This document shows, in pieces, positions 1 through 64,000 of a stretch of DNA of 64,000 bases; within the stretch, counting starts at the first letter, position 1, and every line of letters begins with the position of its first letter. The notes under the pieces were generated by a model. That model saw only the letters and a list, made by a program, of their open reading frames with translations. It was not told where the DNA came from and ran no database searches. The position numbers and the translations under genes were made by a program. Location: positions 248,001 to 312,000 of the forward strand of contig DF236961.1 of the NCBI GenBank assembly GCA_000708835.1. The letters run 5' to 3'. This stretch comes from Klebsormidium nitens. Lineage: Eukaryota; Plantae; Klebsormidiophyceae.

Positions 1-3000
1 AGATTATGACGCAGCACTTGCGGATGCCAACAAGACGGTGGAATTGAAGGGTGATTGGCCAAAGGTAAGATTTTTGGTCTTTACAATACACAAGTTCCTG
101 CAGATCTTGTCAATGTTGTGAATGAGATTGTAAGTTGTTTCTAAGTGTGAAGTCTATGAAATATGCTGGACTAGGTCCATTGATCCATTCACTTTGTTAC
201 AAAACTCAGAAAACACCACCATCCACCACTTAGACTTAGTATCCTGCCACCAAATCTCTGGGCACTAATGAGATCGCTGCTTATGTAGGTTGAGGTTAAG
301 AAAGCAGCACAACGTTTCAGCACAACCAAACTTGTTCAGTTTTATGTAATTCTTAGGTCCATCTCCAAGCACTACCTGTGGAAGTTTTCTGCGGCGACGA
401 TCCAAATGAAGCATGGAACAGACTGGAGTTCTTACGTAATGCTGCCAATTAGGAAAGCTTGAGCTCTGCTGAACCGAACAGCAAGTTAATAAGATTTCAA
501 CTTCACCAAATAAGCACAGTCCAAATCGATAGTCAAGTCGAATGGTGGTATAATGTGGTAATTGGTAATGGTGGCCCTAAACTTGCGCAGCTTCAAGGCG
601 CTGCAGGCCATTTATTGCAAGGCATTAGCATCCTGCCCATCTTTGAGTCTAAGGTGCTGGTGCTGCTTTGTAGAGCCGTTCTCTGGCCTCTTCGCACATT
701 GAGCCAATTGTGCAAGCCCTCCAATGCATGATCTCCTTGACATTGTCTTTCGTCAGACATTGATTGCAATCTCCTTGTGGTCACAGGGGTACAGCCGGCA
801 AGGCAGTGCATACATGGGACTGCAGAAGTACGATGAAGCGATCAAAGCGTTCGAGAATGGCCTCAAAGTGGACCCCAACAACGAGGTTCTAAAAGAAGGT
901 AATATGAGATATAGGCCAGAAAGCCGCGAGATCTACATGTAATTGCGAGTTGTGTAGGTGCAGGGCTCTCACCTTGCATCATTTATTGATGGTTTCCGAT
1001 TGGACTTGTGAATGCAGGATGACCAAGGGGGGAGCAAATATGTAGCGAAGAATCACAAGCAACTATGAAGCTACATGTCGTTCTGGCCGTATGATGTTCA
1101 AGAGCGGTCTCGCTGCCCTTCGTTGAGAAGCAGGCCATTTCATTCTGTGATCATCCTTCAAGCCTGGCTTTTACAAGTCATAAAGTATGCAGATCTTTCT
1201 TCGATGCTCCTGTGGTTCATCTCATGATCCGTGGAGGAACTGGTGCATGGACCTTTTTGATGAGAGACTGGAAAAAAGTCACTTTTGGTCTACCTATTTG
1301 AAACCCCGTTCCAGGTAGAAGTTGAGGCTGTGATTGAAGCAAGTGTAGCAGTCTAGCAGCGCGACGACTTGGCCCAACAGAGCTGACTTCCGATTTGATG
1401 TTTGCCAAGCTTATGTTTGTGTCACAAATTAGGTCAGCAGTCTTGCAGGCCTGGCGAATGTAAGGGAACGAGACGCCTCAATCAGGGTACCACTTTCCCT
1501 CCCCTTTGTTGGCAGTGGATTCGCCCAACCCTCAGGACTGGAAGATGCACAGAGCTCAATGCTTACTTCACTCTCAAGATCCGTTCTGAGCAAGGCCTGG
1601 GCGCTTTCGCAGGCCTCGAGGATGCACGGGATCAGAAGGATCAAGCCGAAGGGAAGGGCGGCATGTCCGGGCTCTTCTCCACCCCGGAAGCGCTCATGAA
1701 GCTCCACAGCGACCCCCGCACGCGCGCCTTCATGTCGCAGCCAGACTTCCTGCAGAAGCTGGCCGCGATCCAGAAAAATCCAGCGCTTTTCAACGTGTAT
1801 CTGCAACAGGTGAGCGTGAGCGTGACCTTTGCGCTTTGACGCAAGACATAACGCTGCGAGCAAGTGGGTCAACCCACTGCCAAAAGCGGAGGGTTTGAGG
1901 TTTGGAAGCATCTGAGTGCTATGTTGACGTGTCCTATTGGGTTGCTGGTGATTGCAATGAAAACCAGGGCTCTAGATCCATGGTGGATGATGTGGGCTCT
2001 CTTGACTCTCTTGTTGTTAAACTCAAGCCAAGATTGTTGAAAGTCGTAGCTCTTATCAAAAACATTTCGAAGCCCCAAGTAAGTGGTTTCATGATTTCGA
2101 TGAAGCTCCCCAGTGTGCGTTTCAGTAGTCCTCCAAGAATAATTTTGGAACCTTCCGGCACACCATTCATCTCAGAAGTGGATCCCTCAAATCAATCCAT
2201 CGCCCTAGATGGAAAGCGCTTGTCTCAAATGTCTTCAACGAGCGTATTCAGGAGTCTCCATTCGCTTATATTACGTGCCGCATATCCAGTCGAAGTTCCA
2301 AGCAAATGCTCCGTGATTCTTTCATGAGGCCCGCCAACGCTTTCATGTACAGGACAAGCGCATTGCTACTGCGCTGAGCGTTGTGCTTGGAGTCGACCTC
2401 CAGATGGCGAGCGACGACGATCTGGGACAGTCTGAACCGAGCCCCTCGAGGCGCCCCGAGTCGAAACCGGAGCGGAAAGCTGAGGAGAAGAAAGCGGAAC
2501 CGGAGCCGGAACCGGAACCAGAGGACGAGGACGCACGGGAAAAGAAGCGGCGGAAAGCGGAGGCTGTGAAAGCGAAGGAAGAGGGGAACGTGGCGTATAA
2601 GAAAAAGGACTTTGACGCGGCGATCGAGCAGTACACGAAAGCGATGGAACTAGACGAAGATGATATCGCGTACAGGACGAACCGCGCGGCGGTGTATCTA
2701 GAGATGGGCAAGGTGAGGCTGCAACCGCTCTTGATGAAGATGAACGGTACTCCCTTCGTCTGTGCTCCTGGTTGCCCCTGTGGTTCGACGGATTTAAGGA
2801 GCTGCTTTGTGTTGCCCACCAGAACAGCCTCAAGCCTTTTCGGTCACTTGAAAGCCACTCTTGTTAAACAATCAGATGCGGAAGCAGTAGCTCTCAGTGG
2901 TAACCTTTGAGGTAATTTGACCTTCGGTCAAGATCCAATCATAAAGATAGGCCACCCTGGCGGTGTGTTTACAGCCCTCGATTGGCTCGTCGTGATGCCA

Positions 3001-6000
3001 TCGTTGAAGAATGGCTTTTGGGTGAAAGGATGTAAGATATTTTTCGGTTCCTTGGTGTCTTGCAGTATGACGACGCCATCAAAGACTGCGATGCGGCGGT
3101 GGAAAAGGGGCGGGAGCTTCGGGCGGACTACAAGTCGATAGCAAAGGCGCTCACACGAAAGGGCACGGCGTATGTCAAGATGGCAAAGACGGCGAAAGTG
3201 AGTTCCTGCGCTTCGTATTGTCCGGGCCATGGCTGCTTCAGAGACATGGCGTCACTTTGGTCCCACTAGTGGTTGAAAAGGAAGGAGCTTGGTGCATTTG
3301 CATTTGTGACATGCTAGTCGATGTTGCAGAACGGCCGCCATGCGGCCACTCAATTCTCGAAAGCAGTGCACCGAGAAACCACCGGTACTTACCCACAGCG
3401 TGAGTACGCCCCTGCAGCGGCGTTAGCCTACGCGGTTTGTAAGCGACAACGTCCCTGAAGCGACGATGTCTTACACTCTCAGTACCTTTTGCAAGTGGAA
3501 GTACTGAGACGCTCTCCATTGAGTCCCAGTAACTTAGTCAAAGTCATTTCTCCCTCTACGACGGTCAGCTCATCTCAACACGTCAATTTTTCTCAGGATT
3601 ACGACCCCGCAATCGAGGCCTTCCAGAAGGCGCTGACGGAACACCGGAACCCGGACACGCTCAAGAAGCTGAACGATGCGGAGAAGGCCCAAAAGCAGAA
3701 GCAGCAGGAGGAGTACTTCAACCCGGAACTAGCTGAGGAGGAACGAGAAAAGGGTGAGCACTCTGGTGTCAAAGCTTTGAGCCTGTGACGCGATTAGGGG
3801 GTTGACACTGGACTCGTATGCTTGGGAGATCTGACTTTAGTCTGACCACGGCGAGGCCCAGAAGGAGCTCAAGCGTTAGCTCCTGTTGTTCATTCCTGAG
3901 TTGCGGGACGCTTTGGCTTCGTTTTGGGGCTTCTTACATCAGGGTGGAGGTTTGCCTTTTGTCGATGACCTTCATGGGGATGGACGGTGTCCAGAATGAG
4001 TCAAAGAAAAGGAGCGCCTACCGCGCCGGCTTCTCATCCGAGCAAGGGTTCGGCGGAACGGACTTACGGGAGTGCATAAACAATCTACAGTTTGTTGTCA
4101 TCCGTTTTCAAGCTAATTTTGGCGTCAAAGGCTGGAAGATCGAGTTTTCTGAGACCCTTGAATTTAGGCCTGAAGCTGGTAGGAATCTTGAATACCTGTT
4201 GCCTTACGTGAGGGTGACGTTGCTTTAGCACACTGGCTGGCAGCCATGGCAGGGTCTTACTCGGGTTTGCGGTCCAGCTTGGTTGGCCCTAGGAATTGTG
4301 GAAGCGTGATACTTTTCCACTTTCTGAGAGATCTCTTGTGTCATTTCTTGAGACAGCCAACAACTTGGCTGCTTCGCTTTCAAGTCTCCAAGGCCGTCCA
4401 CTTCGCCTCCATATCTGCCTTCGTCTGCTCTTTAATCTCTCGACCACAAAGACAAGCTGCGACAGCAAGTTCGGGCATGAGGGTGCGGAGTCGGTTTGTC
4501 CACGTTGGTCGCCGAGGCAGACGTGCTGCACTATTGAACGTGAGAGTGGATCAAGATCTGCAACTCCCATAAAAGCTCATTGCGCACGCAGGTAACGACG
4601 CGTTCAAGAAGATGGACTATCCCGAGGCCATCCGGCACTACACGGAAGCGCTGAAACGGAACCCGAACGACCACCGAGTAAGTCCACTTGCAGTCCGCGT
4701 CCTTTTCAATTGTTCGGCTGCTTCTTAAAATCCGTCGCTGGAGTCAGCCCCGAGCCAAATCTCTGAAAGGGTTTACTTTTTCCTAGTGGATTTGCAAACC
4801 GGTCCAGATGGCATCCGACTTAAAATTTTGGGAGACTTGCTTGGATTACTTGCTCAGAAGACTTTCAGAGGATGTGGCGTCTTGGTCGAGTGATGATATG
4901 TGCTGACCAGTCGCCTGCTTCAGTCGCTCGAGCCGCTTCAGATTGCCCTCTCGGGCTTTCCAATCTTGGTCAGTCTTCCTTCTTTTTGAGGGTGCTTGTT
5001 CTGCTTGTCCTGTTCGTAGGACAAAAGGGAGCCGTTGTTCCATATCGTCAGCGTAACTTTGTATTCGACAACGTCGAATCATTCCTGGCATCTTTAGGTT
5101 TTGAGCGTGCCACTTACCCTTTACCAGCTCCACCCCTGTTTACTTCTTCAATGTTGTTCTTGCTGGGAAGTTCGGGCTATCAAATCATCCGGGGCTTACC
5201 AAACAGTTGCTTGTGGAGAATAGCATGACCTTCTCCAAGGGACGCCCGCCGACACCACAGTGGCTGCATCAAAGCCAAACCTACCCTCTTTGTATTTCCG
5301 CAGATTCATAGCAACCGCGCGGCGTGCTACACGAAGCTCGCTCTGTACTGGCAGACATCCATTTGACAAGCCCCTCTCCCCTCTTGCAGACTTACACCCA
5401 CTGCAGAGCGTGCTGAATCAAGTTGCTCTCTTCTACCTCGCTTTATTGTTTTGGAGAAAGCGAGCTCTCTTTTTGACGGCTGGGGTTTGGATCTGGAGTA
5501 CAGGAGCGCTTCATTACTTTTCAAAAATATCTTTTCAACAAATCCGTATTCCCATCGCAGATCTACAGCAACCGCGCGGCGTGCTACACGAAGCTGGGCG
5601 CGATGCCGGAGGGCCTCAAGGACGCGGAGAAGACGATCGAGCTCGCGCCCGACTTCGTGCGCGGCTACGAGCGCAAGGGCAGCGTGCAGTTCTTCATGAA
5701 GAAGTATGAGGACGCGCTCGAGACGTACCAGCAGGGCCTCAAGATCGACCCCAACAACCAGGAGCTCCAAGATGGCATCCGCAGGTGGGCGCTTCGTGCC
5801 CGCTGACGTCAGCACGGCGTCTTGCTGACGTCACCTCGGTTTTCGCCTGCCACCCATGTCTTCCCGCCGTTGTAACCCGTTGTGAAATATCCGAAGTATA
5901 TATTCGAGTATCGGAAGAGATGACGAACCTGCAACAGGCGGCTTCCTGCTGTGCCCTGAGAGGTGGGGTACTTGGTCTGGTGATCATCATTCCCGTCTTG

Positions 6001-6613
6001 CTAGGCCGTGTGGTTCGGTGGCTATTCCCGGCCTATGAGTGACCTTCTTGCTTCGCTTTCAGGTGTATCCAGCAGCAGCGGCGGGCAGCCACGGGGCAGC
6101 TCAGCGAAGAGGAGCTCAAGGAGCGGCAGGCGCGGGCGTCGCAAGACCCCGAGATTGCCGGCATCCTCCGGGACCCGATCATGCAAAACGTGAGCCACGA
6201 AGCTCGTTGCCCTATTAGAAGGTCTAACCGAGCGCTAACGACCTGAAAGTTTGGAAAAGTCTGTCATTGGGACCGGCTGACATCTGGGAATAACGTTTGT
6301 GCCCACTTGCTAGAATCCCCTTTCTGTCCGCCCTTGGTGGAAGAAATGGCCTACTGATCTGTTGAAGGCAACGTATTGGAAATCTCGAGATGTCTTTCAT
6401 TTTTTAGCATGTTGTCGACATCTGCTCTCGGCAATGACTGGGGAAGTCGATTTTATCAAACGTCTGTAGTGCTGAAAGCTGGTTTCACTCGTCATGCAGG
6501 TTCTGCGAGAAATGTCAGAGAATCCAAGGGCGGCAGCAGACCACCAAAAGAATCCCATAGTATGGAACAAGGTCATGAAGCTGATCCAGGCGGGCATTGT
6601 TCAAGTTCAGTAG
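1..6613 (+). CDS. HOP: Hsp70-Hsp90 organizing protein (HOP/STI1), 5' end outside window
   Basis: Exons <1-64, 787-898, 1613-1809, 2353-2712, 3066-3197, 3597-3753, 4592-4677, 5561-5784, 6063-6189, 6500-6613 join in phase via GT-AG. TPR1 end ([27 protein letters not shown]), DP1, EPEPEP linker, TPR2A ([13 protein letters not shown]...[10 protein letters not shown]), TPR2B ([23 protein letters not shown]), DP2 ([17 protein letters not shown]...[10 protein letters not shown]). Confidence 0.97.
5285..5366 (+). repeat. Intronic partial duplicate of the HOP exon 5561 acceptor junction
   Basis: CGCAG|ATTCATAGCAACCGCGCGGCGTGCTACACGAAGCT (pseudo-exon start 5304) vs CGCAG|ATCTACAGCAACCGCGCGGCGTGCTACACGAAGCT (5561); in-frame TGA at 5364-5366. 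Confidence 0.93.
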
Positions 6614-7880
6614 GACAGGACATGGTGAACCAGCGAGTGTAGAAAGGAGATAGTCAGCTTTTATCCACGTCAATGTGAGCAGATCCAGATGGCCAGCTTT
6701 GACTGACAAAGATCCAACAAAGCGCCTACTGGTCTGTGGAAAACCAGGACGCACTCGGACATCCTTGCGCTTGGTACAGATTGTGAGGACTGTGCAGCAG
6801 CGACCCTGGTCGACTGCAGAACAATATGTAGGGTAGCTGGCCGTTTGGAAAGATACTCTACAGTGTCCAGCATTCAGTGTCTCAGTGATGTGTGCAAGCT
6901 CTTCAGTGTGCCAGGATGCCAAATGCTAGAGAATGCAAGAAGTGCAGAACGGAATATTGATGCATTCAAGTCCAACCACAAACCCTTAAAGCTGAAGAAA
7001 AGTTGCTCTGCGCAGGAGAGCTAGTTTGAACACACCGTTTAAGCAAGCCTGTGCTTGGGCCATGTGCTGGAGTGCCTCTATTATATTGATCGAATGGCCC
7101 ATGTGGCGCCGCGCGCTACGGCTTGAAAAGAACATGTCCGGACGCAGGGCCCTGCTCGATTCCATGCATGACCGTTACAATGACGTGAGCAGGACGGGGT
7201 GCTGAGTCGTGCGGCAGATTTGCAAGCGGCGCCGCCGCGGTGGCCAGAGCTTCGAATCTTCAGGCGGCCCGGCCATGCGGGGCCTCCATATGCGCTGCCC
7301 ATGCGGATGTATCACGCCGGGTGTTCATAAAAGATCGAGTTTTTAGGGGCCTATAGATCGTGTGGAATGGTAGGCAAAAAGTAGTCGATCACAGATTTTA
7401 ACGATGTCCTAATCTGCAGATCGGAATCATGCCGCTTTTCATGTACGGCTCTGAACGCGGTGTGCCATGTACGGCTCTCACGCGGTTCCTTCGCATGGTA
7501 GCACGAGCTATCAGTGCCTAGAGCTCTACCTTCGATAATATATTTCACCTGATGCAAAGTCACTTTTCGAGCCAACTCAGTCAACTTGAACACGACAATA
7601 TGCAGTATAAGTAAAATGCTTGCCCATCATGCAAGATACTGGTACGCTTGGAATGACATTAGAAGTAAAACTCAACCTCTCACGGGAGATGTGCTGGCAC
7701 GTACTCGTACATTCTCGATGGGCTCTTTCTCTAACGCTCACTCCTTCCTGCCCAGGTAATCTAACACATCCTTCAAACACAGTGCAAGCACCCTGCGCAC
7801 CTAGCTACTTTCTAGTGCCAAGTCAGCGCACCCCATCGGAACCCGCATTGACCACCTGAGCTTCGACTTTACGTGTGATT

Positions 7881-9642
7881 CTACCTTCTTTTGCTCCCCT
7901 TTCCACCCTTCTTATCTGGAACAAGGAGCAGGCCGATAAAACCTGCGATGGCCGTAACTATGACCACGAAAGGACCATACTTGAAGACAAGTTCCTTGAT
8001 CTTGGCAAACTCCTGGCCAGGCTCTGTTGGGCGAAGCACGTCAATCGGGTAGGGAGGGCTGGACAAGACCGTCTGCATAAGAGTAGAGTCGCTTATTAGC
8101 AGACGGTTCGAGATCAAAAGGTGACAGCAATAGAAAGGATAGTCGAATCTACTTGTCGCACAAACAACAAGGATCGCAGGCAACATGTCCACTTGCAGTT
8201 GGAAAATTCATAATCAAGTGTGCAGCTCGCACTGTCTGTTCATCCAAGCAACCAAAGCTTGACAGGTTGTAAAGGGACCACCCGTGTTCTAACTTTGAAG
8301 GGGAACCAATTCCAGCTGCCATTGTGGAGAAACAGCTGACGAGCATCCATAGGCCAAGACTTGTGAGACGTTTCCATTTGCTTTGGTATGACCTTAAATC
8401 CGTACCACCGTGTTTACAGTAAGCAGAGGACTTGATACTATTTGCAAAATTTGGCAAGACCAACTTAGAGCGCCCAGTGCGAAATGCTGCATCACCGACG
8501 GCAGGCAGCTATAAGAATTAACTCGTTAGCCTGAATGTGGCCATGTCCCTCTACTCTGTCCCCAGCTTTCCCTCTGCATAGTTCACGAGTGATTTGAAAA
8601 GCACGAAGGGCAGAAAATGTATGACTAACCTGGGGGGTTGGCTTCGAGGAGTCCCTGAAGGTGACCTTGGCGGCGGGTGGCTCAAACATGCCTGGCGTCG
8701 AGGTTGTCACCACGTACGAGGTGGACACGCTGCCCTGAGGAACCAGCTTCTCCCAGGAGCCTGTCCCGTTGCCTTTCTTGAAAGAGAACTTGGCCTCGGG
8801 CCAGGTCTCATCGTCGAGCGTGACATCATAAGCAGAGCCGCCACCTGCGTGTATTAGCAAATCGTATGCTGATGCAGCTTTGGATCCCTGCCTCATCCAG
8901 GCGTTGCTTTGATGAACAGGAGGTAGCTCTTCCTACACTGCAGGAATTTCTCAACTATCCAACTTTAGCAGGGCCTCAGCTCTGAATGCCAGCTTGCAGT
9001 GGCTTTAGTATTGCAAGCAACCAGCGGAAATAGGACTGAACACTGTGGAAGTAATCTGTCCCTATATAAGCAGGTGAGCCTCTGGTGAGCGGCAAGTCCT
9101 TCTGAGAACCTTAAGTACGGGTGGTGTCCTTGACCAGCAGTGTTGAAGCACAATCCAGTCCTAAGGACCGGTTGCCACGAAAAAGCAATCCACTCTGCGA
9201 GTAGACTAGAGCTGCATTTTGTTGTCTTGCTGCAGAAGCAACAACTTCCATCTGGAAGCCACTGCGGATGGAACTTCCGAAAGTATAGATTCATCCTTGG
9301 CGGTAGCGATCCAATGTCAGAAGCAGCTTGAGACGATCCCATCAAAAGGTGGCACGTCATGCGCCATGATTAGGATGAGAAATACCACCAAGAGACAATC
9401 TGCCAGTCGGTGCAGGATCCATGGCTTCGATTCATACAGTCTTCTGACTAATGGAGTCAGACCTTACCTGCGTTGTAGATGCCTATTGACACTGTGATAT
9501 CCTCCGCATCCTTCACCCGCTTCACATTCTCGATCTTTTTGTGCACAACCAGGAACGGTTCATCCGCAGCCAAAATCGGTTGCGCAATCAGCACCAGCAA
9601 CACCGCCACCGTGCAACCCAGCTTGAAGCCCCTGAAGACCAT
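7881..9642 (-). CDS. SSR2: Translocon-associated protein subunit beta (TRAP-beta), 193 aa
   Basis: Exons 9642-9468, 8844-8630, 8072-7881 in phase. Signal peptide, then FLVVHKK...ITVSIGIYNAGGGSAYDVTLDD, NGT sequon, C-terminal TM helix (YGPFVVIVTAIAGFIGLLLV) and basic tail KKGGKGSKRR. Confidence 0.93.
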
Positions 9643-10392
9643 GCTGCCTGCCTCTGATCCTAACCAGGCTTCAGAATCCTAATCTGAAAAGGCGCCTGCT
9701 CCTCCTAGCCCCCTCCACTGCCAGAGTCCAATTGAGTGATATCAACAGAGCAGAGCTGAGTTTCAACGTACTTGTTTGCTCAACTGCCGGGTTTAGAATT
9801 TGGTTAGATCGGCATGACGGTTGACCACTTGCTAACGAGTTTCTTGACGAGGCTCGACCAGAGTGTTTCGTTTGACTGTCCCTTTAACAATCAAAGATCC
9901 GTGAAGGTTTCGCACCCCTGTGACTAACCTAGCTAGGCTCTAAACCCTTCTGGATTCGAAAATACTTGTAATTTTAAACCCGTGTCCGACCCACTCAAAC
10001 GTACTGTCCCAGTACTAGTACCTAGCTGGCTCCTCAGTGGACTCGTGCTTCTTGCCAGTTGCTGCTGCATTCAAATTGGCAGTAAGGTAATTGGCAGTTC
10101 CGTGTAGAAGACGCAGCTCTGCAACACGTCTTCAACTTCACGTCCAAGTCTGCTGACTTCCTTGCTGAAAGAGCTGTGCACAAGCCGCATGTGCTTCTCA
10201 TCTTTCAGCTAATCTGATTCTTCCGCAATTGCCCGGTTCTGTGTAGTTCTAACCAACAGAAAACTCTGGCCCTTCCAAATCGGGTGCCGTTGAAAGATTG
10301 TGACGCAACTCTAGAATGAAGAGTTCATAGCGCCTGCTTTCAGGATAGTGTTTTCACGAAGTTGATCAAAAGTTGAATTGTGCAAAGCAGAG

Positions 10393-12822
10393 ATGTTTTC
10401 TGCGATGGCTAGGGCAACGTCGAGTGGGTCGCTTCTTTCGTGGCCCGCTCGCATCCAGACAGAATCCACCACTATCAGACAGAACAGCTGTCAGGCTACC
10501 AGTATCCCAGTTAACCACCTGAAAGCCGCATGTGCCAGCCAGTCCACTGGACACAAGCATCGATTCCTTACCTTGTCGTCAGCTTTTGCGGCAGTACCTA
10601 GTGGCAGAGGAACCTTGTGGGCCTCTTGCAGACCAGGGTGTCTGAGACTTAGAGGAAGGCGGCGAGCGGTGCAAGCCGATGCGAAGATGTTCGTACCAGG
10701 TATGGTGCTTGATTGTGGCTGAATGGTTTGAGTACCAGGAAGCAATGCTGTGAGTGAAAACGCGTCCTGTGCTCCACCTGAGGTTGCTTGTTGTTTGCAA
10801 GTCGTCCTTTGATGGTGAGTGTGCCTTATGTTTGCAATCTCACAGAGTTGGCTTGAAATTTTGGCTCAAGGATCACCGGCTGTCGTAGGTTCAGGAAAAC
10901 TTTGAGGAGTAACAAGTTAAACAGCTGGCCTCACAATTTTCCGCATGCTTGCAATCCCCCTGGACAACTATGTCGTGCCCCTTGCTTCAGACTCCATGCT
11001 GCTCTTGGATCAAACTGCTTTTAGGGGCCAGCTCATACCTGTATCTAGGTTTGCAGGAACTTTGCTAGAGGCAACTGCGGTGTAGATCCTGCTTGCTCGC
11101 ATGTTGGCCGGCAAAGCTGCGACAAACCGTTGCTCAAAGGATGCGAAAGAACCTGATCATCCCCTTCCTGCAGGGTTTGGAGAGAAGTCACCTGAAGCCA
11201 AGGCAGCCGACTCGCTTCACAACTTCTTCACGTTCACAGCGCTCAAAATCGTGTTGTCCCAGCTGCAGAGTTACAACCCGGATGCCTATAAGGTATGGAC
11301 ATTCCTGACCAGTCTTGCTGAATTTCCATGTTAGGAACGGGGGTGTGCCGGCGGCTGAACCTGACAAGGCATCTTTGTGGTTGTACATCAGCAGACTGCA
11401 ATTCCAAGACTCTTCTGGCACAGGGATACTTACGATGCATGGATTCCCATTCTGCCATCCTTACAGTTGCTCAATTCCGAGTTCTTGTATTGTGCATACC
11501 GACCAGCTTTGAAGTTAGTGATCCAGCAACAGTCAAATATCACTTTCCGCAGGAAGTCGCCGATGAAGAGGGTGGTTGGTTTATGCATTGTGTCACAAAA
11601 GCACCTCTGCTCAAAACTCTGTACCGTGTACTTTTTCAGGATCTGATGGAGTTCGCTCAAAAGTCGCCCTTGAAAGATGGTGACGAGTTTGTCCACCAAC
11701 TGATGCGGGTGTCTCCCCAGCACAAAACGCTGGCCATGCGGATCTTGGAGGTAAGGATCCGTTCGTTTCTTGTTTAATTGTCTATGAAAGGCAGGTCTGG
11801 TCCAAAGTAGCACCTAAAAAGTATGGTTGCATGGGCTGTTTCAAATTCCTTATCAACAATTTCGTTCGTCCAGTAATAGTCGGCTTTACATTTCGTATGT
11901 GAATGCATTCAAGGTCTTATAGAGGTCCACTTCCTTTGGAGGGGGGCTTGGATTCGTTGTTTCCTTTGGAAGCGTTTACAGCTTGCTTCATAGATTGGGG
12001 GCAAAGTGTTTTCAAGAAAAGGAGAAACAGACGTTTCCCAGGACTTTTCTGTACTGACTCTCTGTCGACAGCAGACGATATTCATAGACCTGGTCAGAGG
12101 AGTTTGATTCTCGTTAGATCCTCGTGAAGAAGCATGTAGCACGTGACGCTTTGTAGGCCTTCGATGCTTTGAGGCCATGGAAAGGTGCGTGCAATCGATG
12201 TGGCAAGTTCGTGGAGAATCGGACAGGAAGAGGACTTCAAAGAGTTCTCTTGGCACTTGCTTGTGGTTGTCGGCTTTGCAGCGCTTGTAAGACCTTTGAG
12301 CCAATTAAAATTCACGACATCACCCTCGATTGCCTTCAGTGATCTCTCTCGACAGTACCTTAAGAGACTTTGACAACTCTTGATAAAAGGAGGCCGTGAA
12401 CAACGAGAAAATAAACCAAGTCGAGTGATTTCCTTCTCTGAAGCGGTCTGCCGATGTGCTAAGGCCTCATTGCCTTCTCAGGTCCGGTCAGCTTATGCAT
12501 CGGAGGATTTCGAGTGGGACAACGTTCAGAAACTTTCCAAGAAGGTGAGGATGCCTGCTGCCCTAGACAGAAGCGTAAGCATTGGAGTAAATGAAAGCCT
12601 GTCCACGGATGTGCATTTCTGGTGTCTGTTGGAGCTGTTGTCCGACTTGGATTCATGAGCCGGCTTATCGGATGATGTGAGGAGAGATTGGGCAAGTCAA
12701 TTGTTGATTGATTACCCGCAATGAGTGACTGTAACGTTCTTGCTGCTTCTCTGCAGCGCATGGAAGAATCGAACACCAAGGTGTTGAGGGAGTTTTTGCA
12801 ACAGAGTAGTGGGATGAGTTGA
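10393..12822 (+). CDS. RBCX1: Plastid Rubisco assembly chaperone RbcX (RbcX1 type), 221 aa with transit peptide
   Basis: Exons 10393-10699, 11174-11292, 11640-11750, 12482-12544, 12757-12822 in phase. Ser/Ala/Arg-rich N-terminus, then MFVPGFGEKSPEAKAA, LHNFFTFTALKIVLSQLQSYNP, DGDEF, LAMRILEVRSAYASEDFEWD, NTKVLREFL, typical of the plant RbcX1 clade. Confidence 0.93.
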
Positions 12823-13276
12823 GTTCGGATTGCAGGCAAGAGCGTTGTCGTGGGTGGGGTTGTGACGTTTGTCATTATGATTGGAGGTGATGTTGTTGCC
12901 ATTGTAACAAGGATAGATGGTTAGACTCGCAAGCTGAACATACTGGACATAACCAATTCATCCAGCTAGGATAGACGCGGTTGCACCATTCATTGAGATG
13001 ACGTGAACTTTTTGTGGTGGTCAGCTTAACACTTTGCTATCTGCACAAGCCGCAACGTGGGGAGATCAGCTTTAGACTGGGGGCTGCTTGTCTCTTGTAC
13101 AGAGCTCAAATAGAACTAGCACTGCAGCTCATGAAACACGCATGCTCGTCTTGGAACGCTACGATCAGTGAGTCTAGATGCAATTGCGCGATTCTGCCTC
13201 GGCGGTAAGGTAGAGGGTATCAATCACCACACATTAATGGCGACCTAAACTAATGATGAGATGGGAAGAATAAATC

Positions 13277-13495
13277 ATTTCTGCAACACTCCGATAACTC
13301 TCGTGTGACCTAAGAGCTGTGTGACCTAAGATAGGCACCCGAGGGACGGGTGGGGTTGGTATGGTGGTTAGGGTGGGTTGGGGTGCGGAGCGGGTGATTA
13401 TTCGGGTTAGGTTTTTAGTTTGAAGTGCCCGGGTAGCTCGTATCTTAAGTCACACGCCCGTTAGGTCACACAAGAGTTACCGGTATTTCTGCAAC
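13277..13495. mobile_element. MITE-like element: ~43-bp imperfect inverted arms around a G-rich core, flanked by an 11-bp direct repeat
   Basis: Left arm 13291-13333 CCGATAACTCTCGTGTGACCTAAGAGCTGTGTGACCTAAGATA; right arm 13441-13483 reverse complement CCGGTAACTCTTGTGTGACCTAACGGGCGTGTGACTTAAGATA. ATTTCTGCAAC at 13277-13287 and 13485-13495. No ORF. Confidence 0.65.
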
Positions 13496-13656
13496 CACTT
13501 GTACATAGAGAATATGTTGCATTGAAGGCTTGCTGCACTAGAGCTGTACTTTGAAGTTTGCACGGAGCTTTTGTTACATGGCAATTTACTTAGAATCCGG
13601 TAAAGCGGCTGCTGCTGCCACGCGACCGCGCGCGCGCCAGCGGTTTCGATCTACCA

Positions 13657-14000
13657 NNNNNNNNNNNNNNNNNNNNNNNNNNNNNNNNNNNNNNNNNNNN
13701 NNNNNNNNNNNNNNNNNNNNNNNNNNNNNNNNNNNNNNNNNNNNNNNNNNNNNNNNNNNNNNNNNNNNNNNNNNNNNNNNNNNNNNNNNNNNNNNNNNNN
13801 NNNNNNNNNNNNNNNNNNNNNNNNNNNNNNNNNNNNNNNNNNNNNNNNNNNNNNNNNNNNNNNNNNNNNNNNNNNNNNNNNNNNNNNNNNNNNNNNNNNN
13901 NNNNNNNNNNNNNNNNNNNNNNNNNNNNNNNNNNNNNNNNNNNNNNNNNNNNNNNNNNNNNNNNNNNNNNNNNNNNNNNNNNNNNNNNNNNNNNNNNNNN
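13657..14000. other. Assembly gap (344 N)
   Basis: Run of N. Confidence 1.
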
Positions 14001-14219
14001 CTGACCATACGCATTAAAACCTATTACCCGGCCTGGGTTTGTTAGGTCCTTATACGCCGGCACCCATGTGCATGGACGGCAAGACGGTTCAGGTTGCACT
14101 GCGCGGTTTTGGAAGTCCATTTGACTCTATCCCGCGCACGTCGTGTCAGCCGTAGTCCGTCACTGTCGGGATTCGGGACATCCTTCCAGAAGTTAACCCG
14201 GGTTAGACCCACGCCCGGC

Positions 14220-17200
14220 ATGCAAGCCTGCTGCACCAGCAGAATTGAAGAAAAGGTATGAACAGTCTGGCACCCCGGGCTGATCAGCTGCAGCACCGGG
14301 ACTAGCACACCGACAAACGAAAGGGGAATCCTCGCCCCTTCCGCAGCGGATCGAGAATCGAACACACGACCTTTCAGTCCAACCCCTTCTAGTGTTAGCA
14401 GAATTGAAGAAGCTCTAGGACGTGAACTAGAACTTGAAGTTGAAGTTGAAGCATAGAGGTTCTCCGACCTCTACTACGGTAGGTCCTTGCACAAGTTGAA
14501 GAAGGCGCGCATGCAAGCCTGTTTACGGATCCGAGCTGTAGACTCAAGTATCAGAGCGTTCCTTAGAGCAGGTGTGTAGGGGCTCCTCAAAAGTCCAAGA
14601 AGGTGCGATCGCTTGTGGCAACTGCTTTTTTCTGAAGCCCTCAGCCGTGAAAGGGTGAGAGCGTTGATCCAGCTTCCGACTGGAGAACTATTGGGGCTAA
14701 GACTTCTCTTAAGTCGACTGTGGCTGCATGCCAATCAAGAAAGCTTTGCCTGCTCCGGTGGCCATTTGAATGCTTTCTTTGACTTGTTGCTAAGTGGTGG
14801 CGGAAAGAGAGGAAAGATCCTTTGCTTCAGGTATCCCTCATCAAGGTCTGACATTGCTGCTTGAGATACTTCAGGGGCAGTGACTATCTCGTGTGCTCTC
14901 AAGTTCAGCTGAGACAGGCCATCCTGGCTCCAGGATCTTGCATTTATTTTCTTTGATGCTTGGTATGATGCATATACTGGACTCGGGCTTGGCCTGTTAT
15001 GGTAAGCTGGCTGTCAGAAGGTTTGGAGGCCATCCTTATTTCCACCCCTTATGTCGTTGGAAGTTGACCGTTTTTCAATGATTGAAGACCAAGCAGGGAC
15101 TTCAACGATATTAGACTAAGGAGGCAGACTTTTCAGACACAATGATAGAGATTGGTGCGTTTCAGGCGCTTTCATACGATGGCAGTAGGAGTTTGCTGCC
15201 CAGCTTGGCTGTTCATGATATTGTCGCTTCTCTGGGTTTTATCATAGAACTGAAGTGCAGGAACTGGCCTCTTAATTGGACCAGTCTTGAATTGGGACTC
15301 AGATTTCCCCTCCCAGAAGTTATTCACTTGTCTATCGTCCAGATGTCCACTATTGACCTGATCCTTCACTTAGCAGGCCTTAACTTACAAAGGTGTTCGA
15401 CCTTGCAGGGACTGCGATGGAAGGCCAAGCGGGCGTAGCCCCTTCCGTGACTATCGACGTCCCTGCTGCGAAAGGCTACCAAGCAGATGCTTCGGCCGGT
15501 TCGGCCAACGGTCCTTCGGTAGGGATTGAGAAACATTAGACGTTTCTTGTAGGCCTTATTGTATGTGCGGGTGTGTTCCTAGCTTAGTCTATTGCCAAGT
15601 TTGAAGGAAGTTTGTCAGGTTTTTTGTAGATATGTGCAGATATGTTGATCTCACTAGGGCTTATTTTTCATTTGTTGAATGTAATCTGGGCACGGAGTCT
15701 TGCCCTTGGTTACAAGATTTGTTGTGGTGACGATTCGTCAAAACCTAAAAGTTGGACGCATTTTGCAGGAGGATGTGAGTGCATACAAGCAAGATCTGGA
15801 GTCTGCTGAACGGGAGCCATGTGACGATCTCGATGAGATGGGCTTTCTTTCTGTTAGCGGTAAGCCCTGCTGCATATTGGGAACGCTCTCCAATCAGTCC
15901 CTTGAAAACCGCTGCCATTAAACCCTTTGCAGATCTATCTTTGGACGTTTTGGAAGCATGGCCATCTCCAAAACTCCTGTCTTTTTTCAGGTACCCCTTG
16001 AGTTTATGTATAATGAGTTGAGGAACTTGGGATGTGTATAAAGAGTTGAGGAACTTGGGCGTAATGCTCTGGCTGTCAGCAACGTTTTTCATGTCTGTAC
16101 TTGTAATACACATAGTTTTGACCACGTTAGTACACATAGGCAGTCAGTCCAGGGGATTGGAAGCCAGACGCTGAAGTTCAACGATCATTATTATTATTAT
16201 TCAGCGGAACAGAAGCCAGACACTGAAGTCAACAAAACTTGCGTGGTATCAGATCTGGGAGATGTTTTCTAGATTCCGTAAAGATGCCGCCAGGTGGCGT
16301 TTTTGACGAACGAATCATGTGCCGTTACTTCGTTTCTGTACGTAAACATCTTCAACGAGATTCTTGTAACGGTTCCTCAGATGCTGTCACTCTATCGATC
16401 CCGCTTTTCTTTGTTCGAAAAAGTTACAAAACGGCGAAGGATCAAGAAACGAACAACGGTAAGGATGTGTTTGTTGGATCATTCAGGTCGGGACCTACAA
16501 GGCCGTCAAGTGGTCGTCATCATTGGGAAGCTTCTGCCCGCGGGTGCAACCTCTCGAGACCGCTTGAGAAAGTGAGCCTTGCCCTTTTGGATTCCCGCCA
16601 TCCGCTTTGACATGTGAGGCGACGAGTTTCTATTGAAAGCGAGAAGACCCACTGCACTCACTCAATCTCACTTGTCCGACAATGGAAAACTGTTCGTACT
16701 AGATCAATCTTTTGCTCGTCCGAATCGATCCGTCTTCATCTGAACGACAGTGGATTGTATAGATTCGGCCGTGGCATTTCGCAAGCTTTCGATGTTAAGG
16801 CTTTTCCGGAAAGATTGATATCACAAAAGCTCATAGGGTTTACCGCACTGCACTCGATTTGTTTTCCCAAGCAGATTGGAAGCGTTGTATTCCTCGTGTG
16901 CCCACAATTCATACGGCGACTGTTTTTCAGGCATTGATCACCATATGTGAATGACGCTGTGAGTTCGCCCTGCAGGTATGCCATACAGAAGCTGCATCCT
17001 GTCGTATCGGCGGGCAGCTACTCGATTTTGTTCGTTAACACCAATGCGACATTTCAGGTAAGAGGACGAAATTGGGGATCGTTCTTGCCTCTCCGAAATG
17101 TACGATAGCCAGGGGAGCAAGTCTTGAAATTCTCTTTAAACCGTGGCCTTTTCTCATACACTCAGCTGTGCTCGCTCAGCGCGAGGATGTGTCCAGCAGG

Positions 17201-18783
17201 GTCCCTATCAACAATCCGATTTTGTTCCACCCAGCAAATCCCGTCTCAACACTTTACAGCCATTGTCGCTTGGTTCTGTCTCAACCCAACTCGTCTGTCC
17301 ATCTATCAGACCCCTTAGAACTTCCAGTTTTTGTCCAGGAAAAACCCGCTCGGTTTGTCCTAATCGGTCTCTATCTCCTCAAAGCATTCAATCTTAACCT
17401 TTTCGTCCGCGCTCAAGCGAACTCCCGGGCGTCCTCTGTCTCATTGAGTCATTAACCCCTCTCATTAACTTTCTAAAGAACTTCTCGAGCTAGTCATCTT
17501 AACCCTCTTTTTAACCACCCAGGCAAACTTCCCGGGCGTCCTCTGGCTCCGTTGCATGTAAAGTTTATGTAGTCAACTCAACCTCCTTGATAACCACCCC
17601 AAAAACCTCCCCGGAGGTGTCCTCTGGCTTCGTTTCACACATCCTACATTGTTTTTAATCTTGACCCCTTCCTTAACCACCCAGGCAAATTCCCCGGGCG
17701 TCCTTTGGCTCCGTTCCACGTTCGAGGCCCTCCCTTCCATGTACCGGGCACAGCTCGGGGCAGTCTATTGCCTACACCCTACCTTGGGGCTGCGCCTAGT
17801 GCTCGCCGCGGTCGCGCCTTGGATGAGTCAAGGGCTCTGGCAAAAGCTGGTGAGTGCCACGTGGCAGGACGTTTTGGGCGCCGTGTGCTGTCTAAAGCGG
17901 TAAGTTCCTTGATGGAACGGAGCGTGTACCGTACCAGCGTTTATTTGCGTCTAGAAATGACCAGTAAGGTCGCCGGAAAAGTTCAGGAATGTATGTAAGA
18001 TGGTACTGGATTGATAACGGTGCTTTTTAGCAGGTAACATTGGGTCTGGCGGACTCTTGAAATGTTTCATGAAGAAGTTTCTGGCGTCGAATCGACGAAG
18101 ATAGACCTTGTTACGGTGTTTGCTTTCGCCACCTGAAGGACATCGTCAGGGGTCACGTAGGGGAAGGTAGTTATTTTCGGCTCGCAAGCACAAGCTTTAT
18201 GAGGCTGGCAATAGCTCTTTCGGACTTTGGCTTCAATGGACCGTGTTTCGCACGCTGCCTTTTTTTTGCGTCCTGCAGAGTCGTCGTTGATATCTTTTGA
18301 GGAGCGCGAACTGAAAGTCGGGCGATGCTCAAGACTTGTGTGCTTGACAAAGTCACCCTTGATTTCAAACAAGCCCTCAGACGGAGCGCGATATGGACGC
18401 AAACCGCTCTCGTGTGCACTTTCTCGGGGGTAACACGACACTCGATCCGGTTTTTAGATTTCCTAAACACGACATATCGAGAGCCGCTTAAGCGCGTTCG
18501 TTCAGAGCATCAACCCCTCTTCTTGCCAATTGACTGACGTCCTGTCGCGCTTTTCCCGACTTAGGTATACGTCAGCCGAGTGGAATTCCTCTTGGAACAC
18601 GTGGCAGCCGGACAGGTCGCCCTGCCCGACTTTGTCCTGGAGCACGACCAAGAACTAGAGGGGCGGCCTTTGATGGACTACGGCGTGGAAGCGGACGGCG
18701 ACCAAGCGGCCATGTTTAGGAGCGCCACCGAGGGGGTGCCTGAATTGAGAGAACCGTTGGGAGTTTATCATGGGGCAGGATGA
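14220..18783 (+). CDS. CRAL-TRIO_2/BCH-domain protein (plant GDAP2-like, At4g35750/At3g10210-type); first exon tentative
   Basis: Well supported exons 15769-15859, 16487-16571, 16976-17057, 17685-17849, 18565-18783 join in phase: LDEMGFLSVSGRDLQGRQVVVIIGKLLP...YAIQKLHP...VYCLHPTLGLRL...VYVSRVEFL...LPDFVLEHDQELEGRPLMDYGVE. Exon 14220-14255 (MQACCTSRIEEK, phase 0, GTATGA donor) is only a guess at the start. Confidence 0.85.
17411..17720 (+). repeat. Four degenerate tandem copies (~80-105 bp period) of the CRAL-TRIO exon 17685 acceptor junction
   Basis: Motif TAACCACCCAG|GCAAAY..CCCGGGCGTCCTYTGGCTCCGTT recurs with exon-start equivalents at ~17417, 17523, ~17603 and 17685 (functional). Confidence 0.9.
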
Positions 18784-20443
18784 GTTTCATGTTGTACAGG
18801 GGTTTGACATTTTTGAACGGTTCATTTGGTAGTGTCTTATGTATCTGTACAGCATGTCAGCACTTTGAGTGGACCGAGTTGTCATTTTTCTTGTCGTCTG
18901 TACATTCATGCCGGAAGGTCGACACGGAGGAGATGAGTTGTCGTGATTTTGAAAGCATAGCTGTAGCGAACTCGCTTCCGAGTAAGCCGTTTCGGAAGCC
19001 CGAACTTAGGCCACAAGGCGTGTGGAGGTTGCAGAGAGTCCATTGGCTGCTGTCGTGACCCAGATTGAATCGAGAAAAGTGACGGAAAGTTTCATGCCGG
19101 AAAGAGTTGACATCGGCCCAGTTGTGAGAGAACCGCTCAAGTGAAGCCGAGACGTATGTACAATGACTGAAATGCAACCCAGCCGGCTGGTACTGCGACT
19201 TCAATTCCCTCACTGACCCTTTGTTGGGAAAGGCAGTCGCTCTAGTAGAGACGCCATGGCCGTAGGTCTGCCTTTGCAAGACATGATTTTTTCGCAATAT
19301 AGATTCGATGATCAATAGATGGATATGCAATTTGATAATGATCTAGATTCGGCCGTCTCAAGTGCCCAATTGCATATGTGGACGCTCGCCGCGGGGCCGC
19401 CGGCTGCAAGGATAATCAACGGGTTAATAGTTAATTCACATAAGGATCGCAATCGCAGTAACAAATCGCAACGCAGTGCCGGATGTGGCGCGTAATTGCT
19501 GACCATGCGAAGAGTCTTGTCAAGCATCGACTCTGCAGGACGACATGCAAAAGGTGCTAGAGAATCCTTTGCATCAGAGCTCCCGTTGGCGTTCATCGGA
19601 ATCCCAATGGCGTTCGATCGCCACACTGGGTCAGTGGAGTTAATCTGCATGCGATGCATATGAAACATAAGCCTGATGCGGAGTTGCGTGCCCGTTCGGC
19701 GACAAATCTACTACTTTATCAAAAGTCAGCCAGATGCATTAGCTGGCACGCATATGTACGCATGGCCGCGCTCAATCGCATGCCAGACTAACAGTCCGCC
19801 GCGCGCGCCATGTGCGTAACCTGCATTGATCGAACCACTTATGATCGAACATGGAGCTTGCAAGTTCGGACATGCAACTTGAACATGTTCGGAGCGCCTG
19901 GTCATCCCGTCCGCCCGGGCAGCAGCTCATGCAGCGATGCGATGCATGGGCATGATATATATCGTGAACTTAGTATTCAATTAACTCTTGACGATGCTTC
20001 TGAGATTGTATCCCTGCGGAATACTAGCCTCCGCCTCTTCTGCTTGCGCTTTCAAGACATGGTCCTTTTTCAGATTTGCGGTCCCAATTGTCACTTCTAT
20101 ATCGCAGGCATCGTGATCACTTCGTTGGCCTTTCGGCTCATTACAGCTCAGGTGTCCTTTCAACGAAAACGCACTCCTCAGCAGTTTGCTTATCCACAGC
20201 TAGTATACAAGTTTCCGCAAGAAATCTGACAGAACTTCTGCGCGCGTCACTGCTGACTGGCCCTGATGTTTTTTGTACACTAAAAAGCTAGCACTCGAAC
20301 GCCGCTGCGAAGGTTTGTCGTGAGGCTATGCCAAAAAGGCCGCAAAGAGATATTTACACTCAGTTCTATCTACAATCCGCCGTTGCCAGGTTCGCCAAAA
20401 CCCGAGCCTGACTGACCTATCAAAAGAAGTAAGCCAAAGCTTC

Positions 20444-23400
20444 TCACATCCTGATTGAGTCTGTCATCTGCCCTGTTAACTCTATCCCCTCCTCCGAAAC
20501 CGCCTCCCGCGCTATATACTTCCGCCCCCACGCAAGCGTCCCGTCCTCATACGCGTTATGCGTCATCCTCGTGAGATTTGACCCGTCAACGTTAACGACG
20601 TAAACCTCCCCGTACGGCTGAAACTGCCTGGGGTAAACCACCGGTTCCGCCGAAACCCACGCCAAATCGCTTGCGAACGTAACCCGGTTTGAGTCGGGGC
20701 TGAACGCCGGGTGGTTCGCCCGGCCGCCGTGCGCGTCAACCAGCTTCCTTAACCCGGATCCGTCCGGCCTAACCACGTAAACGTCAAACCCCCCTTTCCC
20801 CGGGTTATCTCGATCGGAGGAGAACGCGATCCACTCCCCCGAGGGCGCCCAGTTGGGCATCGTATCGTCCCAGGGGCCTGAAGTGAGCCGGAAAACACCC
20901 CCCCGATCGCCGTCTACCGCGCTCATTATGTACAGGTTCTTGTAACCGGACCGGCTCGAGCGGAAGACCACTCGCGCGCCGTCGGGGGACGCCGACGGGA
21001 AGGCGTTGTTGCCCGTGCCGGGCGACGTCAGCACGGTGACGTCAGCGCTCGCCTCGCTGACGTCAGACTTCGCCATCTTCCCCACTTCGTGCGCTCCGCT
21101 AAGCTTCCCCCCGTCTTGCTCTCCAGATACTTCATCCCCTTGCTTCTCCCTTGTCATTCTTTCTCCGTTCGTCTCTCTTGGAACTTCCTCCCCTTTCTCC
21201 TCACCCGAAAAGAGCCCAACTTTCTTTTCTCCGGAAACTTCAGTGTTTTGCTCGCCCGAAAAGCTCCCCCCCACCTTGACCTTTGCGATCCGCACCTCCG
21301 TTCGTTCGCTCGCGAAAATCGGCCCCTCGCTGTAGAGAATCTCGCCATCGCCCCAGGACAGTCCGAACGCGGGCGCGAGGACGACGGTCCGCCGGTTCGT
21401 ACCGTCCGAATTCACGACCACGATCTCACCGTTTTCCGCCCCCATGTTGTGAATCGTCGCGAGCTGGGAACCGTCCTGACTGAAAGCCGGAAAGGCGCCT
21501 TCCACTCGCAAAAGAGAGATTCCAGGATCGGGGGACTGGACGGATTCCACGTTTGGGACCGTCAAGGATGCGTCGGGTTTGATTACCTGCGCCCGGACAC
21601 TCTCTCCTTTGAGGAGTTCTTTTTGCTGGCATTTGCTGCCCGGGGCCGACGAAGGCGCGCTCTCTTCGCCAGTGTGAACACCCCCGTCGGGAGGCGCCCG
21701 GTGCACGGGACACCCGGGGAATTGCCCCTTCACACTGCCCCTTCCTCTTCTCGCATCCTCGTTCGGAACCAGCACCCATTCTCCCTCTTCCACTCGTGCA
21801 CCCTCCCAACCTTCTCCCGCTTCACTCTCCCCGGTTCCCCCCCTTGCTTTCGCCCGCGAACCAGCCCCCCTGCTGCGGTGGTACCCGACTCGTTTGCCGT
21901 CCGGAGAAAAGAACGGGCCGTAGTGGTGCGCGTCGGAAGTCACGGGTTGGGTCAGCGGTGTGAATGCGCCCGTAACTAGGTTGAGCAGCTCGATGTGGCG
22001 ATACTCGGAGCCTTTTCTCCGCGTCGCGACCGCCAGCCATTGTCCCGACGGGTGAACCGCGGGAGTCACGGCGTGCATGCCAGGTGGCGTCACCCGGACC
22101 TCGCTGGCGTCACCTTGGGCGGGTGACGTGGCGACCGGGGGAATCTGTCAAGGGGTGACAGAAGTAAGTGCGTCAAAGTTTGTTAAGAAATTTAAACTGG
22201 GTAGGTAAGAACGGCAGGTCGCTCATCGATCTGACTGAAACGCACAACTCCTTCGGGAAGGATCCTGCAAGGAAAGTGTGAATAAAGCCCGATTCTGTCC
22301 TTCATTGTTTCTCACACTTACAGGATTTGATGCCCCGGGTAGCCTCTCAATAGAGCGAACGCCTTCCCAGGTGAGCTAAGTAAAGACGAGGAGTCGGATT
22401 TAAACGAGACCTGGCTTTCCATAACCACATGGTTTTCAAGTATCGGACCTTTCCAAGATACAGTTGCTGGTTATTTCCATTCGAGGCCCCGTGCATCTTT
22501 CTTCTGCCTCAACCGATCGACCAGCACTGTCCAAGCGGAGCCATCAGAACGTTTTCAGATCTAAGACGGATCAGAATTGCGCTTCTGCCTCTTTTCAATC
22601 TGACAGCCAACAGATCGACCCTCCACTATGATTATGAATTCACTATACTTCGCGCAATGTCCAAAGAACCAGAGCATGAACGTACACCGTATAACAAGCT
22701 GCCTCTCTATTGTGAAGATCTGAGGATCTGAAGAACAGATTCGTAATGACCAGGCCTGCTAAAGTTCAAATGCAGAAGATGAGCCCCTCAATCTCTATTT
22801 CAGGCGCTAAATCCGAACAGGCCTTCGAAATTCGATCCATCTCCTCCGACTGGTCGGCCGCCCGTTTGTCAATCGCTGAAAACGCCTTCTTTATACCTTC
22901 GAAGAGAGTTCGAAAGAACGGTGGCAAGAGCGTTTTGAAGATTACGCTCTGTCTTAGCGCGGAAAGGCCCGTTGAAACGATGGTTAGCAACCAAGAAGCT
23001 TCTGATATGCATAAAAGAATGCGTGGCCCTTACCTGTGTCTTGAAGATGCTCCACCACCCGTCCTCGCACTTGCGATGAAAATACACCCCCTTCGAGTCC
23101 GGTGTGAATGCCGGCCAACCGCCATTGCGCGCCAGGTGGCGGCGCGAGGACCCATCTTCCAGGTCGAAGACGACGACGTCGAAAGTGTAGGGCTCCGACA
23201 CATGAAGGCTGCCTGGGCCTGCACAAAATAATGAGGGTTGATCCGAATTCCGTTTTACAGCCGCTTGCACTATCTGGAGGAAATTTTTGGAGGTATTATC
23301 AGTAAAAGTTTCTTTTGCACGTTTGCATTTTATCAATATGACACATTAGTTGAGCATCATTAGATCGGTCGATGTGTTTGTCCGTCCAGTTGCACTCATT

Positions 23401-25453
23401 CTTCGGTGGCGTCGAACATCTGCGTATGTATGGAGGAGAGCTTTCCCGAGTACCATGGCAAGGGGGAGTAAAACCAGCCTCAGGCGTTTTGACGGGGCGA
23501 ACATGCAGTACAGCAGTATTTCAGTCCTTTCTCAAGCCGCTTAGGAGCGCAGTCCGTTCCTCGCATAGATCAACCTTATTACGCACAAAGCGGACGCCTA
23601 TTCTTTCAGTTTGTGAGACGACGTAATCGAGGCGCCACAATTGTCTAGATACCCAGTCTGGAGAAGTAGAACATACTCAAGTCTCGTCCCAGCGAGCGTA
23701 ATCAGAGGTTTACCAAAAACTGAGCAACTCGACCTTCCTTCTAAATTTCCGAAGATTGGGGTCATCGTGTCTGTTTCTTTGAATCAGGAGACCTATTCCG
23801 TGGGCTTTCGATCTCGAAAAAGTTCGTCTGTTCGTTCGTTTGGTTCGTTTGTTCACCTGGCTGAGTGGCGGCTGCGACCAGTCTCCCATCAGGCGACACT
23901 GCCGGGCTGAAGTCAGCGCTTCCCTTTGGGGTCAATCGGCGCACGGAGCCGGTCGCTTGGTCCATCCGATACACGGCACTCCAGCTCTGCGCAAGATCGG
24001 GGTAAAACTTGACTCTGTTGCTCACGAAAACGGCTGCCGCCTTTCTTCATACAAGCTGCCACTTGATGCAATCTGTAGCAACAACCCTGTCACTCACAAG
24101 CATGATGCCCAGAGCCTTCTGTGCATTCCTTACTTTGTATCGATTTGACGGACGCAAAGTCGAAGAACACAGGTTCACAAAAGAGAGCATTTTGCAGTGA
24201 CTCCAGAGCTACAAAATTTCAGGTCAACTAACTGACCTAACTTTGAGTTACCAGTCTTCCCCCCATTATGTGCCCTCACCGATTTTCTTGAGACTCATAA
24301 GCAAGCCACATGTCTCCTGTTGCAACCGCCCTTTCACTCCGAGGCCTCTAAGCAGTGTATTGGGCAATCAAGCAGGAAAACACTCGCCGTACTGCCCCTT
24401 TCATTTAACAAACTCAAGCTGGAAAAGGGCAAGGGACAAAAGAATACTCCATTTCACCACGAGGTCGACCTGCAAACTCCTTTCGGAAGATGGACAGATT
24501 TCGTCCCTCGAACAGTTATTCAGAATTCCTCCCTCATACAGCTATACAGAATCCCTCCACCATTAAACACAGCAGTAGAGGTTTCCACTTACCAGATGCG
24601 CCTTGCCTGAGTCCTCCCTGGTCGACGAAAAGACCAACTGCCCGCCATCCGGTGTCATGCCTGGCCGGTCCTCCATACAGAACCCGTCCGTCAGCGCTAC
24701 CACCTGCGCACAATCACTGACCTCCCCACCATCGCTCATCTCACCACCACTCATAATTACCCCGCTTATATCCATGCCCCTTGTCTCACCACTGCTTACA
24801 TCGCCACTTCTCACGTTTTCACTGCTTATTTGACCACCGCTCACATTGCCGGTCTTGTGCGCAATCAGTTCGCTGACATTGTCGCCTCCGCCTGCTGCCC
24901 ACTTGCTTTCCTTCTGGCTACTTGCTGTCAATTGGGCAGTATTCTCTTCCGGGGGGATCTTGACTGTGGTGGCATAGATGCTGGGGGATCCCCCTCGCTC
25001 CGACACAAACACAAGCCCCAAGACTGGGTCCCGGCCATCGTCTTCCAGGCGCATGCGCCCAATTGACGCAGCTGAAAGCGTCTCTCTGTTGTCAGCTGTG
25101 TGCTTTTCCCGGGGCTTTCCCCCAACCGCATGTTTTAGCCAGCGGTCAACCACTGCCCCAGGCACAAAGTGCCCATTGAAATTCACCGATTGCCCATCGG
25201 TGTGCTTCAGCTCAGGGCTCGAGCGGCCGCCCCAGTGTCTCTCTTCCGAAGACCACAAACTTTCTGGTTCCAGAAGTGGTTGTGCAAGTGAGCTTTGAGT
25301 ACTGGGCGCCTGTGTTTCTGCGGCCCTGTCACTTGATGGTTTCTGATTGGTGGAGCCGTTCCACAGTGGAAAAGGAAGGGAGAAGATGTCAAAGCCGTAC
25401 TGCGGCCTGCCGACTGTCGCAAACGCAATGCTGCCGCCCCGGCCCTCCATCAT
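20444..25453 (-). CDS. TolB-like / PD40 (DPP6 N-terminal-like) beta-propeller protein, ~958 aa
   Basis: Exons 25453-24593, 23986-23857, 23218-23034, 22144-20444 in phase; in-frame TAG upstream of the ATG. SIAFATVGRPQYGFDIF, TDGQSVNFNGHF, ADFSPAVSPDG, GGWPAF, NNAFPSASPDG..VVFRSSRSGYKNLYIM, RLTSGPWDDTMPNWAPSGEWIAFSSDR, QFQPYGE match plant At4g01870/At1g21680-type proteins. Confidence 0.92.
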
Positions 25454-27401
25454 GCGAACCGGTGCAAGAGCTTGTGACTAACGATACAATTGTACGTAAT
25501 GGGCGGACTCTCATGCACCACCAGTCCAGCATCTGAGTGTAGAATTCCTGTTCGAGTCGTCTGGCAGCAACCCTGCGCATGGGCATGCGTCTTCTCGTGC
25601 CTTCTCGAAGGGGTCACCTCTAGGCTCTAGTGCTTCTTTCGAGCCTGTCACCAGACTCCAATGCTGTTTCCCCTTGACGAACTAGGCCTGGAACTAGAAT
25701 TCTTACTGCAGGAATGCCACCATAGCAAGCTTGTGAACCTCGGAAGTCTCCCGGCAGTCAACTGGAAAGAAAAGTGCTCGAGTTGAGATTCAGTAACCCG
25801 GTATATCCAACTTGGATAAGGCAAAATCCACTCGATCGGGGTTCGTCTCTCACCGGCCCGGGGGTCCAGACCGACCACTTTGAAACATGCCAAGCTATCT
25901 AGAAGTAGGATAGGCAGAGGTAGAGATATACCGGTTATACTTGCGACCTGCCCGGGGGTCTGTTTCAAGCCAAAGCACAAAATCTGATGACTCGCGATCC
26001 AATTTCGCTGTTTCAGGAGAGTCCTATGTCAGCAAGTATCTTCGAGATCGCACGAGTCACAATTGTACTTTATAGAATCGGACGGCTCCAGGACACCAAA
26101 AGTATGACCAGCACATCAGATCGAGTGTGTCTGGTGGGAAAAGCGAATCTCGATTGACCGCACGCTGAATCTTCAGATTCACTTTCCTCGGTGCTTCGGA
26201 CATTCACACTGTGTGTGGCCCAGAGCAGTACAAGAATAAATAATCTGAGCCCAATAGGCCGGCAAATCACATGGTACCACGTGGTAACCCAGCTTGTCGG
26301 AAAGCGCGGCGCAACTGGTTTTAAAACCGTGGAACTTGTACACGTGTCGCCCGGCGAGCTCCCTGGATTTCAACTGCTAAAGCCCGGGAACTTTTGGACG
26401 GTTGACGCCGGTTGTCGCACAACTTCTGCCGGTTTCCGCTGGGTGTTGGTTATCGACGGTTGGAGTGGTTTGTCGTCGAAACGCGGTTCGTCCGCATCGC
26501 TGCCGAACATGGCCTAACAAACTCACTGCTGCATTCGACGATGTGCAACTAAACCCAGCGGTTCCGGTCAGAGTACCCTCGGTTTTCCGGCGGCAGCCTC
26601 AGACTTCAGATCAGCAGCAGTTGACTGCAGCCAAGCTTCCGTTCTGCGGTCTTCACTCATGCTGACTTTGACTTCTCCGCTGAGTCTGCAGAGTAGCAGC
26701 CCTGACTCGACAGGAAACTTCACAGGTCATAAAAGCAGCTTCGAAAACAACCATTCCCAACCATTTCCAGTTTCCTTGCAAGCAGCAAGGTTCTGCTCTC
26801 AGGCGCCTGCAGCGCCTTTCGCCCAGATCTTGCTTCTAGCATCAGGTGTCGCTGCGCTGCTTTCGTTATTCGTAGTGTCCGGTCTGCTCTTAGTTCTCAG
26901 ATCTATCTGCCCCCTGTGAAGGAAAGGATTGCTCAGCTTGAGAAAGGTGAGTTTTGGGTGCCCCGCATGAGAGCGTGCGTCAAACCTTGTTTGACGCTGC
27001 CTTTTCTGTTCGATCATTTACTCATCAAGTGATCTTGGGCAGGCGGCTAAACAGGAGGCCTTCGTAAGACCACCGTCGCTTTGCATATCATCCTAATCCA
27101 CTTTTAGCCACCTGCATGAATTTGTGCCCGGGCATTCTGTTCAGATCTGGACTGGGGGCAGGAATTCAGATCTGCACGCATGAGGCTGGGGCAGTTTTGT
27201 CTGGGGAGCTGGAACCTTTACCGAGTCTTACAAGAGGCAACCCCTCATGTGGGATCGGCTACCTGTTGCTGCCCCGAATACCTGAGATCTGATACTTGAG
27301 GCCTGCCCACAGCATACATGTAGGCTGACATTTTTTTGTGCATCTGTGCAGGCTCCAAGCACTTTTTCCGGAGCTCTACGGAGCGTCCACCAGCCTTAGA
27401 G

Positions 27402-30400
27402 ATGGCCTCAGACATGGCTGCCCTCTTGGTCAAGTTGACCGCAGCCGGGACTTCCGATGGTGACAGGAAGGAGTCTGCCCAGCAGGTGGCAGATCTCGTC
27501 AAGGAGGCTGGCATCACCATTCTCAAGGTAATGGTTGTTGGCAGCTTTGTTACTCTTTCTTCCGTTGGAAGTTACACCATTTCTCGGGTATTTGAGTTGG
27601 TTCTGCTCTTTGCACTTCCATTGTGGGTGCCCTGCTTCAGACTGTTGTTCTCAGATGCGGCCCATAGATAGGTGTTGCCTACAAAAAGCTTTTTACGCCC
27701 AAGTTTGTATTCTGCACTGTAGGCTTCTGCATGGGCATGTACTTTCTCCTCCTTTACTTTGGCTTTTAATAATTGGCTTTGCGTCTCCACAGGCAACGGG
27801 CCTCATTGAGGCACTGAAGAAGGCATGTGTGGACAAGAAGAACGCTGGGGCCAAGGAGGGTGCCGCGCTTGCTATCAATGCGCTGGCAACCACTGTGGGC
27901 CAGCCCATGGAGCCCTACCTCGTGCCCCTGCTGCCCAACATCCTTGCCCTCTATGCGGACAAGGTAAAACATATTACTTAGTCTCATTTGGCTGGACCTG
28001 GGCCCCTAGAAATGACGGTTCAAGTAGAAATGAGGGTTCAGCTGTGGCCTTTTCATTGGTTGTTTGCATGCAGTGCAATTGTGCTTGTTTAGAAGCAGAC
28101 ACCGGTAAGTTTCTTGGCAGACCGACTTGTCTTTCCTGGTAAAGCTAATACATTAGCAGCCAAGACCTGATGCAATTGTTACTTTTGTCCCAGGTGTCTG
28201 TCAAGGCTGCGGCGGAGAAGGCTGCCAAGACCATTGTTGACAACATCAACATCTACGGTGTCAAGAACCTGCTGACTATCCTCTTTGAGTCTCTCGAGGC
28301 TAAGCACAAGTGGCAGACCCGCGTGGGGGCCCTGGTCCTCATTGGCTCTCTGGCAAAGATCGCCCCCGACCAGCTGGCTAACTGCCTGATTGATGTTGTG
28401 CCGACGGTGTCCCAGTACATGTCTGATGCGAAGACCCAGGTTGCGGTGAGCACGCGCTCTATCTTTACCAGACCCCTCTAGCAGAGCTTGCAAACCTGGA
28501 TGTTGCATATGTTTAGGAGCAGTGCTAGTCACGCTTGTGTAAGACTTCAGACTCTTGCATTAAGAGCAGGCAACCGATTTGGTTTGCAGTTGTTCTGCAA
28601 TGACTGCAGATAGATTTTGTATTGCATCTGAGCTCTCTCAACTGCCGACAGCTTTGACACCGACAGTGATGGGATGGGATTGATTTGTGGTCCCGAATAG
28701 GGTTGTGTTGTCTTTGTTGTTTCTCATGTCTCTGGCCATTGTGTTGCAGGACGCGGCTGTCGTCTGCATGAACGAGACTTGCAGTGTCGTTGGCAACATT
28801 GATATTGAGCCTTTCGTGCCCAGCCTCATCAGCTGTATCCCCCGCCCCGAGGAGGTGCCTGAGTGCGTGCATGGCTTGGCATCCACCACCTTTGTTCAGG
28901 TACAGCTTTCAAGCTTCCTGTTTGAATATCAGCTTGTGTCCTTGTTCGCCATGGGGAGTGTGGCCAGAGGTAGGTTAGAGCGGTGACAGCATGGGGAATG
29001 AGTCTTAGGTATTGGGCCAATGCCTATCAGGATGCTGTGGAGAGAAGACGCTATTAGGATGGGATGAAAAGCTTCCTTGAGAGGAACAGGGTGGAAAGCT
29101 TCTTTGCGTCATTCTAGGGTTTGGGCTATCCACGCATAACTGAAGCTGAAGCTGTCACAAGTTGCTCTACATGCTCCATAACTGCACCGATCGCCAGTTG
29201 CTGACATCACCTCTCCTCGCGACAGGCTGTGCGTGCCCCCACCCTGTCCCTCATGGTGCCCCTCCTGCTCCGTGGTCTGCGTGAGCGCGCCACGACTATC
29301 CGCCGTCAGACCTGCAAGATCATTGACAACATGGTCCAGCTGGTCGACGACCCGGCTGACGCTGAGTGCTTCCTGCCCCTGCTCCTGCCCGGGCTCGAGA
29401 AGGCTGCCAATGAGATTGCTGACCCTGAGGCCCGGACTGTGGCTGTCAAGGCGTTTGCCACGCTGAAGAGGGTGTCTGGCCACGGCAAGGCCGAGGAGCA
29501 GAAGTTCCCCTCAGCGGCTCCCAAGAAGGTGGAGCAGCAGGTTGGGCCTTCCTCTCTTTTTCAGTAGTTTGCTTAGCTGGAGATGCAGCATCTTTCTATT
29601 GTCAGCCCTTCATTCTAGACTCAGGCTGGCCGATGTTGGTGCTTCTCACGGAGTGATATGGTGGCCTGGATGGGCTTAAGGTCCTATCCTTTGTGGTGTT
29701 GCTTGGATGATGTGTGCATTGCTACACGGCAAGTGTTACAGAAGAAGTTGTGTTGTGCCTACTTCAGCTGTCTCCTGAGAATTAGTTGCTTATAAGCTTC
29801 TTGTTGTGCCAGGTTGTGCTTTCTCTGGCCAAGGAGGCCACCGTCAAGGTGGACGCTGCCTTCGCCCCCTCTGTGGAGTATGTCAGCAATGTGATCACCA
29901 CCATGGTTGCGGAGCAGAACTTCCTGTACGACCACTGGAAGTCACAGGTAGGCAGAAAGTGTTGTTGGTGGGAAGTCGTTGTGTGAGGTTCTCAACAGAG
30001 GTTTTGGTGTGTGCTTGAAACAGTCAAGAGATTGTGTGTTTTATAATGAACACTGTGTCATGCTTAGGCCGTCTTGTGAGCAGTTAAAGTTCAGAGGCGT
30101 TGGCTTATTAGGGTTCTGCCAGTTCTTTCCTGAGATGGATTTCTGTTGCTCATCAGTCATTCCTCCTCCTTCCAGGCTGTCGCCCCGTACCTGGGCTCCC
30201 TGATGGCTGAGACAGAGGTTGACAATGTGACCCAGAGCCTGCTGGACAAGCTGCTCCAGGAGACCCAGGGCAAGAAGGTCAATGATGATGATGAGGAGCA
30301 GGGCGAGGACCTGTGCAACTGCGAGTTCAGCCTGGCCTATGGTGCCAAGATTCTGCTCAACAACGCACACCTCAGGTTGAAGAGGGGCAAGCGGTACGGG

Positions 30401-33400
30401 CTGTGCGGGCCCAACGGGGCTGGCAAGGTGAGGAGCCTGCAGGTTTCCGATTTGGGACACTGAAAGATGTGGATGAGGACAAGTTGCCAGAGTTTAGGGT
30501 TGCAGTTTCCCGGAAAGGAGGTCTGTGCGTGCCCCGGGAGAAAGTTTCAGGGTTTACTGCGTGCTGTTGGTATAAGCCTGTATCCCTATGTAGTTTTTAG
30601 GGAACACCTCTTCAACCAGTACTTGTTAGGGAACGTCTCTTCAACCAATACCTCTCCAACCCATTCTCTGGCTGTATCCTTTTGGTTGTAAACAGTCTGA
30701 TCCAGATACTCGTTCTTGTCTGCAGTCCACCCTGATGCGCGCCATCGCCAACGGCCAGCTTGAGGGCTTCCCCCCCAAGGACCAACTGCGTACCGTCTAT
30801 GTCGAGCACGACATCGACGCCTCTGAGGCCGAGACCCCCGTCGTGGAGTTTGTCTTCTCTGACCCTGCTCTCCAGGGCACCTCTGCTCCCAGCCACAAGG
30901 AGGTTGAGGAGACCCTCTCCAGCGTTGGCTTCACGGACGCCATGCAGCAGGGCCCTGTTACCGCCCTCTCTGGAGGCTGGAAGATGAAGCTCGCCCTCGC
31001 CAGGGCCATGCTCATGAAGGCAGACATCTTCCTGGTAAGGACGGTTTGTCCAACTTTTCCATGATGTATTGCATTGGGAAACATTCTATTTTTCGTGCAT
31101 TGCTGGGAGCCCTTCACTGAAAGCCCTATCATCTGCAGTGAGGGTTCTTGCAGACTCTGCTTGTTGCTTTGTGCTGGTCAGGGTTTGTACTACATCGTGG
31201 TTTTCCAGGCTGACTGCCTAATATGTCCAGCGTCTGATCCTCTGTCTCTACTTATCTGCAGCTGGACGAGCCTACTAACCATCTTGACACCAAGAACGTC
31301 GCCTGGATCGTCAACTACCTGACCAACCTCCCCAATGTCACCTCCATGATCGTGTCCCACGACTCTGGCTTCCTCGACAACGTCTGCACAGGCATCATCC
31401 ATTATGAGGGCAAGAAGCTCAGAACCTACAAGGGTAACCTCTCCGAGTTTGTCAAGGTCCGCCCCGAGGCCGCTGCCTACTACAAGCTGGAGGCTTCCAG
31501 CACCACTTTCAAGCTCCCTGAGCCCGGTTTCTTGGAGGGCGTCAAGACCAAGTCCAAGGCCATCATCAAGATGTCCAAGGTTGGCTACACGTAAGTTCCG
31601 CATCCTCGTATCTGAGGACACTGCTGATGATCTGCTTTGTGCAAAATGCACATTTTGCTGTCATCTTTAGAGACTTTTTCGAAATTACTGTCCCGCTTGT
31701 CAGTGCCTTTTGTTGCACCTACCCATCAACTGCAGAATTAGCGATTCAGCTTTGAAGTCCAATCAGGCCCCACGTGAGGGGAGCAGGCTACCAGGCACAC
31801 TAAAGTAGATGGAACAATGAGGGAGAACATGTCATCGTTCTTAGGAAAGATAATGAGACAAAATCTGATCTTGTGTGCTTCTGTCTGCAGCTACCCCGGC
31901 ACTGATAGGAAGATTATCAGTGACATCAGCCTGGCCTGCTCACTGCTGAGCCGTGTGGCGGTTATCGGCCCCAACGGTGCTGGCAAGTCCACCATGATCA
32001 AGGTCCTGACTGGAGAGTTGGAGCCTCAGGAGGGCATGGTCTGGAAGCACCCGAACTTGCGGGTTGCCTACGTGGCCCAGCACGCTTTCCACCACATTGA
32101 GCAGGTGAGAAACTTTGCCATTCTGATCCAACTCTGCAGTCAGCAATTTTGATGTCATCAGATGCAACAAATTGAAAACCGCAATCAGCTGCAATCAGAT
32201 TGAAAAGAGCTTAGTCTTGGGTGTGCTTGTTGATTGGTGCATTCTTCGCTGTACTTTGGTTTGGCTGTTCAGTTGATGCTCTCAAATTTGGTTGCTTTGG
32301 AACCCGCTTCTTCTCGAGTGCAAAATCTGCTTTTTCACTTTCATGAATCTGACCTGTCTCTCTTATGTCTGCAGCACTTGGACAAGACCCCCAACGAGTA
32401 CATCCAGTGGCGGTATGCCATCGGTGAGGACCGCGAGTCGCTGTCCAAGACGCACAGGCAGGCGACTGAGGAGGAGGAGAAGCTGATGGCTAAGCAGCAC
32501 GTGATTGACGGCCAGAAGCGGGTAGTGGAGAAGATTCTGAGCAGGAGGAAGCTCAAAAACAGCTACGAGTACGAGGTGCGGTTCGTCAACGGGACGCCTG
32601 ACGACGATGTGTGGATGAAGAGGACAGAGTAAGTGACGTGGCTGTTTACTTTCCTTCATCCTGGCTCTTGATAACCTCTGCCAAAGTACTCTTCTTTGAG
32701 AGCTTTGAGTGTTTGAGCATCTGAGCAGCGGAGATGCATCTAGGTTTTAGTCAATTGCGCCATAGCTGGGCCAACTCGATGTGCTGCCAAACAGCTGGAC
32801 GTTCTTTTTGTTTTGCTTTTTGAAGTCGCCCTATGGTTCAGTTCGCCCCTGATCGATTCTTTATCTTGCTTGAAAGGTGTTTTTACTGGTTGTGTCAGTC
32901 CTGAGTTTCAAGAACGATTTGCGACCATCTTCTGACCCGTGTGATTCTTTGCTTCTTCAGGCTTGAGGACATGGGCTTCACCAAGATGGTGAACGAGATC
33001 GACATGAAGGAGGCTGCGCGGTTGGGTCTGCACTCCAAGCCCCTCACCAAGCGGGGTATTGAGAAGCATCTCGAGGATGTCGGCATCGAGCCGGAGGTCG
33101 GCTCCCACACCAGGATGCGCGGGTTGTCGGGCGGGCAGAAGGTCAAGGTCGTGCTGGCGGCTGCTATGTGGCTGAACCCTCACATGGTAAGTGTCTCTGT
33201 CTGCCTCTGCCTAGCCTGGTTTTGCGGTGTCTGCCTCTGCCTAGCCTGGTTTTGCGGTGACAAAAGGAGGGTGTTTCTGCATCTGTGTTGTTCAGCCATC
33301 TTTTCATTCGAAGCTCAATTGTGATGGATGTTCTGACCATGCAGTGACGGGAGTGGTAATTTGCCAGTAGTAGTAGCAGTTTGGCTGCAACTCGTCTGTG

Positions 33401-34094
33401 CTGTAGTTGCGAGCAAGTCTGCACATGCTCATATTTTCCCCTTATTCTATTCTGCAGTTGGTCCTGGACGAGCCCACCAACTACTTGGACCGGGAGTCGC
33501 TCGGTGCTTTGGCTGGTGCCATCCGGGAGTATGGCGGCGGTGTTGTCATGATCTCACATAACTCTGGTGAGTCCCTTCCTTCATCTTTCTCCTGTATCTG
33601 CCCCGCTCATAAGCCCCTTACGACCTTTGTTGTCTTCTGCCTCGTGGATTTATCGAGGCTGCTTCTCTTTGTGCTCGACCATGCTGTGCATCGATGTAGT
33701 CTATCCCGATTTTTGGGAGTGGGATGTGTTGCACAGAGTGGGTGAGTTGCTTTCATGTCACAATCCGCAACAGTTCAAAAAGCCCTCAACAGTCCGTGTT
33801 CTGAACGAAACATCCCTCCATCCTGCAGAGTTCACCAAGGAGCTGTGCGGCGAGACCTGGTTGATGGACGCTGGCAGGCTGACCGCTACGGGTGTGCCCG
33901 AGTACCTGACTGGCCAGGGTGACAAGGTTGAGTGGAAGCGGGAGGAGACCATGATCGATGCCTTGGGTAACGAGGTTAAGATCAAGCAGCCCAAGAAGAA
34001 GCTCAGCAGACAGGAGCTGAAGAAGAAGGAGAAGATCCGGAAGGCCAAGCTCGCTCGGGGTGAGGAGGTCAGCGACTCCGAGGATGACGAGTAG
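27402..34094 (+). CDS. eEF3: Translation elongation factor 3 (eEF3; HEAT repeats + two ABC domains with chromodomain insert), 1035 aa
   Basis: 14 exons in phase: 27402-27527, 27793-27963, 28194-28445, 28750-28899, 29226-29540, 29813-29947, 30176-30427, 30726-31034, 31262-31590, 31891-32104, 32375-32628, 32961-33186, 33458-33566, 33829-34094. HEAT region, ABC1 [30 protein letters not shown]2 GPNGAGKST with chromo insert ([12 protein letters not shown]), [17 protein letters not shown], basic tail ending SDSEDDE. Confidence 0.96.
33198..33259. repeat. Perfect 30-bp tandem duplication in eEF3 intron 12
   Basis: TGTCTGCCTCTGCCTAGCCTGGTTTTGCGG at 33198-33227 and 33228-33257. Confidence 0.95.
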
Positions 34095-35834
34095 ACGGGG
34101 TTCTGAGGGTTTTGGTCGGAAGGAGTCATGGCGAAAGCCGAACTGAGTCGGGGGGAGGGGTGTTTTTGAGTCACTGCATCGCGCAAAGCGCATGCCGGGG
34201 GTCCTGGGGGAGGGGAGGTAAAAGGCACTGCATAAACGAGAGTTTGATTACATTTGTCAAATGACAATATATAAACAAACCATTCTTTCGCTGCCAAGTG
34301 TCCGGGGTTCTGTGTTGGGACTGGTAGGGCAGATTGCCTCGGTCCACACGGGACAGGGGTGAGGGGGGGTACAATAGACGGGCATGGGGGAAGTCAGTAG
34401 AGTGAATTCACTTGGCAGCTTCCAAGGTAGAATAAACTCCGCTCTGCAAGCAGAGATCAAACTCGACAGGAAGAGTGTTCAAAGTGTGGTCCAGTAAACT
34501 ATCTCCGTCTGTTGAGGCTGACAAAAGCATCACGCAGTAACAGTAACCATTTTAGTATACCATACAATTCATTGAACTTGCAACTTGAATTGATTGTTAC
34601 AACTTTGTGCGCTGAGATTGATGTTATTCCAGTCCCTTGTCTGCTTTCACACGCATACATTCCGTTTCACCAGTTACACTTACAATGAATTTTGTGTAAT
34701 GATTTGAAGTACAGATTCTTAGAAAGTGTATGTATTCAACGGTATGTATTAGCAAAAAATGCCCTGCACTAAATTCTCTACTGTTGACGAGTACTGGGGG
34801 GATGTTTGAATGAAATACCAGCGTCTACATCATATCAGGCTGGTAGAATCCTAATTGACTAGTGCAGTTCGATGCATCCAATTATGCCTCATGTTTTGTG
34901 TTCATTTACCGTCTGCGCGCCATACAGCTTAATTGCAAGTGCATCATGCATGTCAAACATTGTCCATGATTAATCAAGTATGCGCGTACATGATGAACAC
35001 AAGGTATTAATACATGTGTTACAGCGTGACAGTGTCACGCTGGCGCGCCTGCCATCCGTGTATTGTATACGTATACAACTTTGGTAAGATTGTTGGATAT
35101 AACTTGCACGTGTTGCAGTCCGGGTTCATTTTACCTAATTATAATACGCTTGTGACGCATGCAGGGAGAATGAGTCGGAGTCTGCGCGTCAGAGTGCAAC
35201 TATCAGAAGAAACCAGGCTTATGAGCTATGGCTGACAATTCCGAGTCGTACTATGGCGTACGGTAATTCAGTGCAAGCCGAGGCTTGGTGTCACTGCATG
35301 ATACCAATCATCGACGTGAACACTGATGCATATCATGCGAAGGGACTGAACATAAGGCCTCCCATGCATAGCTTATAGCCGCCATGGGCCCTGTACGTGA
35401 TTAAAAAGCTAGATCGAAACATGGTGAAGCTTCAACGTTCTCAGGAAGCCTTCAAGACTACAATTGGACCATGCAGTACGTATGCGCTACTTCAAAGATC
35501 CTTGGCAAAAAAGAGAACCTCAGCGAGTTACTGAGCTCCCTGTCAACTGGCAAACAATCATCGCGGCAGCCTCCTCTGACTTTCACCAGTGTTTATCAAG
35601 CTACCTGAAATTTCTGACGTTTTCGTTTTAAATGATCCTCCAAAGAATTTTCTCTGAGGCGAGAATGTATTGTGTTCCTTGCAGAAAATCTCAGACACCA
35701 ATAGAGATTGTTTTATCCATGTAAGCTTATCAAATGCTTCGCAAGCGACACACTGCCATCGGTGTCTTCCATCGCAGAGAATGGTCATCGAAGACGTCTA
35801 CGACCTCACTCTAGTGCAGGTTATCTGAACTTAC

Positions 35835-38033
35835 GGGCTACAAGTTGCGAAGAATGTCCGTCGCTTGCGGTTACACGATAGGAAACGAGTCCAGGAGTGT
35901 GAGCATTGAGAACCCAGTTGATACCCCACCTGCAATAGACCCAAGAAGATGTACTGAGGATCTTCAGAGAACTTACAAGAGGTTTGAACCAAGACTTATA
36001 CGGCCTCCCTCGGAATCATTCAAGATCCTTAAATGCAATTCACAAAATATCCTAGCTAGACTTCCTGAAAGCAAGAAGGGTTGAGCGCCTGTGTTGAACG
36101 ATTGATTTCAACGGCCAAGCTCCTGATTTGCAGTGTTAACAGATGTGTCATTGGCTGCCAGCCACTCCCACCGTGAGCTTCAACGAACTTGACCGGACCG
36201 GCACAGCCGACGTTCTGCAAAGACAAAACGCTGTCACATAATACCAGATTGATCTGCGTAAGCCGTCTTCCCGAGTCGCAAGGTGTGCTCGAGTGGAGTC
36301 CAAAGTCTGGTACAAAAACGAGTAACTATGAATTGATCCTCTCCGAAGTTCTGATGATGAACAACCCTTAAGATGAGGATAGTTGGTCTTGGTCAGGTTT
36401 CGATCGAAGGCAAGAAGAGCACTGTCAAGATCTTGAGACAGTTGCATCTTACCTGAACGAGGATTGCGAAGTATTTAGGGTTGGTGCCAGGATCCATGCG
36501 GATTACGATGTTGCTAGTTGTCGGGCATTTGATCCTGCCGAATGGCCAAGTGTCGAGGTTATAGCAAGCTGTAATGATGGTTCAGCAAGCTCTTAACATG
36601 TATAGTCAGATTAACTCTTAAGGAGGGAGGTCCACGGCTTCGTGCAATGCCTCAATCACTTGACGGCTGGTGTGTAATTCGTAAGTACCTCTGTAAGCCA
36701 AGCCGGTAGGCTAAGGCATTCGAAGCAATTCAAAGCAGTCAAGAAGCATAGGGTTAGGCGTGCTGACGGTTGAATCTCGATGTCGATCACACCAGCAGTA
36801 GGATTGGCAATCTGAGCGAAAGCGGAGGAGCTAAGATCGAAGTGATATGTTGCGCATTCATCCGTCGCGAGAACCTGCAAAAGTCGAAAAGGACCGTGTC
36901 TCTAGAGTTGCCTTCTCCAGTTTCATTAAAAATGCATTGTTTGAAAGCTTGGTAAAGCTCACCAACCGATCCTGGCTACTCACACAAAGACTCCTTTGTG
37001 GCTTGCGAAAGAGTGTGCCCGGACGAAAGCCTTGCCTTATCGAGTTCTTCAAACATAATCGAACAAGATATAACGGCTTGCAGCAAAATCAGACCTTTTT
37101 CTGCTGCAACTGTGTATAGGTACTTCACCTCGACACTGCCGGGCTTGCAGAAAGACTTCGAGTTGCTGCCCGGCACGCAAGAAACGACGTAGCACTGGCC
37201 GCAGCCGAGGCCGTTCTGCACAGTGCAGCACATTCAAGGGTGAGTTCTTTCATCTTTCACCTTTCACCATATTTTCTATATGCTCACTTTGTGTTCAATT
37301 TGAGCAGATTTTTTCGACTTTGAATCGTCTGGACTGGAGACAAGTTCAGCATATCCTGCTGAGAAGGACCTGAACCCGACCTGAACCGAAAGCTTCATCA
37401 AGACAGGACCTTGCTTGCACGGTGAAATTTTGAGGGGACACTTATATGATCCACTAGGTTAGGAACAAGAACGAGAATATGGAGGTATAAGTGCCCATAC
37501 AGAGGCAAATCAAGGGACTGATCTGCCTTACCTGGTATAGGTCGGGGCCAAGAGCAACAATGTTCGTTTGTGGTACGTTGCCTGCGCACATTGAGAGAAC
37601 GTCTTGTCAAAAGAAGGATGGGTCTTCAGGAAGACCGGAACACTCCAGGAGATAAGGGAGACGAAGGAGCCAGAACCAGGTTAACGAGCGCTGAACTTCT
37701 CTTAGCCTAGGAATCGACATCGATGAGCGACTTACCATAGCCACATGCTCCTCCTGCAAAGGAAAAAGACAGTACTTTCAGACACAGCTTCTCATGATGC
37801 TAAATAGGGATATCCAATTGACGAATCTGAAAGGCTTCTCTTTTGGCGGTTCAAAGACGGAGTATTCGCCTCGAGCTGATGATTGGATCAGAAGGAATTA
37901 TCCTGAGATATTTCACGGCAATATTTGTCTCACCGTTTCCAGCGCCGTAGTAGAAGGTTGCAGTAGCTCCAGATGTGATCTTGTTTCCGGAAGCAGTGTA
38001 CTTGCCTGAGACATATGCAGTAGACACCAGCAT
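35835..38033 (-). CDS. Expansin (DPBB/GH45-like + CBM63 domains); true start and last exon unresolved
   Basis: Exons ~38033-37934, 37753-37736, 37581-37532, 37215-37129, 36874-36768, 36534-36453, 36214-36141, 35929-35835 join in phase: ATATFYYGAGN-GGACGYG-NVPQTNIVALGPDLYQ-NGLGCGQCYVVSC...C-VLATDECATYHFDLSSSAF...-IKCP...YFAILVQ-NVGCAG...WQPMTHLWGINW...SYRVTASDG. A hydrophobic signal-like stretch extends upstream to an AG near 38060. Confidence 0.88.
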
Positions 38034-38954
38034 GATCAAAGAGGCACAGATTAAGAGCAGCTGCCGGGAGAAACCAATGACTTTGGAGCCAGCGGGAACT
38101 CTTCAGTTGGTGTTCACGGAAAGCTTGCAGGCGCTTATTGGATCGACAGGAGAAAAAGGGGAGCTTGGAAAGGCGAGCTTGGGAAGAAGGGGTGGAATGA
38201 CCGAAGCTAGAAAAGGAAAACAGTGGAATGAAGATTCCTAAGTTGTCCTAAGGCTAAGTGACCTTCTTCTGTTTTTATGAAGTCCGAAGCTGCAAAAACG
38301 ATAGGGACATTCATGAAGTGATTCAGTCGATATGGTTAGAGATTCGACGGCTTCTCGAGTTTCGAACTACATTCTATGTTTTCAGGCCAGCACAGGAGCT
38401 TCGACGTCGAATCGAAAGGAATCCCCTGCTGTATGCAGCTGCAGACTGATCAAGACACACCCATCTACGACGAAACCATGTGATCAGAGAATATTGAGAA
38501 CTTGAGACTGCACACTTCAAGCGGCATAAGATGTGGAATCTGGAGCCGTTGCTGCAGCCTTAGTGCGGCACTAAGTGGAGTTGCCAATTCTCTGAGACCA
38601 GATCGCCGTTGGGCTTGATCGAGCTTGGGCTTCAATTAAAAACGAAATCAAACCGAGCCCTGTTGCTTAAGTCTGTGCCGCAATTCACTTAACAAACTTG
38701 AAGCGTGCAATTTCACTTCAAATAATTCCTTCGAAGCGGTGCGAAGTGGGTGCCTCTCGTCGGCAGACGACCCCGCCTTCAAAAAACTGGATTTGAGGCA
38801 GTGAATCTGCACGAGATTTTGCCCGTTTTTCTCTGAAGCCATGTCGGCGGCCGGCTCCTGCTCGTGAAGGTAACAGAGCCTGACTGAACAGAGCTTCTCC
38901 GGATTCGCTCATCTGCCTGCAAAACACCTTTGAAGCACTCAATCATCTCTACCT

Positions 38955-41785
38955 ATGGCGCAGCACGAAGAAGCGGCCCGGTTTTTGAAGATGATCAACG
39001 AAGCAGCTGCGAACAATGCGCGAGGAGGTAATGACAGATATCCTCGAAGGGATCCGTTCGTATCGTGTGGAGATCAAAAGCCATCCCCTTTTGATGCCAC
39101 CAAACGGTGGCAATGTGACATATCTGGCTCTTCAGATCTGAGCAAGTAGCATGCTGTCCTTTCGAGCATAAAATGCAACCCAAAGGTGCATGTTTGCGGC
39201 ACGTAAATACTCTTGCTTGAAGTCAAATGGAATCTGTCCATGGACTAGAGCTTATTTTAAAGTTGAACAAGTTTGTCGATGTGCAGAGCGCCTTTTGGAA
39301 AGCATGCGAAAGGAGAAGGCATTGCTGCGGGCAAAACTGGATCAAGCTTCTGCCGAGTTTGAGTAAGTAACGGCTGTCGCCCCTTCCAATCATCAATCCC
39401 GAGGCGTAAGAGTGGAAGCTGCTTAGTGCGCAGCTGATTTATATTTGAAGCTGAAAAAGGCAGCTGATGCTGTCTTACCTCTCGCATGTTTCGTATTTCA
39501 CAGAATGAGCTGGTCCAACAGTGGTCTTTCGCAGGTCAAAGAAGACCGACCGCCGCAAGTCACAGGAAGAGTACAAGACTCTGAGTGCTCAACTCCTATC
39601 GATTCAAGCCACCGTGTCCACGAAAAAGGTAAAATGCGCACATCTCAAAGCATCTCCGCTGGATCAAGCAGACATAGTCTCGTTGGGAACCTGATTGAAC
39701 CGGAGCGAAGCAAGATGAAAGGTTCCGTCCTTTTGCTTGCCAGAAGCTGCTACCGCATTGGTATCTCATGGTAACTGCAACAATGAGACCAATCATACGT
39801 CTTGGAAACATTTGCGTCTTTCTAATACAGGCAAGGATTGCCGTTTTGCAAGAGGAACTGAGTCTGCTGAGAACGCGCTCGAACGCCTTTGAGGTAAGTT
39901 GCTGGAGGGCTTCGTCCCTTGAACAGATCGGATGTTCCCCTCGTTAACCATGATGGTTCGGCCGTCATCTTCCGTTAGTCGACTAAGCATGTATATCGTG
40001 TAACCCCAGACTTTGTGGATGTGATTTGGATGCTCGTGCTTCCAGGAGGAGAAGGACAACCACAGGACACTCCTTACTTCGAAGATGCAAATCCTCAACG
40101 AGACGCTGAGGTGAGCATAATTGAGTGATACGGGTTTCCTTGCAAGGCCGTCGTCATCTTTCTATATATATTTATTGTAGCATACTTTTATCCTATATTC
40201 CCTGGCAGCATTACGCCCGAAGTGATGTTTTGCGAACGAAATAGTGATTTAGAAAAGAAGTTTTCCGCTTGCTGGATATCGAGTCTTCTTACGGTAATGC
40301 AGGGGTGCAATGATCGCCTTCATGTTGTTGACTTCTTAGGTTTGTCGTATGCGCTTAATCCAAATATTCTAAACTGACGCCTCGCCGAGAATCCACTTCA
40401 GGCGTCTACACTCTGAAAACACGGATACAGCATTGAGGGAGGAGCTCCGAAAGAAGCAGGAACAGCTTGCAGTCCTCGAAGGTGACTTAAATGTACTGAT
40501 CATTCTTGCTGGAGTTTGAAGACGGTCCACACGTTGGTGAACATACTGAGTAGTCCTGTCCTTTTGACCGCTTCAGATCGTCTTCGTTGTCCATCAAAGT
40601 ACGGTACAAGAGAAAGTCTGAGGGGCACGCTGTTCCCGACAAAATTGAGTCTGCGGTTGCAAGCTTGTAACTTCGAGAGCAGAAGCACTAAAATGGAGGA
40701 CTCGAGCTGATTAGCGCGGAATCTCATTCTTTTGCAGAGAAGGCAAAAGTCTACGAACAGTCTAGTACTGAAAACTTGAATGAGGACGATGTGTCGACAA
40801 CAAAATCGGAGATAACGGCCCTCGAACTGGAGAAAAAGGAGACGGATGCCTACATCGCGAATCATAAGGAAACTTTGTCAGCAAAGAGAGAGCACAACAA
40901 GATTGTCATCAAGCAATTGAACGAGGTAAACAATTGTAGGCTGAATGATAAAGATGCCCTCTGCCAGCTTGATCAGTCGTTTGTGAAGAACATCTGGATT
41001 GCGCTGCTTCAGATCTACCTGGGCTTCTAATTGCTTTCAGAGACCGGAGGCAAGAGATAACAAAGTGTCTGTGATCAAGGGTCAATTTCTGCGTCTAGCT
41101 TAAAAGTGACACATAGATAAATAGGCAAATAGGTAAATACATACACAGGTAAATCCTCGATCAAGAAAGCAGTGCACTTCCGAAACTGGTGCCGGACACA
41201 TCCACTTGCAGCAAGCTGGAAGCTTACGAACGAAACACTTCAAACAACAAGAAGCAGCTCACACCATGAGATGACGGAAGGCTTCCTGTTGGCTCGTGTC
41301 TGAAGGTGCCGAAAGCCAATGTCTACTTCTTCTGCTTTCCAACCAAGGACTTGAGTCCCGCTAATCTACTCAATACAACCGGTCTGATCATCGAACGGAA
41401 GTTTTATGCAGGTCAACAAGCAGAAATTTGAGAAGCAGAAGAAGCTCGAGCAGCTGCAGCACCTCGAACGAGAGTACGCAGAGCTGGAGAAACTTCAAAG
41501 GTGATGCATCTCGTCCTTGTCGTCCTTGACTTGCTTTTCAGGTTGTAAACTATTGCTCCTCTGCTTCGGCGAATCTCGGACGATCAGAGACCAGAGAGCA
41601 TGCTGTGCTTAGACAGTTCGATGACAAGTTTCAATCCCATTTGCTGCAGAGATAGCGGAATTGTTCAAGAAGCATTCACAGTGGCGCACAAAGACTTCCA
41701 GAAGCGGAGCGCTTGTCCGAAATGTGGAACGAACGCTTACGGCAATGCCGAAAAGGATGCTGGGCAAGCAAATCAGGAAGAATGA
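38955..41785 (+). CDS. SCEP2: Coiled-coil protein with C-terminal CxxC, similar to Arabidopsis AT3G28370 (SCEP2), 287 aa
   Basis: Nine exons in phase: 38955-39027, 39287-39362, 39535-39628, 39831-39893, 40046-40110, 40402-40481, 40738-40925, 41412-41500, 41650-41785. Heptad-rich; RGE at residues 23-25, ARIAVLQEEL, C-terminal DFQKRSACPKCGTN. The gene model is solid; the name rests on my recollection of the AT3G28370 sequence. Confidence 0.75.
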
Positions 41786-43037
41786 GAGGGGATTCTCGAA
41801 GTGCATAGAGGGTTCCAGAAAAGCGTTGTCTCGAAGTCAACATATACCGCAACCTCTGCCGCTGTTCGCATGCAGCCAGATGGCGTTTGCGCTATGCTCC
41901 GAATTTGTACACAGAAATCTAAAATCTCTACATATACGCGTCGCGTAAAAAGCCGTCCGCTGAAAGTGGTTGGCTGCTGACCGAGCAGGCCTTTTGGACA
42001 TCGGAAAATCATTGGAAGCGGCATGTGCACACACGCATCTATTGAATGGACACTTCTCTTATAGCCCGTGCGCATCAAAGGCATGGGGCGGAGTGCGGGT
42101 ACAGGCTTTTTATGTTGTAAGTTTTGCATAGGCGGCATCAGTTATCGCTCTAGCTAAGTCTCAACAACGCCAAAATGCAGCTTTTCGATGACCTTGCGCC
42201 TGGGTTACTCTATATGAAGTCGCCAGGACCTTGATATTAAACGTGCCCCGGCGCCTCTACCTGCGGTGGTGCTGCGGTATTCGCTGTACATTCGTCACTT
42301 TGATATGATCATGTTGCATGCATGACAGTTGCAGATTGCTATTTTTAAGCGCGGACGTTCAGGGATGACGCATGTATCCGGTGTGTTACTAACCACTGGC
42401 CATACTAGATAGAGGCTAACTAGATACCAGATACTAGATAGAGACTAACCAATGGCCATATGATAGAGGCTATACGATCGCCTAAACCGTCATACCAGTG
42501 TCATGTCGGATCATTACCGCTGCTATATTGTATCCCGGATGGCATGCAATAATTAAGCCCAGGGACTGCGCCTTTCCTATCGGATCGAGTGAGTCCTATA
42601 TCGCAATCATGCTGGCCTTAATAGGATCGGATGAGATCAGCTTGGGACACCATGCATTCCTAGTAGACGCAAAGAATGTACCGGCAGATTTAGCGTACGG
42701 AACGCCGGCCTCTCATCAACAAGTGCATTGACCAGCGACAGTCGTTCATAGTCCCGAGCCTGAATGGCCGGCCGAATTCGATCGTGCTGCCAGAGAAGGC
42801 CCCATTGATCAAACTCAAAGCCTGTTGCCGTCAATACGTGAAGCCGCATCGAACCAAAGTTCGTGGGTATACAGTGATATGTTCACTCTGCACGGCCAGT
42901 TGCTAATCTTGTTGCCGCTCGAATTTAGTAAACGGGTTCTATACAGTATGCACAATCGTCTCCACTTCTCGAAACTGACCGTAAAGCCTGCTTCTCTGCC
43001 AATGGCCCTACGTGTATCCCCACGATCACAAGCCTTG

Positions 43038-46000
43038 TTACAGAGGAGGAGGTCCATCAAACGGTTGCCGCTCTGCCTCTCCGCTATCTCCGAACTCGAC
43101 CGGTTCTTCGTCGGTTGGTACCTCCCCGACAGGGATTGGGTCAGGCTTTTCGTGTAGTTTCGTTTCAGTCCCCAAATCAGCCGCCGACCCCTCCGGCCGA
43201 CTGGGCGCCGGCTTTTCGCCCGAGCCCGAAGCGGAAGGGCTCGCCGAACTGCTCGCACTTTCCGCCAGAGTTGCTGCACTCGGCGCCGCTTCTCGCACCG
43301 GTTCCGGCGTCCGCACTCTTTCTGACGTCTCCCCATCGCGACTCGTCTCGCCTGACGGAGCCGGTACCGAGGCCCGCTTCTCGCCGCCGCTTTCCGGGGC
43401 TTTCCTCGGGGCCACAAAGTGTGCCGCTTTCAGAGTGTCAGGCTCAGGGGCCGGCGGCCTGAGTGGCGTGGTTGACACCGGCAGCGGCGTCCCGGGCGTG
43501 GACGGCCCCACGGGTTCCCCCTGAAAAGCGGGCGTGCTATCCTTTGCCCCGGCCACATCAACCGGGGGGGTGCCGCTACTGGCTGAGGCGCCCCCCGGGG
43601 AGGGCGTTTTCTTTCCCGGGGGGCTTTTGTCGGGTAAGAAGACCTTGGATTGGGGGGCGGGGAGGGCGTACTGGGCGGCGGAGGACGGCCCTTCGATGAG
43701 GCCAGCGACTCCGGTGGCGGAAGAAGCGCTCGAGGGCAGGAAGAGGTCGTGCTTCTGGTCCTTGTACGCGCGCCAAATCTGGGGCAGCGGGAAAGGGGGC
43801 AGATATTGAAGCAAAAAGTAGAGGGAGGATGGGGATTGGATTATGACTGCTTCCGCAGGGCGTCAGATCGTGGCATAAGCAGAGGGAAGCTGGCCAGAAG
43901 GAGTGGGAAATGACACGCGAGACTTGGATGGAAGGAAAACGAACATTCAGGCCCACAAGGGCGTCGATGGTAAGTGCATGCGTTGACGCACGTCCACACA
44001 TTATGATCCTGCCTCCCTCTCCCCGTCGCCTGTCTCAGACACCTCGTGGACTTGATACTCTTCGGCCTCTGAATTTTGAGGCAACTCTTTTGAAATGCTT
44101 CCGGCCGCTCGAGCAAAGCACCGAGAAAGGATCACGGCAGCTGTTATCGAAACACCTCGCCACCATATGTCGTTAGGAGAAGTTAGAAAAGCGGTCCCTA
44201 CCTCAGAGCCGTCCAGAATCTCCTTCACTTGCTGCGAGTGCACCCCTTCCGATGCCAGCAGCCGCAGCACTTCGACGGCCAGCACCCGTCCCACGCTGGC
44301 TTCCGCCTCGTTCCATTTCATCTGGCTGCTCAGCCCGTTCTTGGCGCCCGCGCGCCAGTCGAGCAGCGCCAGCAGCACGGGGACAAGGCCGGTCCTGCGG
44401 AAGGCGGGACTTTGATTGTCAGGAATCCGACAATCTCACAGGTTCTAGGGTCTGAAGGATGAGCAGTCGTTTTGTTGAAGTGGTACGGATTTAGGGGTTT
44501 GGCCAGTCTTGGCCGCCGGCGCGCCAGTGAAGCAGCGCCAGCAGTATGGGAATCAGACCAGTCCTGCGAAAGGTGTGGCTTTGATTTGCCAAGAGTCTCG
44601 GGATCTGACAGATTCTAGGGTCTGAAGATTTAGGGTTGTACCGTTTAACTGATCAAAACTTCAGGGGTTTGCTTGCTCTCGGCGCCCGTGCGCCAGTCGA
44701 GCAGCGCCAGCAGTACGGGGACAAGGCCGGTCCTGCGAAACATAGCAGTACGACTCGTCAAAATTGTGAAAACCTCATGGAATCTAGGATCTGACGTGAT
44801 CTAGGACCGAAGGATGTGAGTGTTGGAAGGTGGAGATTCGGAGTCGGGGACCAAGAATTCTTGGAGCTAAGAGCACTTCAGCCCAGTTATTTCGGCTAGT
44901 GGTGAAAGGGACAGGTTTGCGGGGGCGGGGTTCGGGGTCAAGGCAGACGAAAAGCGGTTATCCAGGTCCGGTGCACATGCACCAGCCCAAAAGGGCTAGT
45001 AAAGCGGCAAGACTGTTAGCTGTCATTATGGTCATAGTGAAGCGCCTAATCAGCAACACGGACAATCAAAAGTCGTTATATTACCACAAGATAGAATATA
45101 AGAACCCACCTGAGCCCTTGCCCAACGAGAGCGTCCCTGGCCCGGTTGTTCGCCGTGACGAGCCGTTTCAGGGTCTCGAGCGCGAGCACGCTCGCGCCGT
45201 GCCACCCAACCGCGCGCATCAGAAGGGGAACGACCTGCACATGACAAATGTATGTCAGAACTCGGCAGACAAGCACTCGCGACGGAGTCAAATGCTGAGC
45301 GCTTCACGCTGATCATGTCCAACTCAAACGTGAACCTAATTCTCACTTTGTGGTGGGAGCAACTGACACTAGACTTTCTGAGACCATGCTGAGATCTGTG
45401 TCATTAACTAAGTACGCTCTGAAAGAAAACCTCCTCGTTATGGTGAGCGTACGACGTGCACGTCATTCTGATGTCACGAGGCCGAAAGTCTCATCGCTCC
45501 TTCATTCAGATCCATATTTATCAAATATTGACGCCGTGAGCGTTCTCGTGTGACGTCTGTCGAGAACCGCCGCCCCGTTTAACCACACTGGGGCGCCCCT
45601 GCAGGTGCAGGCTCCGCAGAACTGCCAAACCGGGCTCGAATCCTCGTCGACTGCCACGACAAACCCAGTCCAGACCTACCTGAGGCGCCCCCACGTTTGG
45701 CGAGGCCATCGCCTCAGCGCATACCATACTGGTCGCCAGCTGGCGCAGAGCATCCACAGACGCTAACTGCACTCCGAACCGACACCGAACCTACTCAAGC
45801 CTTCTCCCCCATCCATTCCAAACCCTTCTGCAAACCGCAATCTAACCACATTCAATTTCAGCTGAGGTGCCCCGCGTTTGGCGCGGCCATCGCCTCTGCG
45901 CAATCTGTTCTGGTCTTCAGCTGATGCAGGCTTCGCAAAAACTGCTCCAAAACAATCCAAACGTTCTCTATAATCCACACCAACCACCATTTAAGCCCAC

Positions 46001-49000
46001 CTGAGGCGCCCCCGCGTTTGGCGCGGCCATCGCCTCTGCGCATGCCGTGCTGGTCGCCAGCTGGTGCAGGATCCGCAGACAGCTGGCGCGGACGCGCTCC
46101 TGGGGGGTCGGACCGTCCGACGAGCCGTTCTCGGACGCGCACTCTTCCGGCGTTCCGTCGGCCATGCTCGCGCGGCGGCCCTCGGCGGCCATCGTCCCGA
46201 CCAGCTTGTTGATGTAGCCCAGGTGCGCCACGTGGTCGGCCAGGATTGGCTGCGGGGAAAGATGGTGGAGTGACGTCAGCGTTCGTTCGAATGGAGGCGC
46301 TGACAGATAGGAGTGGTGGGGAAATTGCATGCTGAACGACCAATTTAGGCAGACTATACAGAACGGTTGCAGGAGAGAAAGACTGGTGAACATCTTGGTA
46401 GATTTCAAATTCTCATTTGAGGAACTTGTCAAGTGCACTGGACAGAATGTATCGCCCCACGGGTTCGCGAAGCAAAGGAACTGCGATGAGGCGAATTGCT
46501 CAACCTGGAAAGCATCACATGTCGTTCTCGCCTCTCCTTTTGCAAATCGTTTTTCGCACCCTTCTAAGACTCCAGAAAAGATCCAAAGGATGCAGAACAG
46601 AGAAAATTTCATGTCCAAAAGCAGTTTCTTATTCTTCCAATCGGACTCACGTGCACTCGGAGGAGCGACACGAGCGCCGCTGAGAAGAGCAGCGGAAGCT
46701 CTGGATCGCCGGCGCCCGATCGGACGGTCGCGGAGGTGGCCACGTATTGGTCGAGGAGGCCCTCCAGGAAGCGCTTGCGGTTGCGCAGCGGGAACTTGGG
46801 GTCCTTCAGGAAGAGACGCACGTACACGCCGCCCACCTGGGGCTCGTCCACCGCTGAAAGAAAAGAAGTCTTTACTTTTTAACAATTTCTCAACTTTCTT
46901 AACCGAGATTTCAAGGACGCGTGCTACACATTGCTTTCGCGACTCGTGGTTCAGAAGGTTGTCTCGGAACCCTGCGAACGTTGACAGCTTGTAGAAGTAG
47001 AAGGGAAAGCGGAGTGGTTGGCTCGTTGGAAGCTGCGACCACCTCTGGTTTGAGGTTCAACTTTTTAAATGTGTTATTGGAACGACCCGATACTGGCCGA
47101 AGGAAAAGGGAGCGCTCCTTGTACTGCCCTTCACCGAAAACTCCTCCTGCCTACTCGCATGCCATGTCCTCCAGATACGCAAGCGAATCAGCGCATCAAG
47201 CTCACGCTACATTAACCACAATTCATCGAACCTTTATCGAGCGAACATCCCTCGCCCCGCTCTCACCTCCGTCCTGCGGAATGACCTCCCCCGTCGCCGA
47301 CACTCTCTTCCCAATCGAGTCCGGCATCTCCCAATCCGCCCCCCCCCCAGCCTGCTCCCGGATCAACTCCTGACCTAAGGTCGCCAGCTGCCCAGCCAAG
47401 CTGGCAGCCATTGCGGGCGACCACACCAGTTCGGGGGTCTCGGTGGTTCGGCCCAAAGCGCTCACGACGGCTTCCCCTGGTCCGTCGACGATAGAAGCGA
47501 CTAAGCCGTCTGGAAGGAATTTGCCGAGGGCGATGGACACGCGGGGGCCGTGCAGAGGCTGGGCGACCTGTAAGCGGGGATGAGAGCTATTCGGTCGCCG
47601 TTTGGAGTGCAACTGGAGTGGAAATGGACTCTGAAATGGACTCTTTGGCGTTAAGGTTGGACAGTGATGGACGCGCGGGGCATGCGAGGCTGACCGTCTA
47701 AATGCAGATGTCACAGACGTCGAGTCGCCGTTTGATGGAGACGAGTCGTTTCTGGGGGATGGCCGTAGAAGAGCTCGACGAGCTGTGATCAAGACTTTGG
47801 CGTACGTAATTCTTCCTCCAAGAATCTCTTCATAAAAGCTGACTGAGCGAGATTTATAAAACGATGTTGTCAGGAGGTTGAGGGGTTTGTTGATTACTAT
47901 CAGCCTCGGCAGATCTGAGCTCCTTCCCTATGTCAACCTCGCACCAACTCAATCTTTTCGCTCGAAAGGAAGACTGAGATCAATCAGCACCGACATGCAA
48001 CTCAAAGTCAAAAATTTCGGAAGAGCCGCTCAATCCTGAAAAGCACCCCAAAACTGGCAGAAAACGTTCACTTACGAGCTTGCCCAGGAGCGACGCAGCT
48101 GCCGCCCGCTCCGCGGTGCCCACGGTCTGTCCGGTCGGGAGCAGTACCTCCAGGATGAAGATGGCCCCGCCGTTCTTGGCAGCAGCCCAAGCAGCGTCCG
48201 CTGTCATGCAACGAACTTCTCGTCAAACCTTTACCAACTCTTGGACTCTTTTAAAATCTTCGGAACCAAGTCCTCGGTTGCTTTGCAATGCATGTAAAGA
48301 ATGTTTGTCGTGTTCTTGGACGGGCCATTGGTCCCTCAAGTTCCCAAACCTTTCTATTGTCATCGAAACGATTCTACAGGCTCGTTTCCTTTACTCTCAA
48401 AGTCGCAATGTCTCTCGATCGTAATCTAGGGCATTTCTGTCATCCCCTTAGCCATACGAAACGGTACATGTACACGGACCTTCAGCTACCTCGACTGCTA
48501 TTGGACCCGCCAAGTTCGAGAGCAGGTGTACTTTCACGCTGACAAAGAAGAGAGTGGTTGCACTTTGCATGAAGAAGGGGTTGCCACAAGTGTGGTGTCG
48601 ATGTCTTACCGGTAGAAGCAAGCGCAGCGAGCACATGTAGGACGCTGCTCCGCAAATGGGGGGCTGTGTGCAGCAGCTGAAACAGCAGGATGAGACCCCC
48701 CCGGTCCGCAACCTGCCACAAACGACATGCCCGCGTGTAAACTGTGTCCACAAACGAGTGTCCTGAGGAAGCAGTTTTCATTCGAAGCCGTAGCGCATAA
48801 CGATCGCCACTGTTCGAATAAGTCGTGAGAGGGATGATAGAACAGAAGGCTTGTGTCGGGCCTGATGGTCTATGGTCTTGGAGCATCTCTTGTGGCAGAA
48901 GGGGTTTCGGCATACTTGTACATGAAATAGAAAACGACGAGACAGAGCGAAAGAGAGATGCGAAGCGCATGTCTTCTACGTGGCGTGAGATAGGGCGTCG

Positions 49001-52000
49001 TTCAATGACGTCGGGAGGGGCTAATGCCGCCCAAACGACTGTACTCCAAAGACAGCTATCGAGTTCAGAACGCTGCGCGTAGTGCACCTCATCTGGAGCA
49101 TCCAGGCCGTTGCGGGTATATCTTTGGGAAATGTGAGCGCTATTTTTGAAAACGTGAACGCCGAAACAATCGAAGGCAGCCAACGGAAAGCTGCGCACCA
49201 TGGCCTCCACGCAGGGCGCGTGCGCCGTGAGCCGCGTCAGCACCGCAAGCGCCAGCTCCGGGACGCGCCCGCTCGCTGCTGACGTGTCCACCAGGCAGCC
49301 CAGGAGCGGCGCCAGCTGCGGCCGCGTTGAGAACACCGCCGCGAGATGCGGGTCTGACGTCAGCACGTTCAGCAGCGCCTGGAGCGCCATTGCCAGGTGC
49401 TCCACCAGCTTGCCCGCCTCGAGGTTGACACTGCCGGCCGCCTCTGTGGGCTGCGCTGAGTCTCCCGCTTCCGCAGTAGTGTCACGATCCTTCTGTTCAG
49501 TGTCAACCGGACCGCTTTCTGCAGCCGGGGGCTCGTTTGCGCCTGGAGTTTCCCCCCCGTTGGGAGTCAGACTCTCTGGTGCGCCGTTTTCGTCCTCGAA
49601 CAGTGGCCTTTTGACGGGAGACTCGAACAGCGACTTTTTTTCGGGGGTTGTCTTGCTGGCTGGGGGTGGGGTTACGGGGACCGGCGCGGGTGCTTTTTGT
49701 GGGCTGGAAGGAGTGGCCAGTTCGCGCCGCCGCTTGACCGCTTCGCTGATGTACTCCAGGAGCGCATCGCAGAAGGCGTCGATGTTGTCAACTTTGAAGT
49801 CCGGGGTCTGGTTGAAGATGCGGAGGTACACGTCGCCCACCTACACGTGTGACACGTGGCATCAACTTTTGAGAGGGTTTTATTTCATTTACTTGCTCGC
49901 CTGACAAGAAAACTGGCGATACTTCCCGACCAACCTGGAAGAGTTGCGGAGGTGAGTTGTTAAGGCTTTCTTTTCATGCTGGCTCCGAGTCGATACATTC
50001 TTGAATGCATCCTTCTACGCAAACAAGTCGAAGAGGACGTTCTGAACAGACGGAGGCATCGAGGACTAAGACCGCCAGACCCACTTCAGAAGACAAGTGA
50101 AAATGTCGAAGAGTTTGCAACAGTTCCAAAAGGATGCTGTCCAGGGAATCCAAGTACACCACCGGTGCGACATCGTTTGAGGAATCCGCCTTTGTCTGAC
50201 ACGAGACGGCTGCTCGTCTGTAAATGATGTCATCCGCCTAGTTACGTGCTATCGGCCCACCTGCAGTTCCTCGGACAGCGCCTTGTACTTGAACTCGGTC
50301 GCCTCGGCCAGCGTGTACTTCCCGTCGGGGCCCACGTTGGCCCTCTGCTGATCCACGAACCGGAGCAGCTCCCCCCGGGTTACAGAGTTCCAAATGACCT
50401 GCAAAAGTGGGAGGAACATTTAAGCTCCGGACTTATCCCCCAGCTGAGACACAAGTCAGAGCAGCTCCCCCCAGGGTCAACGAATTCTAGTTGACCTGCA
50501 GAAGTGGGGGGATGATCAAGGCTTGCGGATTACCCCCCAGCTTTGACATGAGTCCGATTCACAGGCGCCGCAAGAAACGAGCCGGGAAGAGTTTGCTTGT
50601 AAAGGGGCATGCGATTCTTGAACTGTTTCCAGGATTTCGAAGCCGACAAGAGGTAGTCACGGGTTGGGTTGCTAGGTTACCCGGACAGTGCTATGCCCTG
50701 AACAGGACATATCGAGGAGTCCGCGACTAACAGAAGCTTCATAACACGAAGCAGACAGCCTGTCTAGAAGTAGAAACGAAGCCTACGGAGCTTTCATTGC
50801 AAAAATATGAGCACCCCACATGCAGGAATTCCATCCCGGAAAGCTTCGTTGCATATCCAGCGAAAGCCGCCTCAAGCCAGATAACTCAACCCAAAGTACC
50901 TCCACCTGAAAAAGCAGTATTCAGAAGGCCAGTTTTAGTTCAATTAGGTCCATCCGTCGAACGAATATATACTCACGTGCGGGGTCTCCAGATTCGACGT
51001 CAGGTTTCGCAGCATCTCCCTCGGCGACCGGTCCTTCAGCTGCGCCGCCACGCGTGGTGTTAACAGGCCCCGCAGGACAGCTGTCGCCTCCTGGTGGTAG
51101 GGGGTCGAAAGCTCGCCCTCCATGAACCCCCCCAGTTTGGCAAGAGCGCGGGCGGCCAGCATGGCGTGCAGGTTCTTGGCGCCCTGGACGCTTGCACCAA
51201 TACCCTATCACGAGAAGGAGTAACCGATATGAGAAATTGAGGAGTTCACAGGGAAGCTCTCTGGTGCAGGGTCAAAAGCTCGCCCTCTAGGAAACGCCCA
51301 CCTTTGACGACTCCCCGCGTGCAGAGTGTTGGTGCCCTTGACGCTCCAATCAGCACCCTATGACGAGAAAGATATACAATATGCGTTACTCCAAATATCT
51401 GAGAAAAAGTTTAGATGATAGGGATGTGTGCTTGGTGAGGGCACGTGCGGCACGAATCGCATGCACATCGAAGGGTGCGATCCGGAAATGAACAGAGAGA
51501 GCAAGCGCCCCATACCGGAAGATTGTGAGTCCGGACGGGCAAGTCCGAAACCTGACTTCGGATAAATGTGGTCGCAAGCTGCCAAAAACTTAACGTCAAT
51601 TTGATGCAGAACCGACGTCTGCGATAGGCTTGTTTGGTATGCCGCGAATCAAGGTCTGGGCTACCCGTCTGGAACGTGCGAAGTTCCAGCAGTGGACGAG
51701 CCCGCTTAGTTGAATAAAAAAGCAGAGACACAATGCGGCCGCACCTGTGCCCCCCCCATCTCCTTCTCTGCGGTTGCGTCGTGTTGCAGAAGCAGCCGAA
51801 GAAGGAGTCGAAGGGGGGAAAACAAGGAAAAGAAGAATATTCATCACAAGAGATCCAGGTAGACAAACGATCTCCACAACGGTGAGCTTACTTGTGGGCC
51901 CCCCGTCTCTTTCTTCTCTGCGGTCGCGTCGTACTGCAAGAGCAGTGGTAGTAGGAACCAGAGCACGCCCGCAGAGAGCAGCCAGTCCTGGAAGTCGGCG

Positions 52001-55000
52001 TCCACACACAGCACGCCCATCGTTTGCAGCGCGCTGTCGATGCTGATCGTCGACCGCTCCAGCTCCGTGCAGTGCACGATGTCGGGGATGAGTCTGCAGG
52101 GACGATCACAGGCTTTTAGGGGGGTATCGGATTGTTTGTCGGATTCTTTTGTACTTTGTTTCCGTTTTTAGAATATCACGGGTTGATGCCGATCGTCGAC
52201 CGCTCCAGTTGCGTGCTGTGCACGATGTCGGGGATGAGTCTGCACGAGAGTCAACTCCAGAATCAAATAGATAAAATCTTCGGTGATTGTAAAGTTGCCC
52301 AAGAACGATAACAATCCTTGACGGTGCAAAGCTGATGGAGGCACTTCAGGTCCGTGCAGTGCACGATGTCGGGTATGAGTCTGCACAGAAATTACAGGCT
52401 TTTAGGGCGGCGTCGGATTGTTTGCCGGATTTTTTTGAAATTTGGAATCGTTTCCATTTTGAAGCCTGCTTAGCAGATTACGAGTCGATGCTGATCGTCG
52501 ACCGCTGCAGCCCCGTGCAGTGCACGATGTCGGGGATGAGTCTGCAAAAGAAACGAATTCAACTCTGAAGATCCTTTCGGATGCTGGTAGTTATCGAGAG
52601 GAATCCTTCTGTAAACGTTCAGGGCCAGTGAAAAAATATTGGTACAGAGGAGTTTGGTGCTTTGATCATCAAAGCTGGGATCTTTTCGTTAGGGGCGAGG
52701 TGTTCAAAACCATGGTTTCACAAGTACAGACATGTTCTATAATCAGAATCGGAGTTCGCAATCGTCGCCGCTCAGTTTCACGCAGTCCCTGTCTTCTTCA
52801 GAGAACTCGATGTGGAGAAGGACTGTGAGCTTCTCAACAGGTGTAACAACAACGTGCGACTGGGAGCTCAAAAAGAGACGTACTTTCAAACGTTGCGTTG
52901 TTGCTGTATGAGCAGGCAGCCAGCAGAGGGACACTCTTGATGGATCATGATGCAAAGAGGGGGAACGTTACCGGCAGAGAATGTCAGCCTTACCCCGGGC
53001 AAGCCATCATCTCCCGCCGCGCAATTTCGAACGTCGCCAGCCCCGCCATGGTGCGCATAATGTTGGTGACGATTACAGCGGCGGGCTCCGTTGGGGGCGT
53101 TTGGGGGCGAACCAAAGGCATGCAGCGGCCCAGGAGGGTCGCCAGAAGCTGCACCCCCCCGTCGCGAACGAGCTCCTCGCCGTTAAGCGCGGAGGAGACG
53201 CATCTGCGGGGAAGAGAAAGGCGAGTTGGTGATTGGTGAATGCTGACGCCTAAGCTAGGACGAATAGTCAGAAGAGTACCAAAGAATGGTTGGGAGGAGG
53301 CAAAGCTCGTTGCGAAAAAGTCGTGCTCTTTGCAAGAGCGGCTAAAGTGCCTGGAGACGATACATGATTCAGGAATGCGGAGTTTACATAATTCTTCCTT
53401 TTTCCAAAAGGAGAGCCCAAATGATCGCAAGCCGTTCCAGCGAAGGGATCCAGTCAGTTGGTGTGACATCGTGGTTTGGCATCGCGCCTGTTCTGAGCGT
53501 ACCAGGAATTTCCCGACACCTGACGAATGCAGTCAAGACATTAAGGACTCTTGATTTTGCGTACAAGACGGAAGTACCAAAGCGGCCAATCCTTACGGCC
53601 CAAATCCCCTGCAAAACCTGCTCTCACGCAAGCAAAACCAGCCTCAGTGTATCGCTTACGTCAGCCAAATCAGCTCGGTAGCGGCCTCGAGCAGCGGAGC
53701 CCGCTCGGTAGAGAGGAAGTTTGGGTCGGCGTCGTCGAGCGTGATAGCGTTCAGCAGCATAGGGTATCCCGCATACTTGAACGGCTCCAGGACTGCGCCG
53801 TAGCGCCGGAACAGGATGCACTGCGCTTTAAGCAGCAGGCGCAACCGCCAGCTCTGGGGGCCCTGTGAAAAGGTGGGGAGAATGAAACAAGATTATTCCT
53901 CGATTATGGCACGAGATGATTGAGGCGCCAGAGACGAACCCGAACACTGATAGACCATATTTCTTGACTTAGTCAAGGAGTTCCCTGGATGAAATCATGT
54001 CGGAATTGCTTTAATGGTGGACATGGCATGGCTTTGCGGCCCCCTCTGTCAGCAGCCCGTCCGCAGCGTTCGCTGAAGGCTCTCAACCTCAACCTGCTGA
54101 TGTTATAGCCAAGGCTCTCAACCTCATTGTTCAGTGTACGGAGCTGCCATTCGAGCTTAGGGGAATTACGACTCTCGCCATCTTTGGGGCTTGGCCTGTG
54201 ACGCGCCATCCATGCTTATTATATGTCCTTAAGCTTGCGAAGTGAGACTAGTACTCAATCAGTCCCTTTTCTGCTGACTCCTTGACACTCAATTCTTCTG
54301 AGGATCGAGACCTGCAGTACACACTGGGTGTCCGTGAATGCATCTTCGTCCTCATCCCCATCCTAGCAAAGACTTGATCAGTGTGAAACCTAGATTTTCA
54401 TAATCTCAAAAGCCAGCGCGTCAATGGAACAACGAGGGGACCGAACCATATGCACTCTGAAAACCCCCGCCTCACCTGCAATCCGCCAGCCAGGCTGGCC
54501 TGCAACCGCTCGTACGCCGTTTGCACCGCCATGAACTGGTCCCGCCCCTCAGGATTTTTATCCGGGTGATACTTCATCGCCATCTTCTTATACTGCCGTT
54601 TCAGCACTTCCTCGTCGACCCGCCCCTTCCGCTTGACTCTCCGCTGCCCCCCCGTTTCGGCGTGCTCCTTCTCGGAGGGCGCTGACGTTTCGCTGACGTC
54701 ATCCTTGGAGATCTCGAGGATCTCGCACGCCTGCTCCTCGCTCAGCTCGAGCGGGCGCCGGGTCAGCTCCTCGCGCCACATGGCGAGCAGGGACTGGAGG
54801 AACTCCACGTGTTCGACGATGGGCCAGTCGGGGAAGCGGGCCTCGTCGCAGAGGTTGCGCAAGTAGTACCTGGGTGGGGGAGAGAGATTCTTCCTATCAG
54901 CACATGCTTCTCCTTCCGTTCTTCCGGTTGAATCTTACATTTTAACCGAAAGGATCGGAATGGAAACCCGACCTGCATGACTTACATTGCCAGAAAACTG

Positions 55001-58000
55001 CGAGCTGGAACGGGGAAAGGCACAGACATTCACACCACCAAGTCAGGTACGTAAAAATCTTTCAAACAACTTGCAAGTCGATCCCAGTCAGAGGTTGTAA
55101 TAAATAAAAGCGATTCGACGTCAGCGTGCAATCGCCCATATGGCGAGACTGTTCGGTTCAAATTCTGACGGAAGCGACAGACCGCCATTCTCTGAGCACC
55201 TCGTACATCCAATTATGATAGATGCCAGAAAAGGCAAGACTTAAGTCAAGGCAAATTTTGCGAGCAGTATAGACAGCTTGCATGGCGGATATTTCGGTGA
55301 CGCACCTGTGGCACCACATCTCGTCCTCGAGCTCGGGGTACGTAACAGGTGGCATCGGCGCGTAGTCGTACAGGGAGTGGCAGTGCTGCGGCAGCTTGGA
55401 CGGAAAGTCGCCCAGGTGTTGGTGCACCTATAGAGCGCAGGCGTTCAGTCACTAAACACTTGTGTCATCTTGAACATAACGAAAGAGGAAAATCATTCAC
55501 GATTCGAATGATGTGATTGTGAAACCGAGTGTCATCCTTCTCTTTCTCTTCACGTCTGGCGCAGTCCCAGCAAAGTTCGTTTTGCCAGCATTTTCTTTGG
55601 AGAATGCGTCTCCATCTGCTCTTCGCTTGCTGTCATAACACAAACTCGAACCTGAGTATTCTCACGGACAGAGCTTTTGCTTGCAACCACCTCACCACAC
55701 AGGGACTGACCCCAGTACCTAGTAAGCTTTCAACGAACCCTGAGCTGAACGGCTAGCAAAACGCGGCAACCACCTAATGAATGAGCCGCCCGCGCCCACT
55801 TTATTGCCCGAAGATCCATCAGAAGTCGCATCAACGATTTTGAATCGGCCACGTGGCAGCTCACCTGATGGATGAGCCGCTCGCTCCGCATCTTATGCGT
55901 CCAGATGATCTCGGGGGTGTCGGAGTCTGCAACCATGGCCGCCGCAAACGCCTGCGCGCCGCTCTTCTCGAGCACGTACAGCAGCGACTCGGGAAGGAGA
56001 CCGCCGAGCACGCTGCGCTTGGCGAGGGGGAGAGCGCTCGCAACAGCCGCGTCAGCACCGCTGCAAATGACACGTGTCATGAGTACAATATGAGTACGTA
56101 CCGAGTACAAGTGTCATCTTCTTGAACCAGTTCACGTCTAACAGTAGGAAGAGATAAGGTTCGAGAAGGAAAGCGCCCAGCACCCTGCGATTGGCGACGG
56201 GAGGAGCGCTCGCAACGGCCGCGCCGGCATCGCTGCGGAAGACACATGACATGGGTACTGGTATCGTGTTCCAAAAACCTGTATAACACGCCACATAACA
56301 AGAAAATTCACTTCGGCCCTCCAGCGCGCTCGGCAGGGGAAGAGCGCTTGTGACAGCCGTGTTGCTACTGATGCAGATTGAACCGTGTCATGACTTACTT
56401 GCTTTGCATTATGAACCGTTTTACGTTACAGAACAATAAGAGAAGCCACTCTGGCAGAGGGCCTTACAGCGCGCCGAGCTTAGGAGGACCCCTGCCCTCT
56501 GGTCTCACTGGCGTACTTGAAAAGCTGTGATTCGGAGACCTACCCGTGGAAAGCTTGGTGTAAATGCGCCTTCTTGAAGAGACTGGCGATGGTCCGCAGA
56601 TTCGCCCCTGCATACGCGAGCGCAAAGTAGAAGGCGCCGGAGGAGTAGAGCCGGGCCATGGCGGGGGGGTTGTACGTGATGATGACCTCCATAAGCGATG
56701 CGGCCAGCTCCACAATCTTGGGCTCGCCGGTTAGGACGCCCTGCAGGTCAAAAAGGAGTTGGGTAAGTCGAGTTTAGATGCGAGTTTAAAATGTGGAGAG
56801 GGAAGAAGGCCCACAAAGAGGCCGATTGTGTTGGAAACCGAAGCCATGATTCAGGCCCCCGATTTCGGATAGCATAAGATTCTCTTTCAACGACGTCTGC
56901 ATTGACAAAGTTGTGAATCACAATTTGAGAAGTGGCTCGACGCGTGAGCAAAAAAATGAAGGACACCCATTTCTGTAACCAAGGACCCTGGCAGGTCTTC
57001 AGATAAGCTGACCAAATGTGAGCGAAAACTTCTCAGAAAGCCAAGCCATTCAATCCCCCCGTCCGAGCAAACTGAGACAATGACAGATAGTACCTCAAGC
57101 ATTTGGAAAAGTTGAGCAACGGATCTTCTCCAACAACTCATACCCTGAAACCAGAGCTTCATAGCCTTCAATCAAAACTTGACAGCCTGAGACCCAAAAG
57201 GTTGATGTTTTCCCAAATCTAGCACTTAGAGAAGTCAGAACGTGAACAATAAGCTGACGAGCTCACATACCTGTGCGAGGTGGGGCAGGCAGCGGGGGCT
57301 CGAGAGGATGCGCTTTACAACCGGCGCTGGCGTCACGAGCTCCCCGTAATCGTCCACGCTGCTGTGGAGGGAGACCAGGTCGTGCAAGATGGAAAGAGCG
57401 ACCTCGCCAACCTGGAGAAATCCAATCACGTGTCTTTGATGAATTTGTTTGAATTTGACACGCTTCCCCTCCTCTGCACCCTCGTAAAGAGACAAGTATC
57501 CAGTGAACAGGAGAGAAAGCAAGAAGGACAAGATCCAATAACCGAATGGGTCCAAATGCAGAACCCTGTAGCCGGTTAGAAGCACAAGTAGACCAGCCCT
57601 CTGCTTTTTTATTGGAGAAGCTCATTCATTCTTTCGGCAGACGTTATAAGATATCTGTACAACATCAAGTAAAGAAGAGACTGCATAAGGTGAGAACCGG
57701 CATGCCACGGAGTATACCAGGTTGCTCGGCAGAAGCCTTGATCCTAGGAACAAACCCAGAGAACCTTGTAATCTCACAAACAAGATTGCGGTTAACTCAT
57801 CGCGACAAACTTACTCGGCTGGGAACATAGACACTGTAACCACTAAGTTAAGTCGTTGAGCTTCAAAAGAATCCGAAAACGCAGAGGGCCTACCTGCACG
57901 GGGGTCAGCACAGCTGTTTTCTTAGCCATGGCCCACCGAAGCTCTCGTATCGCCCTCAGGGGCTTCCAATCGTTCATGCCCTCGGCCCAGCATTTGGTGG

Positions 58001-61000
58001 AGAACTCGATCTCGCCAGTGGACCACAGCCGTCGTATCTGGTCCTTCTCAACGGGGCCCTCCTTCGCGTCACCTGAAAGGTGCGAGCTCCTTATCAAACG
58101 TGATATTGATACTTGTACTTCATTTTGGGCCGGCTCAGATGAAGAGTAACAGAAAAAACCTAGGTGGTGGATCTAGTTACATCAGAGATACACGCATGAT
58201 GTACGTATGACAAATAGAGTAGGAAAGACTGTAAGGGATTTCGCTCTATAAGTCCACATTCAGGGGAGGCAGGTTCCGGAAGGCAGGCCCGGTAGCAGAA
58301 GATTCGCCGACTTCTCGCCAGAACAACTGAACAAAATCCTTTCTGTTGACAGACGATAAACTCTTATGCGAGATACGCTTATGCCACAGATGCGCGTTTT
58401 TCCTGCTTTTCTTCTCCCTTTCTTTGCTCCACTGGGGAAGGACCGACGGAATCTTTACATTTTTGCGTACGTGGACGTCAGCTGATTGAGTAGGGAACGA
58501 CCTGCTACAGGTGATCGGACGACCCACCTTTGCCGCGGTAGTACCACACTTTCGGCGGTTCTACATGGGCAGTCGCTGCGATCAGGTTGTTCTGCGACGG
58601 CGTCACAGCCCGCTCTGCGGCCTCGTGAGCGCTCGCCAGAAGGTCCACCGCTAGTTCGACCCCGCCCACAGCGACGCAGGCACGTGCATTGGATGGGACC
58701 TTCACGAGAGCCTGCGGAGGAAGAGGCAAGCGGTTTAAGCATTCGAGCAGAAATTGCGACAAAGAGCGCTGGACACACGCCAAATCCATGCGGAAAACGC
58801 ATGTCGCGATTGTTGAATGTTGATGAGAGTTCGCTGTGTTACAGCAGCTGCAGTTCTGATCGGCTTCACGGAGGAGCGTGTCTAAGAACGATTTACGCCG
58901 GCAAGCTTTTCGAAAATGCTTGTGATCAAGAGGCTTCCGCTGCTGAAAGTGCGGATTCTTCTTTGGGTTTTATCAAAAGAAAGCACATATCTTACCGCTT
59001 CTCTTGGTTCCACCAAGAAGAAACAAAATTTTAAGGAGACAAATAACTTTGACCTCTTCAGACCTCCCCAACCTGACAACTTTGCATGCTCATGCAACCA
59101 CATTCTTAAAAGAAATAAGAACCGCGGCGGGAAGTTTAGAGTACGATCGAGCCTTCCCGACTCAGCAGCCCTTTTGTACTGCTCGCAGCATTGTCTGAAC
59201 CTTCTCCCCTTACCTGCAGCAGCAGCACCAGCCGGTGCCTCAGCGCCCTGTCGTTCGTCCGGTCCAGTAACACCGTCACGTGGGCAGTCCCGTCAAACGG
59301 CCCGATCCGCTCCTTATGCTGATCGTAGACAAGCGCCATCGCTCGCGCACAGAGCTCTCTTGTTTGGCCCCCGACGCCCCCCGAACCTCCAAACCCGTCG
59401 AGCCCGTTCACATCGCAGAAGTCTTCACGGGAAAGGGAGTGTGAATTCTCGTCCAGGCCTTCGATGAAGAGGCCCGCGTCAGCGTCACAGAGGAAGCGAT
59501 GGTACAGAGCGCGGAAGAAAGCGGGGGGGTCGCGCAGCGGGAATGGTTGGGAGTCGCGGGCGGTGCTGGTTTCGAGGAGGAGACGGAGGTAGTACTCGCC
59601 AACGCAGACCTGAGAAGAAGATATTTTTTGAACTGCTAGTGCGACACCTGTATGATGGGACAAGACTACGCACTTGGATTGTGGAAAGATAGTGAATGTA
59701 GGGGCACTTGACCATGTATAGAAGCAAACGATACGGATAATTGAGGAGATACCTGGCATGCGCGTCTTCGGAAAGCTCACGACTGTTCACTTTCTTGGAC
59801 GGGCTCGTAATCAGACTTCGGAACGTGAAATGTCCAACTCGTGAAGGAAGCATCGAAAAAAAAGATCCGAGTTTGAAGAGAAAGTAACGCCCAGGCTCAA
59901 CGAAAACGCAACAGCAACATCGAACGGAAGACCTGATTACGTCTAGCGAAAACAATTGTAATGAGAGGAGGTCGTTCATGGAGTGTGCGAGTAAAAAACG
60001 CGAAGCTCGGCATCGGCGAAGCTGCCTCAAGCTGGAGCTTGCCCATTTCTCTTTTCGTCCTTGCCGGGGAAGAGGATTCCAATCAAAACCAGTTGCAGCT
60101 TTGTCATGTCTTCAATAGATAGGGGGCGGTCTTATGCAAGATTGAGTTGTTCGGGCGGACCAACAGTTCGAAGAGCGGCTCCGTAACCTTTCCTTGAAAA
60201 AGCAAACTCACGCACTAAGCCACACTTACAATCCCTGAAGTATGCTGGCCTCAGAGGAGGGGGAAAATCTTCAAATTTGGGACCATGTTACGAGCCCAAA
60301 TTTTCCTATCCTTGCCAACACGACTGTCGCAATCTCCACACTGCTCCGAAGATGACCTTGCTACTTCGACGTTCTATTATCAGCACAGGAAGACGAATAG
60401 CAGGAGAATGCGGAGTATGAACAACAAAGGCAGCGGCATACACAGATCCTATCGACGACCAGTTACGGTTTGCGTCGTCGCAAAGATCAGTCAAACCAGA
60501 ATCTAGATCTGCCCCAGTCGCCTCTCCCTAAGAGGCTAGCATAAAGACTGCGTCCGGCTGGGCCTGACAATGGATGCGAACAGCAAATACGGACTGGGAG
60601 CAAATGCCACGTGGAGCTTGGGAATTTCGACCACCACTTATCCCGTGCTAAAGCGATAACGAGCTCGTTGTGAGGGAGACTCCTGTTGAGTAATATGATA
60701 TTTCCCATTGAACGAATACCCAGTAGCCACGTTCAAAACAGACGTTTCCGGTATATGTTACAAAATCCACGTCAGGAGGTGCAATCGCGTCCACGAGAAC
60801 GCCCTCGATTAAGACCGACTTATCGTCTATTCAAAGAAGGTCTGATCACAGATCTCAGAGTACCCAGCGAAACTTTTTGATTCCCTTTCACAAAATCACC
60901 AAAACCCGTAACCAAGGCTCTTCAGGCACGCTGAGGGTACGGCGATTTGGAGCATCCATGTTGATGCTTAGTGCCTTTCGCACCCTTGCCACCACAGCTC

Positions 61001-64000
61001 AAGCAAGCTTTATGCAGCTCGAACCCAGCTCTGAAATCGCAGGCAAGGGACGAGAGCGTGAAAATTCACACGGAGGACAGTTTCAGCAACATATTTGCAT
61101 GGTGTAGATGAATTGAGACGTCCTGAATTATCTCAAACAGATGTGAGTCACAGGCACCAACGCACGTTTTCTGAACAAACGCTTTCAGCAGATGCAAGAG
61201 GACTCGGTCGGATTTCCGGCGGACCAGGTTGGCGAGAGGTACAAGCCTAATTTTGACCAACCGCAGATGCTAAACTGTCGTTGTAGTCTCAGCAGAAGAG
61301 CATGCACTTGAATCAAGACGCCGACTCAACATAAGACCAGCATCAAAGACTGTGGTGAACGAGGACCCGGTCCAAAGAAGAAAAACTTCTGTGAAGAATG
61401 GAGGGGCCCCAGAAGGCAATACCAAGACTGCGTAAAGGGTTGAAGTACAAGAACGTGAAGTACGCTCGCGAGCGCGGTTGCTGAAGAGATAAGGGGTTGA
61501 CAAAAGCAGCCAATGCGCAGAACAAATCAGCGAAGCTTTGAGTACGACCCACTGCAGACCATGTGAGAGCCAGCTCACAGAGGACAGACATCCTGGAAAG
61601 CGAAGAAAAAATTGATGCCTTTCAGGAATTCTGCTGCTATGGCTCAGCAACGAAGAGAGACCTAATCAAGAAAAGCGAGTCCTGCCGCTCCAATCGAAAG
61701 CATCCTTGCTTCAAAGCAAGGCGTCCGATGGACCTGGATGGACACGTCAGCACGAAGCTGACCGTGCATCTTCATCGCCTCGATTCACTTGCAATTACAC
61801 GAACTCCCCACGTACCTGAAGGCACGTCCAAATCTAAACAAGACACCAGACAGTATTCTCATGAAAGAATTGTTCTAGACTTGAGCCCAACCATGACCGA
61901 ATTTGACAGCTGTACCGCGAACAACCTTTGGAGTCGGCGACGCTCAAAGACAGAGCAGGGACGTGAGCGCCCTCCAGAATGGTCTTTGAGAAGTCAGATA
62001 TAGTTGCAAGACTTGATTGCCATGACGTTATGCCTATGGCAACGGTCCTGTCCTTGCCTCTTTACTCGGATCCGTTCCTCGGAAATTTCGTTTTTATCAG
62101 GGAAAGACAGCTGTGTTCAAAAATGTGGAAAGTCCTAAGGCCGACAGCGGAGCTGGCGGTGAAAAAGGCACGCCACATGCCCTCAAAAACCACTGTGAGG
62201 CAGCCAGGCATCAGAAAAACAATCGATTACAAAGTCTCCTTGACATCTGGGACCGTAAGCCATCATAAGGACGGAACGCACCAAACTTTGGAAAAAGGCA
62301 CTTCTAATTCCAGCAGGTCGTTTGCTGTGCTAATGGCTGCTCGAAGAGAAGGATATGCTAGGCAAAATGGATGCAAAGCCTTAGAAGAAAAAGTGACGTT
62401 TGAGGTCTAGAATGTCACATGCTTGTTGCATCGGCTTGAAATATAAGGTTTTCCAGGCTCCATAATCAAGGATCGAGAGTTCGAAAAGGGGTTTGCGTCC
62501 ATGGTTAAATCTGGACCAATTATTTGAAAGTGGCTCCATCTTTTTCAGTTTGGTGCCAACTGAAACTACCTGCGTCACCTCCGGACACGTTGACTAGCAG
62601 GCACGTTGTCAGCCTCAATAGTTGCCTTCAAGTCGTGAAAGTGCCGAGTCCGTCGTCGCACGCTTACAGGACAAAGACCACTACAAGCAAATGCAACCAG
62701 AACGTTTACCAACTGTCTCTCCCTTCCAACCTCAAGTTCAGCAGCCCATAACCCGGCATAATCCGTGTATTCACTAGCTAGAACTGATGATAAAAAAACA
62801 CTATAGCGGGGCAAACCTCTCAGCAGGCTTAGGAGCTCCCCTCTCACCTCTTTCGCGAGGCTGGCATACTTGACACGGAACTCGGCATAGTTCCATGACA
62901 GCTGGCCCCCCGCCTTCTCCTCAGCTGCAGCCTCCCTCTCCCCGTCCTCCGCGTCGCCTTCCTCCTCTGTTGGGGCGGCCACGTCCTCCAAAACGGCCCT
63001 GTCACGCTCCAACTGCGGCGGGCATAGGGCGCTGGTCAGAGGCCCCTTTCCATTTGAAAGTTGGTCCAATGCGGGATTCTGTTTTGAGTTCCTTGAATGG
63101 AAGAGTTCGAGCAGATTGAAAGAAGGTGACCAGCGTACTTTTGATGCGTTGAGGAGGGTTGCAATCAGCACGGCAGCGCTAACAAGCTGATGCTTGCAAA
63201 CGCTACTCACCAAAACAACAAAGACGATTTGCAAGGGTGTGCGTCAGAGGACTGACTCTCTTTACACGCATGATGAGCGACTCAACTAAGATATTCTGGA
63301 CGAAGCCGGTAACGTCCACAATCTACTGAAGAATCCTGCCTTACACAAAAACTCCCTCCAATCTTCACCTTCTGCAACACAACCTTGAAGGTTTTGTCTG
63401 CTGTCAGCAGGGGATGCCGCCCTCACCTCGAGCGAGTGCACTTCGCTGTCCAGCGCCTCCTTCAGCTCCTGCCGCGTCCGCTCGTTCCAGATCAGGTCCG
63501 CCCGGCTGTGGTCCCGCTCAAACTGCCGCCAAAAGTCCGCCCAGTTGTACCGCAGCTTCCCCCCGGGGGCGTCCCGGGGCGAGCTCGGCGTCGCTACCGG
63601 AATCGCCACCGTTGGCGCTGCCTCTGCCGCCGGAGACGAAGGCATCACTTGTGAGTACGACGGGGGGGCGTGTGAGCTGACATCAGCGGGTTGCACGTGC
63701 TCTCCCCCGTTGCTGTGCGGAACGATGGCAACGCTCTCGGGGGCGCCGGGAGGAGAGGCGGGGACGATCTGGTTGTTAGGCGAGGGCAGCTGTGCAGGAG
63801 TTTTGACGGTCGGCGGGGTTTGGATTCTTGGTGGGCTCGTCGCGGCCGCGCCCGGAGCGACGAGCGAATCGGCAGCGTATGGGGGAGGGGGGAGCGTCAC
63901 CGCCGGAGGGGGGGGAGGTTCAGTCACCGACGGGGCCTTGGCTGCAGCCCCCCGGCCACGACGGCGCTGCAGGAGGCGCCGCTGGTGCGCGCCCGCGAAG
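43038..64000 (-). CDS. GRV2: GRV2/KAM2 = RME-8/DNAJC13 endosomal J-domain protein, 3' 24 exons (5' part outside window)
   Basis: Exons >64000-63427, 63012-62848, 59609-59214, 58711-58528, 58072-57894, 57411-57271, 56740-56544, 56060-55865, 55427-55306, 54869-54476, 53862-53660, 53203-52994, 52093-51892, 51204-50977, 50398-50261, 49840-49199, 48712-48610, 48200-48076, 47567-47267, 46853-46651, 46249-46001, 45234-45110, 44394-44202, 43778-43038 join in phase. IWN-type repeats (LIWNERTRQEL, IIWTHKMR, VIWNSVTRGEL), GYF_2-like exon, J-domain KYHPDKNPEG, EPQVGGVYVRLFLKDP, WRAYKDQKHDLFLP. Confidence 0.97.
44340..44820 (-). repeat. Three 169-bp tandem units spanning the GRV2 exon 44394 acceptor
   Basis: CAG acceptors precede 44394, 44563 and 44732 (exact 169-bp spacing), each followed by GACCGGCCTTGTCCCCGT..CTGCTGGCGCTGCT-like exon sequence. 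Confidence 0.95.
45590..46070 (-). repeat. Tandem copies of the 3' end and donor of GRV2 exon 46249-46001
   Basis: GAGGCGATGGCCKCGCCAAACGYGGG..CRCCTCAG ends at 46001 (GTGGGC), 45862 (donor lost, CTG) and 45680 (GTAGGT); weak further copy near 45590. Confidence 0.9.
50363..50555 (-). repeat. 97-bp tandem duplicate spanning the GRV2 exon 50398 acceptor
   Basis: GCAG|GTCA at 50398 and 50495, each followed by a GGGGGGAGCTGCT motif; intron halves also align. Confidence 0.85.
51085..51370 (-). repeat. Degenerate duplicate of the GRV2 exon 51204 acceptor junction
   Basis: TCTCGT..TAG|GGT at 51204 and 51357; shared plus-strand AAAGCTCGCCCTC and GCGTGCAG..TTGGYGCCCT.GACGCT. Confidence 0.8.
52035..52600 (-). 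repeat. Four-copy array of the GRV2 exon 52093 acceptor junction
   Basis: TGCAG|ACTCAT.CCCGACATCGTGCAC at 52093, 52239, 52380, 52541; two alternating spacer types. Confidence 0.95.
56000..56400 (-). repeat. Three-copy array of the GRV2 exon 56060 acceptor junction
   Basis: GCAG|CG.TGC.G.CGCGGC.GTTGCGAGCGCT at 56060 and 56232; a third copy at ~56370 has lost the AG. Confidence 0.88.

Follow-up and report, generated by a model that had tools for sequence, protein, structure and literature searches.

The centre of the synaptonemal complex of Arabidopsis is occupied by two small coiled-coil proteins, SCEP1 and SCEP2, which form a heterodimer (PMC12283363 and PMC13170185); SCEP2 is attributed to Vrielynck et al. 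2023 as a plant central-element protein in PMC12283363 and PMC12711579. Proteins of a similar type are known from mouse (SYCE2-TEX12, SYCE3) and yeast (Ecm11-Gmc2), all of them described as short and helical, assembling through coiled coils and quick to diverge (PMC12283363). In rice, the 286-residue BVF1 is a meiotic ‘OmpH/coiled-coil’ protein, and a Klebsormidium homologue of it was claimed at 13% identity and without predicted coiled coils (PMC5447885). A published PSI-BLAST survey recovered SCEP3 throughout the Streptophyta, including Klebsormidium nitens (GAQ79536.1), and a second SCEP3 paper made use of the K. nitens homologue A0A1Y1HSJ6. The same survey tabulated SCEP1 and SCEP2 species by species and failed to find either protein in Marchantia and Taxus, which indicates that tracing this family to such depth is not easy.

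The gene described here lies on the forward strand at positions 38955-41785 of a 64-kb window of the K. nitens genome, the whole stretch of DNA that was analysed. The DNA is identical to positions 286955-289785 of scaffold DF236961.1 in assembly GCA_000708835.1, and a public gene call, KFL_000120450, covers the same span; its product (GAQ78399.1, A0A1Y1HMH6) is listed as a “hypothetical protein” of 266 residues. An earlier note on this DNA, which had rightly guessed at Klebsormidium as the host, had proposed a nine-exon reading frame of 287 residues with consistent phases, and rebuilding the model from its coordinates returned exactly the same positions, exon count and length: a coding sequence of 864 nt, consisting of 287 codons and a TGA. 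All eight introns are of the GT...AG type with good flanking consensus and consistent phases, and an in-frame TGA is located 24 nt 5' of the ATG. The note had also remarked that short exons kept the gene out of the list of open reading frames; the longest exon indeed encodes only 62 residues, and nothing conspicuous appears in that list.

A second copy of the gene was found on a 22.8-kb contig, hereafter L001, of the Logan assembly of run SRR23617307, which represents a second Klebsormidium-like genome. Tblastn and a global alignment show all nine exons in L001, arranged in the same order and differing in neither length, phase nor GT-AG borders. Exon 1, which carries the ATG at 38955, spans 38955-39027 (73 nt) and shares 96% of its nucleotides with L001 8329-8401. 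It is followed by exon 2 at 39287-39362 (76 nt, phase 1; 87% identity to L001 8655-8730), exon 3 at 39535-39628 (94 nt, phase 2; 90%, L001 8917-9010), exon 4 at 39831-39893 (63 nt, phase 0/0, 21 residues; 87% and ungapped, L001 9185-9247), exon 5 at 40046-40110 (65 nt; 89%, L001 9461-9525) and exon 6 at 40402-40481 (80 nt; 84%, L001 9833-9912). Exon 7 (40738-40925, 188 nt) includes the least conserved stretch, with 79% nucleotide identity over the exon and 45 of 63 residues identical, and exon 8 (41412-41500, 89 nt) is the most conserved coiled-coil segment, with 92% nucleotide identity and 29 of 30 residues identical. The final exon 9 (41650-41785, 136 nt; 84% identity) encodes the end of the third helix and a non-helical tail, and closes with the TGA at 41783-41785. 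Between the two genomes the exons are thus 79-96% identical without a single gap, whereas the introns reach 28-54% and the flanks about 40%; together with the shared exon lengths and phases, this places the nine-exon model far beyond chance. The locus is an intact, real gene, mis-annotated by one exon.

The joined 287-residue model was used for translation, for the comparison with L001 and for the estimation of substitution rates. The two proteins are 83% identical, and the coding sequences differ at 25, 25 and 69 sites of the first, second and third codon position; synonymous changes are in excess (p = 4e-15). A comparison of dN and dS had been suggested in the earlier note; carried out on these two copies, it gave dN = 0.084, dS = 0.473 and dN/dS = 0.18, and KFL_000120450 is under purifying selection. 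The strongest constraint is seen in the N-terminal 81 residues, 76 of which are identical, and in exon 8; the weakest is seen in exon 7 and the last 17 residues. It should be noted that strict orthology of the two copies is an assumption: No sequence is shared between the flanks of L001 and the 64-kb window, so that the copies are orthologues whose genomes were rearranged or, alternatively, close paralogues. L001 has entirely different neighbours at 1-8300 and 11300-19556, among them an EXS-domain fragment at 12884-13123, and the two genomes thus do not share their local gene order.

In K. nitens the gene sits between two ordinary housekeeping genes, an upstream one on the same strand that ends at 34094 and encodes an eEF3-like ABC-F protein of 1077 residues, and a downstream one on the reverse strand that occupies the sequence from 43038 onwards and encodes an RME-8/DnaJ-C13-like protein of 2819 residues. 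The 4.9 kb between the eEF3-type gene and KFL_000120450 (about 34095-38954) have a G+C content of 0.46-0.48, as against 0.52-0.56 nearby, and contain neither a public gene call nor an open reading frame of more than 100 residues. Within the gene, the introns compare with L001 at random level, except for intron 7, the longest, which includes two conserved blocks on the forward strand at 40975-41054 and 41190-41229, each about 70-78% identical to L001 and neither belonging to an Rfam family. They could represent a small RNA, an element that acts in splicing, or an exon of the alternative or poison type. Nothing was returned when the gene and the whole window were scanned with Rfam and for tRNAs.

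The coiled-coil character claimed in the earlier note is borne out by composition and by structure prediction. The 287 residues include 42 E, 33 K, 32 L and 31 A, with a single proline and two cysteines, and E, K, L, A, Q and R together make up 62%. AlphaFold2, run without an alignment on the 266-residue form, predicted three long helices at residues 2-50, 56-139 and 145-241, followed by a non-helical tail (mean pLDDT 82). The break between the second and third helices (GAQ78399.1 residues 140-144) maps to the acidic Ser/Thr stretch of exon 7, which is poorly conserved. In the numbering of the 287-residue protein, the breaks between its three long alpha-helices come near residues 51-55 and near residues 160-166, the latter being the acidic Ser/Thr linker, and the short tail that follows carries one conserved CPKCG knuckle (41714-41728, forward strand). 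The protein has no cysteines other than the two in this knuckle, and the surrounding RSACPKCGTNAY is identical in L001. Such an architecture is most likely that of a structural subunit that would pair with itself or with a partner through its coiled coils.

As to a specific role, the most likely one is that of a Klebsormidium counterpart (orthologue) of plant SCEP2, to which we give somewhat less than an even chance; the link to SCEP2 and to meiosis is unproven. The product of KFL_000120450 would then pair with a SCEP1-like protein of the same genome in the central element of the synaptonemal complex. This assignment is plausible because the protein is of the right type: At 287 residues and almost entirely helical by composition and AlphaFold2, it is small and dominated by coiled coil, and SCEP2 is likewise described as a small protein of almost nothing but coiled coil in PMC13170185. 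It is also plausible because the genome encodes another central-region component, the published K. nitens SCEP3, and because the protein diverges fast and has no detectable distant relatives, which fits what is reported for synaptonemal-complex proteins. The likeness to mouse SYCE2-TEX12 and SYCE3 and to yeast Ecm11-Gmc2 is one of protein type only, as neither sequence similarity nor fold-specific similarity to them was detected in the PDB and Foldseek searches.

A closer tie to Arabidopsis had been drawn in the earlier note from individual residues. The comparison was made with AT3G28370, which we take to be SCEP2; the resembling residues, such as ARIAVLQEEL, are matched to what is presumably the Arabidopsis sequence. 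The matching motifs are short and lie within low-complexity coiled coil, and a literature search returned no mention of AT3G28370 or AT1G33500, of the Klebsormidium accessions or the SRA run, or of these motifs. From the cloning primers tabulated in the second SCEP3 paper, the two ends of Arabidopsis SCEP2 can be read as MAGIDTQ... and ...NSVQVLT-stop. These termini are unlike the algal ones beyond the initial Met-Ala, and they neither confirm nor refute the proposed internal motifs.

An about even chance is given to a different origin, namely a coiled-coil protein of the Klebsormidium lineage that has no relation to SCEP2 and might serve, for instance, as an adaptor of the cytoskeleton, the basal body or the nucleus, or in vesicle tethering; its likeness to AT3G28370 would in that case be that of heptad-repeat proteins in general, or an artefact. 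The K. nitens genome surely holds many more small coiled-coil proteins. The database searches, for which the query was either a single exon or the 266-residue GAQ78399.1 as a proxy for the full length, agree with such an origin in that no homologue outside Klebsormidium was obtained by exon-7 HMMER, word-index or metagenome searches. Exhaustive HMMER with exon 7 found Klebsormidium-type proteins only, GAQ78399.1 itself at 100% identity and a 118-residue reading-frame fragment from Logan SRR23617307 at 71%. The word-index search of 5.8 billion clusters, with the whole of GAQ78399.1 at E <= 0.01 and E <= 10 and with residues 1-102, returned the query alone, and metagenome scans with GAQ78399.1 and with the exon-7 alignment gave pattern matches only and no relative. 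In Pfam there is no family for the exons or GAQ78399.1, each of which gave only sub-threshold noise, spread in the case of GAQ78399.1 over four unrelated families. The PDB sequence search showed no relative, matches to NUP85 and TRM61 being rejected at E ~1-2, and Foldseek gave no PDB match at E <= 0.001; its neighbours, all non-significant, were generic helical proteins (BAR domains, SMC arms, SNAREs and axonemal proteins). A match between an Alcaligenaceae MAG and the Arabidopsis SCEP2 forward primer, from a scan of prokaryotic contigs, was rejected as chance on reading.

The published survey that did not detect SCEP1/2 in Marchantia and Taxus points in the same direction as these searches. 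Against this, the word-index searches require shared exact 5-mers and therefore say little on remote coiled-coil homology, and the failed searches for relatives as a group depend on shared 5-mers or 8-mers, to which such homology is invisible. Furthermore, the presence of a published SCEP3, a central-region gene, in K. nitens leads one to expect a SCEP2 partner somewhere in the genome. In a collection of 15 billion proteins, the 90% cluster of GAQ78399.1 has a single member, which stems from the genome annotation, and includes no transcript-derived copy; this is compatible with rare expression, though only weakly.

ARIAVLQEEL, the motif judged most Arabidopsis-like, falls in exon 4, and it is exactly the 21 residues of this exon (39831-39893) that GAQ78399.1 lacks. 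The exon adds three heptads to the second helix. In both genomes it is bordered by canonical splice sites, and the introns on either side of it are 39-43% identical to L001; since the exon itself is 87% identical and ungapped, it represents a conserved coding exon missed by the public model. We conclude that exon 4 is real and that the true product probably has 287 residues instead of the annotated 266, with the consequence that homology surveys based on GAQ78399.1 miss 21 conserved residues. It is unlikely that exon 4 is instead a true cassette exon, with both the 266- and the 287-residue forms being made. The omission from the public model and the symmetry of the exon would fit this, as its skipping would disturb neither the frame nor the register of the coiled coil (63 nt, phase 0/0, exactly three heptads, 21 residues). 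Against it, both species have strong, consensus-like splice sites here, the exon is as well conserved as the constitutive ones, and exons of 63 nt are often overlooked by gene predictors.

A further alternative concerns the tail. The protein could be a dimeriser of the zinc-hook type, in which the CPKCG knuckles of two chains share one zinc as in the Rad50 hook, so that two coiled-coil rods would be joined end to end; we consider this improbable, and it would be compatible with either a SCEP2 or a non-SCEP2 identity. Both Rad50 and the algal protein combine a CxxC of the CPxCG type with long coiled coils, and the CPxCG motif that contains both cysteines of the latter, its only ones, is unchanged in L001. 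Exon 9 gave weak zinc-ribbon matches in Pfam (E 0.1), and the ESM Atlas returned generic helical, bacterial hook or zinc-ribbon clusters; PF04423 (Rad50_zn_hook) is present in the nearest feature clusters, but at 0.84-0.85 these are leads only, being below the useful level of 0.9, under which scores arise by chance a third of the time. Against a Rad50-type hook, neither the single exons nor the 266-residue protein match the PF04423 profile at E <= 10, the algal protein lacks an ATPase head, and the CPKCG motif is located in the C-terminal tail beyond the last helix and not at the apex of an antiparallel coiled coil. Identity with BVF1/p31comet was rejected, as the algal protein is nearly all helix and has no OmpH or shared Pfam match.

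We know of no described sexual cycle for Klebsormidium. If the SCEP2 link is true, all four known plant central-region proteins (ZYP1, SCEP1, SCEP2 and SCEP3) would go back to the ancestor that Klebsormidium shares with land plants, and an alga without a described sexual cycle would have a complete and selectively maintained synaptonemal-complex kit. The inference of cryptic meiosis is not in itself new for streptophyte algae, given that meiotic toolkits have already been published for Mesostigma and Chlorokybus and that K. nitens SCEP3 is published. The SCEP1-SCEP2 pair of the plant central element would, on the same condition, be older than the land plants, and its reported absences from Marchantia and Taxus would be losses or detection failures; surveys that started from GAQ78399.1 would have searched without the best-conserved segment of the protein. 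The gene would then offer a concrete handle both on the search for meiosis in this alga and on the way in which the fast-evolving proteins of the synaptonemal complex change.
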